Shown here piece by piece: positions 1 through 64,000 of a DNA stretch of 64,000 bases. The notes under the pieces were generated by a model. It had not been told where the DNA came from and did no database searches. It saw only the letters and a list, made by a program, of their open reading frames with translations. Each line of letters starts with the position of its first letter. Positions within the stretch are counted from its first letter, which is position 1. This DNA is from Candidatus Bathyarchaeia archaeon (GTDB lineage Archaea; Thermoproteota; Bathyarchaeia; Bathyarchaeales; Bathycorpusculaceae): the NCBI GenBank assembly GCA_049515895.1, contig JBEKTQ010000013.1:1-64000 (forward strand), written 5' to 3'. Both the position numbers and the translations under genes were made by a program.

Positions 1-783
1 GTTGGTTCCGGAGTAGTATACCTGGTCACCACCGAACACACTGAGGAAACACCGATTTTCAAGGGTGCATTAGCACGTGCTATCAATGCAACAACAGGGC
101 AACAAATCTGGACTCTTTCGGATTACACAGGCGAATTCTTGACTAGTAGCTACGCCATGGCAGACGGCTACAACACCTGGTTCAACGGCTACGACAACCA
201 AGTCTACAGTGTTGGTCGGGGGCCGTCCGCTACTACGGTGCAGGCGCCATTGACGGCTGTCTCAGCAGGCAACAGCGTGGTTATACAGGGCACGGTGATG
301 GATGTTTCAGCTGGTGCGCAACAATCGGAACAGAAGGCAGACTTTCCAAATGGTGTTCCAGTTTGCTCTGATGCTAGCATGACGGCTTGGATGGGCTACG
401 TTTACCAGCAGCAACCAGAACCAACCAACTTCACAGGCGTTACGGTGACGTTGACCGCTATTGATCCGAACGGCAATTACATCACCCTCGGCCAAGCTAC
501 AACCGATGCAACAGGCCATTTCATTTACTCGTGGCAGACTCCGCCAGTCCCAGGCAAATACACCATCACAGCAACTTCTGCTGGCACCAACGGTTACTGG
601 GGATCAAGCGATGAAACCGGGATGATCGTACAAAACGCACAGGCGACACTAGCACCAACAGCAACACCGCTCACTGGCTTAGCCTCAAACACAACAGTCG
701 AATACGGAATCGTAGCAATTGCTATCATCATAATCGTCATCGGCGCAGTACTCGCATTACTCGTGACAAGAAAACGACCATAA
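1..783 (+). CDS. 5'-truncated membrane-anchored surface protein (PQQ-like beta-propeller repeats, Ig-like domain, C-terminal TM anchor)
   Basis: Frame is open from base 1 (VGSGVVYLVTTEHTEETPIFKGALARAINATTGQQIW, a PQQ-type repeat). Ends in a Thr/Pro linker, hydrophobic helix and KRP tail. Confidence 0.75.
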   Translation, partial: VGSGVVYLVTTEHTEETPIFKGALARAINATTGQQIWTLSDYTGEFLTSSYAMADGYNTWFNGYDNQVYSVGRGPSATTVQAPLTAVSAGNSVVIQGTVMDVSAGAQQSEQKADFPNGVPVCSDASMTAWMGYVYQQQPEPTNFTGVTVTLTAIDPNGNYITLGQATTDATGHFIYSWQTPPVPGKYTITATSAGTNGYWGSSDETGMIVQNAQATLAPTATPLTGLASNTTVEYGIVAIAIIIIVIGAVLALLVTRKRP

Positions 784-802
784 ACTAAAATGCCTAACCA
801 CA

Positions 803-820
803 ATTTCTTTCCCCTTTTTT
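803..820 (+). terminator. T-rich archaeal terminator candidate
   Basis: atttctttcccctttttt about 20 nt after the stop codon. Confidence 0.45.
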
Positions 821-981
821 AGTCCTTAATAAACTATAATAAGAGCTGAAAATAGAAATGGCTGAGAAGGCTCTGGTTAAATTCAAAATAGCTGCAATTG
901 AAGAATTGGCATTTTCTTTTTTCTCCTAAAGAAAAGAAATTTTCTTCCTTAATTTCCAGAGCCTCAGCAAACCCACATTCT

Positions 982-1104
982 TCAAAACTGATTGCTTATT
1001 CTTGGAATCCAATCTTTCCTTTCATGCCTAAGATACTTCGCAAACAAGAAAGCCTCTTCACCAATCAATGTATCAATCATTTGCCGGTATACTCCAACCG
1101 CGGT
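982..1104 (-). pseudogene. Possible remnant of the C-terminus of a solo/casposon-type Cas1
   Basis: Minus strand reads TAVGVYRQMIDTLIGEEAFLFAKYLRHERKDWIPRISNQF*. This resembles, from memory only, the RQxIxTLIxEEAxLxAKYLRxExxxWxPRI tail of archaeal solo Cas1. In-frame TAG lies just upstream. Confidence 0.45.
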
Positions 1105-1285
1105 CTACCGTACAACCTTACGCAAAGCGGGGCTAACCTTACCTTATTAAGACCGGTGAATGACGGGTCTAATCATAAAAATTGAGGCCGCTCGCTTTAC
1201 TTTTATTGGAGATTTAAAAAACTTCTTGCAGCGCGGGGTAAATATTAAATTTAAATTTAGATAATGAGAACTTGAGAGGAATTGA

Positions 1286-1495
1286 ATGAGGTATGTGGTC
1301 AGTGAAGATTTACAAACAAACTCTAGTGATTATCCAGTGAAAATTCATAAAGTCACTTCCAAATGGTACAAGAACAGAAAACTTGATGCGAAAACAATGA
1401 GGTGGACTCATATATTTGAAACCTCTGAAGAAGCAGAGTTATTTGCAAGGAGTACCGGAAGAAACTGGAAATGGGCAAGAGGCGCAAAGCCTTAG
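1286..1495 (+). CDS. Small hypothetical protein of the element
   Basis: 69 aa ORF with GAGG SD and AT-rich promoter-like sequence upstream. Confidence 0.55.
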   Translation: MRYVVSEDLQTNSSDYPVKIHKVTSKWYKNRKLDAKTMRWTHIFETSEEAELFARSTGRNWKWARGAKP

Positions 1496-1544
1496 CTTAA
1501 GTTCTCTGCGGATTCATGCTTGCATTTTCTATGAGTTTTCCACT

Positions 1545-1738
1545 TGTTCCCCCTGACAACCCGTTAACAGCGGGGCGGGCCCCCCTTCAAGACTATCCCC
1601 CGCGGGGGGATTGGCGACCAACCCTGGAATGAGCCGAGAATAATAATAATAATATTCTAATCCCTACCCCTCTCTTTTATTAGTATTAAATTAATTCTAA
1701 TAAAAACAGTAAAAAAATATTAGAATATTATTATTATT
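1545..1738. other. Putative replication origin of the element
   Basis: GC-rich hairpins (e.g. atcccccgcgggggga), then a 20-bp inverted repeat aataataataatattctaat (1642-1661) / attagaatattattattatt (1719-1738) around an AT-rich spacer, abutting the helicase-like gene end. Confidence 0.45.
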
Positions 1739-3074
1739 TTTCTCCGAGATATTCCTTTCCTTCCTTCGTCAATTTGTAAACCTGTGGAAAGCTGCCTCTT
1801 GCAGGCTTGAACCGTTTGAGTTCTTCAATTGTAAATTTACCCTGTTTATCTCCATCAGTGATTACCTCCAAATATTTCCCTCTAACAGCCATGGCTAACA
1901 CATCAGCTATTTGCATTAGACTTGGCAGATCGAAGTGAGCACTGATCTCCGACATAGTGCACAAGCCACCATGATCAGAGGCAAATCGCAGGAAATCTTC
2001 TTTGTCATATTTGCTGCTCTTTGACCTTAATTGATCTCTGCTTTCCCTTCGAAGATTGCTCCACCACTCCATAACATTTCTCCGATGTTTCTCAAAGATT
2101 CCAAGGTCATTAATTGCTTCTTGCATGTCTTTTCCTTCAATAGTTAGCATATTCTTTTTGTCAAAGTTGTTTCTCAAAGCGGCATAGATAGCAGCAAGTT
2201 TCAATGCTTTCATTGGTAATTTGATTATGAAGGAGCCATCGAATTTTCCTTTACTATTCCGTGCCCTGGTATCACAATTAAATTTGTAATCAGCCCAAAT
2301 TTTGGCTGCATCATCACGCATCATAACAGTTGGAAATGGCAGGTTGGTAAGATAGTTCATGTAGTTGATGATTTTCTGCTTCAGCTTCTGCCATTCTTCG
2401 TTTACTAGCTGTGGAAGAAAGAAAGTTTTATAATCAATTTTTATGACTTCTGGCGGGTCATCACAAACCCACAAAATTTTGTTGCCCAGACCTTGCATGA
2501 AGAACTCATCTTCCATTTTTGCTAAGAAAGTCTCCGTTGAAGCAGAAAATAGCACAAGATAGTAAAATTTGCCCCCTTCCAAACCGTAGGTTCTGGTTCT
2601 ATAACTTTCAATGTAGCAGTCATCTAATTCAGATAAAAATTCTAATGTATCTGACATGGTTTTTATTGTTGTTTCTTTGAAAAGTCTGCTCATCTCATCC
2701 CTAATTATGATACCTGCATCATGTGGCGGTATAGGCTCTCCTTCTTCACCCTTCTTTCTTTGCCTACCTGTGGCATATTCAGTAAAGCCTTGTGTAGTGA
2801 ATTTTACGGGTGCAGCCATTTCCTTGTCCCAATCATTGATCACTTCTCGCATTCTTTTTATGATTGGTGTCTTGCAAGCCAACCCAGATTTACCGATGTA
2901 AATGATGTCTAAGTTTGCATATAACTCTCCCATTTCATCTTCAAAATGGAGATTTTTCAAAGCAATTGAACCCAGAGAAATCTCAACTGATTTGGCAGCC
3001 ATTGGTGGAATTGGGTAATGCTTACAGAAAAAATTTTGAACTTCTCCTTTTATGCCTTTATTTGGTTCACTCAT
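1734..3074 (-). CDS. DUF3987/MCM-like AAA+ ATPase, putative replicative helicase with C-terminal winged helix
   Basis: Walker A-like IYIGKSGLACKT, Walker B IIIRDE, C-terminal YKLTKEGKEYL wing motif. Confidence 0.65.
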   Translation of the reverse strand: MSEPNKGIKGEVQNFFCKHYPIPPMAAKSVEISLGSIALKNLHFEDEMGELYANLDIIYIGKSGLACKTPIIKRMREVINDWDKEMAAPVKFTTQGFTEYATGRQRKKGEEGEPIPPHDAGIIIRDEMSRLFKETTIKTMSDTLEFLSELDDCYIESYRTRTYGLEGGKFYYLVLFSASTETFLAKMEDEFFMQGLGNKILWVCDDPPEVIKIDYKTFFLPQLVNEEWQKLKQKIINYMNYLTNLPFPTVMMRDDAAKIWADYKFNCDTRARNSKGKFDGSFIIKLPMKALKLAAIYAALRNNFDKKNMLTIEGKDMQEAINDLGIFEKHRRNVMEWWSNLRRESRDQLRSKSSKYDKEDFLRFASDHGGLCTMSEISAHFDLPSLMQIADVLAMAVRGKYLEVITDGDKQGKFTIEELKRFKPARGSFPQVYKLTKEGKEYLGEK

Positions 3075-3226
3075 AGCGCTTTCACTTCCACCTTCACGTT
3101 TTTAGGGCATGTTCTAGGTGTCTTTTCCAACTTGCAGCCTGTCCAGTCACGATCTTCATTGAATTTGTATTTTCCCCACTCGTAATAGCCCCATTCCTCA
3201 CAATCTAAGCATTTAGCATTAGGCAT
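3071..3226 (-). CDS. Small Cys-rich (Zn-finger-like) protein
   Basis: MPNAKCLDC...GC...TCP; overlaps both neighbours (coupled). Confidence 0.55.
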   Translation of the reverse strand: MPNAKCLDCEEWGYYEWGKYKFNEDRDWTGCKLEKTPRTCPKNVKVEVKAL

Positions 3227-3521
3227 TGGGTTTGACCTTCCATACTTCAACAGGTTTGTTAGGTTCAGATGTTTCGATAAAGGCTGTGCCATCCTCTCTT
3301 ACCACTGGAACGCCGTAATAATGTTCAACTTTGATAATTCTACCTTGCCGAATTAGCCAAGTGTAATTATGCACGATTGCATCATCACAGTGCATCCAGC
3401 CACGTTTAGCCATCTCGAATTTTATGTCCCTAAAACGCTTTCCTGTGCCTTTGTATTCCTCAAGAATGGAGAAGATATGTTCCGCAACAATTCTGTCGCC
3501 TTTTCGCATTTTTATCACCAT
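3219..3521 (-). CDS. Small winged-helix DNA-binding protein (putative copy-number/repressor protein)
   Basis: IFSILEE...RFRDIK...WLIRQGRIIK wHTH pattern; first gene of the rep operon. Confidence 0.55.
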   Translation of the reverse strand: MVIKMRKGDRIVAEHIFSILEEYKGTGKRFRDIKFEMAKRGWMHCDDAIVHNYTWLIRQGRIIKVEHYYGVPVVREDGTAFIETSEPNKPVEVWKVKPNA

Positions 3522-3600
3522 TCCATTTTTTACGGTGATTCACTATATAACATCTTTGTCTGGTGTGTTTGAATAAAACAGAAAACATATTGAAAATGTC

Positions 3601-3645
3601 GTTATTTAAAAAATTTTAAACAAAATATTGTTATTTAAAAAATTT
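3601..3645. promoter_or_regulatory. 16-bp direct repeat in the divergent promoter region
   Basis: gttatttaaaaaattt at 3601-3616 and 3630-3645. Confidence 0.55.
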
Positions 3646-3766
3646 GAAATAAGAAAATGCAAAGTAATAAATACTCGTATCGCTGATAGTAGTTCAAGCA
3701 CGCATTAGCTATCCCATAAAAAATTCGATGTGAGGTAGCAACTCAAAAAATAGAAGAGGAAAATGA

Positions 3767-4597
3767 ATGGTAAAGCTCATTATGCCACCCAGCTACTTAC
3801 GAAAATTTTTCAATAATGCAATGCCGCTTAAGGAACAAACAGCATGCTCCATAAGGTTCACCCCCGTGAATGCTCAAATTAATTTTACTTTTCATTCGGA
3901 CGAAATAGCGATTCTTGCAAAGTATCCCCAACCATATTTTTGGGATTACGAAAGTGATAACGATGAGTGTTTCTTCATAAATCACTGGTTTCTTAAAATT
4001 CTATCACATCCACGCGCTTTTAAACATGATGAGATTGTTAGTTTTTGGACTGATTCAGATTCACAACATGCCTATATTGTTGGGGAAAAGCGTGGTGAAA
4101 AATTTGAGTCTTTACTTATCCCCGCACACGCTGAAGAAGTCCAATTTTGTAAACAGCCAATTATGCAAGAAGAAGGATTGATGCCTACCCTTAAAGGAGG
4201 AGAAGTATTAGCCTTTAATGTTCATGCTCGGCTTACTGTTGAAAAGCTGATTAAGGCACTACCTATGGACGACGGTAAAAACGACAAGGCTGGTTTGAGT
4301 TGGGATGGAAAAACATTAGAATTGACAAAAACCGGCGCTGGTTCTGGCATTTGGCAAACAACCTTACAACCGGCTTCATTTTCCGTTCAAGGTGAGCCTA
4401 TAGGTGTCTGTTTTGATGGAAAAATCCTTCGATTTCTGGCGAAACAATTTGTTGGCGAAGTATGGCTTGGTATCGCTAAGAATGCGGTGGTGATCAGTCA
4501 GGATGCACACATGCATAGGGTCCACCATTACGATGTGGAAGATGACTTCAGTTTAACTTATGTGCTATTAGCGGAACCTGTGGATGATGAGTTATGA
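3767..4597 (+). CDS. Divergent PCNA-like DNA sliding clamp
   Basis: 276 aa. Segments SIRFTPVNAQI / AKYPQPYFWDYESDND / FFINHWFLKIL, VCFDGKILRFLAKQFVGEVWLGI and C-terminal LTYVLLAEP parallel the archaeal PCNA pattern. Confidence 0.6.
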   Translation: MVKLIMPPSYLRKFFNNAMPLKEQTACSIRFTPVNAQINFTFHSDEIAILAKYPQPYFWDYESDNDECFFINHWFLKILSHPRAFKHDEIVSFWTDSDSQHAYIVGEKRGEKFESLLIPAHAEEVQFCKQPIMQEEGLMPTLKGGEVLAFNVHARLTVEKLIKALPMDDGKNDKAGLSWDGKTLELTKTGAGSGIWQTTLQPASFSVQGEPIGVCFDGKILRFLAKQFVGEVWLGIAKNAVVISQDAHMHRVHHYDVEDDFSLTYVLLAEPVDDEL

Positions 4598-5355
4598 GTA
4601 GTGAAGATGACTTTAATTTAAAAGAATCCAAATTTATTGGTGAACTTTACCCGGTTCTGAAGGATGCAAGGGGCAATATCATTGATGGCAATCATAGATT
4701 GCAAGCTGATCCAAATTGGGAAGCACGGATTGTCCCAAATGTAATCAATGATGAAACATTGATAATAGCAAGATTAGTGGCAAATTGGCAAAGGCGACAG
4801 GTGACGCCACAGGAGAAAGCTGAATGGATTAATGGTCTTGCAGAAATCTACCAACAAGAAGGTTATAAGACCCTTATAAGTGGAAACGAGATTGTCAAGA
4901 AAATTGTTGAAGTTACAGGGCTTTCACAACCCACTGTTAATGTATATCTTGACGACAAGTACAAAGTTTTCACTGATAAGGATAGGATAAGAAAACCTGA
5001 AATTTCGGCTCATGAACGGATACGGCGCAAATTTGGTGATGAATTTGCGAAACGAAACGAGCAAGAAGTCAAGGGGCAATTAGTCGATGGAACTCTCACT
5101 AAAATACTTAATAAGGTACCTGACACAGAAGAACAGTTATATTTTGTGTCACCTGTACCACTTGCTGAAATTCCAAAAATAACCGCGCAACGTAATGTAG
5201 AGAGTATTTGCAATCCACTGGAAAATTTTGTTAATTTAGATGTTAACATTTTAACTAGTCTTGATAGTGAACAAAAAGAGAAAGTGTTGGATGTGCTCTT
5301 GAAAAGTCGCGCTAAGATAGATGAAATGGTTAAGGCTATCCAAGACAATAGGTGA
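4594..5355 (+). CDS. ParB/Srx N-terminal domain protein with HTH
   Basis: LYPVLKDARGNIIDGNHRL motif, ANWQRRQV, HTH GLSQPTVNVYL; ATGA-coupled to the PCNA-like gene. Confidence 0.8.
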   Translation: MSSEDDFNLKESKFIGELYPVLKDARGNIIDGNHRLQADPNWEARIVPNVINDETLIIARLVANWQRRQVTPQEKAEWINGLAEIYQQEGYKTLISGNEIVKKIVEVTGLSQPTVNVYLDDKYKVFTDKDRIRKPEISAHERIRRKFGDEFAKRNEQEVKGQLVDGTLTKILNKVPDTEEQLYFVSPVPLAEIPKITAQRNVESICNPLENFVNLDVNILTSLDSEQKEKVLDVLLKSRAKIDEMVKAIQDNR

Positions 5356-5382
5356 CCTATAAAACTCAAAAGAATGAAAAAA

Positions 5383-5886
5383 TTAGGCTGATTGCTTAGC
5401 GTGTGTGTGCGGTTCCTTATTCAATAATTGCCTACACTTCTCGGTTATCCCATCATGAATCTCGGGTCTGGCAAATAGAAGCCATGTAATATACAGAGCT
5501 AAAATCTCCACGACTTCTTCCTCATTCTCAAATTGATGTCCTTTTCGTTTCTTACTTGGAGTCCAACGCCACGTCCGATGCAATATCTCGTGAAGGTAAG
5601 TAAAATTGTGCTGAAATTCAAATGCAATTTCTGGACACTCCAAAGTATTTTCAATTATGAAATCCTTGGTGTCTTCTAACACATTTTTGAGATAAATTTG
5701 AATATGAGATGTAGGTGATACACAACCCATCATTTTTTCGTCAAGCTCATGAATTTCAGAAAGCTCCTTTTCATGAAGACCAGGAAGCATTAGCCCCAAA
5801 ATTTTTATGTGTTTAAAAGATGGCGGGCAGAAAGGTTTGTCAGGATAGATCGGGCTCAAATCATCACTCATTCTATGATCCTTCAT
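5383..5886 (-). CDS. HExxH metallopeptidase-like protein (ImmA/IrrE-like)
   Basis: YLHEILH followed by EEEVVE; directly downstream of the integrase. Confidence 0.55.
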   Translation of the reverse strand: MKDHRMSDDLSPIYPDKPFCPPSFKHIKILGLMLPGLHEKELSEIHELDEKMMGCVSPTSHIQIYLKNVLEDTKDFIIENTLECPEIAFEFQHNFTYLHEILHRTWRWTPSKKRKGHQFENEEEVVEILALYITWLLFARPEIHDGITEKCRQLLNKEPHTHAKQSA

Positions 5887-5899
5887 TCCATCTTACCTT

Positions 5900-7165
5900 C
5901 TATGCTGATTGCTTGTCGTCAATAAATGGAGTTGATTTTTTGTCTTCCTCTGTCTGTTGGGCAAATAGCCGTCTGTTGCTGTCCTGCATCCACTTTGCAA
6001 ATTCTTCAAAAGACATGTCCGTCATTTTCATGAAAATTTCCTCATGCATCTTGACCCGCTGTTCAAGAGACTCCACTTTTGCTTTGTATGCCTTAACATC
6101 AGACTCCAACACATCCGACAGGAAACTTTTTCCTTTTGCTGCTTCAGTCATTTCCTCGCGGCTGGTTTTCTCAATTTTTAGGTATTGCTCCGCGGTCATA
6201 TACAACTCGCACATCTCTTCATCAGGCATTTCCAGGTATGCCTTGGCGACTGCGGGGACTACATGCCCCATCCAAAACTCCCTCAGGTTTTCATCAACTT
6301 TGTTTATGAGTCGGCTGTTAAATCCTGCTCTAAATGAGTGTGGTCGTGCAGCATTATAAGCGTCCTTTTGTTGCTTGATGAAAGGCAATTTTTTGGCTAT
6401 TTCGCTAAAACTTTGCTCGATGATTTCAGGGGTGATTCTCCAACCGTCGCCTCTGTCCCTTTCCTTCGCAAACAACGGGTCTACGGGTGACAACTTGCCT
6501 CTTGTTTCCAGGTACATCTTCAAATACTTGACGGCATCCCGACCGAAGAATGATTTAAAATGGACATCGGTCTTTTTCCTAATCAATTCGAGACTGATAG
6601 GCAGGACTCCCGCTTCAAGTTGATCTTGTACATCACCGAAGTTTAACTCACAAATTTCATTCACACCCAACCCACTCTGAAAGATGCAAAGGGCAATTGC
6701 CTTATCCCGGTAAGATGACGCTGCGTCCACAAATTGTTTGACTTGCTCAATTTTCCACTTATGTTTACCGTTTTCTTTCTTTCCGTTTGCTGCGGGTACC
6801 TTGATGAAGCTTGATGAAATTGGGATGTGCTTCCATTTCAAAAGATTTTGCATTGATGCAAAATACAGCCTGATTACGTTGGCTGATAATGGCTCTTTTT
6901 TCCGGGTTTTCTGTTGTTTGAGCCAATTGATGTAGTCGGTGAGTTCAATGTCCACTAGGTTTTCTTGTTGATCAATTGGTTTCTTCAGGTCATCATAGAT
7001 CCGCTTAAAAAAATGTCCAAAGTTTGCATCCTTGCCATACTTGTGTTGATAAAAAGTCAGGAATTTTGTATATCCTGACGCATAAACCTGACCTGTTGCT
7101 TTACCCTTTAAAATCAAAAATCTTTCAATTTCATCCTCAAATTTGTCTCTTACTCCCTTAAACAT
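5900..7165 (-). CDS. Tyrosine recombinase/integrase
   Basis: RDKAIALCIFQSGLGVNEI, K (RKKT), PHSFR, WMGH, KAY catalytic-type motifs. Confidence 0.9.
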   Translation of the reverse strand: MFKGVRDKFEDEIERFLILKGKATGQVYASGYTKFLTFYQHKYGKDANFGHFFKRIYDDLKKPIDQQENLVDIELTDYINWLKQQKTRKKEPLSANVIRLYFASMQNLLKWKHIPISSSFIKVPAANGKKENGKHKWKIEQVKQFVDAASSYRDKAIALCIFQSGLGVNEICELNFGDVQDQLEAGVLPISLELIRKKTDVHFKSFFGRDAVKYLKMYLETRGKLSPVDPLFAKERDRGDGWRITPEIIEQSFSEIAKKLPFIKQQKDAYNAARPHSFRAGFNSRLINKVDENLREFWMGHVVPAVAKAYLEMPDEEMCELYMTAEQYLKIEKTSREEMTEAAKGKSFLSDVLESDVKAYKAKVESLEQRVKMHEEIFMKMTDMSFEEFAKWMQDSNRRLFAQQTEEDKKSTPFIDDKQSA

Positions 7166-7241
7166 CTCCCATCACCTAAGACCTATATCTTGGGTGACTT
7201 AAATAAGGATTATGGGATATAACTTAAGTAAAACATATTTA

Positions 7242-7838
7242 TCACTTCGTCACCTGAGCAGATATAGAACCTTTCTTAATCGTCTTCAAAACTGCTTCGA
7301 TGTTAAGCGAGCAATCAATTATTGTGTTGACGCTGAATAACTCTGACACTTGATGTGCATCGCTTCCCGCTGTACCTGGCAAATCCATGCTTTTCGCAAG
7401 TGCCTTAGCTTCACTGTTCGCCTGAGCCGACGAATTTCCGTTGAGAACCTCAACAGCATCAAAATTGTAGTTTCTCGCCAAATCCCCCATGCCGTACACT
7501 CGGAAGGGATGAGCCACAGATGTTACTGCACCGATGCTTTTCGCGTAATCAACCACGCATTCGGGACTCCAAGGTTTAGGCGGCAACTGCTCCGTACCCA
7601 AAACCAAAACGTCACCGTACTCAGTGGTGATCTCAGCGCCTGGAATAATCAGTACGTCAGGGTAAGCTTTAGCCAACTCAACCGTAGCTTTGACACCTCT
7701 AACGCTGTCATGGTCGGTAACCGCTGCAACTTTTATGAAGCTGTGCGCAGAAAGCATCTCAACTAGAGTTTTAGGTTGAATAAGGGAGTCAGAAGAGTAA
7801 ACAGTGTGAATATGAAGGTCGGCGCATAGAGGTCTTAT
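7242..7838 (-). CDS. PHP-domain metal-dependent phosphoesterase (probable ATA start)
   Basis: ADLHIHTVYSSDS lies upstream of the called ATG; also TDHD, AHP and GSDAH motifs. Confidence 0.85.
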   Translation of the reverse strand: MRPLCADLHIHTVYSSDSLIQPKTLVEMLSAHSFIKVAAVTDHDSVRGVKATVELAKAYPDVLIIPGAEITTEYGDVLVLGTEQLPPKPWSPECVVDYAKSIGAVTSVAHPFRVYGMGDLARNYNFDAVEVLNGNSSAQANSEAKALAKSMDLPGTAGSDAHQVSELFSVNTIIDCSLNIEAVLKTIKKGSISAQVTK

Positions 7839-8447
7839 AAAGAAACCCCCTTTAGCATTCTAGGAATTATTATTACGTTCATCTCGGGGGTTAAAGGTCC
7901 ATCGTTGTAAAAAGCCTTACTTACACAGCGATAAAATTAAATGCTAAATGCTTCAGATTAAGACGCCGCTCGTTTCAAATAAAAAAAGACAACCGCTGAA
8001 AGTTACGCGAACAAGATTTTGCTAATTTAGCCTACTGGCCTTCGCTAATTGACTCATGTTATTGGAAACTTGGTAAATCCTGCTTCTCAAAAAAGCTTAT
8101 TTCAAAAGCAAGGGCATATTTCAAGCGAGGAGACCGGAGAAGAGTTAATCACGCTCTCAAAATTAGACCAAAAAATCGGACAGCCGGAGAGCACCTAAAA
8201 ATGAAAAGTCAACATGAATTAATCAAGGAAGGCAAAACAAGTTTTTGCGGTGGAATCTACAACCATTATCGTAACCAAAGCACAGGGCGAAGGGAAGGGA
8301 GCGAAGTAAAATGAAACTTTCCAAGAAACAATTTAAGACAAAGCAACAAGCAATCCTCAATCTCGAAGCCTAACGCGTGTGATTTAGTCCTGCTTCCGTT
8401 CCGATAAATCGGTTAGCCTCGCTGGTCAACACAGGAGTTCGGTCTAT

Positions 8448-9581
8448 ATGTCAGAGTTTAAAGAATTAGAGAAAAGCATCATCAGCGTAAAGCAGCTCAA
8501 GAAGTATGTAGACCTAGCTCCTGATGAAGCACAGATGCTGGAAAAAATAATCAGAGTCCATCCTATGCGCATAAGCCCCTATTACATGTCACTTATTGAC
8601 TGGAGCGACCCTGATGATCCAATAAGAAAAATGGCAGTGCCTTCTGTTGAAGAACTAAGCCTTGAAGGGTCCTATGATACAAGTGGAGAAACAGAAAACA
8701 CGATAGTTCCCGGGCTGCAGCATAAGTATTCGGAAACAGCTTTGATTTTAGCTACGAACCAATGTGCAATGTACTGCAGACATTGTTTTAGGAAACGGCT
8801 TGTGGGTTTGCCAAATGAAGAAATCCTGAGGCGTTTTGAGGATGCTGCGGCTTATATTGCAGAGCATCAGGAAATAAACAACGTACTGATCAGTGGAGGA
8901 GACCCGCTTGTGCTTGACAGTACAATCATCAAGAGATTCCTTGAACTTCTGGATAGGATAAAACATATCAGATTCATTAGAATCGGAACCCGTGTTCCAG
9001 TCACTTTCCCAGCGAGGCTTTCTGATTCAAAGCTTCTGGCTATTCTAAAGAAATATTCGAAGAGCGACAAAAGGCTTCATATTGTGACCCATTTTAATCA
9101 CCCTCGAGAAATAACACTTCAGTCTATTGGCGCTGTGAACAATCTGCTTGATGCCGGCGTTCTAGTCAGCGATCAGACTGTTTTGTTGCGCGGAATTAAC
9201 GATAATCCTGACACGCTTGCAACCTTGATGAATGGACTCGTCAGTATTGGTGTGATGCCTTACTATGTCTTTCAATGTCGTCCAGTGAAAAGGGTTAAGC
9301 ATCATTTTCAAGTTCCTTTGTGCGAAGGATCTAGGATAGTGGAAAAAGCAAAAGCAAGCTGCAATGGTATTAGCAAACGCTTCAAGTATATCATGTCACA
9401 CGTAACCGGGAAGCTAGAGATACTTGGCATAATGCACGGAGAGATTTACTTTAAGTATCACGAAGCCAAAGACAGGGAAAACTTAGGAGTCATGTTCAAG
9501 TGCCGAATAGATGAAGCTGCAGGATGGCTTGATGAATTTAGAGATGCAAAATGGCTTTCAGTTTTAGGCGATACAAGCTAG
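8448..9581 (+). CDS. kamA: KamA-family radical SAM protein (lysine 2,3-aminomutase-like)
   Basis: PGLQHKY, CAMYCRHCFRKR, SGGDPL, THFNHP, QTVLLRGINDN. Confidence 0.85.
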   Translation: MSEFKELEKSIISVKQLKKYVDLAPDEAQMLEKIIRVHPMRISPYYMSLIDWSDPDDPIRKMAVPSVEELSLEGSYDTSGETENTIVPGLQHKYSETALILATNQCAMYCRHCFRKRLVGLPNEEILRRFEDAAAYIAEHQEINNVLISGGDPLVLDSTIIKRFLELLDRIKHIRFIRIGTRVPVTFPARLSDSKLLAILKKYSKSDKRLHIVTHFNHPREITLQSIGAVNNLLDAGVLVSDQTVLLRGINDNPDTLATLMNGLVSIGVMPYYVFQCRPVKRVKHHFQVPLCEGSRIVEKAKASCNGISKRFKYIMSHVTGKLEILGIMHGEIYFKYHEAKDRENLGVMFKCRIDEAAGWLDEFRDAKWLSVLGDTS

Positions 9582-9900
9582 CTTCAGAGCGGACACAGAA
9601 TCTTTGCCTATGATCTGTTCTCGAAGCTTACAATTTGAAAAATTTTGGAAACCATTAAGGTCAGAGTAGGGACCATTAGCTACCTCAAACTAATCGCGCC
9701 CGATTTCAAGTCTTAGAAGTGAGTTGTTTAAAGAGATTATCTTTAATTGCGACGGATGGGAAAACAACTCGCTGAATGCAAACGACGTAAATCGAAGGCG
9801 GCTATTCGCGAAAAATCTACTATTCCAAACGGACTGTCCGACTAATTGATAACTAAGATTGCCAATCGATAAGTAAAGCAAGCCCGGCTTGAATCAAAGG

Positions 9901-11526
9901 TTACTCACTCAACTGTTTTCGCAAAATGTTGCTTAAACGGGCTAAAATCTCCTTGGCTGCAGCCGCGTCTGCCTCAACCGATTCAAACGCCAAACCCTTC
10001 GCGCAGCAAGCAGCCGAAACCTTGGATTTAACGGTGTCCTGCCAGAGTTTAGGGTCATTCAGCAAAACGACACTTGCATAAGAGGAGCGTTTAACGTACT
10101 CTGCAGTTTGAGCTGCCACGTAATCTATGGTTTCCAAGTCAATCGGCACCGCAGCCTCATGCTGACTCAGCGGGTAGACCTCGTCAAGCTCTAGCGGAAT
10201 AACCCCGAACGGAGAAGCATAAACGCAAACATGAATTTTCCGCGTCACACCATCACCTAACCCTCGGAAAAGCTGCTTAATCTTCTTGAACTCGGGCGCT
10301 TTATGGAATGGTTTATTTCTTGTCTGGGGTACGAGGAAAAGAACTCTGGCATCTTTTGGAGGATCATATCGTCCGGCTAAGAGTTTACGGTAATGAGTGA
10401 TTTCGGGACGCACGAGCCCGACTGAATCAAAATAGAAAAATCCGCTGCTTTTAACCGTTGGACTGTACGATTCAAGGAAGTCGGCGTGATTGCGGAGTTT
10501 TTTGAGGGCGGAAAGCAGTGCAGGGTGACCGTGGACTCGCATTTCCGTGTGCTCCCATAGCCGGCCATCCCTGATGGCTTGTTTAATGCTCTTGAGTTCC
10601 GCCATGCAAACGTAAAGGTTGTGTTCAGCTAAGAAAACCTCCCGCTCCTCCTTCGGCTTTTCCAACAAGTTCTTCGGCGTTTCCGTTGAGCATCGAGGAC
10701 AGCAACAAGGAAAATAATCAAGTTCTCCAAGTCGCCACGTACCGTTCTCAGTCATATAACGATCTTCGCGAGCGTATAATGCGTAAGCAGCTGAATCGAA
10801 AAGGTCGCATCCAAGTGCTATGGCCAATGAGAACATGGATGGGTGTCCTGCGCCGAATAGGTGGAGCGGACGGTCGATTGGTAAACCTTTCTTGGCCGTT
10901 AAGATCATGTCTGCCAAGACATCGTAGCGGTAGCTTTGCATCACTTCCGTGGGGCTTCCCAACGCGTGGATTTGGAAGGGAAGTTTCGCCATTTCTGCTA
11001 CTGATTTAGCCACCAGATCAAGGTGTTTTCCACCCTGTACGGGTCCAACCCACAAAATGTCGTCCCGTGTCTTGACTTTGAAGAAGTCTTTTGCCCTATT
11101 CAAGGTTTCATCCACGGTGGTTTGCGCTTGTTCTTTGGTTATTTTCCAGCCTGTCGGTATGTCAAGCATGGTGGCAATGTCGCTACCGATGCCTTCCTGA
11201 TAAGCCACGATTTCTTTCTGGCTTACCTCGACTCCGCCATAGACAAGAATTTGATAGGCTCCTGAATCAGTCATGACGACGCCATCGTAGTCTAGAAACT
11301 TGTGTAGGCCTTCTTCAACGACTTTGTTGCCGTAACTTTTTCTGAGTATGTAAGAGTTAGTTATGATTGCTTCGAACCCGAATGTTTTCTTGAGTCTCTT
11401 CGGCGGCACAAGTTGGATACTGGGATTTATCACCGGGTATAGGAGTGGAGTTTCCACTGTTGCGCTTTTGGTTTTCAGTTTACCTATTCTTCCGAGCAAG
11501 TCCTTCTGCTTTATTTCGAAACTCAA
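9901..11526 (-). CDS. tgtA: Archaeosine tRNA-guanine(15) transglycosylase
   Basis: DLLGRIG, MTDSGAYQ, LDIPT, HLFGAGHP, DLFDSAAY, CCCPRC zinc site; no obvious C-terminal PUA domain. Confidence 0.93.
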   Translation of the reverse strand: MSFEIKQKDLLGRIGKLKTKSATVETPLLYPVINPSIQLVPPKRLKKTFGFEAIITNSYILRKSYGNKVVEEGLHKFLDYDGVVMTDSGAYQILVYGGVEVSQKEIVAYQEGIGSDIATMLDIPTGWKITKEQAQTTVDETLNRAKDFFKVKTRDDILWVGPVQGGKHLDLVAKSVAEMAKLPFQIHALGSPTEVMQSYRYDVLADMILTAKKGLPIDRPLHLFGAGHPSMFSLAIALGCDLFDSAAYALYAREDRYMTENGTWRLGELDYFPCCCPRCSTETPKNLLEKPKEEREVFLAEHNLYVCMAELKSIKQAIRDGRLWEHTEMRVHGHPALLSALKKLRNHADFLESYSPTVKSSGFFYFDSVGLVRPEITHYRKLLAGRYDPPKDARVLFLVPQTRNKPFHKAPEFKKIKQLFRGLGDGVTRKIHVCVYASPFGVIPLELDEVYPLSQHEAAVPIDLETIDYVAAQTAEYVKRSSYASVVLLNDPKLWQDTVKSKVSAACCAKGLAFESVEADAAAAKEILARLSNILRKQLSE

Positions 11527-11707
11527 TATGAAACCTAAACAAGAGTCACGGCTCGCCTATAAAAAAACACTAGCCTACAAAGTATCTACGCGCACATAAC
11601 CCAAGAGTAATTACGTTCGCTCATGGCTTTTCAGTTGTCCTAAAGCTAGCTTTAAGCTTAACGGTAAGTAGCGAGCAAGATAGAGACTTTTCCACACAAT
11701 CTGATTT

Positions 11708-11731
11708 GGGTTCAAATCCCGCCCGTTCCAC
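11708..11731 (+). pseudogene. Isolated tRNA 3'-end fragment (T-arm plus acceptor strand)
   Basis: gggttcaaatcccgcccgttccac with no matching 5' half upstream. Confidence 0.5.
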
Positions 11732-12061
11732 GAAATGCGTTTTAACCTATTTTGGAAATAGGATTTGATTAAATAACTAAGCGAGTCCCATCGGACCCGA
11801 ACCTTGTCTAGTATGGGTCTCTATGGGAATTTGGCTCCAAATGAGGTTGAAGCTTGGCTTCAGAGGTCGAGAAACCATTCCGTTTTCCACTAACGTCCAT
11901 TAGCATAATGCTCTGCCTGAAGAGGGTATACAACAGGTTTTAGAGCGCAGAGAAGGGCATCATCTCAACGGACGTTTATAAGCGCTTGTGTAATGATTTG
12001 TAAGAAGAAGAATTTGCCTGCGTCATTTTTCTGTCAGCTAAGACGGTTTAGAACTCAAAAT

Positions 12062-12190
12062 AAGCCCGGTTAGCGAATGCCAAGACCCGAGGCCTCCCCC
12101 CAAAATTACACAAAACTGTGTAATGGCCATGAGTGTTTTCGCTCTACCTGGCATCTAGGCGGAAAACCGTCAACCCCGGCGAGTCACCAA
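12062..12190. ncRNA. Candidate structured non-coding RNA
   Basis: GC-rich island in an intergenic gap; hairpins attacaca-aaac-tgtgtaat and gttttcgc...gcggaaaac; partially complementary ends. Confidence 0.35.
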
Positions 12191-12307
12191 TGGACTTATT
12201 TTTATTGTCGATTTTAGCCCTGTACTTAGCCTATTATTAGGCTCATCAAATGTCAGCATCCTTATATCGCAAAGTTTGTCTATAATTGACAAACGAGATG
12301 TTAAACC

Positions 12308-13060
12308 TTGGTTTGCTCCATCGACATCAGCGAAAAACCCAAACTAAACGACCCGATCCTCATTGAAGGACTACCCGGCATAGGATTCGTAGCAAACATC
12401 GCCGCTTTGCACCTTATAAAACAGCTTAAAGCCACACGGTTCATACAAATATTTTCCTCCTCCTTCCAAGATTTCGCGGTAACGACAGGGGACGGCAAGG
12501 CGCTCTCGCCTACAAATGAACTCTACTATGCAAAAATGGGGAACGGCGGTCGTGACTTGATTATCTGGTACGGCAACACTCAGGCGCTGACGACTGTTGG
12601 GCAATATGAGCTTGTCGGCAAAGTGCTTGATTTAGCTCAAGAGTTTGGCTGCCGCTTTGTAATTTCAATCGGCGGCTTCAAGAAAGATGAGGCGCAACCC
12701 GTGCCTGGAATTTACAGCACAGCCACAGACTTAGATACGATGCAGGAAGCCCTTAATTTAGGAACGAAAGTGATGGTGGGACACGTTTTCGGCATTGCTG
12801 GATTATCGATAGGCTTAGCCAGGGTTAGGGACATGAAAGGCTTCTCTTTGCTAGTCGACACGCCGGGTATGAACCCTGACGTGAACGCTGCACGCTACGC
12901 GTTGACTACTCTTGGAAAATACTTGAATCTAAACATTGACTTGTCTGGGCTTGAAGAAACCGGCGGCGAAATCAAGAAAATCTTAGAATCATTTGGCATC
13001 ATTAGAAGCATTACAGAAGAAAAGAAGAAAGAAGAGGAGCAACTGCGCTGGTTTATTTAG
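12308..13060 (+). CDS. PAC2-family proteasome assembly chaperone
   Basis: PILIEGLPGIGFVANIAA, ISIGG, PDVNAA. Confidence 0.88.
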   Translation: MVCSIDISEKPKLNDPILIEGLPGIGFVANIAALHLIKQLKATRFIQIFSSSFQDFAVTTGDGKALSPTNELYYAKMGNGGRDLIIWYGNTQALTTVGQYELVGKVLDLAQEFGCRFVISIGGFKKDEAQPVPGIYSTATDLDTMQEALNLGTKVMVGHVFGIAGLSIGLARVRDMKGFSLLVDTPGMNPDVNAARYALTTLGKYLNLNIDLSGLEETGGEIKKILESFGIIRSITEEKKKEEEQLRWFI

Positions 13061-13479
13061 GGTTTAACTTCACTCATGAACTGATCGTAAACTTTTTGCA
13101 CTCGGTCGGCAGCTGGACCTGAACCTTCAATAACGCCCTTTTCCGTTAGCTTCACTTTGTCCATAACCCAGATGAAACCCTTGTCGTCGTATAGTTTAAC
13201 CATAGTGGGGAAGACTTTTTCGAGTCTTGTAGCTAAGGCTTTGAGGTCGAAGGGTTTTTCCGCGCTTGATATTTGAATAATCGCGCTTCCGTTCAGGAAA
13301 AGCCTGTGAAGTGTTTTTCCAGCTTCGTCCTTCGCGTCAGCTAAGCAGAGACTCATGTTGTCTGGGTTGATGCCGATGAGTGTGCCGTTGAACGTTTTTC
13401 CGTTAGTTGTCGCTACAGAAACCGTTTTATCCGTAAGTAATGAGACTTCATTGAAATACTTTCTTTGTGCTACAGACAA
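13057..13479 (-). CDS. SmAP3-type Lsm RNA-binding protein (Sm domain plus C-terminal domain)
   Basis: Sm1 VSVATTNGKTFNGTLIGI, Sm2 LFLNGSAIIQI, C-terminal VEG/IEGSGPAADRV-type motif; TTG start after GGAG. Confidence 0.85.
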   Translation of the reverse strand: MSVAQRKYFNEVSLLTDKTVSVATTNGKTFNGTLIGINPDNMSLCLADAKDEAGKTLHRLFLNGSAIIQISSAEKPFDLKALATRLEKVFPTMVKLYDDKGFIWVMDKVKLTEKGVIEGSGPAADRVQKVYDQFMSEVKP

Positions 13480-13774
13480 GTTTATTTTCTCCTTATTGAT
13501 ACGAGGATGCACTTCCAGTATTTATCTTTAATATACCAGACAAACCAGAAAACGATTGCAAGCTTGTATTTTCGCAAAAGCAACATTAGTTGAAAACAGA
13601 GCCATGCGCCAGTTCAAAATGCATGCCAAACTAAAGCAAATCAAGCAACCGTCAATCATCCTCTTGGAAGCTTTGGGGCCTTGGCATCCTCCGTGAGACA
13701 TTACAGAGGAAACCTTAAAGAATCAAGATTCGCTTGAAATACAGTGTTTATGTTGAAATCGAGGAAGATGCACT

Positions 13775-14017
13775 ATTAGCCCAAAAAAACGAGCCCCAAG
13801 AAACGCAAAAAACCGCGGTAGAGGTTTTGGTTACCCATTCGAAATTGGAGACGAATACGAGGTAGAAGTGGAACAGATGAGTCCAAACGGTGAAGGTATC
13901 GCCAAAATCAAAGACTTTCTAGTCTTCATCGCTAACGCAAAACTCAACGAACATCTAAGAATAAAGATAACGCATCTAGAAAGCGGTTGCGCAGACGCCC
14001 AAATAGTCACTCAATAG
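13775..14017 (+). CDS. TRAM-domain RNA-binding protein (not in ORF track; probable ATT start)
   Basis: PFEIGDEYEVEVEQMSPNGEGIAKIKDFLVFIANAKLNEHLRIKI is a typical archaeal single TRAM domain. Confidence 0.85.
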   Translation: MSPKKRAPRNAKNRGRGFGYPFEIGDEYEVEVEQMSPNGEGIAKIKDFLVFIANAKLNEHLRIKITHLESGCADAQIVTQ

Positions 14018-14039
14018 AGCCTCACCGATGACCTCCAGG

Positions 14040-14633
14040 TCATTTTTTGCGCGCTCGATTGAAGTCGCTAAAGAGCTTTAATTCTTCATCTGTTACTCCT
14101 GCATTACGCAACTTGGCGATACACGCTTGGTATTGTTTTTCGCTGGACACGGCAGGCTTAATGTTTTCTTCAAGTTTTGTTGAGCCCCCAGTTTTTCCGA
14201 CGAAGTGGTAGCTTTCTTTGCAAGGTTTCCCTTTTTTCAGGGCGGTGTGCTGTTTCTTGAACCGATTGAGGGGCGGGCAGTCTTGGGTTTGCATGCCGAA
14301 GGCGGTTTTGGGAAAGAGACGGCAGCCGCCGGGTCGAATTTCGTAAATGGAGCACGCCATGTTGAATAGGAAAGGGCAGGGAGTATGCCTGACGTAATCG
14401 TCGTATTTTGCTTCGCTTGCATCCCATATTTTGCCCAGTTCATCGAAGAGGGCTTTTATTTTGGCGAGGACTTCAGGGTGCTCTTCGGGTTGGGCATCGA
14501 TTTCTCCAGCAGTCAGGAAATCATCTAGCGTGCAGCAGACACCGCATTTGGTGCACAAAAAAGGCAAGTTAATTGACCACCCACCGTTTTTGTCTGCGAA
14601 GTCTAGATGCAGATAAAACGTGTCAACCATCAA
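14040..14633 (-). CDS. YkgJ-family cysteine cluster protein
   Basis: FLCTKCGVCC ... CPFL ... CSIYEIRPGGCRLFP. Confidence 0.85.
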   Translation of the reverse strand: MMVDTFYLHLDFADKNGGWSINLPFLCTKCGVCCTLDDFLTAGEIDAQPEEHPEVLAKIKALFDELGKIWDASEAKYDDYVRHTPCPFLFNMACSIYEIRPGGCRLFPKTAFGMQTQDCPPLNRFKKQHTALKKGKPCKESYHFVGKTGGSTKLEENIKPAVSSEKQYQACIAKLRNAGVTDEELKLFSDFNRARKK

Positions 14634-14778
14634 TATTCAACAATGTATAACAGTTCCGTTTGCAGTTTTCAACCTTTCGACCTAGATAGAAAAGTCGATT
14701 CCCAAACCTTTCAGAGGATGACCAAAAAACAAAAAGAAGGAAGTTGAGTTTGGGTCAAGCTCTTATCTTTCTCGCTGC

Positions 14779-15414
14779 TTAACCGGTGGGTCCCACGAAC
14801 AGTGAGTCTGGAAGCGAGGGATTGATTTTGATGTTGGTGAATGCGGCTTTGTCTCCTGCATTTGGTTGTCCACTTGGTATCGTATAAGTAAAGCTTCCCG
14901 AACCGCCCCAACCCTCGAGCATGTTTACATATACTCCTGCGGATGATTTCACGGTTGGCGAGATATCTGCGTAGCTGGTGGAAATGTCGGTCCATTGTCC
15001 GTTCACGTATGCCCATGCCTTCTGCTCGCCTCCGTTTATTATGTAAATAAGGGTGCCGCTCGAAGGCGTGGACGCTACCTCATATAGATCTACGTTAGAT
15101 GTACCAAGATTCTTTGCAGCATAATATAACGTGTCAAGTACGGTTCCATTTGGAGCAGTGCCAGTCTCGTTGAACTCGTAGCTGGTTGCAGTCTTTATTT
15201 TGCCAGTCGAGGTTGAGGCGGGTGAAGCTGTAGGTGTTGTAGCTGAAGAAGGTTTAGGTGAAGGGGTTGCAGAGGTGCTTGGGTTGGTTCCGCTGCCACG
15301 TGTAGCCAAATAGACGCCTACTCCCACGACAACAACTGCGATAATAATTATAACCACGATAATTAACGCGCTTATCCCTTGCATGCTTTTTCTATTTGTT
15401 TTTCTTTCGTACAT
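14779..15414 (-). CDS. Membrane-anchored secreted protein with class III (pilin-like) signal peptide candidate
   Basis: RKSMQG-ISALIIVVIIIIAVVVVGVGVY, then S/T/P linker and C-terminal LPDSLF. Confidence 0.65.
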   Translation of the reverse strand: MYERKTNRKSMQGISALIIVVIIIIAVVVVGVGVYLATRGSGTNPSTSATPSPKPSSATTPTASPASTSTGKIKTATSYEFNETGTAPNGTVLDTLYYAAKNLGTSNVDLYEVASTPSSGTLIYIINGGEQKAWAYVNGQWTDISTSYADISPTVKSSAGVYVNMLEGWGGSGSFTYTIPSGQPNAGDKAAFTNIKINPSLPDSLFVGPTG

Positions 15415-15605
15415 TTTTTAGCTCCTCATAAAAATCATTTACTTTTTAATGCGGCTAGTCTCGAGTATTTCACGTTCCTGAAAAACGCCCGACACTACCA
15501 CTAGTAACTATGCGCTAATTTGGTTAATTACTTATGTTGCTGTCAAGCAGCAGTCACAAGACATCCAACACGCGCTTAATTAAGGATTGAGACAGCGTGT
15601 GCCTC

Positions 15606-16457
15606 TTAACGTATTTTGCTTGGCTTAAAGGCTTGTTTGACGTCCTCAAGCTTTGACCCCAAGATTTCTATGTTGTCAATGTTGCCTAAGCCTTTCTCGG
15701 CGGCAGTCCGGATATGATTGATTTCTTTGGGGTCAAATCCCATGGCTCTGGCGGCTGTTGCATCGGTGGCGACAACATCTTTTCCCGCGATTATCAGGTC
15801 CATTTTAACGGGTGTGCCGTCGGTTGGGCCTCTGCCCTCCATTGCAACGAACCCATCGATCACAGTCAGAACGGGTTTTATTACTGTGTTGATGTCGACT
15901 ACGACTTTGCTTATGCCGTTCATATGGAATTTTCCCTTGAACTTGTCAGGAAGCAGCCCAAACATGTTTTTCATGCCCAATGTGACTTTGGTTGCCATGT
16001 GAGTCTTAAGTTTTGCAGCGCTGATTACGGCGGATTCAGTAACGATGCGTGGCACCGTGATGCTGCTGAGGGTTTCATAGTCAGGGATGGGAATTTTGAC
16101 TTTGTCTTTTTCGTAGCGTAAATTGAGGAATTTGACTTCGTTGCGTTCGCACATCTCCTTCATGCCTGTGGCTTCGTAGGCTTTGTCAGCGTTCGTCATT
16201 GTTGCGTCGGATTCAACGACGTAAACTTCAAGTGGCAACTTTTTGAGGCGCAGGATTATGGCTTCAACCACCATGGGGTCTGTTGTGGCTCCGCTGTCCC
16301 AGGTTTTGGTAGTTATGAAGTTGACTTTTATGAGCGCGCGACTGTACCCAGCCAAGGCTGATTTGTAATCGATTAGGTCCAAGGCTTTCCAAACGGGTTC
16401 GTGCCCCCGCTCACCCTTAACAAGTGCGACACATGACTTATCCACTGCATACACCAC
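15606..16457 (-). CDS. DUF362 domain protein
   Basis: LIKVN, ATTDP, AKLKTH, TLGMKNMFG, IDGFVAMEGRGP, DVVATD. Confidence 0.85.
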   Translation of the reverse strand: MVYAVDKSCVALVKGERGHEPVWKALDLIDYKSALAGYSRALIKVNFITTKTWDSGATTDPMVVEAIILRLKKLPLEVYVVESDATMTNADKAYEATGMKEMCERNEVKFLNLRYEKDKVKIPIPDYETLSSITVPRIVTESAVISAAKLKTHMATKVTLGMKNMFGLLPDKFKGKFHMNGISKVVVDINTVIKPVLTVIDGFVAMEGRGPTDGTPVKMDLIIAGKDVVATDATAARAMGFDPKEINHIRTAAEKGLGNIDNIEILGSKLEDVKQAFKPSKIR

Positions 16458-16735
16458 TTTCCATAAGCCAGAGTCACCTTAACCTTTATAACCTTTCACT
16501 AAAACAAAAAGCAACAATTTCTGGTGAAAACGAGCCGCGACGGATACTTTGGTTGCGATTTGTCTGCGGTTGAGAATCTGACTTGCACGTTGAAAAGATG
16601 GCTCTAGTGAGTGGATCGGTCAAGTTGCCCTTAGAAGCCTCTATGCTGGTGGGGCTGATATTTTGACTGTCTGCGCAACAATTGCCGCTGAAGGTTGATT
16701 GTTTAGGTTGGACTGGGTTGTGAGTTATTTTGGTG

Positions 16736-16784
16736 TGGTGGAAAATCCGGCAAATTTGTTCTTTGCGTTTTGGGTTGCTTTCTT
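16736..16784. repeat. Dispersed intergenic repeat, copy 1
   Basis: Shares aatttgtt[c/g]tttgcgttttgggttgcttt (29 bp, 1 mismatch) with 26362-26390. Confidence 0.7.
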
Positions 16785-16814
16785 GTGGAGAAGCTTGGAT
16801 CAGCTGCAGGTTGC

Positions 16815-16930
16815 GTCTCCTATCGTCTCCTAAAGTCTCCTATCGTCCACCATCGTCTGCCAAAGTCTCCCAAAGTCTCCTAAAGTCCGCCATCGTCTGG
16901 TAAAGTCTCCTAAAGTCCTAACGTCAACAA
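16815..16930. repeat. Degenerate 10-bp tandem repeat array (10 full and 2 partial units)
   Basis: gtctcctatc gtctcctaaa gtctcctatc gtccaccatc gtctgccaaa gtctcccaaa gtctcctaaa gtccgccatc gtctggtaaa gtctcctaaa gtcctaac gtcaacaa. Confidence 0.9.
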
Positions 16931-17310
16931 AATTTAATAGGCGGCCACCACCGTCAAAATAGGCTGATTCAAAAAAAATCCGGAAAGATCGCAAACGCAA
17001 GAAGCCTCCAGAAGCGTTAGCTGATGTTTCTTGACCCAGAAACTCTGCTCTTTCAGTTGCTTTTTGTGCTTGGAGCTTGGATCGCATGCAGATTGCATCT
17101 AAAAATCTCCCTAAATCTCTGTAATCTCCGGTTTGTCCTACAAAAATCAACTAGAGAAGAATTAAGTGTGCCTCTTGACCAACAGGTAACTTTCAAAGCA
17201 CCATTACGCAAGCGCAGTCGCCTGAAGGTTCCAAAACTCATGCGGAGTCAGTTCAAACTGGAAAAAAATTAAAGCGGAAAAGAGAGAGCAACCGCGCGCA
17301 CTTAAACGGT

Positions 17311-18771
17311 TCATTCTATTTGCCGGACTTTGCGTTTCGCTATTGCCGAGAAGCCTTTGTAGAATTCTTTGGTTATTTGCTGGTACCATTTGCCTGAAAA
17401 CGACAAATCAATCAAGGAGTCAACCCAGCGGAAGTCCCGTTCAGCGCATTGAATCAGCAGCTTTTTGTGCAGTTCGTTGAGCTTGGTTCTCGTAAACCAA
17501 TCCTCGCTTGTCAGATGCCCCAGCGGGACAAAGAATAGGGGCACGATGAGGCTGCGCATATCTTTGAGGTCATCCACTAAATCCATTGTTTTAAGGATGT
17601 CTGATTCCTGCTCGTCAGGCAAACCCACGATTATTGTGCATGCTGGAACAAGCATGTTGTCATGAGCTACCCCCATGCCTTGAACTACAACATCGTGCCA
17701 GTTGTCAGCGCTAAAAGGGTGAGCTTTCGCAGGCATGATTTTCTTCGCTATTTCAGGCGAGCCAGTTTCTATGCCTATTTCAGCGCCCCACCAATTTTGA
17801 TTTTGCAAGATAAGCTCCGACAGTTTTGAGAGGAGCCTGGGATTTGACGCCACAGCCGCAAGGGAGCAGTGACTCCAGCTCAGGTCCGTGCACCGCTTCG
17901 TTACTAGTTCATGCAATTGGACAAGTTTCTCTTCGTCAGGCATCGTGTTTTTGGAGCCATAAAGCATGACGTCCTCCGAGTGAAGACAAACCCCAGTGTT
18001 TCCAGCGTCCATGTTAACCTTCATTTCACGATTAATCTTTTCAATGGGGTACCAACGCAACGGCCTTAACGTGACGTTGCAGAACTGGCAACCTCTACAG
18101 CAACCCCTCCCAATCTCAACCAAACCGTTAATCGACGGAGAAACAATATCGGGAATCTCATCTAAAGTAGGAGTTTCGCCGACTCCGGTTTCGTAATGCC
18201 TCGGAATCTCTTGCCCTTCGATGACCGCCTTAAAAATTTTCCCAACTACGTTTTCCCCCTCGCCTTCAATGATGCAATCAATTCCTAAGTCCTTAACGGC
18301 TTTTTCACGGTAATGGAACTGCCATGCACCAGGTCCGCCGACAATCACTTTGCAACCGTTTTGTTTTGCTTTTTGGACCGCGGGACTTCTCATTAAAGCG
18401 TGAAAGTGCTTTGCGAGGTACGGTTCCTTCTTGAAAATGGCTGCAAGGGTCGAGGAGGCTGGACCTAACCCGAACGGGTCCATCGTGTGAATTCCAAGGA
18501 TTTTTGCGTCTTTTAGATGGCTGCCTAATCGGTTTGGGCTTACCGTTTCCACTTGGAAGCCTTCTTTGAGAAGTTGAGCTTCAGTTTTTCTCAATCCGTA
18601 CGGAGCCGCTAACGGGTGGCCTTTGTTTGATTTCAAAGGCGGAAAGAAAAGGTAGCTGTAGAGCCATTCGGGAATAAAATTTGGAGGGGCACATGTACCG
18701 AATCCCAAGAATTCGTTGCTGTGATAATTGCTCATTAAGGTTCTATCAGCAGTTAAAACTACGTCTGTTAT
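17311..18771 (-). CDS. B12-binding-domain radical SAM protein (paralog of 51766..53271; probable ATA start)
   Basis: DVVLTADRTLMSNY, APYGLRK, VEIGRGCCRGCQFC. Confidence 0.85.
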   Translation of the reverse strand: MTDVVLTADRTLMSNYHSNEFLGFGTCAPPNFIPEWLYSYLFFPPLKSNKGHPLAAPYGLRKTEAQLLKEGFQVETVSPNRLGSHLKDAKILGIHTMDPFGLGPASSTLAAIFKKEPYLAKHFHALMRSPAVQKAKQNGCKVIVGGPGAWQFHYREKAVKDLGIDCIIEGEGENVVGKIFKAVIEGQEIPRHYETGVGETPTLDEIPDIVSPSINGLVEIGRGCCRGCQFCNVTLRPLRWYPIEKINREMKVNMDAGNTGVCLHSEDVMLYGSKNTMPDEEKLVQLHELVTKRCTDLSWSHCSLAAVASNPRLLSKLSELILQNQNWWGAEIGIETGSPEIAKKIMPAKAHPFSADNWHDVVVQGMGVAHDNMLVPACTIIVGLPDEQESDILKTMDLVDDLKDMRSLIVPLFFVPLGHLTSEDWFTRTKLNELHKKLLIQCAERDFRWVDSLIDLSFSGKWYQQITKEFYKGFSAIAKRKVRQIE

Positions 18772-19082
18772 TGCCCCTTCACCACCTTTGATTGAAATCC
18801 TTAAAGGTACTGAGTCTAGAAAGAATGGGGCAGATATAACTTTATTGCTAACTCCGTTGAGGCAGATATTGATTAATTTGCCCAAAAAATCACTGTTGGT
18901 TCAGACAGCGTAAAGACAACGATCCTGTTAAAGAGGGGTTACTAATCGTGCTCAATAGAGCAACTTTGTCAACTTCTAAAAAGCGATTTTTTACATAAAT
19001 CAGGGGATTTAGCCCTTTTATTAGGAAAATCTATATGAAGGTATTACTTATTTTATTGAAACACTCACGGGGGAAGGATTAT

Positions 19083-19646
19083 TTGAAAAGGATGATGGAG
19101 TTTAGGTGGCACGGTAGGGGCGGCCAAGGAGCATGGACAGCCAGCGAACTTTTGGCGAGAACAGCTCTTGACGAAGGCAAATACATACAATCGTTCCCTG
19201 AATTTGGGCCTGAACGAATGGGCGCCCCAGTCACGGCTTTTACAAGAATAAGCTATGACCCGATAAGGTTACACTGCGCAATTTACGAGCCAGACGTTGT
19301 TGTAGTATTGGATAACACCCTGCTGAAGTCTGTTCCAGTGACAGCCGGGCTAAACCGCGACGACAACGTTCTTATTATTAACTCCACCGAGGAACCAAGC
19401 GTCCTGAGAGAAGAACTTAAGGTAACGAAAGGCAAGGTTTGGACGATTCCAGCAACCGAAATTGCCCTAAGAATCTTGGGGGCACCAATAACCAACACGG
19501 CGCTTCTTGGCTGCGTTGCCAAAGCAACTGAAATCGTGACTTTAGAGGGCATATCGAAAACGTTGAAGGGGCGTTTCAGGGCAGATTTGGCAGAGAAAAA
19601 CTTTGCGGTGGTTAACGAGGCGTACAAGGAGGCAAAAAGTGAATGA
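19083..19646 (+). CDS. porC: Pyruvate/2-oxoacid:ferredoxin oxidoreductase gamma subunit
   Basis: EFRWHGRGGQG, FPEFGPERMGAPV. Confidence 0.92.
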   Translation: MKRMMEFRWHGRGGQGAWTASELLARTALDEGKYIQSFPEFGPERMGAPVTAFTRISYDPIRLHCAIYEPDVVVVLDNTLLKSVPVTAGLNRDDNVLIINSTEEPSVLREELKVTKGKVWTIPATEIALRILGAPITNTALLGCVAKATEIVTLEGISKTLKGRFRADLAEKNFAVVNEAYKEAKSE

Positions 19647-19945
19647 GCAGCAAAGAGAAAAGCTGGAAAGAAGTCTCCATCGCAGCCGTATGCTCGAAAT
19701 CGAGCATCGGCTTCTTAACAGGCGACTGGAAAACCTACTTCCCAGTCAGAGACATAGAAAAATGCACCAGATGCTTAACCTGTGTGATGTTTTGCCCTGA
19801 AGGTGCAATCAAATGGCGCCCAGAAGCAAGCGACATCTGGTTCGACTTCAGTTTCTGCAAAGGCTGCGGAATATGCGCCAACGAGTGCCCCACCAAAGCG
19901 ATAACAATGAAGTTGCCACGACAAGACGAGGGAAAAGGACAATGA
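19643..19945 (+). CDS. porD: Pyruvate/2-oxoacid:ferredoxin oxidoreductase delta subunit
   Basis: TGDWKT, two CxxCxxCxxxCP ferredoxin motifs. Confidence 0.92.
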   Translation: MSSKEKSWKEVSIAAVCSKSSIGFLTGDWKTYFPVRDIEKCTRCLTCVMFCPEGAIKWRPEASDIWFDFSFCKGCGICANECPTKAITMKLPRQDEGKGQ

Positions 19946-21174
19946 AGGAACAGCAAAAACAGGAAACCATTCCTTTAAACGGCGACGAAGCAGTCGCTTT
20001 GGCAGCCAAACAATGCGACGTCGACGTTGTCGCCGCCTACCCAATTACGCCCCAAACAATCATTGTTGAAAAATTCAGCGAGTACGTCGCAAACGGCGAA
20101 GTCCAAACAGAGTTCATGTGCACTGAGTCGGAACACAGCGCTATGACCGCTTGCCTCGCTGCAGCAGCAACTGGAGCACGAACATTCACAGCCAGCGCTT
20201 CAGCGGGCTTAGCGTTGATGCATGAAATGCTTTTTGTCACTTCAGGCTTCAGGGCGCCGGTTGTGATGGCGGTTGCTAACAGAGCCCTGTCCGCGCCGTT
20301 GAACATTCACGGCGACCAATCAGACAGTATGGCTGAACGCGATAGCGGATGGATTCAACTTTACGTGGAAAACGCTCAGGAAGCCTACGACAGCATCATT
20401 CAAGCATTCAAGATAGGGGAGGATACTGGAGTTTCGTTGCCGGTAATTGTGGGTTTAGATGGGTTTACTATTAGTCATACGCTTGAAAACGTAACCGTGC
20501 TTGGAGATGAGGCAGTAAAGCAGTTTGTTGGAGAACGCCAATTGCCAAACGTGCTTACGCATGAGGGAAAAACGGTACCTTTCAAGCTTGACCCAGACAA
20601 CCCTATGACGATGGGGCCTAACGCGTTGCCCAACTATTATTTCGAGTTTAAGAGGCAGCAGGAAGAGGGTATGAGAAACGCCATGAAGAAGATACAGGAG
20701 GTCAACGCCGAATACGCTATGTTGAGTGGCAGAAGCTACGGCGACGGGCTCGTGGACAAATACAATATTGACGACGCTGAAATCGCAATTGTCGTGATCG
20801 GTTCAACAGCTGGAACACTAAAAGTGATAGTTGACCAGCTACGCCAAGAAGGCGTAAAAGCGGGCGTTCTGCGACTGCGCACTTTCAGACCGTTCCCAGT
20901 CGAACAACTTCGAAACGCCCTTAAAAGTGTCAAAACCGTGGCAGTTATGGACAAAGCCATGAGCTTCGGCGGCTTCGGCGGCGCCCTATTCAACGAAATT
21001 CGAAACGCACTCTACGACGCGAAAGAGCACCCAACCATAATCAACTACATTTTCGGGTTAGGCGGAAGAGACACAAATCCGCGTGAGCTGCGAAAAATCT
21101 ATGATGACCTAATGCAGATCAACAAGATCGGGAAGGTGGAAACCCCTGTGCGTTTCTTGGGGCTTAGGGAGTAA
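19942..21174 (+). CDS. porA: Pyruvate/2-oxoacid:ferredoxin oxidoreductase alpha subunit
   Basis: AAYPITPQT, ESEHSA, ANRALSAP, FGLGGRD. Confidence 0.93.
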   Translation: MKEQQKQETIPLNGDEAVALAAKQCDVDVVAAYPITPQTIIVEKFSEYVANGEVQTEFMCTESEHSAMTACLAAAATGARTFTASASAGLALMHEMLFVTSGFRAPVVMAVANRALSAPLNIHGDQSDSMAERDSGWIQLYVENAQEAYDSIIQAFKIGEDTGVSLPVIVGLDGFTISHTLENVTVLGDEAVKQFVGERQLPNVLTHEGKTVPFKLDPDNPMTMGPNALPNYYFEFKRQQEEGMRNAMKKIQEVNAEYAMLSGRSYGDGLVDKYNIDDAEIAIVVIGSTAGTLKVIVDQLRQEGVKAGVLRLRTFRPFPVEQLRNALKSVKTVAVMDKAMSFGGFGGALFNEIRNALYDAKEHPTIINYIFGLGGRDTNPRELRKIYDDLMQINKIGKVETPVRFLGLRE

Positions 21175-21190
21175 TTGGAGGAGAAAAAAG

Positions 21191-22156
21191 TTGACAACAC
21201 AAGAATGGAAATTCACAGCAAAAGATATTGCGTCCAAACCAGACCTGTTCCTTTCAGGGCACCGAGCGTGCGCAGGCTGCGGACCAGCATCAACTCTTAG
21301 GCTTATCATGAAAGCTACGCGAGGACCCACAATTGTGACTCAAGCAACAGGCTGCATGGAAATTGTCGGATCAATCTACCCCTACACATCTTGGGCGTTG
21401 CCTTGGCTTCACACAGCTTTCGAGAACGCCGCTGCGAATGCTTCAGGCATCGATGCCGCTTTGAAAATAATGCGCAAGAAAGGCAAAATCAAACAGGAAC
21501 ATATTGACATTATTGCCATAGCGGGCGATGGGGGAACATATGATATTGGCTTGCAAGCCTTGTCAGGTGCCGTTGAACGAGGACATGACTTCCTCTTTAT
21601 ACTCTACGACAACGAAGGCTACATGAACACGGGCATACAGAGAAGCAGTTCCACGCCACCAGGGGCAGCGACTACAACCACTCCAGCCGGCAAAGTGTTG
21701 CCTGGTAAGCTTGAAAAGAAAAAACCAATCACCGAAATCATGCTCGCCCATGACATGCCCTACGTTGCAACTGCAACCTCCTACTACTGGAAAGACATGT
21801 TGACCAAGGTCCGCAAAGGCTTAGAAGTTGACGGCCCAGCATTTCTACATGTTTTCGCTCCGTGCCCAAGAGGTTGGCGTACAGAACCAGGCAAAACAAT
21901 GGAATACTCAAAACTGTCAGTTGAAACATGCGTGTTCCCCCTTTGGGAAGCGGTGAACGGCAAACGGCAACTCTCAACGCCTAGCAAACTCATCCAACTT
22001 GCGCCCCAAAAGAAAAAGCCAGTCAAAGATTACCTTGCTGGGCAAGGCAGATTCAGACACCTCTTCACACCGCAGAACCAACACATCATAGATGAAATGC
22101 AACGTTTTACCGATGAAAACTGGCAAAGGATAAATCAAAAATGCGAGCCAGCCTAA
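21191..22156 (+). CDS. porB: Pyruvate/2-oxoacid:ferredoxin oxidoreductase beta subunit
   Basis: GHRACAGC, TPP motif GDGGTYDIG...DNEGYMNTG, PCPRGW. Confidence 0.93.
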   Translation: MTTQEWKFTAKDIASKPDLFLSGHRACAGCGPASTLRLIMKATRGPTIVTQATGCMEIVGSIYPYTSWALPWLHTAFENAAANASGIDAALKIMRKKGKIKQEHIDIIAIAGDGGTYDIGLQALSGAVERGHDFLFILYDNEGYMNTGIQRSSSTPPGAATTTTPAGKVLPGKLEKKKPITEIMLAHDMPYVATATSYYWKDMLTKVRKGLEVDGPAFLHVFAPCPRGWRTEPGKTMEYSKLSVETCVFPLWEAVNGKRQLSTPSKLIQLAPQKKKPVKDYLAGQGRFRHLFTPQNQHIIDEMQRFTDENWQRINQKCEPA

Positions 22157-22246
22157 ACCGCCTCTTTCATTTCGCCAATCTAGAAATGACCTCATTTTCT
22201 TTTTTCGCTTCTTCTCAGGGATAAAGAAATCAAAAGAAACGGCAAA

Positions 22247-23482
22247 TTACTTAGTACCATTGTTTTCTGGAAGGATTTTCAGTATGCGCAGGATTTTTTT
22301 GAATTCTTCCTCTTTAAGCGATGCTCTTCTTCCGGTAGCGTAGATATCTTTGACACGCTCGACCACCGTGGCTACCGTCTGGTCATCAGGCTCCGTTCCC
22401 GCAAGCTCGCATATCTTGTGTTTGATTATGCCCTTCCCTGACTGCTTCCCTATGGTTAGGCGCCGCTCGTTACCGACAAGTTCAGGCGGGTAAGGTTCGT
22501 ACGTCCAAGGGTCATTCAAGACACCATGGGTGTGAATCCCTGATTCATGAGCGAAGCCGTAGTCTCCAACGATTGCCTTGTTCGGTGGAACCACATAGCC
22601 TGTTGCTTTGCCAATATAGTCGGCTGTAGCCTTGAGTTTCTGGGTTTTACCCGCAAACTTTTTGACGTCATGATGCAAGTAAAGGTTCAAAAGTACTTTT
22701 TCGGTTTCAGCGTTTCCAGCTCGTTCACCGATGCCTAAGTAGGTCGTGCTTACATAGATTTTTTCCCATACCCCTGAAGCTGCCTTAACCGCCGCCATGG
22801 TGTTTTCAACCGCGTTTCCGAAGTCGTCGTGGGCGTGGATTTCTATAGCATCGATTCGGGTTTCCTTTTTGATAGCGACTACTTTGGCTGGAACGCCGTT
22901 AGGCAGAGGCGCTGAGGGATCTGATAACCCAATGCCGACAGTGTCGCATATTCGGTAGCATTCGGCTCCTGCTTCAGCGACGGCGTTGATCAATTTTTTC
23001 TCGAAATCCCAGTCTGCCCTTGTGCTGTCTTCGCCGTGAACGAACGTGCGCAGCCCGCAAGTTTTAGCCGCGTACTCAACAACGTTGACTATGTGGGCCA
23101 GAATTTGTTCTCTGGTTTTTTCAGGCCACTTAGCTCTAAAATGCAAGTCTGAAACAGGGTGGGAGATGCCCACTTCTCTGAATCCGCATGCAACTGCACT
23201 GTCAATGTCTTCTTTTAGAGCTCTGCACCAGCCAGCGACGCGCAGGTTGAGGTTTAAGTCTGAGATGAGTTTTACAGCTTTCTTGTCCGGCTCTTGGTAG
23301 TGGAAGAGCTCGATACGTTCGACGCCAACATCGGCCAGAAACTGGGCTATTTTTGCGGAGTCTCTGGGTCCGGCTGCTAAGCCAGGCATTTGGATTCCGT
23401 CTCGGAGCGTTGTGTCGTCTATTATGGGCTCCGTTTTTAGAGGCATCTTGAAATAGTAATCTTGTAAATCCATGTTTTTCAC
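22247..23482 (-). CDS. DRE-TIM metallolyase (homocitrate/isopropylmalate/Re-citrate synthase family, no regulatory domain)
   Basis: DDTTLRDGIQ, HAHDDFG, GIGERAGN, FAHESGIH. Confidence 0.85.
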   Translation of the reverse strand: MKNMDLQDYYFKMPLKTEPIIDDTTLRDGIQMPGLAAGPRDSAKIAQFLADVGVERIELFHYQEPDKKAVKLISDLNLNLRVAGWCRALKEDIDSAVACGFREVGISHPVSDLHFRAKWPEKTREQILAHIVNVVEYAAKTCGLRTFVHGEDSTRADWDFEKKLINAVAEAGAECYRICDTVGIGLSDPSAPLPNGVPAKVVAIKKETRIDAIEIHAHDDFGNAVENTMAAVKAASGVWEKIYVSTTYLGIGERAGNAETEKVLLNLYLHHDVKKFAGKTQKLKATADYIGKATGYVVPPNKAIVGDYGFAHESGIHTHGVLNDPWTYEPYPPELVGNERRLTIGKQSGKGIIKHKICELAGTEPDDQTVATVVERVKDIYATGRRASLKEEEFKKILRILKILPENNGTK

Positions 23483-23661
23483 TAACTTTGTTTTGTTTAC
23501 GCTTCTCCCACAAGAGTTGTGTAATGATAATTATACGTTTACATGCTGTTGATAAACATTTCTGCAACTATTTTGCATATTTGTTCAAGAAAATATGCGA
23601 CATATAATCAAAATGTATTGTCTAAAGTAAAGAAAAACTTTACATATAAATATTGCAGAAA

Positions 23662-23976
23662 TCATTTTGCTCTCGAATAAAGCCCCTTAAGGGTGCCTGA
23701 AACGGATAGAACCTGCATCGACGCTTCCTTCTCCAAGATGACTGTAATCGTTGCTAGAGACGCCCTCACCATGTTCAGGGAAGCAAGTGAAACCCGAATA
23801 ACCGCTACCCTCCGTTCCGCATCAAACTTAATCAGAGCTAAGCCTGTTTGGCTTGCGCCGACTTCGCCATAAAGCCGTGTCACTGCAGCCCAAACCGCAT
23901 CGACAAATTCGCGTTCAGTCGGCAACGCTTCTCGTTGCACCTGCACCGCCAAGTACCTTCGCTTAATCCGTTTCAT
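23662..23976 (-). CDS. rnp2: RNase P protein Pop5/Rpp14
   Basis: KRRYL ... VSGTLK; operon context. Confidence 0.88.
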   Translation of the reverse strand: MKRIKRRYLAVQVQREALPTEREFVDAVWAAVTRLYGEVGASQTGLALIKFDAERRVAVIRVSLASLNMVRASLATITVILEKEASMQVLSVSGTLKGLYSRAK

Positions 23977-24704
23977 GCCTTACCCTCCTTTATGACGCTG
24001 ATACCGGGTGCAACAAAGCGGCTGCCAAGTTTCTTACGGTTACGAGTAACGATTGCCGTAGGATTGGTTGAAACCGCGTCAAGGGCGAAGGCTTCATCCA
24101 AATCTAACAGGTAAGCTAAACTAGCCAAGTCCTTGGGCGAACGCATAAACCGTTCCTCGCCGACGCCACTGGAAAGTATCAATGGCACACCAAACTCCCG
24201 CGCTACGCCGACTTCCCGACGCAGGCTCATAAGCAGCCGAACCCGTGGTGGGCCTTCTAAAATTAGGAGAGGCTTTACATCAACTTCCAAAGCGGCCAAG
24301 CATCCGCTTGCCAACTCGGCTTCGGCGCGGTCAAAGAAGCGTTTACGGTAGTCAAGGCTGCTGAAATTTAGGAGGTCAACTCGCCTGTCCTTTGCTGCCT
24401 GCCGGGCGACTTCTTTGTTGTCGCATAAAATGCAGATAACTTCAAATTGGCGCCTGAATCTGCGCAGGAAATGCGTCAACTCCATTTCAGACCGCGGGTA
24501 AAAATCAGCGCGTGAAACTAAATCAACGCTTGAATCGCGGCACATTGCCTTGAGCTTGGCATATTCCTCTTCGTTTAGTCTCGACGTGGATGCAAAGGCT
24601 ATCTGAGTGTACCCGAGGCTTGCAGCTCTGATTATTACCCTTTGGGTCGCCTTTTGATCTTTAAGGTTGGCGCGTAAATGCAAGTCTGCGAAGCATCGTG
24701 TCAC
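23973..24704 (-). CDS. rnp3: RNase P protein Rpp30
   Basis: FADLHL, RQAAKDRRVDLL, LILSSG...RSPKDL. Confidence 0.88.
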   Translation of the reverse strand: MTRCFADLHLRANLKDQKATQRVIIRAASLGYTQIAFASTSRLNEEEYAKLKAMCRDSSVDLVSRADFYPRSEMELTHFLRRFRRQFEVICILCDNKEVARQAAKDRRVDLLNFSSLDYRKRFFDRAEAELASGCLAALEVDVKPLLILEGPPRVRLLMSLRREVGVAREFGVPLILSSGVGEERFMRSPKDLASLAYLLDLDEAFALDAVSTNPTAIVTRNRKKLGSRFVAPGISVIKEGKA

Positions 24705-25147
24705 GGCAATATCCTCGAAGACTTGCATAATTCAGCTATTTGCTCAGAAGATTTGTTCTTGAAATGAATCTTGACGTGAATCGGGTCGTTTTGCGTAAAC
24801 TTGAGTTGCCCCAAAAACGCGGATTGTTTGTCGAAACGAAGATACAGGTTGCCTCTTTCCAAATGCAACCCTAAATCAGTGTATAATTGTTCTTTATCCA
24901 AGGAGCTTAAGCCGGCCCCGATTTTTTCCAGCATCTTAGGAAGCAGCTTCTTGTCTGTCATCCTGGCTGTTAAAAGGGTTATGGGGTTCCCATGGTGCCC
25001 CGTTAAATTGATTGCTTCAAAAAGAATGGTTTGAGCCAGCTCGTCCGGCAATAAATTTCGTACCGCTGTCTGAACTTTCTGGGGGTCTTCCGTTGCGTGC
25101 GTGAATACTCGAATATCCAGATATTCTATCGGCGGTTTAGAAGACAT
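24701..25147 (-). CDS. DUF54 RNA-binding protein (exosome superoperon)
   Basis: HATEDPQKV, GHHGNPI, LYLRFDKQ. Confidence 0.85.
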   Translation of the reverse strand: MSSKPPIEYLDIRVFTHATEDPQKVQTAVRNLLPDELAQTILFEAINLTGHHGNPITLLTARMTDKKLLPKMLEKIGAGLSSLDKEQLYTDLGLHLERGNLYLRFDKQSAFLGQLKFTQNDPIHVKIHFKNKSSEQIAELCKSSRILP

Positions 25148-25173
25148 TGGACACCGGTTGTGTTTTCGGGCTT

Positions 25174-25449
25174 CTAGCTTTTAGCTTTTTTCTTCGGCTT
25201 CTTTGCAGTGGGCTGCGTTTCGGTTTTTGGTGTTTTAGGTTTCGCTTCGGCTTTTGCTTTTTCAGCGTGCAGTTTTAGGGTTTCAACGTTTTCGTCATGT
25301 GCTGATTTGCGTTTAAGGTCAAGCGGTATTCCTATTTTCTTGGCGTCTTGTTTGGTTAAACATGCTTTGTGCAGTTCGCTGAGACTGAATCCTCTGCTTG
25401 CGCTTTTTTTGCCGTTGCGTTTTGTTATGGTCGCTATGATTTGATGCAT
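25174..25449 (-). CDS. rpl13e: Ribosomal protein eL13
   Basis: RGFSLSEL...AKKIGIPLDLKRKSAHDENV. Confidence 0.88.
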   Translation of the reverse strand: MHQIIATITKRNGKKSASRGFSLSELHKACLTKQDAKKIGIPLDLKRKSAHDENVETLKLHAEKAKAEAKPKTPKTETQPTAKKPKKKAKS

Positions 25450-25453
25450 CTTT

Positions 25454-26047
25454 TTACCACCTTTGTACGTCTTTGTGTCTGGCGCCTCTCTGGTGGCTTG
25501 GTCGTGCTTTCTCTGCCCCTCTTCCGCGGTGCCTTAAGCCTCTGACGTTTTTGCCAGCGCTTGTTAAGCTTCTGTAGACTCTTCCATTGTGCTGTTTCTC
25601 CGTTATCCAGTTGATGTCTTTGTCAGATTTTATTACCGGACTGCTTGGGTCAAGCAGGATTACTTCGAACCATTTGTGTTTTCCGTCTTCACCAACCCAG
25701 TAGCTGTTTAGGACTTCCAAATTGGGAAACTTTTTTGCCGTGCGTTCTTCAGCTATGAGCCTGATGCTTTTGCCTGCTTTGAATTTGGCGACACCCATGC
25801 GTTTGGGTCGCCTACCTGAGCGTGGACGCAATTTTCGCAATCCACCTCTTCGCACTCTCGTGCGTGCTAAAACGAAGCCTTGTTTGGCTTTGTAGCCTAG
25901 TTTGCGAGCTTTATCAAGCCTTGTCGGGTGTTCGATGCGTAGGGTAACTGGTTGCTTGCGCCATTGCACCATGCGTTGTCTGTTGAGCTCTTTGACAAAA
26001 GAGTCTTCCCGGTCTGCCCATTCCTGAGCTATGTACTTGTATGCCAT
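25454..26047 (-). CDS. rpl15e: Ribosomal protein eL15
   Basis: [32 protein letters not shown]. Confidence 0.97.
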
Positions 26048-26344
26048 TTTTCATTTTTCCTCCATGTTGTTTATGCTTACGGTTCAGTCCACAAGGGACC
26101 ACATCCCAACGGATAATGATTATCCGCCAGCAAGTTCCCAACAATAAAGGATGCAACAAAATAAACCTTTCCAGCCAAACGGCAGGGATAACTGAGATTC
26201 TTGTGAATTGGCGGGTTTTCTGCAGGTTCCTTAAGAGAATTTAATTTAAGAGAGAGAATTATTATTTTTCGATTAAGGTTTTAAGTTGCACCCTCTTGTT
26301 TTTCTCAAGTTTTTCTCTTTTTTCCTGTTGAGCCTGAGTTGACC

Positions 26345-26392
26345 TGGTGGAAAAATCAGAGAATTTGTTGTTTGCGTTTTGGGTTGCTTTTT
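26345..26392. repeat. Dispersed intergenic repeat, copy 2
   Basis: Same orientation as 16736-16784; identical 20-bp core tttgcgttttgggttgcttt. Confidence 0.7.
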
Positions 26393-26524
26393 TGGTTTGG
26401 GGTTTGACAAGGTATTCGTTTATTTTTGGTTTAAATTTATTTGCGGTTATACATTTTTCGAAAGCGAGTTACATCATAGGAACGCTCAACAGCAAATCTT
26501 AAAGGGATTCAGAAACAAGAGACT

Positions 26525-27481
26525 TTGGTGAAAAAGAGTTTGTTCCATTCTGCGGTAGAGGCATCTCAAAAATCATGGTTTTTCTTCGAACCCTTTACTT
26601 TAACTTCAACTTACAAGAATTTTCAAAAACAATTCATAACTGCATATTCCAAATACGACTACACAGTGGAACGCTACAGAAAGCTAACTGGACGGAGCAT
26701 ATACCCCATTACAACAGAGTATCTGGAAGAGCACCCTGAAGTAGCTGAAGAAAATGTTGCACTATTAAAAAACGCCATTGAACTATGGAGAAGCGCAGCT
26801 CAAACAACCGACGCAATCGCTCCAATATTGTTTCACTATTCTTGGCACTGCTTCAACTCCTTTTTTGCGTATACTTTTTTCAGATGGGAACCTCAACATA
26901 GCAACTCTCATGGTCTCTGCGTTCAAAATTTTACGGACAACATAGCAGAAATAAAAATTAACGTCTTAAAAGACGGTCTTTTTCATCGATTAGTGGACGC
27001 ATGGACGTGTATTGGAACATCGTCTGCTTTCTCGGCATATTTACCTTTTTTTGATGGAAACAACATTGAATTTACGCCTAACCAACTTTACCTTTTCCAG
27101 AAGTCAAATTGCCTCACGCTTAGCCAATTGCTAAACTTTAATCCAGTTGAGGATTACGAGAACAAATATTGGAAAACCTACGGCAGAGAAAAACTATTGC
27201 AAAACACTTCTTTGAGTAATTCAATGAATGCTCCTACACGAATTTTGGAGAACTATTTGACCTTGTTTATTGCATCCTCTATTTCGAGATATCGTCCAAT
27301 TCTTTGGTCGTCAATCCTGTTGGGAAATACTGATGACAAAGCGGCTTTCTCAATGGCTTATCGAGATTCCTTAATGATGTACGCGTATTTTGACGTCGAC
27401 TCTTTGAGCTTTCTAAATCAGCTAAGTAGTCTAATGAAAGATTTGCTGAAAGGAAAATTCGAGCTTAAAAAATTGCCTTGA
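26525..27481 (+). CDS. YaaC-like protein
   Basis: PILFHYS ... SHGL ... SSISRYRPILW pattern; AT-rich. Confidence 0.6.
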   Translation: MVKKSLFHSAVEASQKSWFFFEPFTLTSTYKNFQKQFITAYSKYDYTVERYRKLTGRSIYPITTEYLEEHPEVAEENVALLKNAIELWRSAAQTTDAIAPILFHYSWHCFNSFFAYTFFRWEPQHSNSHGLCVQNFTDNIAEIKINVLKDGLFHRLVDAWTCIGTSSAFSAYLPFFDGNNIEFTPNQLYLFQKSNCLTLSQLLNFNPVEDYENKYWKTYGREKLLQNTSLSNSMNAPTRILENYLTLFIASSISRYRPILWSSILLGNTDDKAAFSMAYRDSLMMYAYFDVDSLSFLNQLSSLMKDLLKGKFELKKLP

Positions 27482-27551
27482 ATGCCCTATGTGTGGTCCG
27501 AAAGCTTGAGTAAATCAGTTTTTGTCTTGTGGTCTTATCTTTTTTCTTATT

Positions 27552-28127
27552 TTAGAATAAAATCATCTGTCCTTGGTAGGTAAATGTCCTTTGCAATGCC
27601 GGATGAGGTAATAAGCAGTGAACATTGGCTGAGGCTTGAACTGACCAAGAATAAGCAAAAAAGCCTGAAGCTCTTTGAGTCCAGTGCACTATTGGAGTTG
27701 GATCTTTGAGGGTGGCAGAAATGATTGTGCTACTGTGTCCTTGTACCTTCACGTTCGAGATTGTGGTGCTTCCTAAGTAGTAGTTCACGTTGTCTGTGTT
27801 TATGTTAGTGATTCTTGCAGACAGCTTTAGGTTCAAGGTCAAGTCTTTGTTTCCTGTATTTGTTATGTTAAGGTAGCCGTATCCAAAGTTTAGCGTAGAG
27901 TTTCCTGTGCTAAATGTGATGAGTGAAGGAGTAGTTGGGGTTGATTCCTGAGAAGTAACCTCTTTTATGCTTATGTTGTTAAGTGCATGTGTCACCGGAA
28001 GCGTGTTGACATCAAGATACAGCATTACCGAAAAAGCAATGATGATGACAAGGATAGCTGTGACTGCATACTTGTATTGTCTCTTTGTTGACTTTTGCGG
28101 TAGAGTGGAGTCTGAGTTATGAGGCAC
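27552..28127 (-). CDS. Hypothetical membrane-anchored protein
   Basis: N-terminal TM helix, beta-rich ectodomain. Confidence 0.6.
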   Translation of the reverse strand: MPHNSDSTLPQKSTKRQYKYAVTAILVIIIAFSVMLYLDVNTLPVTHALNNISIKEVTSQESTPTTPSLITFSTGNSTLNFGYGYLNITNTGNKDLTLNLKLSARITNINTDNVNYYLGSTTISNVKVQGHSSTIISATLKDPTPIVHWTQRASGFFAYSWSVQASANVHCLLPHPALQRTFTYQGQMILF

Positions 28128-28295
28128 TTAGGGTCACTTTGCTTTTAGATTGTTCTTCTTGGACTTTTTAATCTATCTTTTAGAACAATGAAAAGGTCTC
28201 AGCGCTACTTCCGCTTGAGTGCCCTATGTGTGGAAGAAAACCTTAAAACTCTTGAAGAATTGTTCCATGCTTGCAATCAAGCAAAACGGTTTTGG

Positions 28296-29645
28296 TCAGG
28301 TTTTTTGGGCTATTGAAATTTTTTGTAAGTTTGTTTTGGGTTTCTTTCCTGCCACAACAAGGAAAACCAATATAATTATCAAAACTGTTACTGCAGCGAT
28401 CCTTATTACTATGATTATAGTTTGTATCTGTTCCCAAAACGTAACCGATGGCAACGGCAATGACGTGACAATTGGCTTGAGAGCCAAACAAGCGCCCGGT
28501 CCAATATTATCTGGGGAAAGGGTTGTTACGTAACCTGCGCCAACGTAAACTGTTCCCTTTTCAACTGTACATGTCTCACCTGTATATGCAAGTGAGTAGC
28601 TCCAAAGCTCCCTACCCTTGAAGGCTTCAATGGCGTAAAGATTGTGCACGGTGGAAGAAGCAAAAAACTCGGGTCCACTCCATCCCACGTAAACTATTCC
28701 GTTCGCGTACGTTGGGTCAGTGCCGGCGCTGGCTATGAATTTCCACATCAATGCCCCATTAACTGCGTTAAAGCAGTAAACGCCAGTGGAAGAGCCCACA
28801 AAAAGATAGTGGTTAACAACCGAGACAGAACCCAAGCTCGACCCCACTGAACGATGCCAGATTATGCTTCCGTCTGAGCCACGAAAGGCATAGAGGCTGC
28901 CACCGCTAGAGCTAACATAAAGATTCTGGGCGTCAGCCGCAAAAGAACTAATCTGACCTGCCATTGAACTATTCCATAATTGTTCGCCAGTCAAAGCGTC
29001 AAATGCGTAAATGAAGCTGTTCGTATAACTAGGACCGTAGGTATGTACATAGATATTTCCGCCTGCCACAAGCAGATTGTCAGAGAAACTAGGACCCGCA
29101 GCACCTATGTAACCCCATATTTTCGTTCCAGTGGAACTGTTAAGCGCCAAAACAAATCCACCGCTGAAGCCGCTTATAGGATTGATTTGGCTACCGTCGA
29201 CATAGACGGTACCTCCAACTACAACGGGAATGCCGAAACTTATTCCGTAAGTATAATTCCACATTTGAGCTCCGTCGGAGTCGCTTAAGCAGGCGATAGC
29301 CCCTCCTTCGCCAGCGTAGACATATCCGTTTGCCGCTGTGAAGGATGAATATCCATTCAGAATGGTTTGACTCCACACCTGTTCTCCCGTGGAACCTTTA
29401 AGGCAGTAAAGAGTTCCGGGAGGAGGTCCATCTCCATTAGCGGAAAAATAAACAAAGCCGTCCACCGCTATGGGGGTACTTATCGTTCCTTGGTAGCTTA
29501 CAGGCGGCGTGAAGCTCCAGAGTTGAGATACCAATAAGCTGTTCCAGACTGGAGAAATTGTTGGAGTGGCAGGCTCAAGTATTACAAGACCAATGATGAA
29601 TGTTAGAGCAAGCGCTGCAGCCAGCTTCTTCGACACGATGTCCAT
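28296..29645 (-). CDS. PQQ-binding-like beta-propeller surface protein
   Basis: Repeated LYCL..STGEQVW / AFDALTGEQLW units, signal peptide, C-terminal TM. Confidence 0.85.
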   Translation of the reverse strand: MDIVSKKLAAALALTFIIGLVILEPATPTISPVWNSLLVSQLWSFTPPVSYQGTISTPIAVDGFVYFSANGDGPPPGTLYCLKGSTGEQVWSQTILNGYSSFTAANGYVYAGEGGAIACLSDSDGAQMWNYTYGISFGIPVVVGGTVYVDGSQINPISGFSGGFVLALNSSTGTKIWGYIGAAGPSFSDNLLVAGGNIYVHTYGPSYTNSFIYAFDALTGEQLWNSSMAGQISSFAADAQNLYVSSSGGSLYAFRGSDGSIIWHRSVGSSLGSVSVVNHYLFVGSSTGVYCFNAVNGALMWKFIASAGTDPTYANGIVYVGWSGPEFFASSTVHNLYAIEAFKGRELWSYSLAYTGETCTVEKGTVYVGAGYVTTLSPDNIGPGACLALKPIVTSLPLPSVTFWEQIQTIIIVIRIAAVTVLIIILVFLVVAGKKPKTNLQKISIAQKT

Positions 29646-30277
29646 ATTTTGTCATTGATAAGGCTTCGAAGATAAAGAGTTTGGTAAAATTCTCTTGACG
29701 AGGGTTAGTCAAGGTTTCTTGACTAAGAATTGGTCTATTTCTAGCATTTTTTGAAAAACAAAGTGCCATTATTACATGATGTGGATGAGTTTTTTGAAGA
29801 GAGCTACAAGATGCGAAAGATTAATGACATTAGCGAAGAACCCTTCTTCTATGTCTTTGTAAAGTTTGTTGAAAGCATTAATTATGATACTGGAAAGATT
29901 AAACTAAATTGGAGAGCAGGCGTGAACTTACAATAAGCCTTTTCCAGCTATAGCCGTTGAATATAGACCCGCTCTAATTTAAACCAAAATCATAAAGAAA
30001 AGCTTGTTAAATTGGGGTTTGGATTGGTGCAACTGTCATCTAGAAACATCTAAAAATCTCTAAAAAGGTTAATGAGGGAATGATTGAACATGCTGCTAAC
30101 CCCTATCTTTTAGATTTATCTGAACGGTCTAAACACCCATTACTTCCACTTGCAGGTTGCGGATTCCTTTCTCAATCAAAAGCAGGCTTAGCCTGCGGAT
30201 AGCGCACCTTAGGGGGTAGAAGAGCATGCCTTTCACTTTAGAATCTGGCAATATTCAACTGTGTTCGCAAGCGACAT

Positions 30278-31294
30278 TTAAGCACCGGAGCTTAACCACC
30301 CTCTCTGCTTGAAAATCAGCGTAAGGGTCACTGCCACCGTAACCATTATCGCAATCATAATGTAGAACCCACTCGGACTTGCGGGATCTGGGATTAGGCC
30401 TTGCTTGAAGTTTGTCCCGTAGATTCCAGCAATCAAAGTCAGCGGTAGAAAAATGGCTGAGATTATCGTGAGAACCCTGATTATATTGTTAGTGGTTATG
30501 TTTTGAACGTTAACCAAGATGTCACGGATGTTGCTCATTTCTTCCCTGTGGGCATCGACAACCTCCACCAATTGGATGGTTCTGTCGTAGAGATCAGCGA
30601 AACGCGGAAGGTTCACTCCTTGCACCAGCGCAAATTCCCCTCTTGTTATTCTTCCCATAATCTCACGAAGGGGACTCAAACTCTGTCTAAGAGCCACCAG
30701 TCTTTCTCTTACCTGAATGGTTTGCAACCCAATACTGCTTCCGGCTATCCTTGACCTTTGTCTGAATAATCCCAAGGCTTCCCGGCTTAATGTTTCAATC
30801 CTTTCGAAAACCAGGTCTGAAACCGGATAATATTCGCTCGTAACCAAATCCAGGAAAATATATAGCATGATATCAGTTGAGGGCACTAGAGAGAGCGAGA
30901 AATAGCCGTGAGTGTCTATTTTTTTGTAAACAGCGCAAGTCAGATCTGAGTAGCCCTTATGCACTGTTATTAGCCATCTTGTACAAACAAGCATCGCCAA
31001 GCGTTCCATTTTCCCCTCAGAAACAAAACTTTCTCGATTTGGGAAATTAAGAAGGCAGAACATCCGATCTTCGTGCTCGTCGATTCTTGAGCGCACCCCT
31101 TCATCTGTAAGTTCTTGAAGGTTGTGTTTATCTATGCTAAAATAGTCCTCTAGTTCTTTAATTTCGGACTCAGTTGGGTCTTGGGCGTCTACCCATAGGA
31201 CCTCAGTTTTGTTAACTTCTTCAGGCAAAGCCTCTAAATTATCCGATTGCCACCTGCCTTCTTCGTGTTGCTTAAGTAAAGTTATTGTTAGCAG
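30278..31294 (-). CDS. corA: CorA-family Mg2+/Co2+ transporter (possible CTG start; TTG at 31228 is the alternative)
   Basis: LWVD..DPTE, LTIISAIFLPLTLIAGIYGTNF (GxN variant), C-terminal FKQRGWL. Confidence 0.88.
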   Translation of the reverse strand: MLTITLLKQHEEGRWQSDNLEALPEEVNKTEVLWVDAQDPTESEIKELEDYFSIDKHNLQELTDEGVRSRIDEHEDRMFCLLNFPNRESFVSEGKMERLAMLVCTRWLITVHKGYSDLTCAVYKKIDTHGYFSLSLVPSTDIMLYIFLDLVTSEYYPVSDLVFERIETLSREALGLFRQRSRIAGSSIGLQTIQVRERLVALRQSLSPLREIMGRITRGEFALVQGVNLPRFADLYDRTIQLVEVVDAHREEMSNIRDILVNVQNITTNNIIRVLTIISAIFLPLTLIAGIYGTNFKQGLIPDPASPSGFYIMIAIMVTVAVTLTLIFKQRGWLSSGA

Positions 31295-31526
31295 CCGCTA
31301 TCCTCCAAGTAAGCTAATAATAATCCTCCTTTGTAAACCTAGCCGTCTTTTGTGGATGCAGCCGTTGTTAATCTGAATCCCATCTCGCTGGATACACCAA
31401 AGACCATTTCCCTTTTTCGTTGGCGCAGTACGTATTTCATGTTCTGATATATTGTAGCCATGAGAATTGAAGTTATATCGGGGTTAAAGACTTAATTTTA
31501 GCAAAACAGTTTCAGCTCTCAAGAGC

Positions 31527-31772
31527 GTGACGCAAGATTTGGCGGGCCTCTCCAAAAACCAAAAAAGAATCTTGGAATTGCTAAACATAAAACCTGACAT
31601 GACAACCAAGGAAATTGCAGAGATGATTTTTGGCAAAATTGTAGAGTATAAATCACAAGAATATGTTTCAGTCCACCGCAGCCTAATTTCATTGGAAAAA
31701 CAAGGTTACATCAAGAGAGTACAGATTCAACTTCGATGGCGATGTGCAAACCAAGAAGAGCTTGCACGATGA
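31527..31772 (+). CDS. Small winged-helix DNA-binding protein
   Basis: LSKNQKRILELL...MTTKEIAE...LISLEKQGYIKR. Confidence 0.75.
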   Translation: MTQDLAGLSKNQKRILELLNIKPDMTTKEIAEMIFGKIVEYKSQEYVSVHRSLISLEKQGYIKRVQIQLRWRCANQEELAR

Positions 31773-31825
31773 CTATTTTACCAAAGTCACGGCAGAGTGG
31801 AAATGTCAAGCCGCAAGATATTATT

Positions 31826-32077
31826 CTACTCTTTCTTGTCCAAGGTAAAATGCGAGTAAACTATTCGTTTAATAGCTCTTTCAGGCAGAAATATGGTTGT
31901 GTCTTCTATTTCAGAAGAGCCAGTTTCCCCCATACTTTTTGAAATAATTTCGTCTGGGTCAAATTTCACAAAGGAGCCAACAATCTCAATGTTTTTTGTT
32001 ATGTACTTCACGCCATCTAGTTCAGGTGTGGTTTGAATCTGATACCAATTAGCTTTCCATTTTCTCTCCTTAGACAA
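31826..32077 (-). CDS. Small hypothetical protein
   Basis: 83 aa ORF with AGGTGA SD upstream. Confidence 0.5.
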   Translation of the reverse strand: MSKERKWKANWYQIQTTPELDGVKYITKNIEIVGSFVKFDPDEIISKSMGETGSSEIEDTTIFLPERAIKRIVYSHFTLDKKE

Positions 32078-32219
32078 AAGGATTCACCTGATAAGTTATC
32101 AGGCATCAGAAATTATAAGCTTGCGCTTGGTCAAATCACCGATCAGCATACTTATTAAAAATCCATGGACTGATTCCAAAAAGCCTTGAAGCCCATCCGG
32201 AAATCTTAATGAGGATGAA

Positions 32220-32522
32220 CTATTGACCAAGATTGACGGTGTCAACTCTGTAATGTTCCACGTCAGGCTGCCTTTCAAGGAAAGCCATAACCTTCTCAAC
32301 AGCCGAAGAGAATATTTCTTTAGAACCTACAAATGACTCATCATCTTCCCACATTGTTAGGAATGTGGCAACGTTGTCTTGCTCACATGAAAACATTGAA
32401 ACAAAACCTCTAAATCCTTTTGCGTTTCGTGTTTGTTTATTTAGTATAAGGTCTAACTCTGAAAAGCCTTCTTCGCGTTTCTCGTTCTTGAAGTAGAACT
32501 TTGATAATCTGGCTACAACCAT
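32220..32522 (-). CDS. Antibiotic biosynthesis monooxygenase (ABM) domain protein
   Basis: AKGFRG ... LTMWEDDES ferredoxin-like ABM pattern. Confidence 0.75.
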   Translation of the reverse strand: MVVARLSKFYFKNEKREEGFSELDLILNKQTRNAKGFRGFVSMFSCEQDNVATFLTMWEDDESFVGSKEIFSSAVEKVMAFLERQPDVEHYRVDTVNLGQ

Positions 32523-32787
32523 TTGAAAACACCTAATTATTTAATGATTAGCCGCAAACATATATGTTATATTCCAAACTGATTGGTGCTTTTAATTAAA
32601 ACCACGTTTCCCCACTCAGTTTACGCAAAAAAATCCTGTCTTGCTCAAAGTTTGGGCCAAACAATTATTTAATCTATCTATACTTTTTATTGAACCTGCT
32701 CTCGGATTTAGGAACTCCAAGCTTTCCTTTTTTGTTTCTCAGGAAACTGATTGCTTTTAGGAAAGGTAAACAACTCTAAGAATATTA

Positions 32788-33069
32788 CTAGTATTCTCTT
32801 GTCCACCAGTGCCATTGGTTTCTTCCCCAGATAAGCCACATCAAGCCTATCACAAGTGCGGTTATGAATAGAGTGGCAATGAGGACAACAATGTCTTGAA
32901 AAAGATTGTATCCTTTCGACCAGAACAAGGCAAAAAATAGGATGAGTATGAGCCCGACAAGAATACCAACTATGGAGACAATAATTGGGACGAGAGGAAA
33001 ACCTGACCGGTGCTTTTTTATATTCCAACTTTTTTCGTTTTCAGCTTGTCCTGAGTAATAGTTCAACAT
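32788..33069 (-). CDS. Small two-TM membrane protein
   Basis: Two hydrophobic helices separated by YNLFQDI. Confidence 0.6.
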   Translation of the reverse strand: MLNYYSGQAENEKSWNIKKHRSGFPLVPIIVSIVGILVGLILILFFALFWSKGYNLFQDIVVLIATLFITALVIGLMWLIWGRNQWHWWTREY

Positions 33070-33418
33070 AGTAATAGTCTATTTACGATGTTTTGAATAT
33101 TCATGATTGACGGTCATTGACGGTCATGCATCAAAACCACTTTCAAAGGTCTAAGCTGTTCTTAGAAGGAGTTTCTATCGCGTTGCTTTATGAAACATTC
33201 AAATGCCGTTCGTCTTTTAATGAAGACTTATCTGAACCACGTGATGCTTGTTGGGCAAGATGATAGTTAATAGCTCAGGTACCGTCCCCAAATGCTATAT
33301 ACAAACAGAAATTAAACATTTCTAAATTTTGATATGTCTTTTATTACCCTTCCCATCTGAGGAAGCTACACTTAAATAGTATATTGAAAACTGAAAAGTG
33401 CAGTAAGAGTTGTGAAGT

Positions 33419-33495
33419 GCCGTCGTGGCTCAGCCCGGTAGAGCGGCTGGCTGTTAACCAGTCGGTCAAAGGTCCGAATCCTTTCGACGGCGCCA
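33419..33495 (+). tRNA. tRNA-Asn(GTT), intronless, CCA encoded
   Basis: Acceptor gccgtcg/cgacggc, D-arm gctc/gagc, anticodon arm gctgg-ctGTTaa-ccagt, T-arm aaagg-tccgaat-ccttt. Confidence 0.95.
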
Positions 33496-33619
33496 CCTCA
33501 CAGTTATATCTACATTTATACTGAAATCTTAACATCTCCATTGCTACTATATTTTAGTCCCTTTATTTTCTAACAAAAACAATCGAAAAAATTGGAAAGA
33601 CACGGAAATTCTGTCAAAA

Positions 33620-33922
33620 CTACTTCTTTAGCTCTACAACTAAAAGATCAATATCTGAATTGCCGGCGTTAGTCGCTTCCTGGTTTTGTTCCTTAAGAAA
33701 AACTACCGATCCCTGCTTTAAGTCAAGTTCCTGAGTGTTTCCTTCAGAAGTAAGTTTTAGACGTCCCCCTTTCAAAACATAAACTACATGTTCAGGGTGA
33801 TGATGCATCTTCGCCATGTCGCCTGGTTTAAAAATTACTTCGAGAACTCTTACCCGGTCATTTTCATTAATAAACTTGTAAACGTTGGAAGCGACTTTCA
33901 TAGGGTCCATAGAATTACCCAT
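33620..33922 (-). CDS. Cupin domain protein
   Basis: ENDRVRVLEV..KPG..MHHHP ... VVELK. Confidence 0.85.
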   Translation of the reverse strand: MGNSMDPMKVASNVYKFINENDRVRVLEVIFKPGDMAKMHHHPEHVVYVLKGGRLKLTSEGNTQELDLKQGSVVFLKEQNQEATNAGNSDIDLLVVELKK

Positions 33923-34183
33923 CTTCGTCAAGAATTTCACCTCCTTCTCAGTCTGAAAAGCATTGATATCATTCGCAAACGATAACATGAGCCGTTGTGT
34001 CTAACCTTTCGCAATCACAAGAAAGGAGTCAGCGTTTCCTTAGATTGCTAACTGGTTCTTCAGATTGGGGTAAATGGACCAAGTTTCACTTTGCGTTAAC
34101 CTTGAAAGGTGAACTTTGAGTCTGTAGTTTGGCTTCATACAGGATATATATTGATTTTACTATTTTCATTTGAAGGTTTGCTC

Positions 34184-34651
34184 ATGACAGATAAGGCAAG
34201 AATACTCTTAATAGACGATGACAAAAACATCCGTCAAACATTGGAAATTGTTCTTCAAGAAGAAGGCTACATTGTTGACACGGCTGAGACTGGGAAAGAA
34301 GCTGTTGAAAAGACTTTTGCTAATTTCTATAACATTGCGATCGTGGATTGGCGATTGCCCGACATTGACGGAACAATACTTATTACACAACTGAAAGAAA
34401 CAACGCCGAAAATGGCAAAAATAATGCTCACAGGCTACCCGTCTATGAACAACGCGATAGAGGCAGTCAACCAGCACGCCGACGCTTTCCTGGTAAAACC
34501 AGTCGCCGTTGAAGAACTGCTGAAGAAAATCCGTGAACTCCTCATCCTGCAACAAGAAAACAGGGAGTTTGCTGAAACAAAAATAGTATCCTTTATCGAA
34601 ACTAGAACTCAACAAATCTTGCAAGAAGACGGCATGCGACCTGAAAAATAG
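34184..34651 (+). CDS. Stand-alone response regulator receiver protein
   Basis: ILLIDDD, DWRLPDIDG, LTGY, FLVKP. Confidence 0.9.
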   Translation: MTDKARILLIDDDKNIRQTLEIVLQEEGYIVDTAETGKEAVEKTFANFYNIAIVDWRLPDIDGTILITQLKETTPKMAKIMLTGYPSMNNAIEAVNQHADAFLVKPVAVEELLKKIRELLILQQENREFAETKIVSFIETRTQQILQEDGMRPEK

Positions 34652-34734
34652 AATAAAGAAAAGTTAACAAATTAGCAATCCTTTTCTATCACTTTAAAAT
34701 CAGTTGCCGAATTTTTTCTAAATTAAACCTTGAG

Positions 34735-34998
34735 CTAGTCTCTGCATTTGAGACCCTTATGAGCCTGCAAGACAATTGATGTGACCGTGCCCTTTACTCC
34801 ATGAATTTTCATGATCTTGTTTTTTAAGATATCTCGGAACTGTTCAATGTCGGAAGCTGATATAAGCGCGACTATGTCAAACTCTCCAGTCACCTCGTGA
34901 AGCTCTTCAACGTCCTCCATTCTAGAGAGAGCCTCGACGACTTCGTCTATTAGTTGTGATTCAACAAAAATATCAACGAAAGCGTGAAGATGCGGCAA
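34735..34998 (-). CDS. Stand-alone Lrp/AsnC ligand-binding (RAM) domain protein
   Basis: EVTGEFDIV ... KIMKIHGVKGTVTSIVL; no HTH. Confidence 0.88.
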   Translation of the reverse strand: MPHLHAFVDIFVESQLIDEVVEALSRMEDVEELHEVTGEFDIVALISASDIEQFRDILKNKIMKIHGVKGTVTSIVLQAHKGLKCRD

Positions 34999-35052
34999 CT
35001 AACTCACCTTTTATTGGCTCAATCAATCTGTAATCAGCCACTCTATATGATT

Positions 35053-36330
35053 TTATTCGAAGAATATATGTTTAAGGTTCATAACATCTCTGTATTGGAC
35101 TACGCCAACTATTTTTCCATCTGGGTCAACTATTGGCAGCGCTCTGAAGCTGTATCTAGCGAAGAGCAGCGAAGCGTCTTTAAGCGTGCTTGTCGTTTTT
35201 AAGAAAATAAAATTTCGCTGCATTATGTCTTCAAGCTTTGTCGTAGCCTTTAGCGGCGCTTTCAACAGCTCTTTTATGTCGATGACCCCCAATAATTTTC
35301 CTTCAGCGTTGATAACGTAAAGGTACATAACTTCATCTTTGTCCTCAGCATCTTTCGGGTAATCCTCTTGCGCCTTCATCACAGTTTCGTTGGGTGGATA
35401 GCTTAGAAATTTTTGCGTGGCAAAATTGATAACGTTTTCATTGTGTTGTCCAAGAATAGCTTGAATCTTAGCTACATTATTTTTGACCATTGATTTCATT
35501 ATTGCTTCGGCTTCTGGGACGGGCAATACTGAAAGTATGTCGGCGGCTTGACCAGGCGTCATGACGTTGAGAAGTTGGGCAACCTTTTTCTTTTCTAACG
35601 AAGCTATTAATGCCCTTTGAACAGTAGGATTTATTTCTTCTAGAGTGTCTGAAGCTCTCTCCTCAGTCAGTCCGTCAAAAATCTTGACCCTATGCTCATT
35701 ATCCATTTCTTCTAGAACGTCCGCCAAGTCCACGGGTCCCAACATGTCCAATTTATCTTTTAGGACTTTAAGTTTTATCTCTCCCTTAAAACTTCCAAGG
35801 TTTTCTAAAGGTTGGATGTACGTCCAAGGAACCATCTTGCTTTCTTCGACTTCCCCAACGGTCTTAGCCAAAAAACGAAGATGCATTCTTTTGTAAAGTC
35901 TTTGTTTGCTAAAGTCCACGTCGCAAACGTACAGCTTGCCGTTTTTCATTGTGAGAAGTATGTCGTAAACAACATCTATGTCGCGTTCTTCAACATCTAA
36001 GACTTTTTTGTCAAGAACATAGTCTTTAAGCAAGATCGCTTCTTCTTGGAGGTCTTTCGCGTAATCGGCCACATCACCAATGTTAACACCAACTTCTTTC
36101 TTTGAAAAACTAGTTACCTTTTCCCACTCAATAATCAATGGAGGATAACCAAAAGACCGCCCAACATACAGGTGGGTGACAACTGGGAACTTTCCACCGT
36201 TTTCTTTAACGATCAGGTCAGCAAGTTTTCCAATTTTCTTCGTGTCTTTCAGGACCCTTTTACCAATCATGTCGCTCAGGAAGAATTGTTTCTCATTTTG
36301 GGTTTCTGCATGTGCAGCCATGTCAATCAC
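35053..36330 (-). CDS. PRC-barrel / MgtE N-domain / CBS-pair cytosolic protein
   Basis: FFLSDMIG..V, VLDKKVLD, DLADVLEE, tandem CBS domains; no TM domain. Confidence 0.85.
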   Translation of the reverse strand: MIDMAAHAETQNEKQFFLSDMIGKRVLKDTKKIGKLADLIVKENGGKFPVVTHLYVGRSFGYPPLIIEWEKVTSFSKKEVGVNIGDVADYAKDLQEEAILLKDYVLDKKVLDVEERDIDVVYDILLTMKNGKLYVCDVDFSKQRLYKRMHLRFLAKTVGEVEESKMVPWTYIQPLENLGSFKGEIKLKVLKDKLDMLGPVDLADVLEEMDNEHRVKIFDGLTEERASDTLEEINPTVQRALIASLEKKKVAQLLNVMTPGQAADILSVLPVPEAEAIMKSMVKNNVAKIQAILGQHNENVINFATQKFLSYPPNETVMKAQEDYPKDAEDKDEVMYLYVINAEGKLLGVIDIKELLKAPLKATTKLEDIMQRNFIFLKTTSTLKDASLLFARYSFRALPIVDPDGKIVGVVQYRDVMNLKHIFFE

Positions 36331-36336
36331 CTAATA

Positions 36337-36510
36337 CTAATGCAATAAAGTGATGAATTTGTAAAGCAACATGGCAATCAAGAATACGAGGTAAAGTCGC
36401 AAAGCAAGTAAAGCGAATTTTACGGGTCTTGACATTTGGATTTTGGGCTTCGAGTATTTCTGGTTTATTTCTCGAATTTTGTTTATGAGGTTCTTTACAG
36501 GGTTTATCAT
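36337..36510 (-). CDS. 57-aa single-TM protein (not in ORF track)
   Basis: MINPVKNLINKIREINQKYSKPKIQMSRPVKFALLALRLYLVFLIAMLLYKFITLLH; GGTGA SD; fills the gap in the operon. Confidence 0.75.
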   Translation of the reverse strand: MINPVKNLINKIREINQKYSKPKIQMSRPVKFALLALRLYLVFLIAMLLYKFITLLH

Positions 36511-36528
36511 TTATTTCACCTATTAGCG

Positions 36529-37794
36529 TTATCCAAAGAGCCTTGGGAAGATTGTGCCCATGGCGTAGAGTGTAGATAACAAAATTATTGTTACAATTAT
36601 GATTACCGCAAGTATATTTTGCAACTTCGAATTTTTGTATTTCCCCACAACCTCTTCTTGATTTAGGAGCAGGAGTAAAAACGTGAGCGCTGCCGGAAGC
36701 AACGTCACAGCAATCACCTGAACAAACAGTGTGATTAGTATGAGCGGAGCCTTTGGAATTAAGACTATTGTTGCTGCTCCGACTAGTATTAAGACACGGA
36801 ATACGTAGAATCCTGGTGCTGCTTTAAATGGATGGTTAAGCGAGTGCGGCCACCCGAAAACCTCACCCCATGCCCAAGCACTGGCTAATGATATACATAT
36901 GGCACCAAGGAGCCCAGCGTCAAAAAGACCAATTGCAACAGCGGTGCCCACATACCTATTTATGGATAGTATTCGTAATGCACCTGTTGCTGCATCTTGT
37001 ATGTTAGCGTGAGGAAGAAGAGTGGCAAAGATAATTATGCAGAAGACGGCAACGATAATCGTGAAGAAGCTTCCGATCGCTGTGTCCACTCGGGAGAATT
37101 TAATGTCTTTTTCTTGAATGCCTTTGTCTACTACAGAACTCTGTTGGAAGAAGATCATCCAAGGAGCTATTGTTGTGCCAATATTAGCCATAATGAAGAA
37201 CATAACATTGCTAGTGAGTCCATATGGAAAGCTTGGAATAAGACCACTTAATGCAGAATGTAGAGGAACGTTGATCAAAAACGCTGCTGGGATAAATATC
37301 AGGTTGAGAACGCAAAATACAAGAACAATTTTTTCCCAGGTCCAGTAGCGTCCAGAAATAACCATTGACATGATCAAGCAGATGACCACGATGACCGTGA
37401 TTATGGACGGCACGCCAAAGATGCTCAGGGCGGCAGTCATCCCGACAAATTCCGTTACTATTGTCAAGAAGTCTGTCAACGTCAAATCAAGAAGGGAAAA
37501 CCAGCCCCAAAATGAACCAAAGGCATCAAAAATTGCCTCAGCGTGGCCACGTTTTGTTATCGCCCCAAGCCTGACAGTCATTTCTTGGCAAATGTAAGCT
37601 ACAGGTCCCAGAAGGACCTCAATCCAGATAAAGCTGAAGAGGAAAAGAGCTCCTGTCACTGTGTAGGTTGTAATACCTCCAGCGTCGTTGTCCGCAACCA
37701 TCACAATGATGCCTGGGCCAGCTATAGCCAAGAAGAGTGAGAACATTTTTGCGGATCTTCGCCAAACATAGTATAAGCGGGATAGAAGATTCAT
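36529..37794 (-). CDS. Nramp-related divalent cation (probably Mg2+) transporter
   Basis: GPGII..ADNDAGGITTY, QEMTVRLG, IGTTIAPWM..FQQS. Confidence 0.88.
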   Translation of the reverse strand: MNLLSRLYYVWRRSAKMFSLFLAIAGPGIIVMVADNDAGGITTYTVTGALFLFSFIWIEVLLGPVAYICQEMTVRLGAITKRGHAEAIFDAFGSFWGWFSLLDLTLTDFLTIVTEFVGMTAALSIFGVPSIITVIVVICLIMSMVISGRYWTWEKIVLVFCVLNLIFIPAAFLINVPLHSALSGLIPSFPYGLTSNVMFFIMANIGTTIAPWMIFFQQSSVVDKGIQEKDIKFSRVDTAIGSFFTIIVAVFCIIIFATLLPHANIQDAATGALRILSINRYVGTAVAIGLFDAGLLGAICISLASAWAWGEVFGWPHSLNHPFKAAPGFYVFRVLILVGAATIVLIPKAPLILITLFVQVIAVTLLPAALTFLLLLLNQEEVVGKYKNSKLQNILAVIIIVTIILLSTLYAMGTIFPRLFG

Positions 37795-37878
37795 AGCGTA
37801 CCCGCCCCAGAAATTTTAGCTGCCCAACAGACAGGAGGTTTTAAACGTGGGCTCAAGTATTCGCATTCGAAGTTTGGG

Positions 37879-37986
37879 CTAGACAATCTTTGGAATTGTG
37901 TTTGCTGCCAAGCCCCTTTCGTCCGATTTGAATCCGCCTCTCGATTTTATCTTTTCAAGGAAAGCGCCTTCATCGCTTATAGGCAT
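37879..37986 (-). CDS. Candidate 35-aa upstream ORF of the Nramp operon
   Basis: MPISDEGAFLEKIKSRGGFKSDERGLAANTIPKIV*; purine-rich SD-like sequence upstream. Confidence 0.35.
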   Translation of the reverse strand: MPISDEGAFLEKIKSRGGFKSDERGLAANTIPKIV

Positions 37987-38082
37987 TCCTCTAGGCGCTC
38001 CTAACATTATGACGCAGATTAAACGTTGACTTTTGTTTTGCTCCGAAAGGCTAATTACCCTTGCACACCCAAAATCGTACCC

Positions 38083-38289
38083 ATGAGAAATTGGTTGGCA
38101 GGAATCATCGCTTTTGCCGGTTTGATATTTTTCTTCTTCTTTGAAAGAAACCTTGTGGGACTTATCGTTCTGATAGTTTGCGCAGCGGCGGCGGCAATTC
38201 TGTTTTCAGAAAGGGAAATGGATGAGCGGGTAAAGAAACTAAAAGAGGAGAGGCAGGAGCGTAGAAGAAAACAAGAGAGTGATGTGTGA
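38083..38289 (+). CDS. Small two-TM protein with charged tail
   Basis: Two hydrophobic helices then an E/K/R-rich helix. Confidence 0.6.
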   Translation: MRNWLAGIIAFAGLIFFFFFERNLVGLIVLIVCAAAAAILFSEREMDERVKKLKEERQERRRKQESDV

Positions 38290-38617
38290 GAGCCTCTTTC
38301 TCGCGTAAAAACAAAAATCATGAGCAGCAGCACTTTGAGGAGCTGCTAGTGGACAACTGACGTGATTGCTGTTATACAACAACAAATCGTTTTAAGCGCT
38401 TGATTGCTTATGGATTTTACGAGTAGTCAATGAAGAAATGCTCATGGTCTGGCAGGGTAGATACCTAATCTATTGCCAACCTCATAGCAGGAATTCTTCT
38501 CTTGCCGCTACTCACTTGAAAAACAGATGGAGTTCTAAGTAAAATCAGTTGCCAACTGCGCAACTGTATAAAATTCAGTACAATAACATTGCCAAATAAA
38601 TCAGAGTTTGAATACCT

Positions 38618-39553
38618 ATGAGTTCAGAACCTGAATCACTTAAAAGTTGGGCTATGAGTTTCTGGGAGCACATCGATGAATTAGTTCGCCGACTGAAAGT
38701 GGTCCTTGTCACCCTGATAATCGCCATCGGAGTCGGGTGGATACCAACCAGTTTGGCTGGAATCACTAATCCAGTTGGCATGTATCAGCCGATGATTGCG
38801 CCTTTAATGGTGCGGCTAAAAGACGAGTTTCTTCCCAAGCAAGCGACTCTGATTGCAGGCGGGATGGCGGACACAGTATTTGCTATGGCTTACCTGTCAG
38901 TAATCATTGGGGTGTTGTTGGCTTCCCCAGTCATATTTTACGAAGTCATAGCATTCATCAAACCAGCATTGTACGATAATGAGAAGAAGGTTCTCGGCTA
39001 CTACTTGGGCTCGTTCATAGGCCTCCTGGCTTTAGGTGTAGCCATGGCTTACTTTTTTGTTATTCCCATTTCATTTCGAATTTTGATTTACTTTACAATT
39101 CAGGGGGGCGCCACGCCGTTTATCGTCATCAAGGATTTTTACAACTGGATTTATACGATTTTTGTGTTATGCGGAGTTTTCTACACTATCCCCGTCTTCA
39201 TCATTATGCTGGTGCACGTCGGAGTGCTGCCCATGAAGTACCTGAGCGGACGCAACAAACTTTTCGTTTACTTGGCTATTCTTTTGATATTTTGGGTATT
39301 TGGACCAGATCCCACGCCGGTAACAGGCGCAATTATCATGGCACCCTTCGTCGTTGTCTTCGAGATTGCATCATTTTTCGGCCGAAGAATCGAAAAGACC
39401 CGCAAAAGTAGAAAAGAAACGGAGACCTCTAGCACCTATGGAACAGCAAAAACTGGATTCATAGCTTTTCCGAAGAACGCCTGCAAATTTTGCAATGCGC
39501 CAGTTGCTCCAGGTGCAACGTTTTGTCCTGGATGTAACCGCGCAGCGAAATAA
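38618..39553 (+). CDS. tatC: Twin-arginine translocase TatC with C-terminal zinc ribbon
   Basis: MSFWEHIDELVRRL, FIKPALY..EK, PDPTPVT; C-terminal CKFC...CPGC. Confidence 0.9.
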   Translation: MSSEPESLKSWAMSFWEHIDELVRRLKVVLVTLIIAIGVGWIPTSLAGITNPVGMYQPMIAPLMVRLKDEFLPKQATLIAGGMADTVFAMAYLSVIIGVLLASPVIFYEVIAFIKPALYDNEKKVLGYYLGSFIGLLALGVAMAYFFVIPISFRILIYFTIQGGATPFIVIKDFYNWIYTIFVLCGVFYTIPVFIIMLVHVGVLPMKYLSGRNKLFVYLAILLIFWVFGPDPTPVTGAIIMAPFVVVFEIASFFGRRIEKTRKSRKETETSSTYGTAKTGFIAFPKNACKFCNAPVAPGATFCPGCNRAAK

Positions 39554-39654
39554 GACAATTCTTCAGGTCATTAATTGAAACAAAAACTGTTACTGCGACG
39601 AAGTTTAAAGTGATTAACTAAACAAAAAAGGCTTAAAACCGTGAACTATTTTTT

Positions 39655-39759
39655 CTAATTGAGAGGCTTTGTTCTCAATTCTATCCTGATTCTGTACAAT
39701 ACGAAGGCAACTGAGCCAAAGATTGCGGCTATTGAAGCTAAATCAATTATTCCAAACAT
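39655..39759 (-). CDS. 34-aa single-TM peptide A (not in ORF track)
   Basis: MFGIIDLASIAAIFGSVAFVLYRIRIELRTKPLN*; GGTGA SD; paralog at 46236. Confidence 0.75.
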   Translation of the reverse strand: MFGIIDLASIAAIFGSVAFVLYRIRIELRTKPLN

Positions 39760-39801
39760 GTTTTCACCATTTTGTTTTATAATTACTTAGTTGCCTAGAT
39801 A

Positions 39802-39841
39802 AATATAAATATACTTATGAATTGTTCATAATTTTTCATAA
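39802..39841 (-). promoter_or_regulatory. Shared-motif promoter P1
   Basis: ttatgaaaaatTATGAACAA-ttcataagtata-TTTATA (12-nt spacer). Confidence 0.75.
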
Positions 39842-39925
39842 ACTCTAAACAAGCGTCTAAAACCATACAGAAAATTTATATGCGATAACCGCAATTACTT
39901 TAATTAAAAAAGAGGTAAAAAAAAA

Positions 39926-40162
39926 TTGAAAGCCTATATTCTCTTAAGCACCAAGCCAGGCACATCGTTGGAAGTCGTTAAGAGGCTAAAAGAAAAAGTC
40001 AAAGAAACCGTTACCGCCGACGCCATATTCGGACGATATGACGCAATCGTAGTGCTTGAAGCTCAAGCGCTCGAAGAAATAAACCAAGTTGTTTACAGAA
40101 TAATCGAAAAAGATCCCAACGTCATCCGAACGGAAACATCCATCGTCCTGTCACCGATGTAG
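39926..40162 (+). CDS. Stand-alone Lrp/AsnC ligand-binding domain protein
   Basis: KAYILL..KPG ... FGRYDAIV ... VIRTETSIV. Confidence 0.88.
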   Translation: MKAYILLSTKPGTSLEVVKRLKEKVKETVTADAIFGRYDAIVVLEAQALEEINQVVYRIIEKDPNVIRTETSIVLSPM

Positions 40163-40252
40163 TTCTCAAGCGAATGCTATAAGAACCCCAATATTTTTTG
40201 TTTTAATCCCTAGTTTCTTACAAACCGGAAAAAAGTCAAATAAAAATCGTTT

Positions 40253-40546
40253 CTAAGCTGTCGGCGGTTCAGATTGACCGTCTTCCTCGGTGCACTTCGG
40301 CCCTTTATGAGCTTTAAGCACGATGGAACTGACTGTGCTTTTTACGCCTTTTATTTTCATGATTTTGTTCTTGAGGATCTCTCGAAATTCCTCTATGTCT
40401 GCTGCTGAGACCAATGTTACGATGTCAAATTCCCCTGTGACTTCGTAGAGTTCTTCGAGATGGTCCAATTCTGCAAGTGAGGTTAGGACGCTGTCCATTT
40501 CTGGAGATTCTACAAATATGTCCACGAATGCTAGTAATCTTGGCAT
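40253..40546 (-). CDS. Stand-alone Lrp/AsnC ligand-binding domain protein
   Basis: EVTGEFDIV ... KIMKIKGVKSTVSSIVLKAHKGPKC; close paralog of 34735 and 45092. Confidence 0.88.
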   Translation of the reverse strand: MPRLLAFVDIFVESPEMDSVLTSLAELDHLEELYEVTGEFDIVTLVSAADIEEFREILKNKIMKIKGVKSTVSSIVLKAHKGPKCTEEDGQSEPPTA

Positions 40547-40726
40547 ATGGGTCGTCTTTCCTATTTGAACATCGAACTCGGATATTTATACTTTTTCTTG
40601 CAATACGGACATTACTTTCATTTTTTACACGACAATTGCGCAGTATTATAAAAATAAGTTGGACACATGTTAAAATACGCTAAAGCGAGCCTTCTATCAA
40701 CAAGCAACCATCACCCGACATTGGCC

Positions 40727-41203
40727 CTAACCATTTGCAGTGAAATTACCATAGACCAAAGGGTAATCCTTTATCAACAGCAAATTAAGCTGCAAAACAT
40801 CGACGTATGGATTTCCGAAAACCCAAAGCGTTCCCTGCTGATTCCGATTAACGATGCCAGTTAACGTTTCAGCGGGAATGCCTGTTGCGTTGCTTACCGC
40901 GGGTACCTGTGAAATGGCGTCCCGAAGCGTGATGTCTGGGTCAACGCCTGATGCTGAAGGATCAGAGGTTTCGTTTCTTGTATGGAAGAAAATGGGCAGT
41001 GTAAAGCTTTGCGCTATAAGGGTTGACCCGATGGTTTGACCGTTAGGTAACTTGGCTAAGTCGCCGTTCGCTTGGTTGGAGAAGAAAACTTGGCCTATGC
41101 CAGTGATAAAAAACGGGTAAAGTAATCCGCAGATCAGCAGCGAAACAAGTGCTAATCCGATAATTGGTTTGAAGTTCCATTTTTCCTTCTCTTGTTCAGT
41201 CAT
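40727..41203 (-). CDS. kdpC: K+-transporting ATPase subunit C
   Basis: GLLYP..ITGIGQ..F..QANG, GSTLIAQ, SASGVDPDI, VDVLQLNL. Confidence 0.93.
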   Translation of the reverse strand: MTEQEKEKWNFKPIIGLALVSLLICGLLYPFFITGIGQVFFSNQANGDLAKLPNGQTIGSTLIAQSFTLPIFFHTRNETSDPSASGVDPDITLRDAISQVPAVSNATGIPAETLTGIVNRNQQGTLWVFGNPYVDVLQLNLLLIKDYPLVYGNFTANG

Positions 41204-41215
41204 TGTGGCTTTCTC

Positions 41216-43390
41216 CTAAACATGAAACACTCCGGTAAGTAGCAAGTCGATTAGTTTGATGCCAATGAAGGGCACTATAACTCCGCCTACCCCGTAGATT
41301 AACGTGTTCTTGAGAAACAGGGACATTGTGCTTGTTGGTTTGAAGGCAATGCCGCGCATGGCGAGCGGAATCAGGAGCGGAATGATTATAGCGTTGAAGA
41401 TAAGAGCTGAAAGGACAGCGCTTTTCAAGCCCAAATGTAAGACGTTGAGGCTGCTCAACTCTGGAATGGCCGTTGCAAAGATAACAGGCATAATTGCGAA
41501 ATACTTGGATACGTCGTTGGCGATGCTGAAAGCTGTTACAGCGCCTCTGGTCATCAGCAGTTGCTTTCCAAGCATTACCACCTCAATGATTTTGGCTGGA
41601 TTCGATTCCAGGTCTACCATGTTTGCAGCCTCTTTTGCGGCTTCTGTGCCAGAATTCATAGCTAATCCAACATCGGCGGCGGATAATGCGGGTGCATCGT
41701 TTGTTCCGTCTCCAATCATCGCGACGATTCTGTTTTCAGCCTGTTCCCTCTTCGCTATCTTGTATTTGTCTTCAGGTTTAGCTTGAGCAACGTACTCGTC
41801 AATTCCAACCTCTGCTGCTATGCTTTTTGCAGTGAGAGGTTGATCCCCTGTAATCATAACTGGGCGAATCCCCATGACCTTAAGGGCTTGTATCTTCTCT
41901 TTGATGCCTACTTTGAGCACATCCTTCAACCTGATTATTCCAAGAACTAGCCCGTTTCTTGCAACTGCTATGGGAGTTTCTCCAACCGCAGAAATGCCGT
42001 TTACGACATAGTCGAAATCTGTTGGGACACAGTCGGCTTGCGCTTTGATAGATTCAGGCGCCCCTTTCATAATCTCAATTTCTGGTTCAAGCATCGCAGT
42101 CTCCGCTTCCCCTCCCACCGCCGAAGTTTTTCTTCTCATTCTTGTTCGTTGTGTTATGCCTTTGCCTCCTTTTGGCAGCGTGAGGCCCGCATGGGTTATT
42201 TTTACTCCACTTGTGCGGGTGGTGGCTGAGAAGGCGTAAACTTCAGAGGTTGCAAGCGAGTTTAGTTCTTTAGGCACGAAGCCATTTTCGTAAGCAAGTT
42301 TCAGTATGCTGCGCCCCTCGGGGGTGTCATCGTGCCATGAGGACAGAAACGCTGCTTCTCCGACGTCTTCTTCGGTATAGCGTTCGAAAGGAACGAATTG
42401 TATCGCCTGTCTGTTGCCAACAGTGATTGTGCCTGTTTTGTCTAGAAGAACTACATCTGCGTCTCCAGCGGTTTCTATGGCTTTTCCTGATTTAGCGATT
42501 ATCTTGCTTTTGTATAGTCGGGACATGCCAGAGAGTCCGATGGCTGGGAGCAAGGCTCCTATGGTTGTCGGAAGGAGGCAAACGTACAGCGCGATAAGCA
42601 CGGACAAGTCGGCGCCAAGACTAAGAGTTACCGATGTTCCGAGCAAGGCAACTATGATTATGGTGAATATGGCGGTTAAACCGATAAGAACGATGGTTAT
42701 CGCAACCTCGTTTGGAGTCTTTGGTCTCTTGGAAGATTCCACCATCTTTATCATTTGGTCAATGAAGGTTTCTCCAGGGTTAGTTGTAACCTTCGCCGTC
42801 AGGCTGTCGCTAACAACTTTTGAGCCTCCAATAAGCGAGTCTCCAGGAGCTTTCCTGACCGGAGCTGACTCACCGGTAACAAGCGACTCATCAACCATCG
42901 CGATCCCTTCGATAACGTCAGCGTCTAGGGGAACCACGTCGCGGGTTTCGATAAGGACCAAATCGTCTTTTCGCAGGTCAGTTGATTTCATAGCAATAAT
43001 TTTTCTAGTCCATGCCTCAGTGACTATTTTTTTGGCTGGCACTTCTGTCTCCAGTTTTCTGAGGCTGCCAGCGGTGCTTTTTGCTTGTTGTTCAGCAAGC
43101 GCGTCAGAGAGTGTGCTAAACCAGACTGTGATCAGCAGGATGATGGCGACTTCAATGTAGAAAATCTGCAGGCTAGGGCTAGCGACTGGCACGAATGCCT
43201 TTGGAAATATAGCCATCGCTGCTACAATGTAGAATGTAACTTCAACAATAAACATCACTGGATTCTTAAGCAGAGATTTAGGATTGAGACGGACTACAGA
43301 GTCAACTAGCACTTTTCCAGAGAAAGCGGAACGCATTCCCCCAGCCGAATCTTTAGTCTTGTTTGACTCAACGGTGTTTTCAATGGCCAA
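41216..43390 (-). CDS. kdpB: K+-transporting ATPase subunit B
   Basis: NPVMF, TGES, PTTIG, DKTGT, GDGTNDAPAL, SIANDVSKYF. Confidence 0.96.
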   Translation of the reverse strand: MAIENTVESNKTKDSAGGMRSAFSGKVLVDSVVRLNPKSLLKNPVMFIVEVTFYIVAAMAIFPKAFVPVASPSLQIFYIEVAIILLITVWFSTLSDALAEQQAKSTAGSLRKLETEVPAKKIVTEAWTRKIIAMKSTDLRKDDLVLIETRDVVPLDADVIEGIAMVDESLVTGESAPVRKAPGDSLIGGSKVVSDSLTAKVTTNPGETFIDQMIKMVESSKRPKTPNEVAITIVLIGLTAIFTIIIVALLGTSVTLSLGADLSVLIALYVCLLPTTIGALLPAIGLSGMSRLYKSKIIAKSGKAIETAGDADVVLLDKTGTITVGNRQAIQFVPFERYTEEDVGEAAFLSSWHDDTPEGRSILKLAYENGFVPKELNSLATSEVYAFSATTRTSGVKITHAGLTLPKGGKGITQRTRMRRKTSAVGGEAETAMLEPEIEIMKGAPESIKAQADCVPTDFDYVVNGISAVGETPIAVARNGLVLGIIRLKDVLKVGIKEKIQALKVMGIRPVMITGDQPLTAKSIAAEVGIDEYVAQAKPEDKYKIAKREQAENRIVAMIGDGTNDAPALSAADVGLAMNSGTEAAKEAANMVDLESNPAKIIEVVMLGKQLLMTRGAVTAFSIANDVSKYFAIMPVIFATAIPELSSLNVLHLGLKSAVLSALIFNAIIIPLLIPLAMRGIAFKPTSTMSLFLKNTLIYGVGGVIVPFIGIKLIDLLLTGVFHV

Positions 43391-45044
43391 TGCCGTTCAA
43401 CCATCCTTTGAAAAATGATGATATTGGTCCGATCGCTAGGAACGGGAAGAAAGTCAACACAACCAGTATTATGATGGAAGCAATCAAGACTATCGTGAAT
43501 ATCAATGTGTCAGTCTTCAGACCTGAAGTTGTTCCGCCGCGTTTTCTGCCAATCATTGACCCGGAAAGCGCCAGCAGTATGGCTATGGGAGCGTAGCGTC
43601 CGATCAGCATCACGATGGCAGTTGCTATGTTGAAATACGGCGTGTTTCCTGAAGCTCCTAAGAAGTCTGAGCCGTTGTTGGCGGCGGCGCTAGTAAATTC
43701 CCAAAGAATTTGGGTGTATCCGACGGAGCTTCCGCTCACGCCTATGGCGCTTACAGCACCACTGGCATAGGCTAACACCGTGGGTACTAGTATTATGATT
43801 GGGTGGATAAGAAACGCGATCATTACAAGTTTAACGTCTCGTCCCGTGATTTTCATGTTCAAGTATTCAGGTGTTCTTCCCGACATGAGACCCACAACGA
43901 AGACGGTTATTATGATGAACATAACCATGTACATCATGCCGACTCCTTTCCCGCCTGGGATTGACTGTATAAACATGCCAAGGAAACCAGATAGAATCGT
44001 CAAAGGATGGTTTCCTAAAAGTGCTGAGTTTAGAGAGCCTGTTGTGGCCACGGTTGTTGTAACGGTATAGAAGCTGGACATGAAGCCGCCAAATCGAACT
44101 TCTATGTCAGGCGCCACCAATGGAAGTGCGGGAATAAACGCTATAACCAAATTAACGCCGAAAAGAATGTAGGCGCCCCATAGAAGAGGTCTGGCCTCGG
44201 TTTTTTTGCCAATCATTTGTCCGAAAACGAAGATTAATGCTGTGGGAAGCAGAAGCATAAGGGAAATCATGAGGATGTTGGTGATTGGTGAGGGGTTCAT
44301 AAATGGATAGGCAGCGTTTGCACCATAGAATCCGCCGCCGTTAGTGCCTATCTGCATTATGGAGTCAAGAGAGGCCACTGGCCCAACAAGTATCGTTTGA
44401 GTGGCTCCTTGTATTGTCTTTACTGTGGTGTAACCATTGAGGGTTTGGGGCACCCCTAAAGCCAGAAATATGATTGAGGCTATGATGCAGAGGGGCAGGA
44501 CAATTCTCGTGAGCGCTCTTGTGAAGTCAGCATAGAAGTTGCCCATGTCTTTTGCTCCAGCAACCAGTCCTCGTATGAAGGCAATTCCCATGCATAGTCC
44601 TGTGATGGCAGAGGTAAATTGAAGCCATTGTATAACACCGATTTGACTAAGATATGACAAAGTGGTTTCGCCGTTATAGTGCTGAAGGTTTGTGTTTGTC
44701 ACAAACGAAGCTACAGTATTAAAAGCGAGGTCAGGTCTGACGCCAGGGAAGCCCATCGGGTTAAGCGGCAAGTTGCCTTGGAATACAAGCATTATAAAGC
44801 CAATAATCATCATAACAACGTTTGTCAGCAGTCCGGCGAGGAAGTACTGCTTCCAACCCATCGTTTGCTCTGAGTTCACGCCTGTGATTTTGTAGATGAA
44901 GTTCTCGATTGGGTTCAGTATTTTGTCTAGGCGGCTTGGTTTTCGCTTAAAAACTCCTGTGATGTAGGGGGCTATTAACCAAGCTAGAAGTATGGTTATT
45001 CCAATTATAAGAATAACCGTCAGCGCCTGAACTATATCGATCAA
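43380..45044 (-). CDS. kdpA: K+-transporting ATPase subunit A
   Basis: SFVTNTNLQHY, GTNGGG, GGKGVG, GRTPEYL, SAAANNGS. Confidence 0.96.
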   Translation of the reverse strand: MIDIVQALTVILIIGITILLAWLIAPYITGVFKRKPSRLDKILNPIENFIYKITGVNSEQTMGWKQYFLAGLLTNVVMMIIGFIMLVFQGNLPLNPMGFPGVRPDLAFNTVASFVTNTNLQHYNGETTLSYLSQIGVIQWLQFTSAITGLCMGIAFIRGLVAGAKDMGNFYADFTRALTRIVLPLCIIASIIFLALGVPQTLNGYTTVKTIQGATQTILVGPVASLDSIMQIGTNGGGFYGANAAYPFMNPSPITNILMISLMLLLPTALIFVFGQMIGKKTEARPLLWGAYILFGVNLVIAFIPALPLVAPDIEVRFGGFMSSFYTVTTTVATTGSLNSALLGNHPLTILSGFLGMFIQSIPGGKGVGMMYMVMFIIITVFVVGLMSGRTPEYLNMKITGRDVKLVMIAFLIHPIIILVPTVLAYASGAVSAIGVSGSSVGYTQILWEFTSAAANNGSDFLGASGNTPYFNIATAIVMLIGRYAPIAILLALSGSMIGRKRGGTTSGLKTDTLIFTIVLIASIIILVVLTFFPFLAIGPISSFFKGWLNGIGH

Positions 45045-45091
45045 TTATTTCGAAACTCCAGATTGCATTTGTACTCACTATGGCTCCTACC

Positions 45092-45385
45092 TCAACTTGT
45101 GGTTGATGTAATAATTGTCTTTTGGCACCTACGTCCTTTATGTGGCTTCAGTATAATAGTGCTTATGGTGCTTTTGACGCCGCGAATCTTCATTATTTTC
45201 TTTTGCAGGGTGTCGCGAAATTCTTCAAGAGTTGAAGTGCTTACGAGAGTGACGATGTCATATTCGCCTGCGACTTCATAGACTTCCTCAATGTTTTCAA
45301 GCTTTCGCAAAGCGGCTACCACTTGATCTATTTGGGTTGTGTCGGCGAAGATGTTGACTGATGCTAAGAACTTGCTCATTTTCAT
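45092..45385 (-). CDS. Stand-alone Lrp/AsnC ligand-binding domain protein, first large gene of the kdp operon
   Basis: EVAGEYDIV ... KIMKIRGVKSTISTIILKPHKG. Confidence 0.88.
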   Translation of the reverse strand: MKMSKFLASVNIFADTTQIDQVVAALRKLENIEEVYEVAGEYDIVTLVSTSTLEEFRDTLQKKIMKIRGVKSTISTIILKPHKGRRCQKTIITSTTS

Positions 45386-45520
45386 TCATCCTCCAATTTG
45401 CGAGTGAATTCGAAATCTGAAACTTGCAAGCAGTATATGAAATGACAAGAAACCGAAACACAATACACATGAACGTTGTTCAAGTTCAACATAATAATCA
45501 GCGAGATCCAAAGGATTTTG

Positions 45521-45622
45521 CTATGGAACCTCTTCGAGGCCCCTTCGCATTTTGTTTAAGAAGGCCAAATCATAGATTCGGCTACCTTTTCCGCCAAGAA
45601 ATTTACTTTCAACACGGTTCAA
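45521..45622 (-). CDS. Candidate 33-aa leader ORF of the kdp operon
   Basis: TTG start after strong AGGAGG SD: (M)NRVESKFLGGKGSRIYDLAFLNKMRRGLEEVP*. Confidence 0.55.
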   Translation of the reverse strand: MNRVESKFLGGKGSRIYDLAFLNKMRRGLEEVP

Positions 45623-45671
45623 TTTTTAGCCTCCTTTCTCCCTTTTAACATATGGGGTATTGACAACTATT

Positions 45672-45710
45672 ATATAAGCTTAATTATGATTTGTTCATAC
45701 TTTTCAATAA
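45672..45710 (-). promoter_or_regulatory. Shared-motif promoter P2 (kdp operon)
   Basis: ttattgaaaagTATGAACAA-atcataattaag-CTTATATA (12-nt spacer). Confidence 0.75.
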
Positions 45711-46142
45711 TGTCTGAATATTTTACGAAGAAATTTGGAAAAGTTCGAAAAAAAACACATAAAACACGAACAATGTTGAAAGTTTATTGCTCATGCCGTC
45801 TGAGTCGCCGGGCAAGAGATCATTTTTGGAACTGAAGCCTGCACCATTTTCCAGAATTTAATTAGCTTTTGGCGCGTTTGTTCAATACTGACTTATGCTT
45901 ACTCGACACCTCCGCCTAAAGGTTTGTGGTTTTTCAAGTTACTTGCTTTACATGAAGGTGCTACGTTGAAGCGAACAAATGTTGGACATGGAGTCTCACA
46001 CGGCATAGAAGCCTTCCTAAGATGGTACAGTTTGATATGTGGCGGCTCTCTCGAAGGAATGATAGGAACAAATATCCAAGTAAATGGCAATTGATCAGCC
46101 AAACGTCTAATTCCACCTATCTTAATTGTACAGCTTTTTTAT

Positions 46143-46184
46143 TTTTCATAAAAGTTATGAACAATTCACAATTATGTTTATATA
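46143..46184 (+). promoter_or_regulatory. Shared-motif promoter P3
   Basis: ttttcataaaagtTATGAACAA-ttcacaattatg-TTTATATA (12-nt spacer). Confidence 0.78.
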
Positions 46185-46235
46185 GGATGCTCTCTCCTTA
46201 TAAATCGTTCAACAAAATTGAAAATTGGTGAAAAA

Positions 46236-46334
46236 ATGTTTGGATTAATGGATTTGGTCTGGACATGTGTCATAGTGGGGTCGATAGCGACAATTGGCTA
46301 CCGACTGCGTTTAGAGTTTAGAATGAACAAATAA
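46236..46334 (+). CDS. 32-aa single-TM peptide B (not in ORF track)
   Basis: MFGLMDLVWTCVIVGSIATIGYRLRLEFRMNK*; GGTGA SD; paralog of 39655..39759. Confidence 0.75.
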   Translation: MFGLMDLVWTCVIVGSIATIGYRLRLEFRMNK

Positions 46335-46862
46335 TTTATGAGCTCACTTCTTGTCTACAACACTAATTCTTCGATTTTTCTCGAATTTTCGCTAAGATAA
46401 TCCTTACAAGGCAAACGTTAAAGTTTTTGCAATAATCGTGACTGGCAATAAAACTTGGAGAATTAGCATCCGCAGGGGTTCTTCTCAAAGAAAAATCAAG
46501 TGGGTTACCGAAGGTTAGATACCCTTTTTTTCCAAGAATAAATATTTAACAGAACAGTTGAGATTTCAATTGTAACAATCGTGCTCTGGTATTTCCCCGT
46601 TATCGTGTATAAATTTAACGATTAAATCGAACTCCGGCGGGCTTCGAGATCAATTCTTTTCGATGTTCCGCTTGCAACTTCCTCTTTAGCTTTTTTTCTT
46701 TTGGATTCTTCCCGGAGTTTTACAGTTTAGTTCCCATTAGAAGCAAGATTTCATCTCTTTCCTACTTTTTTAGCGGATCTAATTTTTATTTTGTTCAACA
46801 AAAATAGCGGATAATGGCTTTTTATACATTAATTTATTTATTTTATGAAAATATTTACAGTT

Positions 46863-46903
46863 ATTCATAATTATTATGAACAAATCTTAATCAGGTTTAT
46901 ATT
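46863..46903 (+). promoter_or_regulatory. Shared-motif promoter P4 (APC permease)
   Basis: attcataattatTATGAACAA-atcttaatcagg-TTTATA (12-nt spacer). Confidence 0.78.
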
Positions 46904-46945
46904 TCGCCGGATTTGCTATATGGTACTAAAGTTCGGTGTTACCAA

Positions 46946-47083
46946 ATGAAAAAGGAAAAGGAATCTCCAAATGTAAACAGGACAAACAGAAAACACGACG
47001 CATTACTCGTTAAAAAGAGCAAAAAACTATTTTCTGCTATTTTCAGCTTGCCACTCAGAGGAGGGAAAATAGATACCTACTGA
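46946..47083 (+). CDS. Candidate 45-aa basic leader ORF overlapping the APC start region
   Basis: MKKEKESPNVNRTNRKHDALLVKKSKKLFSAIFSLPLRGGKIDTY*; GGTG SD. Confidence 0.5.
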   Translation: MKKEKESPNVNRTNRKHDALLVKKSKKLFSAIFSLPLRGGKIDTY

Positions 47084-48680
47084 CTCCACAGATGCAGGAC
47101 CGCGAAAGTCACCGTCATTGAAAAAAACTCTCGGCCTGGGAGGCGTTACAATAAACGCCATGGCCTTAATAGCTCCAGGAGCATTCTTATGGCTCACCTT
47201 TCAGATAAACGCAGCTCAGACCTCGCCGTCAGGGGCTTCAACGGCATTTGACATTTGGCCTGGCCTTCTATTAGCATTAATTTTGGCGTTCCTAACTGCA
47301 GCTTCTTATTCGTGGCTAGCACGGCGTTACCCAGATGCTGGTCCCGGCAGCTCGTATTACTTTGCTCAAAGAGCTTTACTAGATAACGGAAGCAGCAACA
47401 AATTAGCTAGAAACGCAAAGTTCGGAGTCGGATGGATTTCCCACCTCTACTATTGGGTCTATCCAGGGGTCATGGTTGCAGCAATGTCTATCCTACTTAC
47501 TTGGATTCTATCGGTACTTGGTTTCAGTGTTTCACCCTTAGGCGAAATCGCCATAGCCAGCTTATTTGCAGTCGTTACAGGTGCGATAGCCTTCCGCGGG
47601 ATTCAAGGATCAACAAGAACAAACCTCCTCCTCAACGTGGTTCAAATCGGAATGTTAGTTATCATCACCGGAATGGCGTTGGCATACCGTTTTATTAACC
47701 CTCAACATGTGACCTTTACGTTCACCAGTGTTGGCGGAATAGTTACGCCGCACGATATTGGCAACGTGTTATTCCAAGCGACAATCGCAATCTTAGTGCT
47801 TGTCGGATTCGAATCCGCAACCGCTTACACTGGAGAAGCAAAAGACCCCAAGGTTGTTCCAAAGGCAATCATTTTGTCATTGATCATCCAAGGAGCCTTC
47901 GCTTACATGTTTGAATACTTCGGAGCTGAAGCATGGATGAACTCAAGCTATAGTATAACACAAAGCGGCCAGAAATTTGCAGGATTTGGAGCAGCTGGAA
48001 TTTCAAGTGCCCCTATCGGTGATATGGTTCATAACCTTGGGAACGTGTTCCTCGGAGGCAACGGAGTCACATTAGAATTAATAGTAGCGGCAATTGTGGC
48101 TGCTGCAATATTAGGCACTACGCTTGCTTGCATGAACACTGGCGTTAGAGTAACCTACGCGATTAGCCGAGATACTGAAGTGCCTTATCAACTTAGCAAA
48201 CTAAACCCAAAATACTCTACTCCAGCGATTGGTATCTGGATAATGACAGCTGTCGCAGCCGCTATAGGATCTTTCGGGGTACTGACGATAACAAACCTAA
48301 CTTCAATTACGTTGCTATCTAACTTTGGCACCTTCCTGCTCTATGGAGTCACAAACATTGTAGCACTAATCGCATTCACTAAAGAACGAGCTTCAATACT
48401 AAAACGCAAAGTGGTTCCAATCGCAGGCCTCGCCGCCAACGCCCTAATGCTAGCTACTATCATTTACCTCAGCGTAGCTGGCGGAGGAACTCCCCAGTTG
48501 GAAGGAGCTTTTGCTATAGTTGGCACCGCAATTTGGTTGTTATTAGGTTTAGTCTATTTCCGTTTTAACTCAAAATCAATGCCTTCCGGTTTATTTCCAT
48601 TCCCAGGCAAAGATGAGGATGAGCGCAATGCTGCGAAAGTCACTAAACCCAGAACCTTCAAGTTATGGAAAAAAGATTAG
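47073..48680 (+). CDS. APC-superfamily permease (probable ATA start at 47073; TTG at 47118 is the alternative)
   Basis: LKKTLGL, ALIAPGAFLW, GSSYYF, LVGFES...GEAKDP, about 12 TM helices. Confidence 0.88.
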   Translation: MPTDSTDAGPRKSPSLKKTLGLGGVTINAMALIAPGAFLWLTFQINAAQTSPSGASTAFDIWPGLLLALILAFLTAASYSWLARRYPDAGPGSSYYFAQRALLDNGSSNKLARNAKFGVGWISHLYYWVYPGVMVAAMSILLTWILSVLGFSVSPLGEIAIASLFAVVTGAIAFRGIQGSTRTNLLLNVVQIGMLVIITGMALAYRFINPQHVTFTFTSVGGIVTPHDIGNVLFQATIAILVLVGFESATAYTGEAKDPKVVPKAIILSLIIQGAFAYMFEYFGAEAWMNSSYSITQSGQKFAGFGAAGISSAPIGDMVHNLGNVFLGGNGVTLELIVAAIVAAAILGTTLACMNTGVRVTYAISRDTEVPYQLSKLNPKYSTPAIGIWIMTAVAAAIGSFGVLTITNLTSITLLSNFGTFLLYGVTNIVALIAFTKERASILKRKVVPIAGLAANALMLATIIYLSVAGGGTPQLEGAFAIVGTAIWLLLGLVYFRFNSKSMPSGLFPFPGKDEDERNAAKVTKPRTFKLWKKD

Positions 48681-48981
48681 CTCCTTTTTTTTCTTTATTA
48701 GAGAAAACTTAATTCGATTGACAACTAAGCTCAGATATCTCGGAAAGGACTTCGGAACTTCGCTTCTTCAAGTTTGATTCCGCCACAAAAACTTCAACGA
48801 CTTCTTTTTTGTGGCAACTAAGTCATGGCACGAAACAATCTACATCTGCTGCATTTATTCTCGCAAGCTGCCAAAAGAAATGAAAAGTCTTTACGAAATT
48901 TTGCGCCCCATCCGTACAGCAAAAAGAGATTCACAACGAGTCACGAAAGTGCAAGGTGTAGTTTGTTTTCCAATTCATCTA

Positions 48982-49089
48982 TTATTTCTTCAAAATTCTT
49001 TTTCGAAGGATGATGTGGGGTTGCCTTTGAGCGTCTATAACGATTAATTCTTCAATGTTATGTTCAGTCACTTTGGTAACTTCTCTCAG
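48982..49089 (-). CDS. Candidate 29-35 aa small ORF behind promoter P5
   Basis: (M)REVTKVTEHNIEELIVIDAQRQPHIILRKRILKK*; ggtgttac SD context identical to the ORF at 46946; GTG at 49071 is the alternative start. Confidence 0.45.
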   Translation of the reverse strand: MREVTKVTEHNIEELIVIDAQRQPHIILRKRILKK

Positions 49090-49131
49090 TAGTAACACCA
49101 ATTTAAGTTTAGCAATTTAAGTATCCAATCA

Positions 49132-49174
49132 AATATAAATGTAGTTAATATTTGTTCATAACTTTTATGAAAAA
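49132..49174 (-). promoter_or_regulatory. Shared-motif promoter P5
   Basis: ttttcataaaagtTATGAACAA-atattaactaca-TTTATA (12-nt spacer); 22 nt identical to P3. Confidence 0.78.
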
Positions 49175-49244
49175 ATTAAATTACATCCAGTATACAACCT
49201 AAGTTTTCAACAAACAAAGCAACTTCTTTGAATATTGAAATCGA

Positions 49245-50159
49245 CTAAATGCCACCTAAAATCAGTCCTATTGCAAAACTAAGCAGCGGCGCTATTACCC
49301 AGCTTAACACTATCACGAGAAACGGTTTAAGCGAAACAAACTTGGATTTGTAGGATATACCAGCCCCGAAAACCGCTGCCGAAAGAGCCTGTGTGTTAGA
49401 CAGCGGAATATTCAACAATGTAGCCGCTTCCACAAGAATCGTTGAAGTCAAAAGAGTCGCCGTCGCATTTGGGTACCGCATCAAAAAGAGTTCCTCCGAA
49501 ACTCGGCGAATCTCTCCGGCACTCAAAAAAAAGGCGCCGACAAAGATTGCAACAACCACTAACGCAACCGTTGAAGAGTTAAAGCCTCCAGTTGCAACTA
49601 TCAAACCGAGGGTATTTGCGCCCAGCACATATGAGGTCGAAAGAGCTAAAACTATCAGCAAGACCTTGTAAATCTGCAATCTGTGCCAAAAGTTCTTCGG
49701 CCTGCTTCTATTCAAGATTCTGATGATGTAAAACGACAAGGCTATGGCAAATATCGGAGCCACAACCCACATGACTACAACCGCAGCCACGTAGCCGCCG
49801 CTCCTTAATGCGCCCTCCGCCACTGACAAGCCGGCAAGCACTCCGACAAGTGACATACTAACGGACATTGGCGCCCTAATCAAGTCGGCGATAACAAAGA
49901 TTAGTATGGCAACTAGCAAGGCTTCGACCCGAAACTGCATGGCACCGCTTGGCAACAACGTGTTAACGGTTTTCGTCATTCCCGCGCCTTGAATTAGAAG
50001 TCCGAAGGAGAATCCGAGCGCCCCAAGCAGCATTCCTAACCTTTTACTTATTATTCTGGAGCCCACGGCGGGGCCAACGCAGGCGGACAGATTGTTGCCT
50101 GAAACCAGCATAACCGCAATAAAAGTCAGTAAAAAGAGAGCAATGGAAAGCCATAGCAT
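49245..50159 (-). CDS. PiT-family inorganic phosphate transporter
   Basis: SGNNLS..VG and LGANTLG repeats, PLSNTQ, SWVIAP. Confidence 0.85.
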   Translation of the reverse strand: MLWLSIALFLLTFIAVMLVSGNNLSACVGPAVGSRIISKRLGMLLGALGFSFGLLIQGAGMTKTVNTLLPSGAMQFRVEALLVAILIFVIADLIRAPMSVSMSLVGVLAGLSVAEGALRSGGYVAAVVVMWVVAPIFAIALSFYIIRILNRSRPKNFWHRLQIYKVLLIVLALSTSYVLGANTLGLIVATGGFNSSTVALVVVAIFVGAFFLSAGEIRRVSEELFLMRYPNATATLLTSTILVEAATLLNIPLSNTQALSAAVFGAGISYKSKFVSLKPFLVIVLSWVIAPLLSFAIGLILGGI

Positions 50160-50166
50160 TTGCGGG

Positions 50167-50859
50167 TCACTTAAGGATGGAAGTTACGACTGAAACTATT
50201 AGGTCGGAAAAGTCTTCGCATGAATCAAGTATGTCGTCGCATTTATGCAGAAGTTCCTGGTAATGGTTGAATTCTAAATAATGAAGTTTCGGCGTAATAC
50301 TGTAAAGCCTGTCGAATCCCAAATCTTTTATTTCGTCACCATTTTCCTCCAACGTCTCAATTTCTTTTCTAAGAGCCAAAATCTCCGCGATGTTGGACGA
50401 AGAGAGCAACTGCTTAAGTTTCAAGTGCGAATTCGATCCGAGCACCAACAGGTTTTCATATACAGAATCCCAGTCGGCGTGGTGCATCTCAAAATCTGAA
50501 GAGTAGGCTTTCGCCATTCTGGCAAGCTCTCGCACGATGTAATAGTAGGTGTCAACTGTGTCGTCGGCGGTCTGCACCGATTCTAGAAGGCTGTCGATAA
50601 CGTTGGGACTAATGGCGCCTCCCGTGATGTCTTCGCTAATTTTGAAGGCTATTTCATCGGATTTCTTTTCAAGCACCTGTACAGCATGCAAGGATTCGGT
50701 TAATTCTTTTTGCATGTAATTCATCTTGAACATGTCTGACACAATTTTGTTGCATTCGGAGGCGATATCCACGATTTGTGACAGCTCACTAAAAATGTTC
50801 TTTTCTCCAACAACCAAGATGCCTTTGATGCTTCTCAACTGAAACGCCTCTCTTAACAC
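50167..50859 (-). CDS. DUF47 / PhoU-like phosphate transport regulator
   Basis: LEKKSDE...DDTVD / LEENGDE...DDILDSCED repeats; next to PiT. Confidence 0.85.
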   Translation of the reverse strand: MLREAFQLRSIKGILVVGEKNIFSELSQIVDIASECNKIVSDMFKMNYMQKELTESLHAVQVLEKKSDEIAFKISEDITGGAISPNVIDSLLESVQTADDTVDTYYYIVRELARMAKAYSSDFEMHHADWDSVYENLLVLGSNSHLKLKQLLSSSNIAEILALRKEIETLEENGDEIKDLGFDRLYSITPKLHYLEFNHYQELLHKCDDILDSCEDFSDLIVSVVTSILK

Positions 50860-50970
50860 ATTAAAAGGTAAGTCATATTAAACTTTACAATTCTCAAAGA
50901 ATCACTTAAACCCGCAAAAAGTTAGCTCTGAGCCTGAAAAGTCTCCGTTAGGAAGCTTAGATGATTGAAG

Positions 50971-51411
50971 TTAAATCACTTTGCTGTATTCTTTTACAGC
51001 GTTGAGTGCGACCAGTGTCGTGGTTCTTTTGATGAATCGTTCAGTTAAAAGCTTTTTCAAAAAATCGTTAAGGCTCGGGTTATCTTGGAATTTGGCAAAG
51101 ACCACTGCATCGTATTCTCCAGTTATATCATACACGGACAGCACATTGCCTTCTTTAGCTATTTCGTCTTCAACTTCCCGAATGTGTCCTCCCTCGATCT
51201 GAATCATAATTATGGCTGTAAGAGCAAATCCCATTTTCGCTGAGTCAACAATGGGGACGTACCCGAGGATTATGCCTTTGTGTTCAAGGGCTTCAAGATG
51301 TTTATGTAAAATGTTTGGAGTTACCCCGACTCTTTGGGCTAACTTACGTAAGCTTGAACGTGAATCGTCTTCCAGTGCTCGTATTATTTGCATATCGAGA
51401 GAGTCTGACAT
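50971..51411 (-). CDS. Full-length Lrp/AsnC transcriptional regulator
   Basis: DSLDMQIIRALEDDSRSSLRKLAQRVGV HTH plus YDITGEYD RAM domain. Confidence 0.92.
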   Translation of the reverse strand: MSDSLDMQIIRALEDDSRSSLRKLAQRVGVTPNILHKHLEALEHKGIILGYVPIVDSAKMGFALTAIIMIQIEGGHIREVEDEIAKEGNVLSVYDITGEYDAVVFAKFQDNPSLNDFLKKLLTERFIKRTTTLVALNAVKEYSKVI

Positions 51412-51765
51412 GTTCTTTGGGTTTTTTTTGGGTTTTAAGCCCAAATTTCTCACGCCCCAATCGTTTGTTTGACGTTTGTTTAGTAAATCAAGGAATATAT
51501 AAACATCACCGCAAAGAAATTGGAATAATGTAAACATCAGTTGGAGCGACAGCCAAGAAAAATAGACAATCGATGTATGAATACTTAACGAATGTGCAAG
51601 TTATCAAAATTACGCCGGTTCACCAGATTAGACATAGGATAATGCGATGATTAGCAAGGCAACGGCCGTGCTGCTGCAATGCCCAGTTCCATGCACAGAA
51701 TAACTTAATAACACCTGCCGCTAAGTAGGATAACCTGTTCAACCCCTAAAGATTGTTTAAAACTG

Positions 51766-53271
51766 ATGGTTTGCATGGCAAATAACAGTGTAGATGTGGT
51801 TTTAACCGCTGACAGAACCCTTATGAGCAACTACCACGGCAACGAGTTCCTAGGGTTCGGCACCTGCGCTCCATCAAACTTCATCCCGGATGTACTCTAC
51901 AGCTACTTATTTTTTCCACCCATAAGCACAAACAAGGGGTTGCCGACCGCTGCACCATACGGCCTGAGAAAAATTGAAGCTCAACTGCTAAAAGAAGGCT
52001 TCAACGTTTTAACAGTCAGCCCGCAGCACCTTCGAAAATACCTTAAAAGCGCAAAAGTCATCGGCATCCACACAATGGATCCATTTGGCTTCGGTCCCGC
52101 TTCAACCACTCTAGCCTCGCTTTTCCAAAAAGAACCCTTCTTAGCAAGACACTTCCACGGATTAGTCACCAGCCCCATCATTAGAGAAGCAAAACGAAAC
52201 GGAGCAAAAGTCATAGTAGGCGGTCCCGGTGCATGGCAATTCCGCTATAGACCTCAGCTTGTGGAGAAAAAAGTTGTTGACTGCATTGTGGAAGGGGAAG
52301 CCGAAAATGTTATCGGAAAACTTTTCAAAGCCGCAATAAATGGCGAGCCGCTGCCACCTCACTTCGAAGTTGCAGCCAAAGACGCCCCCAAGTTGGAGGA
52401 AATACCTGACATCGTGCGTCCGTCTGTAAACGGCTTAGTTGAGCTTGGAAGAGGCTGCTGTAGAGGATGCGAATTCTGCAACGTTACGCTTAGACCTCTG
52501 CGCTGGTACCCCCTTGACAAAATAGTACGAGAAGTAGCCGTCAATGTGGAAGTAGGCAAACAAAGAGTTATCTGTCTACATTCTGAAGACGTTATGCTAT
52601 ACGGTTCACAAAGCGCCGTGCCAGACGACGAAAAACTTGTGAAGCTCCACGAGACGGTGATGAGCAAAGTGAACACAATAAGTTGGAGCCATTGTTCGCT
52701 CGCAGCCGTAGCTTCAAAACCGCAGCTTGTCGCTAAACTTTCAGACATAATACTTCAAAAGCAAGCTTGGTGGGGAGCTGAAATCGGTCTCGAAACAGGT
52801 TCAGCCCAGCTTGCCAAAAAAATCATGCCTGCAAAAGCCTTTCCGTTTAAAGCCGAAGAATGGCCGCAAGTTGCCCGCCAGGGCTTCGGCATAATGCATG
52901 ACAACAAGTTGATCCCTGCTGCAACGCTGATCGTTGGTCTTCCTGAAGAAACAGAAGACGATATTACAAGAACACTGGAGCTACTTGATGACGTTAAAGA
53001 CTGCCGAAGCCTAATTGTGCCTCTATTCTTTGTCCCGCTGGGCAGATTGAAAAACAAGGATTGGTTCAGGGAAACGCAAGTTAGCAAGCTCCATGAGGAA
53101 CTGATGATCGTGTGCGCTGAACACAGCCTTCGCTGGGTAGACAACATTATTGACATGTCATTCATGGATAAGGGGTATCGAGTTCCGCTGAAGCAAGCCT
53201 ACAAGGTTTTCGCGGGATTAACGAGACGCCGAATAAGACAAGTTGAAAGCACAGAATTACCGCAAAAATGA
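51766..53271 (+). CDS. B12-binding-domain radical SAM protein (paralog of 17311..18771)
   Basis: DVVLTADRTLMSNYH, APYGLRK, VELGRGCCRGCEFC. Confidence 0.88.
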   Translation: MVCMANNSVDVVLTADRTLMSNYHGNEFLGFGTCAPSNFIPDVLYSYLFFPPISTNKGLPTAAPYGLRKIEAQLLKEGFNVLTVSPQHLRKYLKSAKVIGIHTMDPFGFGPASTTLASLFQKEPFLARHFHGLVTSPIIREAKRNGAKVIVGGPGAWQFRYRPQLVEKKVVDCIVEGEAENVIGKLFKAAINGEPLPPHFEVAAKDAPKLEEIPDIVRPSVNGLVELGRGCCRGCEFCNVTLRPLRWYPLDKIVREVAVNVEVGKQRVICLHSEDVMLYGSQSAVPDDEKLVKLHETVMSKVNTISWSHCSLAAVASKPQLVAKLSDIILQKQAWWGAEIGLETGSAQLAKKIMPAKAFPFKAEEWPQVARQGFGIMHDNKLIPAATLIVGLPEETEDDITRTLELLDDVKDCRSLIVPLFFVPLGRLKNKDWFRETQVSKLHEELMIVCAEHSLRWVDNIIDMSFMDKGYRVPLKQAYKVFAGLTRRRIRQVESTELPQK

Positions 53272-53407
53272 GCTCTCCTCCTATTTCATTAAAATCATTA
53301 AAATCTTACCATGGACATTTTGTTCGAGGACTTTGTTGAATTTGCCTAAATCGCACTCGCAACTTTAATAATTTCATTTTTATTTAGTTTAGCCTGAGGC
53401 GCAATGA

Positions 53408-54118
53408 ATGGCAACTAATTCCAGCGAAAAAGTTGAAGACAAAAGAAACGTTAAAGTGCTCAAGAATGGGCCATATTTCGTTTCAGGAGCTCTCCCCTTG
53501 TACCCCATGACCATAGAGTGTGATGGACAGGGAACTCCGATCAAATGGGCAACTGGAAACAAGTTGAGCACCCCGCAAAGTTATATCCTGTGCCGATGCG
53601 GGCAATCAAGCCATAAGCCATTTTGCGATGCCAGCCACGTGAAAGCCAACTTTGACGGAACAGAAACAAGCGCAAACGAATCCTTCGAAAAAATAGCACA
53701 GGAAATCGACGGTCCAGAATTGAAGCTCAAAGATGCTGTAATGCTTTGTGCTTCAGCCCGTTTTTGTCATAGGGGAGGAGACATCTGGGATGTGATACAC
53801 CGCACAGACATGCCCGAATCAAGGAAAAACGCCATCGAAAACTCCTGCGATTGCCCATCTGGCAGGTTAGTCGTCTATGACAAGAAAACTGGGGCGAAAA
53901 TTGAACCCACATTGGATAAGTCAATCGGCGTAATTGAAGATCCCGGCATAGGAACAGGGGGACCCTATTGGATTCGGGGCGGAATTCCAGTTTACTCCGC
54001 TGATGGGAAACTCTATGAGACGCGAAACCGCATGACACTTTGCCGCTGCGGGAAATCGCAAAATAAACCGTTTTGTGACAGCAGCCATTATCCAGAAGAG
54101 GACCGAGAGGTGAAATGA
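53408..54118 (+). CDS. CDGSH iron-sulfur domain protein (two CDGSH-like domains around a divergent 4Fe-4S domain)
   Basis: LCRCGQSSHKPFCDASH, CASARFC...CPSG, LCRCGKSQNKPFCDSSH. Confidence 0.9.
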   Translation: MATNSSEKVEDKRNVKVLKNGPYFVSGALPLYPMTIECDGQGTPIKWATGNKLSTPQSYILCRCGQSSHKPFCDASHVKANFDGTETSANESFEKIAQEIDGPELKLKDAVMLCASARFCHRGGDIWDVIHRTDMPESRKNAIENSCDCPSGRLVVYDKKTGAKIEPTLDKSIGVIEDPGIGTGGPYWIRGGIPVYSADGKLYETRNRMTLCRCGKSQNKPFCDSSHYPEEDREVK

Positions 54119-54424
54119 ATGGCCGATGACAGCCTTGAGCGGAATTTAGAGTCTAAGGAAAAAGCGTTTGTGCTTTTTTACGCTTCATGGTGCCATTTTT
54201 CACAGCAGTTCCTGCCGATATTCAAGGAGTACGCAAGAAACCATCCTGATGAATGCGTTAGCGTTTTGATTGATGATAAACCAGATTTATGCGACAAATA
54301 CTCCATCGACTACTACCCTACGGTGCTGCTTTTCAAAAAAGGCAAAGTAGACAAGCGCCTTGACGCTGAGCCAGGCGAAGGACTAACAAAGAAGCAGCTA
54401 ATGCAACTCGCAGAGAATCCGTGA
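54119..54424 (+). CDS. Thioredoxin-like protein (CxxS)
   Basis: FYASWCHFS, YSIDYYPT. Confidence 0.85.
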   Translation: MADDSLERNLESKEKAFVLFYASWCHFSQQFLPIFKEYARNHPDECVSVLIDDKPDLCDKYSIDYYPTVLLFKKGKVDKRLDAEPGEGLTKKQLMQLAENP

Positions 54425-54531
54425 CCGCCTCTAAAAACAGAACATGCACCCAAACTTTTCTTCACTATTTTTGTCAGTTAATGGAAAAAGCCATATATTC
54501 CGATGGTAAACCATCAGAGAACAGTGACTCG

Positions 54532-55665
54532 ATGTATAGAACTGGCGTAGCCAATTTGCCGCTTCACGGTGGAAAAGCTCCTTCCTGGCTTATAGTGAGA
54601 ATGCGTAAGTTAGCCAAGGAAATCGCCAATATCATGATTGAAGAATATGGCGCAACAACTTTTATTGAACGTTTGTCTGACCCGTTTTGGTTTCAAGCGT
54701 TCGGCTGTGTCTTAGCTTACGACTGGCATAGCAGCGGAGTAACGACCGTAGTTACAGGGATTCTTAAAACTGCATTAACGCCTGAAGAGCACGGCATCGC
54801 TGTTTGCGGGGGCAAAGGCAAAACATCTATAAAAACTCCCAGCGACATCGCTTTGGCAGGAGAAAAGTTTGGTTTTTCAGAGGAAACTGTCAAAACGTTA
54901 ACTTACAGCAGCAAAATGGCGGCGAAAATAGACAACACCGCGATCCAAGCAGGATACCAACTATACCACCATGCCTTCCTAGTCACCAAGGATGAGAAGT
55001 GGGCGGTGATTCAGCAGGGTATGAGCGATCAGGACCACTCAGCTAGACGCTACCATTGGCTGTCCGATAAGGTAACCGATTTTGTTGTTGAACCAGAAAA
55101 CGCCATAGTCGGCGACGTAAAACGGGAAAGTGCCCTGAACATGGTGGCCAAGGACAGCGAAGCTGCAAGAAAAGCATCGGTCGATTTGGCAAAGGAACCC
55201 ACTCGCAAACTTATGAATCTCATCAAATCCGCCGCGAAACCGCTCGATCAAACATCACTGCAAAACTGGCTTCCTAAAACCAGCGACCCATGGCAGCAAA
55301 CCCTAACCAGCCTCAACATGCCCCGCAGCATAAGCTGGGACACAATGAGCCGCGTCTACGAGTTCCAGCCCAAAAACTACGAGGAGCTTTTGAGCTTAAA
55401 AGGCGTTGGCCCTGCCACAGTGCGAGGCTTAGCTCTTGTAGCCGAGTTAGTTTACGGAGAAAAACCCAATTGGGAAGACCCAGTAAAATTCAGCTTCGCG
55501 TACGGCGGAAAAGACGGCGTCCCCTTTCCCGTTGACCGAAAAGCAATGGATCAGTCAATCGAAATTCTTAAAGACGCCTTGCAAGAAGCAAAAATCGGCG
55601 ACAAAGAAAAACTGGGTTCTCTGAAAAGACTAAGGCGGTTTGTTCCCGAAAACGTAAATTCCTAA
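54532..55665 (+). CDS. DUF763 domain protein
   Basis: ANLPLHGGKAP, DPFWFQAFGC, DWHSSG, YGGKDGVPFPV. Confidence 0.9.
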   Translation: MYRTGVANLPLHGGKAPSWLIVRMRKLAKEIANIMIEEYGATTFIERLSDPFWFQAFGCVLAYDWHSSGVTTVVTGILKTALTPEEHGIAVCGGKGKTSIKTPSDIALAGEKFGFSEETVKTLTYSSKMAAKIDNTAIQAGYQLYHHAFLVTKDEKWAVIQQGMSDQDHSARRYHWLSDKVTDFVVEPENAIVGDVKRESALNMVAKDSEAARKASVDLAKEPTRKLMNLIKSAAKPLDQTSLQNWLPKTSDPWQQTLTSLNMPRSISWDTMSRVYEFQPKNYEELLSLKGVGPATVRGLALVAELVYGEKPNWEDPVKFSFAYGGKDGVPFPVDRKAMDQSIEILKDALQEAKIGDKEKLGSLKRLRRFVPENVNS

Positions 55666-55737
55666 GCTTGAACCTTTACGCAAAAACGAATAACTTTTAT
55701 TGTTGCAGTTTCACTTATTTGCTTCGAGCCTATCAGT

Positions 55738-55941
55738 GGGGTCGTAGTCTAGGCAGGTATGACTCTGAGAAGACAAAGAGCTTCTCGGCATCAGGACGGG
55801 CTCCAGAAGCAAGCAACGGGTTTGCTGACTCCGCTCGGAGAATGACGAAGTTCTGGAGCGTGACTAGAGAAACCCGTAAGAAACCGTTTATAGGCGGTTT
55901 CTGGGTAAAGGTCGTCGGTTCAAATCCGGCCGGCCCCACCA
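55738..55941 (+). tRNA. tRNA-Trp(CCA) with three introns (about 25/26, 37/38, 43/44)
   Basis: Acceptor ggggtcg/cggcccc+a+cca, anticodon arm acggg-ctCCAg..a-cccgt, T-arm gtcgg-ttcaaat-ccggc. Inserts at about 55764-55794, 55807-55871 and 55878-55908; the first and third are hairpins with BHB-like junctions. Confidence 0.88.
55807..55871 (+). ncRNA. Intron-encoded C/D-box guide RNA of tRNA-Trp
   Basis: Guide acgggttt then D' ctga; C' atgacga; guide ttctggagc then D-like gtga. Guides are complementary to the pre-tRNA's own aaacccgt and gctccagaa. Confidence 0.8.
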
Positions 55942-56032
55942 AATTCACTTTCTAAGTTTTCACGTTTCAATTTTGACATTAAACATAAATTCGCACAATG
56001 CCAAAACCTCCATAAAAACTGGACTGAATTGA

Positions 56033-56614
56033 ATGCTGACTAAACGTCAATCTGAAATTTTGGGCATTATGTTCGGTGATGGGTCGTTATCTAAAGTGGG
56101 CGGTTCCATTCAGCTAACCATTACCGGTCATAAAGTTGAGGACAAAGAGTATCTGCTTACGCATGTTTGCCCCTTACTTGAACAAGAATTTTCGATAAAA
56201 CTTAGAGTTCGACATAGGCCATGTGAGCAAACCATGGATGTTTACATCTACTCTAAAGAAGTAGCCATGGTTCTTGCTAGCTGGGGAATGCCATTAGGAC
56301 TGAAGAACGCTGGCACCTTGCAACCAGCCGTCGAACTAAGTAAGAAAGAATTTGTTCGAGGGCTCTTTGATACAGACGGTTGTATCTATCGTAAATACAA
56401 CAATTACAAACAAGTTCAATTCAAAGGTTCTTCACTAACGCTAATACAATATGCTAATGAAGCTCTGAGGAATCTGGGTTTTCGTCCGTCGAAAATAACA
56501 AACGATGATACTAGATATAAATTCTATCTTTCCAGGCAGAATGAAGTTAACTTGTTTTTCAAATCTATAGCTCCTGCAAACAACAAGCATCTTAATCGAT
56601 ACAAGGCTATTTGA
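56033..56614 (+). CDS. Free-standing double-motif LAGLIDADG endonuclease
   Basis: ILGIMFGDGS and FVRGLFDTDGC motifs. Confidence 0.88.
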   Translation: MLTKRQSEILGIMFGDGSLSKVGGSIQLTITGHKVEDKEYLLTHVCPLLEQEFSIKLRVRHRPCEQTMDVYIYSKEVAMVLASWGMPLGLKNAGTLQPAVELSKKEFVRGLFDTDGCIYRKYNNYKQVQFKGSSLTLIQYANEALRNLGFRPSKITNDDTRYKFYLSRQNEVNLFFKSIAPANNKHLNRYKAI

Positions 56615-56655
56615 TAGGAACTATTCATGAAAGCCAACACTCACCGATTAGAAAT

Positions 56656-56766
56656 CTCCGCGAGGAGTATGACGAATTTTCCGAGCGCTCATAGAGAAAC
56701 CCGCAAAGATCGGCTTGCGCCGTTCTTGGGTAAAGGTCGTCGGTTCAAATCCGGTCTGACCCCCCA
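56656..56766 (+). pseudogene. Diverged copy of the 3' half of the tRNA-Trp gene, including parts of introns 2 and 3
   Basis: Collinear with 55830-55938; shares atgacgaa, tagagaaacccg and tgggtaaaggtcgtcggttcaaatccgg. Confidence 0.85.
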
Positions 56767-56923
56767 AACTGCAACACAGAGGAGCATGAGAGAGATGAAG
56801 AGGATGCTGGCAGAGGTTGGCGGCGGAAGACATCTTGGAAGCGGCCATGATAAGATTTGATAAAATTGTTAGTCAAATAATCTTAAGAGCAGCTTACGAA
56901 ATAACTAGCACAAGAGGGGTTTC

Positions 56924-58438
56924 ATGAAAAGGCTGTTGACCGCGTTTGCGATGATTCTTCTCTTCAGTGGGATATTGATAGCTTGTGTTGCGCGACTTGG
57001 TGCCGCGGAAAGTGGTACGGTGTTCAACGGAATAATAAGTTCGAACACCATATGGAACGCCGCAGGCAGCCCCTACAGCTTCAACGGTCCAGTGGCAGTA
57101 GCTCCCGGCACAACTCTGGCGATTGAACCGGGCGTCATAGTAAACATGAACAACTACTATTTCCAAGTAAACGGCACCTTGGTCGCACAAGGCACCAACA
57201 CCAACCCGATCACCTTTAACTGCAACTTCCCCGCCAGACCAACCTTCCTAACTTCGCCAACTCAAATCAGCAGCTACATTAGCTTCAACCAGTTAAGCTA
57301 CATTAAAGATTTCCTCGGGTCAGGGTCCATAATACAAAACGCAATTCTCAACTGCAACGTATACATCTACAACGTTACCGTAAAGATAGACCAAGATACT
57401 ATCTGGGGAATCGAATGCCATGGAGGCTCATCAACGGTTTCAAACAGCCAAATCACTGGCGGCTTAGGCATCATGGGAGGTTCTCCCACCGTTTCCGGCA
57501 ACCACATTTCTGGCGGCAGCGGCATTTACTGGGTTGGAAGAGACGACGACAGGGACAACGATGTCGTTGCTATAGAAGATGAGAGCTCGCCGCTGATAAA
57601 CAACAACGTTATTACCGGCAACGCTGTGGGCATAGGCTTCGACGCTGGCGATGACGGCTCCAACAACAACTACAATGCAGTAATTACTGGTAACTTGATT
57701 TATGGTGGCATTGTCGGAATCGCAATAGGGGGCGGCACGGGACAAGTCCTAATCTCAGACAACACAATTTACTACTGCACAACGGGCATCAGCACTTACG
57801 ACTCAGGCGCAGGAGGCATCCAAAACGACAACACCGTCGCAGCAACCATCGAAAGAAACCTCATCAGCAACGCAACAAACGGAATCCAAATCGCCACCGC
57901 AAACTCAATCCAAGACAACACAATCACCAATAACACGGTCGGAATCATAGCAAGTTCACCCTCAACAATCCTATACAACAACATCCAAGGAAACATGCAA
58001 AGTGTCAGCTTAGCATCCGCAAACAATCTTAATGCAACCTACAATTGGTGGGGAACCACTGACACCCAAACGATAAACCAAACAATCCACGATTCCAAAA
58101 ACAACTTCAACTTAGGAACCGTAGATTTTGTTCCCCTCCTCAACTCACCTAACGCCCGGGCAACACCAAACATTAGCCACACGGCACCCACCCCCACAGC
58201 GTCACCTGTGGGCCCAACACCAACCCCACCTCTCGTCTCAACATCAACAAACGCCACACCGAACACTACTCCAACTCCGACGCCTACGCCGACATCCTCG
58301 GAAAATCCCGTCACATCGAACCCAACCTATTCTGAGATCTATGTCATCCTAATTGTGCTCCTCGTTGTCTTTGCTACTGCATTTGTGGCTGTGATGGCAA
58401 TCCTTATGCGTGAAAGAAGACGGAGCAGTCACCTATGA
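56924..58438 (+). CDS. Right-handed parallel beta-helix (NosD/pectin-lyase-like) surface protein
   Basis: Signal peptide, NxIxxNxxGI repeats, ATYNWWG, P/T linker, C-terminal TM. Confidence 0.85.
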   Translation: MKRLLTAFAMILLFSGILIACVARLGAAESGTVFNGIISSNTIWNAAGSPYSFNGPVAVAPGTTLAIEPGVIVNMNNYYFQVNGTLVAQGTNTNPITFNCNFPARPTFLTSPTQISSYISFNQLSYIKDFLGSGSIIQNAILNCNVYIYNVTVKIDQDTIWGIECHGGSSTVSNSQITGGLGIMGGSPTVSGNHISGGSGIYWVGRDDDRDNDVVAIEDESSPLINNNVITGNAVGIGFDAGDDGSNNNYNAVITGNLIYGGIVGIAIGGGTGQVLISDNTIYYCTTGISTYDSGAGGIQNDNTVAATIERNLISNATNGIQIATANSIQDNTITNNTVGIIASSPSTILYNNIQGNMQSVSLASANNLNATYNWWGTTDTQTINQTIHDSKNNFNLGTVDFVPLLNSPNARATPNISHTAPTPTASPVGPTPTPPLVSTSTNATPNTTPTPTPTPTSSENPVTSNPTYSEIYVILIVLLVVFATAFVAVMAILMRERRRSSHL

Positions 58439-59139
58439 CGGTCGAGTTTTCAAATCTTCACAAAACTCTCAAAGACCCGACACGCAGGGACATTCTCAGG
58501 TGCCTTGGCGAAGCAGGTTCTTTATCCTATATGGACTTGATGGAGCAAGCCAAAATCACGAACACGGGAAGGCTCAATTATCACCTCAAAATCCTCAACG
58601 GATTAATAGAAAAGCAAGTCGACGGCAAATACGGCTTGACAGAGAAAGGTCGCCTAGCAGTCCAACTGCTTGACGAGTTCCCGGAAGAAAAACCGCGCGC
58701 AAAACAACAAAAATCGCGGATGAAAAAGCTGACACTTGCAGCTATCCTACTTCTGGTCGGCATAATTATCGTATCGTCCGTGCTGATAATAACGGTGCAG
58801 CCAAAGAAAGAGGGCTTCAACGTGACCTACTGGAAGCAGCAGCCAGACCAGCTTATACCTCAGTCCAACTATATCCAATACGTTTTCAACATTACGGGAG
58901 CAGACAACTCTTTCCAGTTAGCGTCAAGTGAAACGCTCGATAGCCTGCTTTCGCCCTTGGTAACTAAGTACCCCATGGCCACAATGACATTGAACAAATC
59001 AACCTTTCCCGCCTGGAGCTGCGGAACTCTAGGCAACGGAAAATTCATTTTCGCTTTAACATTAAAAATCAGCCTATCGGGTGCTCAATTGCAATCTTTG
59101 ACGCAGGACTTAAAGCAAGCCCTGAAAACCACCCAGTAG
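58435..59139 (+). CDS. ArsR-like wHTH protein with TM helix and extracellular domain
   Basis: LKDPTRRDIL...TGRLNYHLKIL...YGLTEKG, then a TM helix. Confidence 0.85.
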   Translation: MTVEFSNLHKTLKDPTRRDILRCLGEAGSLSYMDLMEQAKITNTGRLNYHLKILNGLIEKQVDGKYGLTEKGRLAVQLLDEFPEEKPRAKQQKSRMKKLTLAAILLLVGIIIVSSVLIITVQPKKEGFNVTYWKQQPDQLIPQSNYIQYVFNITGADNSFQLASSETLDSLLSPLVTKYPMATMTLNKSTFPAWSCGTLGNGKFIFALTLKISLSGAQLQSLTQDLKQALKTTQ

Positions 59140-59167
59140 GGTTAAGGTTCGCGTGCCCCGTGACGCT

Positions 59168-59587
59168 TTAGCTGATGTACCGTATCGGGGTGTAGGTTTG
59201 CCCGGGTTCTTTGGGTTCGTCGCCCCATGTTAGAAGCCACTTGTTTGAGTCAGCGGATGAAGGGTCTTTGAACATGGTTATTTGCGAGTAGTCTGCGTCT
59301 TTTGCGTCTTTGTAGTTTGTCATGAGGTTTTTTAGCAGTTCGTCTGTCCAGTTGCATACTATTGAGGCTTCGTTTCCCTGTGGGTTGGTTGCGAGCAGAC
59401 GAAGGAAATAGTCGCCCACAGTGATATCTTCAACTGGACACGTGTCGTCGGTTTTTTGCATGATTTCTATGGTGTGGACTTTGAAGGTGCCGTCTTTGTC
59501 TTTTATGATTAGGTGAATGTTTTTTCCTACGAAGTTTTTCATGAAGCGCTTCATAAGTGTTAGTTTTTTCATTGGTCTTCTCCTCAT
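59168..59587 (-). CDS. Hypothetical protein
   Basis: 139 aa ORF, C-terminal RYIS; no recognisable motif. Confidence 0.65.
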   Translation of the reverse strand: MRRRPMKKLTLMKRFMKNFVGKNIHLIIKDKDGTFKVHTIEIMQKTDDTCPVEDITVGDYFLRLLATNPQGNEASIVCNWTDELLKNLMTNYKDAKDADYSQITMFKDPSSADSNKWLLTWGDEPKEPGQTYTPIRYIS

Positions 59588-59741
59588 TTTGTTGTTGCCA
59601 AAGGTTGTATATAAGGTATATTACGAAACAAGTTATCTGTTGCCACGTACTACAGATATTCATTTCACGTTAGGATTCAAAATCTTTATATTATAATATC
59701 GTGAGAATTACGATATAGGAAATAAAATTGGGGGTATAAAT

Positions 59742-60818
59742 ATAGAAGCTCAACAACCGTTCGAATACGCAGAAACGCCATATATAGAAACACAAGAAGA
59801 AAAAATAGCAAAATTCGCTAAAATGGCAGCACCAACATTAGTCGCAGTCGGGCTAGGCGGAGCAGGATGCAACGTCATAACTTGGATCAAAGAAAAGGGA
59901 ATCACCGGCGGCAAACTAGTAGCTGTAAACACCGACGCCACACACCTATTGACCATCAAAGCCGACAAAAGAATCTTGATAGGGGAAAAACTGACCAGAG
60001 GACTAGGCAGCGGAGGCTACCCGGAAGTAGGCGAAAAAGCACTTTACGAGACAGCCAACGAAGTCATACATGAACTACAAAGAGCCAACATCATCTTCAT
60101 GATAGCAGGCTTAGGCGGAGGAACAGGAACAGGATCAATCGTCGGCTTAGCTGAGACATTACATAGAAAAACTGCTGGATCTCCGATGGCTCCGTTACTC
60201 GTAGGTGTAGTCACTCTTCCATTCGAAGTTGAAACAGCAAGAATGAATGCAGCGAAAAAAGGACTAAACCGACTCAAAGACTCATGCGACACCGTCGTAG
60301 TGATTGACAACAACAGGCTGGTAAAAGTAGCTGGCAACCTGCCTTTCAGAGAAGCCTTAGGCGTAGCAAACACCACAGTCGGCAAATTCGTAAAAGGGGT
60401 AACCGAAACAATCACAACTGCAAGCCTCATAAACATGGACTACGCAGATTTGAAGGCAATCATGACAGGGTCAGGCTTGGCCTCAATAGGCATAGGCGAA
60501 GGCACCGGTGAAACAAGAGTTGAACAGGCAGTAGAAAAAGCATTAAACGGAAGACTACTCGACATAGAAGACGTGACAAAGGCAAAGGGATTACTCATAC
60601 ATGTCTCAGGTGGAGAAGACCTAACACTCACCGAAGTCAACCGAGCCGCTGAAATAATGAAACGTTCATTGCCGCCGAAAACAAAGATTATCTGGGGTGC
60701 AAGAGTCGATAAGGAACTACAAGGCTGTGTTTCAGTCATGGCTGTGATTACTGGCGTTGAAAGCGCGTTCTTACGTAAAAACGAAAAACACTTGGGACCA
60801 CTAAAATTCAACAGATAA
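59742..60818 (+). CDS. ftsZ: Cell division protein FtsZ (probable ATA start; ATG at 59823 is the alternative)
   Basis: VGLGGAGCN, AVNTD, AGLGGGTGTG, T7 loop INMDYADL. Confidence 0.93.
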   Translation: MEAQQPFEYAETPYIETQEEKIAKFAKMAAPTLVAVGLGGAGCNVITWIKEKGITGGKLVAVNTDATHLLTIKADKRILIGEKLTRGLGSGGYPEVGEKALYETANEVIHELQRANIIFMIAGLGGGTGTGSIVGLAETLHRKTAGSPMAPLLVGVVTLPFEVETARMNAAKKGLNRLKDSCDTVVVIDNNRLVKVAGNLPFREALGVANTTVGKFVKGVTETITTASLINMDYADLKAIMTGSGLASIGIGEGTGETRVEQAVEKALNGRLLDIEDVTKAKGLLIHVSGGEDLTLTEVNRAAEIMKRSLPPKTKIIWGARVDKELQGCVSVMAVITGVESAFLRKNEKHLGPLKFNR

Positions 60819-60995
60819 GCAGCAAACTGCTTTTTTTCCTCTCTCACCTTTATTTTTTTTTATTAATCCCATAGGCTTGACCTCGAAATTTATATTTGGA
60901 ATCTGGTTTTTTCCTGAAATCCTCAAAACATCTTTGGTTTAATTGTGGCTAGAATTTATAAGATGCGAGGATATTTGTGCTCGAGGGATACCCTT

Positions 60996-61952
60996 ATGCC
61001 ATTGACAGATGTTCCAACCATTGAGGCCGTTAAACTTACAAAACGTTACGGTACATTTGAAGCAGTTTCGGAATTGAACATCAAAATAGAAGGTGCAAAA
61101 TGCGTCGGTTTTTTAGGTCCGAACGGCGCGGGAAAAACAACAACCCTCAAGATGTTTACAGATTTGATTCGTCCTTCTTCCGGAGAGGCGCTGATTAACG
61201 GCATAAACGTTCACACTAGTAAGAAAGCGGCTTTGGCTTCGGTTGCGGCGCTTATTGAGACCCCTGAAATTTACCCTTCATTGACGCCACGAGAAGCCCT
61301 GTCGATGATCGGAGAGATTCGGGGAGTGCCAGCTGGTGAGCTTAAGAAGAGAATTGAAGAAGCCGTGGCTGAAGTCCATATGGATGAATGGATCGACAGG
61401 AGGGTTGGCAGATTCTCCAAAGGCATGAAGCAGAGAATTGTTATTGCCTCTGTTCTTCTTAGTGACCCCCAGATTCTTTTTCTGGATGAACCAACGACCG
61501 GGCTTGATCCCCGAGGAATGAGCGAAGTTAGAGACATCGTCAAATCTCTGAAGAGCAAGCAGAGGCTAATTTTCATGAGTTCACATATTCTAAGTGAAGT
61601 TTCCGACGTATGTGATGAAGTTGCCATGATTGACCATGGTAAACTAATCGTTTACAACACCATCGCTAATGTGACATCCAAATTCGCAGGCGGAAACAAC
61701 GTTGTTGAAGTTGGGTTAGCACGTCCAATCGACATCGAAATCCTCTCAGAAAATATTCCTTCTTTGCCAGGTGTAGTGAAGGCTGAAAAAGTTGATGATA
61801 GAAACCTGAAAATAACTTTCAGCGGGGGGTTAGACGCTCAAGAACGCCTGCTCAACGAAATCGTCACCCTAAACATCGGCGTTGTAAGCTACAAAGTCGC
61901 GACATCTGAACTTGAAGACGCATATCTAAAACTAATAACGGCTACGTTGTGA
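60996..61952 (+). CDS. ABC-2 type transporter ATP-binding protein
   Basis: GPNGAGKTT, FSKGMKQR, LDEPT. Confidence 0.92.
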   Translation: MPLTDVPTIEAVKLTKRYGTFEAVSELNIKIEGAKCVGFLGPNGAGKTTTLKMFTDLIRPSSGEALINGINVHTSKKAALASVAALIETPEIYPSLTPREALSMIGEIRGVPAGELKKRIEEAVAEVHMDEWIDRRVGRFSKGMKQRIVIASVLLSDPQILFLDEPTTGLDPRGMSEVRDIVKSLKSKQRLIFMSSHILSEVSDVCDEVAMIDHGKLIVYNTIANVTSKFAGGNNVVEVGLARPIDIEILSENIPSLPGVVKAEKVDDRNLKITFSGGLDAQERLLNEIVTLNIGVVSYKVATSELEDAYLKLITATL

Positions 61953-62815
61953 TAAAAATGACCCAAAGGTATTCTGAATCAATAAATATCGTTCCAACCA
62001 GTATCGCCCAAGTGGGCACAACAATGAAGTACTCTCTTCTCGATTATCTGAGAGGCAGAAGATTCTTCATAATGCTGATAATAACAGCATTAATAAGCAT
62101 ACTTCTTACAGTTCTTGTAGGATACTACCGCCCAGTAGGCTTTCTATCGGACAACCTGGCATTCTACAACAGTTGGTGGGGAACCAGCGTAACATTTGTC
62201 GTGGTGCTTTCGGCAATTTTCTTTGGCGGCGATGCAATATCAGGGGAATTTCAAAACAAAACAGGATACTTTGGCGTTCCGAACCCGATTAGACGTTCAT
62301 CAATATACATAGGAAAATGGTTAGCAGCTTTCGTTGCGTCCGCAGTTATGTTGGGCATTTTCACGGTTGTCACGTTAGGAAACGGGCTGTATTACTTTTC
62401 AAGCGTACCCTATCAATTTGGCGAGTCATTCTTGTTCGCGTTGTTATATATGGTTGCGGTTCTCGGATTCACGTTTTTCTTCAGCTCATTGTTCAAGAGC
62501 AGTTCAATGTCAATCCTTATAACCGCAATACTGTTCTTGTTTGTCTTTACACTGCTTAACACGTTGATTGCGACCCTTGTTAAAATCGAACCATGGTTCC
62601 TCATTAACTATGGTGCACAAATAATCGGAAATGTTCTGTCATCGCCTTTTCCGCCGCACAAAATCACTTCCACAAACATCGGTCCCGGAGGCAGGTCCTT
62701 CACAACCACAACGTTCAACGCTTCGATACCTGAGGGACTCGCTATCATGAGCATATACTTCATTGTCACGGCAATCTTGGGCTTGGTACTTTTTGAAAGA
62801 AAAGAATTCACTTAG
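61949..62815 (+). CDS. ABC-2 type transporter permease
   Basis: GDAISGEF...PIRRS.IYIGKW, about 6 TM, FERKE. Confidence 0.88.
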   Translation: MIKMTQRYSESINIVPTSIAQVGTTMKYSLLDYLRGRRFFIMLIITALISILLTVLVGYYRPVGFLSDNLAFYNSWWGTSVTFVVVLSAIFFGGDAISGEFQNKTGYFGVPNPIRRSSIYIGKWLAAFVASAVMLGIFTVVTLGNGLYYFSSVPYQFGESFLFALLYMVAVLGFTFFFSSLFKSSSMSILITAILFLFVFTLLNTLIATLVKIEPWFLINYGAQIIGNVLSSPFPPHKITSTNIGPGGRSFTTTTFNASIPEGLAIMSIYFIVTAILGLVLFERKEFT

Positions 62816-62906
62816 ATGCTGCAACTAATGCACTTTAGTTGGCACCCAGCGTACGTCATGGATGATAGTAAAATTTAACTACTAAAACATACTAAGGCAC
62901 GGTCTA

Positions 62907-64000
62907 ATGAGAAGACTTCCACTACAATTCGTAGGCTCGGTGTGCACAAATCCTAACCTGGTGATGAGTTTTGGCAGAGGGGCTTATCGAGAGTTTGTTA
63001 AATCGAAATTAGATTACCGAAATGTGGACGGAAGCAGTTCTGCACTTTGGCTGCTGAGCCTTAGAATTACGCATCGCTGCAATCATAGATGTGCGATCTG
63101 TGCGCAGTGGGGACAAAGCGGATACAATGCGAGGGATGACACGCCCAAGGTTACTGGAGAAGTCCCAGTTGAGGTTTACAAGAAAGTAATAGATGAAGTT
63201 GCACCTAAGAAAGTTCACGTTTACATAACGGGCGGAGAACCATTTCTTTACGAATCGCTGGTTCCGTTTGTTAACTACATCAAAGACAAGGGACTAACGG
63301 TTCAGATAGTTACAAATGGAGTCGGTCTAGAACGAAACGCTGAAACCATCGTAGACAACGGTTGGGACATGATTTGCGTCTCTTTTGACGGCCCCAGAGA
63401 AATCCATGATAAATGCCGAGGAGTCCCAGGAGCCATGGACACCGCCATCAAAGGATTATCGGCGATTCAAAAGCTAAAGAAGGAGAAAAAGAAAAGAAAA
63501 CCCGCGATATTCACCTTAACCACAATCTCCAGCAACAATCAGTACACGTTGGTCGATACTGTAAAGGAAGCAGAAAAGCTGAATCCTACTGGCATAGTAA
63601 TTTATTACTCATGGTTCACCCGAGAGTGGATTGGGGAAAAACACACAAAAATTGTCAATGAGAAGTTGGGCATTACGCCTTTCGCCTGGAAAGGTTATGT
63701 CCGCGACACTTCAAACTTGGACATAGACGCGATTGTTGAGCAAGTCAAGAAAATAAAAAGTGACAAACATTTCGGGAATACTCTTTTCGTACCTGACCTT
63801 AAATTAGAGGATATCCGAGCCTATTATACTGAACCAGAAAACTTCTTCGGCTACAAAAAATGTGTTTCACCATGGTTCCAACTGGACGTAATGCCGAACG
63901 GAGACGTAGTTACATGCAGGGATTTCCCAGACTTTGTCACAGGAAACATAATGGAGTCGCCGATCCTAGACATATACAACAGCGAAAAATACCGGAAGTT
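62907..64000 (+). CDS. Radical SAM/SPASM protein, 3'-truncated by the window end
   Basis: ITHRCNHRCAIC, ITGGEP, VSFDG, C..PW...MPNGDVVTC. Confidence 0.85.
   Translation, partial: MRRLPLQFVGSVCTNPNLVMSFGRGAYREFVKSKLDYRNVDGSSSALWLLSLRITHRCNHRCAICAQWGQSGYNARDDTPKVTGEVPVEVYKKVIDEVAPKKVHVYITGGEPFLYESLVPFVNYIKDKGLTVQIVTNGVGLERNAETIVDNGWDMICVSFDGPREIHDKCRGVPGAMDTAIKGLSAIQKLKKEKKKRKPAIFTLTTISSNNQYTLVDTVKEAEKLNPTGIVIYYSWFTREWIGEKHTKIVNEKLGITPFAWKGYVRDTSNLDIDAIVEQVKKIKSDKHFGNTLFVPDLKLEDIRAYYTEPENFFGYKKCVSPWFQLDVMPNGDVVTCRDFPDFVTGNIMESPILDIYNSEKYRK

Follow-up and report, generated by a model that had tools for sequence, protein, structure and literature searches.

Five promoters within the 64,000-nucleotide stretch of DNA analysed here (the window), and a sixth on contig C10 of the same genome, are copies of one promoter module. 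The module marks what we read, with somewhat guarded confidence, as a one-component, micro-protein-rich regulon for the acquisition of NH4+, K+ and nitrogen, in which the module would be bound by an activating ribbon-helix-helix (RHH) protein. Such a regulon, seen in a family of Bathyarchaeia, would place micro-proteins together with NH4+, K+ and amino-acid uptake genes under one element across related uncultured archaea.

Architecture and distribution of the module

The module is 42 bp long (consensus TTTcatAAaAaTTATGAACAAATCAcAActAnnTTTATATt) and comprises three 7-bp half-sites with a 10-bp period (TTCATAA, N3, TTATGAA, CAA, ATCACAA), which lie directly upstream of a BRE and a strong TATA box. 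All six promoters of the genome carry a near-consensus TTTATAT box, and the third half-site ends 5 bp before it, overlapping the BRE position. If transcription starts ~25 nt after the TATA box, the half-sites would span roughly −62 to −36. Across 58 distinct sites, the information content per column is limited to the half-sites and the TATA box, and the spacers vary.

An earlier sequence-only reading of this DNA had described a motif at a fixed 12-nt spacing from TATA at five sites. All five are exact: TATGAACAA-N12-YTTATA is found at 39804-39830(−), 45673-45699(−), 46156-46182(+), 46875-46901(+) and 49134-49160(−), whereas 100 dinucleotide shuffles of the window averaged 0.00 matches. The bare 9-mer TATGAACAA occurs six times in the window against 0.8 expected; the sixth copy, at 34444(+), is inside a response-regulator ORF and is without a TATA at that spacing. 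A genome-wide check found a single extra exact site in the rest of the 3.18-Mb genome (contig C10:94856-94882(−)), for a total of six, and nothing else similar. With a matrix built from the six sites, these score 52.7-58.4 bits and the next best genome position 7.2. A matrix from 58 relatives' sites, not fully independent since those sites were first picked with this genome's matrix, gives the six genome sites 41.7-60.0 bits, with nothing else in the genome at or above 8 bits and no match in the reversed genome. A common cis-element at a set distance upstream of TATA is borne out. The palindrome TTCATAA-N3-TTATGAA is present in three of the five window sites (46145, 46864, 49155), as previously noted, and nowhere else in the genome. 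The identical stretch reported for P3 and P5 is likewise real, and counts 23 consecutive bases rather than 22.

P1 (39801..39842, −; exact pattern, 55.5 bits with the relatives' matrix, as for the scores that follow) has its distal half-site in direct orientation (TTATGAA), like all P1-type promoters of micro-ORF family A, and its orthologous sites come after the RAM2 gene in L032, L033, L034 and L046. P2 (45670..45711, −; exact pattern, 41.7 bits), in front of RAM1-kdpABC-RAM2, is the lowest-scoring of the six sites and has a degenerate distal half-site. The kdp promoters of relatives are similarly degenerate, at 21-42 bits with this genome's six-site matrix and 33.0-47.7 bits with the relatives' matrix (five scored at ≥25). 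P3 (46144..46185, +; exact pattern, 54.7 bits) contains the full palindrome, as does P4 (46863..46904, +; exact pattern, 52.5 bits), which precedes a leader ORF and an APC permease; P4-orthologous promoters in L031, L032 and L033 show the same order of site, family C ORF and APC gene. P5 (49131..49172, −; exact pattern and palindrome, 60.0 bits) is the top-scoring site and lies 73 nt after the stop of a PiT gene.

Of the 301 genomes available for the order, 62 contain the exact core pattern, while the reversed control gave 0 of 301; apart from this genome, 60 of the 61 matching genomes belong to one family. At one mismatch or fewer, 22 of 24 same-genus relatives have a match, a few of them chance-like. 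Several genera retain the module at orthologous loci. It precedes at least 12 unrelated gene families, and in relatives its targets include at least five conserved micro-ORF families.

Genes and micro-ORFs behind the module

The targets in this genome are RAM-kdpABC-RAM, an APC permease and four micro-ORF-only units, and the first two had already been placed behind module sites by the sequence-only reading. The first conserved gene of the kdp operon encodes the stand-alone RAM domain protein RAM1 (45092..45385, −; PF01037, E 5.6e-15), whose synteny is kept in relatives. It is followed by kdpA (43380..45044, −; PF03814, E 2.2e-179), the P-type ATPase subunit gene kdpB (41216..43390, −; PF00122 and PF00702) and kdpC (40727..41203, −; PF02669, E 1.8e-35). 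The 3′-end of the operon is RAM2 (40253..40546, −; PF01037, E 2.8e-17), a second stand-alone RAM (Lrp/AsnC ligand-binding) domain protein that is syntenic in relatives with 84-90% identity. RAM-only genes stand on either side of kdpABC in every kdp locus examined; a search of 41 relatives recovered kdpA itself in 11, every one a member of the same genus. KdpD was not found in the genome, for which marker genes indicate 100% completeness, in agreement with the KdpD part of an earlier claim of independence from KdpDE; a KdpF-family match was also lacking among its ORFs, even with E values up to 10 allowed.

The APC-superfamily permease (type 1; 47118..48680, +; PF13520, E 2.3e-19) gives weak matches only to NCBIfam amino-acid transporter models, far under their cut-offs. 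Comparison with solved APC-fold transporters, both by the sequence alone and by a profile of 9 sequences, gave no match, which leaves the proposed analogy with KimA without support.

The first ORFs after P1 to P5 are 34, 33, 32, 45 and 39 aa long, within the 32-45 aa given earlier, and four of them fall into families conserved among relatives (P1 and P3 in A, P4 in C, P5 in D). Between P2 and RAM1 (45386..45622, −) there are two small ORFs, of 41 aa (45386-45511) and 33 aa (45521-45622), for which tblastn against 20 related loci gave no match over half or more of the ORF length and Pfam gave chance-level matches only at E up to 10. As they are not conserved, they probably belong to a 5′ leader and are not genes. 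The start codons of the micro-ORFs are preceded, at a fixed distance, by a Shine-Dalgarno sequence (GGTGA or GGTG).

The family A ORF behind P1 (34 aa; 39655..39759, −) is predicted to form a single transmembrane helix and carries a basic tail, and its ATG is preceded at 4 nt by GGTGA. Its paralogue by alignment, behind P3 (32 aa; 46236..46334, +), has orthologues at L032:9460-9564 and L033:10703-10798. The family numbers 19 copies, of which 18 are intact and were aligned; its pN/pS is 0.56. Of the 11 kdpA-bearing genomes, 10 have family A sites. The members of the genus that lack kdp have none among the sites fetched from them, and the family appears to be tied to Kdp. The family C leader ORF (45 aa; 46946..47083, +), located before the APC permease, is conserved in relatives (58-66% identity in three), with a pN/pS of 0.99 and therefore no clear purifying selection on the peptide; the same holds for family D (0.84), and family E has a pN/pS of 0.27. 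Comparison with relatives assigns the 39-aa ORF behind P5 (48982..49101, −) to family D, although the TTG start of the relatives is a CTG in this genome. In relatives, the family D ORF is the leader of a second type of APC permease that is missing here: the order site, family D ORF, APC type 2 is seen in L034, L038, L046, L047 and L049, and in L050 the same site and permease accompany a truncated 17-aa D-like ORF.

Targets were tallied over 83 distinct sites, with large genes assigned by Pfam. These were Amt (6), CitMHS (6), RAM1-kdp (6, with an extra kdp site scoring <25 bits), an 87-aa protein family, p87 (3), GlnA (2), p169/AsnB (2), Lrp2 (1), radical SAM (1) and APC (10: four behind family C ORFs, five behind family D ORFs, plus L050). 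The micro-ORF families, among which the APC sites behind family C and D ORFs are counted again, were A (19), B (8), C (4), D (7, plus two remnants, the P5 ORF and L050) and E (5); 11 sites were unclassified. The APC permeases driven by the module in relatives are of two types, and a P-type ATPase is a further target there. Conserved membrane micro-proteins are the most frequent output of the regulon, and their recurrence behind the module supports the earlier suggestion that micro-ORFs are part of it. Because the relatives' module drives amt, glnA, asnB and CitMHS genes, a pure K+ regulon, as first proposed, is unlikely. In this genome, glnA (C5) and both amt genes (C18) are without a canonical module, and the nitrogen link thus rests on the relatives.

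A candidate regulator and rival readings

The candidate regulator is a 185-aa protein (contig C2:47908-48462) with an N-terminal RHH domain (PF01402) and a C-terminal H-NOX/V4R-like domain. Raw counts over the 301 genomes, which as relatives of one another are not independent samples, give 57 with both motif and RHH gene, 5 with the motif only, 16 with the RHH gene only and 223 with neither; the corresponding raw counts within the genus are 36, 2, 5 and 14. A site (≥20 bits) follows the RHH stop within 400 nt on the same strand, usually at ~50 nt, at 30 of the 80 species loci with the RHH gene; among the 30 is a genome of another family with the order RHH, site, amt, PII. There is no site beside the RHH gene in this genome. 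In 19 sequences with identities as low as 60%, the β-strand residues of the RHH domain do not vary, and the C-terminal domain is conserved, with many His, Asp, Glu and Cys among its invariant residues. In structural alignments, Foldseek included, of a model of only moderate quality (pLDDT 68.9), this domain aligns to H-NOX proteins (Z 8.0, 7.8, 7.5) and Bet3 (7.7), values near 8 being middling for that search, and to YslB and the PoxR/DmpR sensory domains (5.6-5.8). Due to the co-occurrence of motif and gene and the adjacency of sites after the RHH stop, the RHH protein appears to fit as the module's regulator better than the Lrp-type gene near P5, and it is probably a regulator not described before, and not that neighbour, that controls the module.

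That neighbour, Lrp 50971 or Lrp-K (50971..51537, −; PF01037 and PF13412), had been proposed to run the regulon. Its true start is probably an internal Met near residue 43; the N-terminal extension contains stop codons in relatives. An activator of the Lrp family (Lrp-K here, paralogues elsewhere), possibly in mixed oligomers with RAM proteins and serving a low-K+ or osmotic regulon, strikes us as unlikely. Lrp-type boxes are inverted AT-rich half-sites ~10 bp apart, which the module resembles, and two of three Lrp paralogues, Lrp-K and Lrp2, are found beside sites. Lrp-K lies 1.8 kb from P5, and directly upstream of a P5-type site in L034; Lrp2 lies directly upstream of site-amt-site-CitMHS in L035, L040, L042, L044 and L045 and beside sites in L031. 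Altogether, some dozen genomes have an Lrp-type gene directly upstream of a site, and stand-alone RAM genes flank the kdp genes in every kdp locus examined. However, an Lrp-K orthologue (≥66% identity) was found in only 7 of 25 genus genomes, which makes it an unlikely master regulator, and the motif-bearing G001 and G010 hold only the ubiquitous third paralogue and distant ones, none near a site. The third paralogue is also found throughout motif-free families, and the recognition helices of the three differ (TPNILHKH, SGVMASAR, SVGTVLSR), yet the operator core is nearly invariant. The amt, glnA and asnB targets of relatives also argue against this reading, and the RHH gene tracks the motif far better. 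Neighbouring Lrp-type genes may at most be local co-regulators.

The same RHH protein could instead be a repressor that blocks TFB/TBP at the BRE-proximal half-site until a ligand releases it, which we consider unlikely but worth weighing. Repression is common among RHH regulators (MetJ, Arc, CopG, NikR), the strong TATA boxes of all six promoters also fit repression, and the third half-site covers the BRE position. Against it, in the archaeal cases of Ptr2, TrmBL1/Tgr and GvpE, sites upstream of BRE/TATA accompany activation, whereas those at or after TATA accompany repression. That the similarity stems from a promoter-plus-micro-ORF cassette recently duplicated or mobilised, and not from a selected transcription-factor site, seems very improbable. 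P1 and P3 do have a promoter and a paralogous micro-ORF in common, P3 and P5 share their 23 bases, family A units are scattered at unrelated loci (L039, L048, L059, L068), and there is no graded series of weaker sites in the genome. A cassette does not readily account, however, for conservation confined to half-sites and TATA box between variable spacers, for the variety of gene families behind the module, or for orthologous positions retained across genera.

In the favoured reading, at least two dimers of the RHH protein would bind the module, all on the same face of the DNA, with the C-terminal domain as the putative sensor. Activation, most likely by recruiting TFB or TBP, is suggested by the position of the sites just upstream of BRE/TATA. 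The programme would acquire monovalent cations (NH4+, K+) and nitrogen in a lineage without PII, NrpR and KdpD, and the probable role of the micro-proteins is to serve the transporters as small subunits or to modulate them.

Comparison with known systems

As in bacterial KdpFABC systems under KdpD/KdpE, kdpA, kdpB and kdpC are adjacent and in the usual order. Unlike in those systems, neither KdpD nor a KdpF-family ORF was found, two stand-alone RAM-domain genes bracket the operon, and a predicted 32-34-aa membrane peptide with its own promoter comes after it. The targets overlap with methanogen nitrogen control by NrpR and PII (GlnK) in amt and glnA, but neither an NrpR domain nor PII was found in this 100% complete genome, PII occurs in only 2 of 41 relatives, the operator sequence differs, and kdp is a member of the regulon here.

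Upstream activating sites are known for the archaeal activators Ptr2 of Methanocaldococcus jannaschii, TrmBL1/Tgr and GvpE. The module resembles these sites as a dimer-type repeat that several promoters share, right upstream of BRE/TATA and at a fixed distance from it; it differs from them in having three half-sites with a 10-bp period and a predicted binder of the RHH rather than the Lrp or TrmB type, activation being predicted from position only.

In Methanosarcina mazei, nitrogen-regulated small proteins are reported, with sP26 acting on glutamine synthetase and another on AmtB (10.1101/2020.05.06.080432; PMC10714827; PMC11456600). Both cases involve archaeal micro-proteins co-regulated with genes for ammonium uptake and assimilation; most families here are peptides predicted to cross the membrane once, and each has its own operator copy.

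The candidate regulator shares with NikR-type one-component regulators an N-terminal RHH domain (PF01402; the RHH domains of NikR and PutA align with Z ~5) fused to a conserved C-terminal domain. In NikR the C-terminal domain has an ACT-like fold, whereas that of the candidate is closer to H-NOX, V4R and Bet3 folds, and the operator geometry differs.

A promoter module at fixed spacing

The five promoters of the window, P1 to P5, carry the pattern TATGAACAA-N12-YTTATA at 39804(-), 45673(-), 46156(+), 46875(+) and 49134(-), respectively. None was expected from 100 dinucleotide shuffles, which confirms the five sites with 12-nt spacing described in the sequence-only reading. When the sites are aligned in one orientation, their likeness spans ~42 bp and ends beyond. 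Three sites carry the palindrome TTCATAA-N3-TTATGAA, which has no other copy in the genome. P3 and P5 do share a run of identical bases, of 23 rather than the 22 originally counted. The source assembly (3.18 Mb, 53 contigs, with the window in contig C13) contains one further exact site, C10:94856-94882(-). A matrix built from these six sites scores them at 52.7–58.4 bits, and the next-best genome position at 7.2. Without the TATA part, the six score 41.2–46.8 bits against 16.6 for the next. A second matrix, built from 58 distinct sites of relatives, recovers the same six at 41.7–60.0 bits with no other genome position at or above 8 bits and no matches in the reversed genome, and is partly dependent on the first since the relatives' sites were initially chosen with the matrix from the source genome.

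All six sites of the source genome and the 58 distinct sites of relatives have the 12-nt spacing. The relatives' consensus of the module, TTTcatAAaAaTTATGAACAAATCAcAActAnnTTTATATt, comprises three 7-bp half-sites with a 10-bp period: TTCATAA (distal), TTATGAA (central) and ATCACAA (proximal). The central half-site is nearly invariant and is followed by CAA, five bases separate the proximal half-site from TTTATAT, and in P1-type promoters the distal half-site is consistently reversed (TTATGAA). Archaeal transcription starts ~25 nt past the TATA element. If this applies here, the half-sites would lie at about −62 to −36, abutting the BRE. A Shine-Dalgarno-like GGTGA/GGTG starts 27–42 nt past the module, with the start codon 4–8 nt further. 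The module is a repeat element shared by several promoters, located at a constant distance immediately ahead of BRE/TATA, which is the activator-type geometry of an upstream transcription factor site. This geometry matches that of archaeal upstream activating sites.

Other resemblances to the motif can be found in the source genome. A sixth TATGAACAA in the window, at 34444-34452(+), falls inside the ORF of a response regulator (34109-34651), lacks a correctly spaced TATA and is a chance occurrence. The second glutamine-synthetase-like gene (glnA2) is preceded by a degenerate copy of the module with correct spacing, TGTGAACAG-N12-TTTATA (C5:2480-2850(-)), and glnA has a distal TTATGAC-N3-TTCATAA ~85 nt ahead of its TATA. 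Both score below 8 bits and were not counted as sites.

With one mismatch allowed, the motif is matched in 22 of the 24 relatives from the window's genus, often at multiple, clustered sites. Outside the family, matches in the order resemble those in controls. The stricter exact pattern TATGAACANNTNNNAANNNNNNTTATA was found in 62 of 301 genomes of the order (reversed control, 0/301). Outside the source genome, 60 of 61 matching genomes belong to one family. The counts per genus are 37/56 in the window's genus and 5/5, 10/16, 2/2 and 3/3 in four other genera.

Genes and micro-ORFs under the module

In the window, P2 precedes a minus-strand unit of two small unconserved ORFs, RAM1, kdpA, kdpB, kdpC and RAM2, as identified by Pfam. 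RAM1 is a stand-alone Lrp/AsnC ligand-binding domain, and KdpA (PF03814), KdpB (PF00122/PF00702) and KdpC (PF02669) are encoded together. P1 and its 34-aa membrane micro-ORF follow RAM2 on the minus strand, convergent with tatC. On the plus strand, the 32-aa micro-ORF driven by P3 is a paralogue of the 34-aa ORF of P1, and P4 drives a 45-aa ORF and then an APC permease. P5 is located on the minus strand, 73 nt past the stop of a PiT phosphate transporter gene, upstream of which lie a PhoU_div gene and an Lrp gene, and drives a 39-aa ORF only. At C10, the site drives two small ORFs of 21 aa and 37 aa, the longer of them a membrane ORF. A 67-aa ORF between the divergent P2 and P3 (45899-46102(-)) is probably not a gene, since it has neither a Pfam match nor any match in relatives covering at least half its length. 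A phmmer search of solved structures with the APC permease returned nothing at E up to 0.01, and a profile of 9 sequences matched, at E up to 1, just two proteins that are not transporters, both at chance level. As no other solved APC protein was matched either, these searches had little power to reveal a relationship to KimA.

Site regions were fetched from the 24 relatives within the genus plus a single genome that belongs to another family, and downstream genes were identified by tblastn and Pfam. We tallied by hand 83 distinct sites scoring at least 25 bits, six of them from the source genome and one from the other family. Micro-ORFs of five families follow many of these sites: family A at 19 (one truncated, then a P-type ATPase), family B at eight, family C at four (APC type 1 always next), family D at seven plus two remnants (APC type 2 next in five, and also in remnant L050) and family E at five. 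A conserved micro-ORF is the sole recognisable product at 35 of the 83 sites. The remaining targets are RAM1-kdp, the ammonium transporter (Amt) and a CitMHS permease (six sites each), an 87-aa protein family (three sites), glutamine synthetase (two sites), a 169-aa protein with asparagine synthetase (two sites), an Lrp gene (one site) and a radical-SAM gene preceded by a 57-aa ORF (one site), with 11 sites unclassified.

The common layout, exemplified by locus L038, runs Lrp, PhoU_div, PiT, site, family D ORF, APC type 2, site, RAM1-kdpABC-RAM2, site, family A ORF. Locus L034 has the same layout without PhoU_div and PiT. In the source genome and loci L032 and L033, a convergent APC type 1 under a P4-type promoter takes the place of APC type 2, which leaves the P5 ORF without a downstream gene; APC type 2, the next gene after the P5-type ORF in relatives, is absent from the source genome. 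The relatives' TTG start of the P5 micro-ORF (48982-49101(-)) is CTG in the source genome, where the frame stays open from an upstream TTG located inside the Shine-Dalgarno sequence. Changes are also seen in two relatives. In genome G023, kdpA is in three pieces, one with an internal stop (G023:C15:65657-67179), and the module is still upstream (L047:9032), so that the kdp operon looks like it is decaying. At L031:10981-11123(-), the family A micro-ORF is cut to 20 aa and its promoter now lies ~700 nt upstream of the gene for a type II P-type ATPase of 926 aa.

The micro-ORFs of the sequence-only reading stand as part of the regulon. Family A has an open frame of 32–38 aa in 18 of 19 copies, a pN/pS of 0.56 and the common pattern MFG[IL][IL]D..S.A.I..S.A....IR.ELK (alignment A5). 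The two ORFs of P2 are unconserved in relatives. Family E has a pN/pS of 0.27 and family B one of 0.65, a rough figure as the copies differ in length. Values of 0.99 for family C and 0.84 for family D suggest that these may be regulatory leaders rather than functional peptides. Seven small ORFs scanned against Pfam gave only chance-level matches at E up to 10 and none to KdpF, which is very short and fast-diverging. Among 41 relatives, kdpA is present in 11, all within the genus. Family A sites occur in 10 of these 11 genomes and in none of the kdp-negative genus genomes with fetched sites, a pattern in which family A was detected through motif-linked sites only and the kdp-bearing genomes may form one clade.

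Candidate regulators of the module

The sequence-only reading suggested the nearby Lrp/AsnC-family gene Lrp 50971 as a possible regulator, which is probably wrong. Its orthologue (66–77% identity) is found in only 7 of 25 genus genomes, compared with a motif at up to one mismatch in 22 of 24 relatives, and we rejected an Lrp as the universal binder of the module. In some other genomes, a second Lrp paralogue, ~40% identical, immediately precedes the amt cluster, and a third (C11:80820-81242 in the source genome) is near-ubiquitous, including in motif-free families. The three have differing recognition helices. Genomes G001 and G010 contain sites without either of the first two Lrp proteins, and have the ubiquitous paralogue only, away from any site. 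In the Lrp ORF itself (50971-51537(-)), stop codons break the N-terminal extension in orthologues and the conserved part begins near MSDSLD; the first ~40 codons are probably untranslated.

Annotation of the flanks revealed another candidate, a gene for a 185-aa protein that ends ~50 nt ahead of the site in several loci. A ribbon-helix-helix (RHH) domain (PF01402) was above the cut-off in all three proteins scanned, at E values of 3.3e-09 to 4.2e-05. The RHH protein is highly conserved, with 732 database relatives, of which the best 120 are 82–100% identical and carry source names such as “hypothetical” or “Arc/MetJ-type regulator”. In the 301 genomes, 57 have both the RHH gene and the motif, five the motif only, 16 the gene only and 223 neither; the corresponding numbers for the 57 genomes of the window's genus are 36, two, five and 14. 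The sole motif-positive genome outside the family has the RHH gene too, in the order RHH, site, amt, PII. When the RHH gene was used as bait in 80 species loci, 30 had a site of at least 20 bits on the same strand within 400 nt past the stop, and 33 had a site anywhere in ~6.5 kb. This is a large excess, because the genomes hold a handful of sites per 2–3 Mb. In the source genome, there is no site beside the RHH gene (C2:47908-48462). The link between RHH gene and motif is strong circumstantial evidence and not proof, as the genomes are related and the statistics ignore kinship. Operators of RHH regulators consist of short repeats on one helix face, as is the case for the three 7-bp half-sites with their 10-bp period, and the RHH protein is the putative binder of the module.

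A model of the RHH protein was obtained from a 19-sequence alignment (pLDDT 68.9). Residues 3–59 align to RHH antitoxins, PutA and NikR (Z 5–6). Residues 75–185 resemble H-NOX proteins (Z 8.0, 7.8 and 7.5), TRAPP Bet3 (Z 7.7), YslB, BcsD, and the phenol-sensing domains of PoxR and DmpR (Z 5.6–5.8), where Z values near 8 are middling by the search tool's own note. Foldseek returned the same families for the C-terminal part, with TM-scores near 0.4, and no Pfam family matched this part. From the model, the C-terminal domain is likely to have an H-NOX/V4R-like sensor fold. Invariant residues include GEH.I.DVDHW, H103, E105 and C124, which would suit a ligand or metal site. The predicted regulator would be similar in plan to NikR, with an RHH domain and a sensor. 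Conservation across 12 genomes is also seen in the promoter region of the RHH gene itself (alignment A6; L071:1340-1515), which contains ATTTGTTTAATAA ~60 nt ahead of its TATA. This sequence resembles the reverse complement of the operator core and may be a weak site for autoregulation, with a likeness insufficient for a firm call.

Signal, function and wider meaning

The sequence-only reading proposed a K+ regulon independent of KdpDE. The independence agrees with a search for KdpD (PF02702), which gave no matches in the source genome, 100% complete by marker genes, and was positive in 6 of 14 reference genomes as a control. A regulon with kdp and the APC permease also stands, and its restriction to K+ is too narrow, as amt, glnA and asnB are targets in relatives. 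These three targets point to nitrogen limitation. Homeostasis of cations or osmotic balance is indicated by kdp and by genes for TrkH and MscS within the clusters. As an ion, NH4+ resembles K+, and K+ and glutamate form the main cytoplasmic salt. Low K+, osmotic stress or acid stress may instead be the signal. We settle on the acquisition of monovalent cations and nitrogen as the likely function. The canonical module is absent from glnA and both amt genes of the source genome, so the local regulon comprises kdp, the APC permease and the micro-ORFs. No NrpR domain (PF01995) or PII (PF00543) was matched in the source genome, and PII was found in 2 of 41 relatives. The source genome, without PII, has two amt genes (C18:6026-7291 and 7575-8849).

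These observations suggest possible control of ammonium and potassium uptake without PII, NrpR or KdpD. A broader model, tentative and on the whole rather doubtful, would have one protein with an RHH domain and an H-NOX/V4R-like sensor respond to the nitrogen/cation state in a family mostly without PII (the source genome also being without NrpR and KdpD). One 42-bp operator would then switch on NH4+/K+ uptake and at least five families of membrane micro-proteins, which would be the main effectors, as transporter subunits or gates, with family A as the functional equivalent of KdpF. The conserved micro-protein families, several in number and each under a regulated promoter of its own, are candidate small transporter subunits or regulators. 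The micro-protein output is reminiscent of small proteins under nitrogen control in Methanosarcina mazei.

To our knowledge, there has been no experimental work on gene regulation in Bathyarchaeia, which are abundant archaea that remain uncultured. A literature search, partly with loose terms, turned up neither a regulon described in Bathyarchaeia nor a regulator combining RHH and V4R nor this motif, and the motif string returned only primers and unrelated text. Here, an operator is paired with a candidate regulator and the regulon is defined across 62 genomes. The pairing is testable with one recombinant protein and a few oligonucleotides.

The source genome also encodes ~10 stand-alone RAM-domain paralogues with 47–62% identity to RAM1, in the window (34741-34983(-)) and on eight other contigs. 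The copy in the window adjoins an MgtE-N/CBS protein (35053-36330) and an NRAMP transporter (36529-37794), and RAM-only genes in this genome may generally go with ion transporters.
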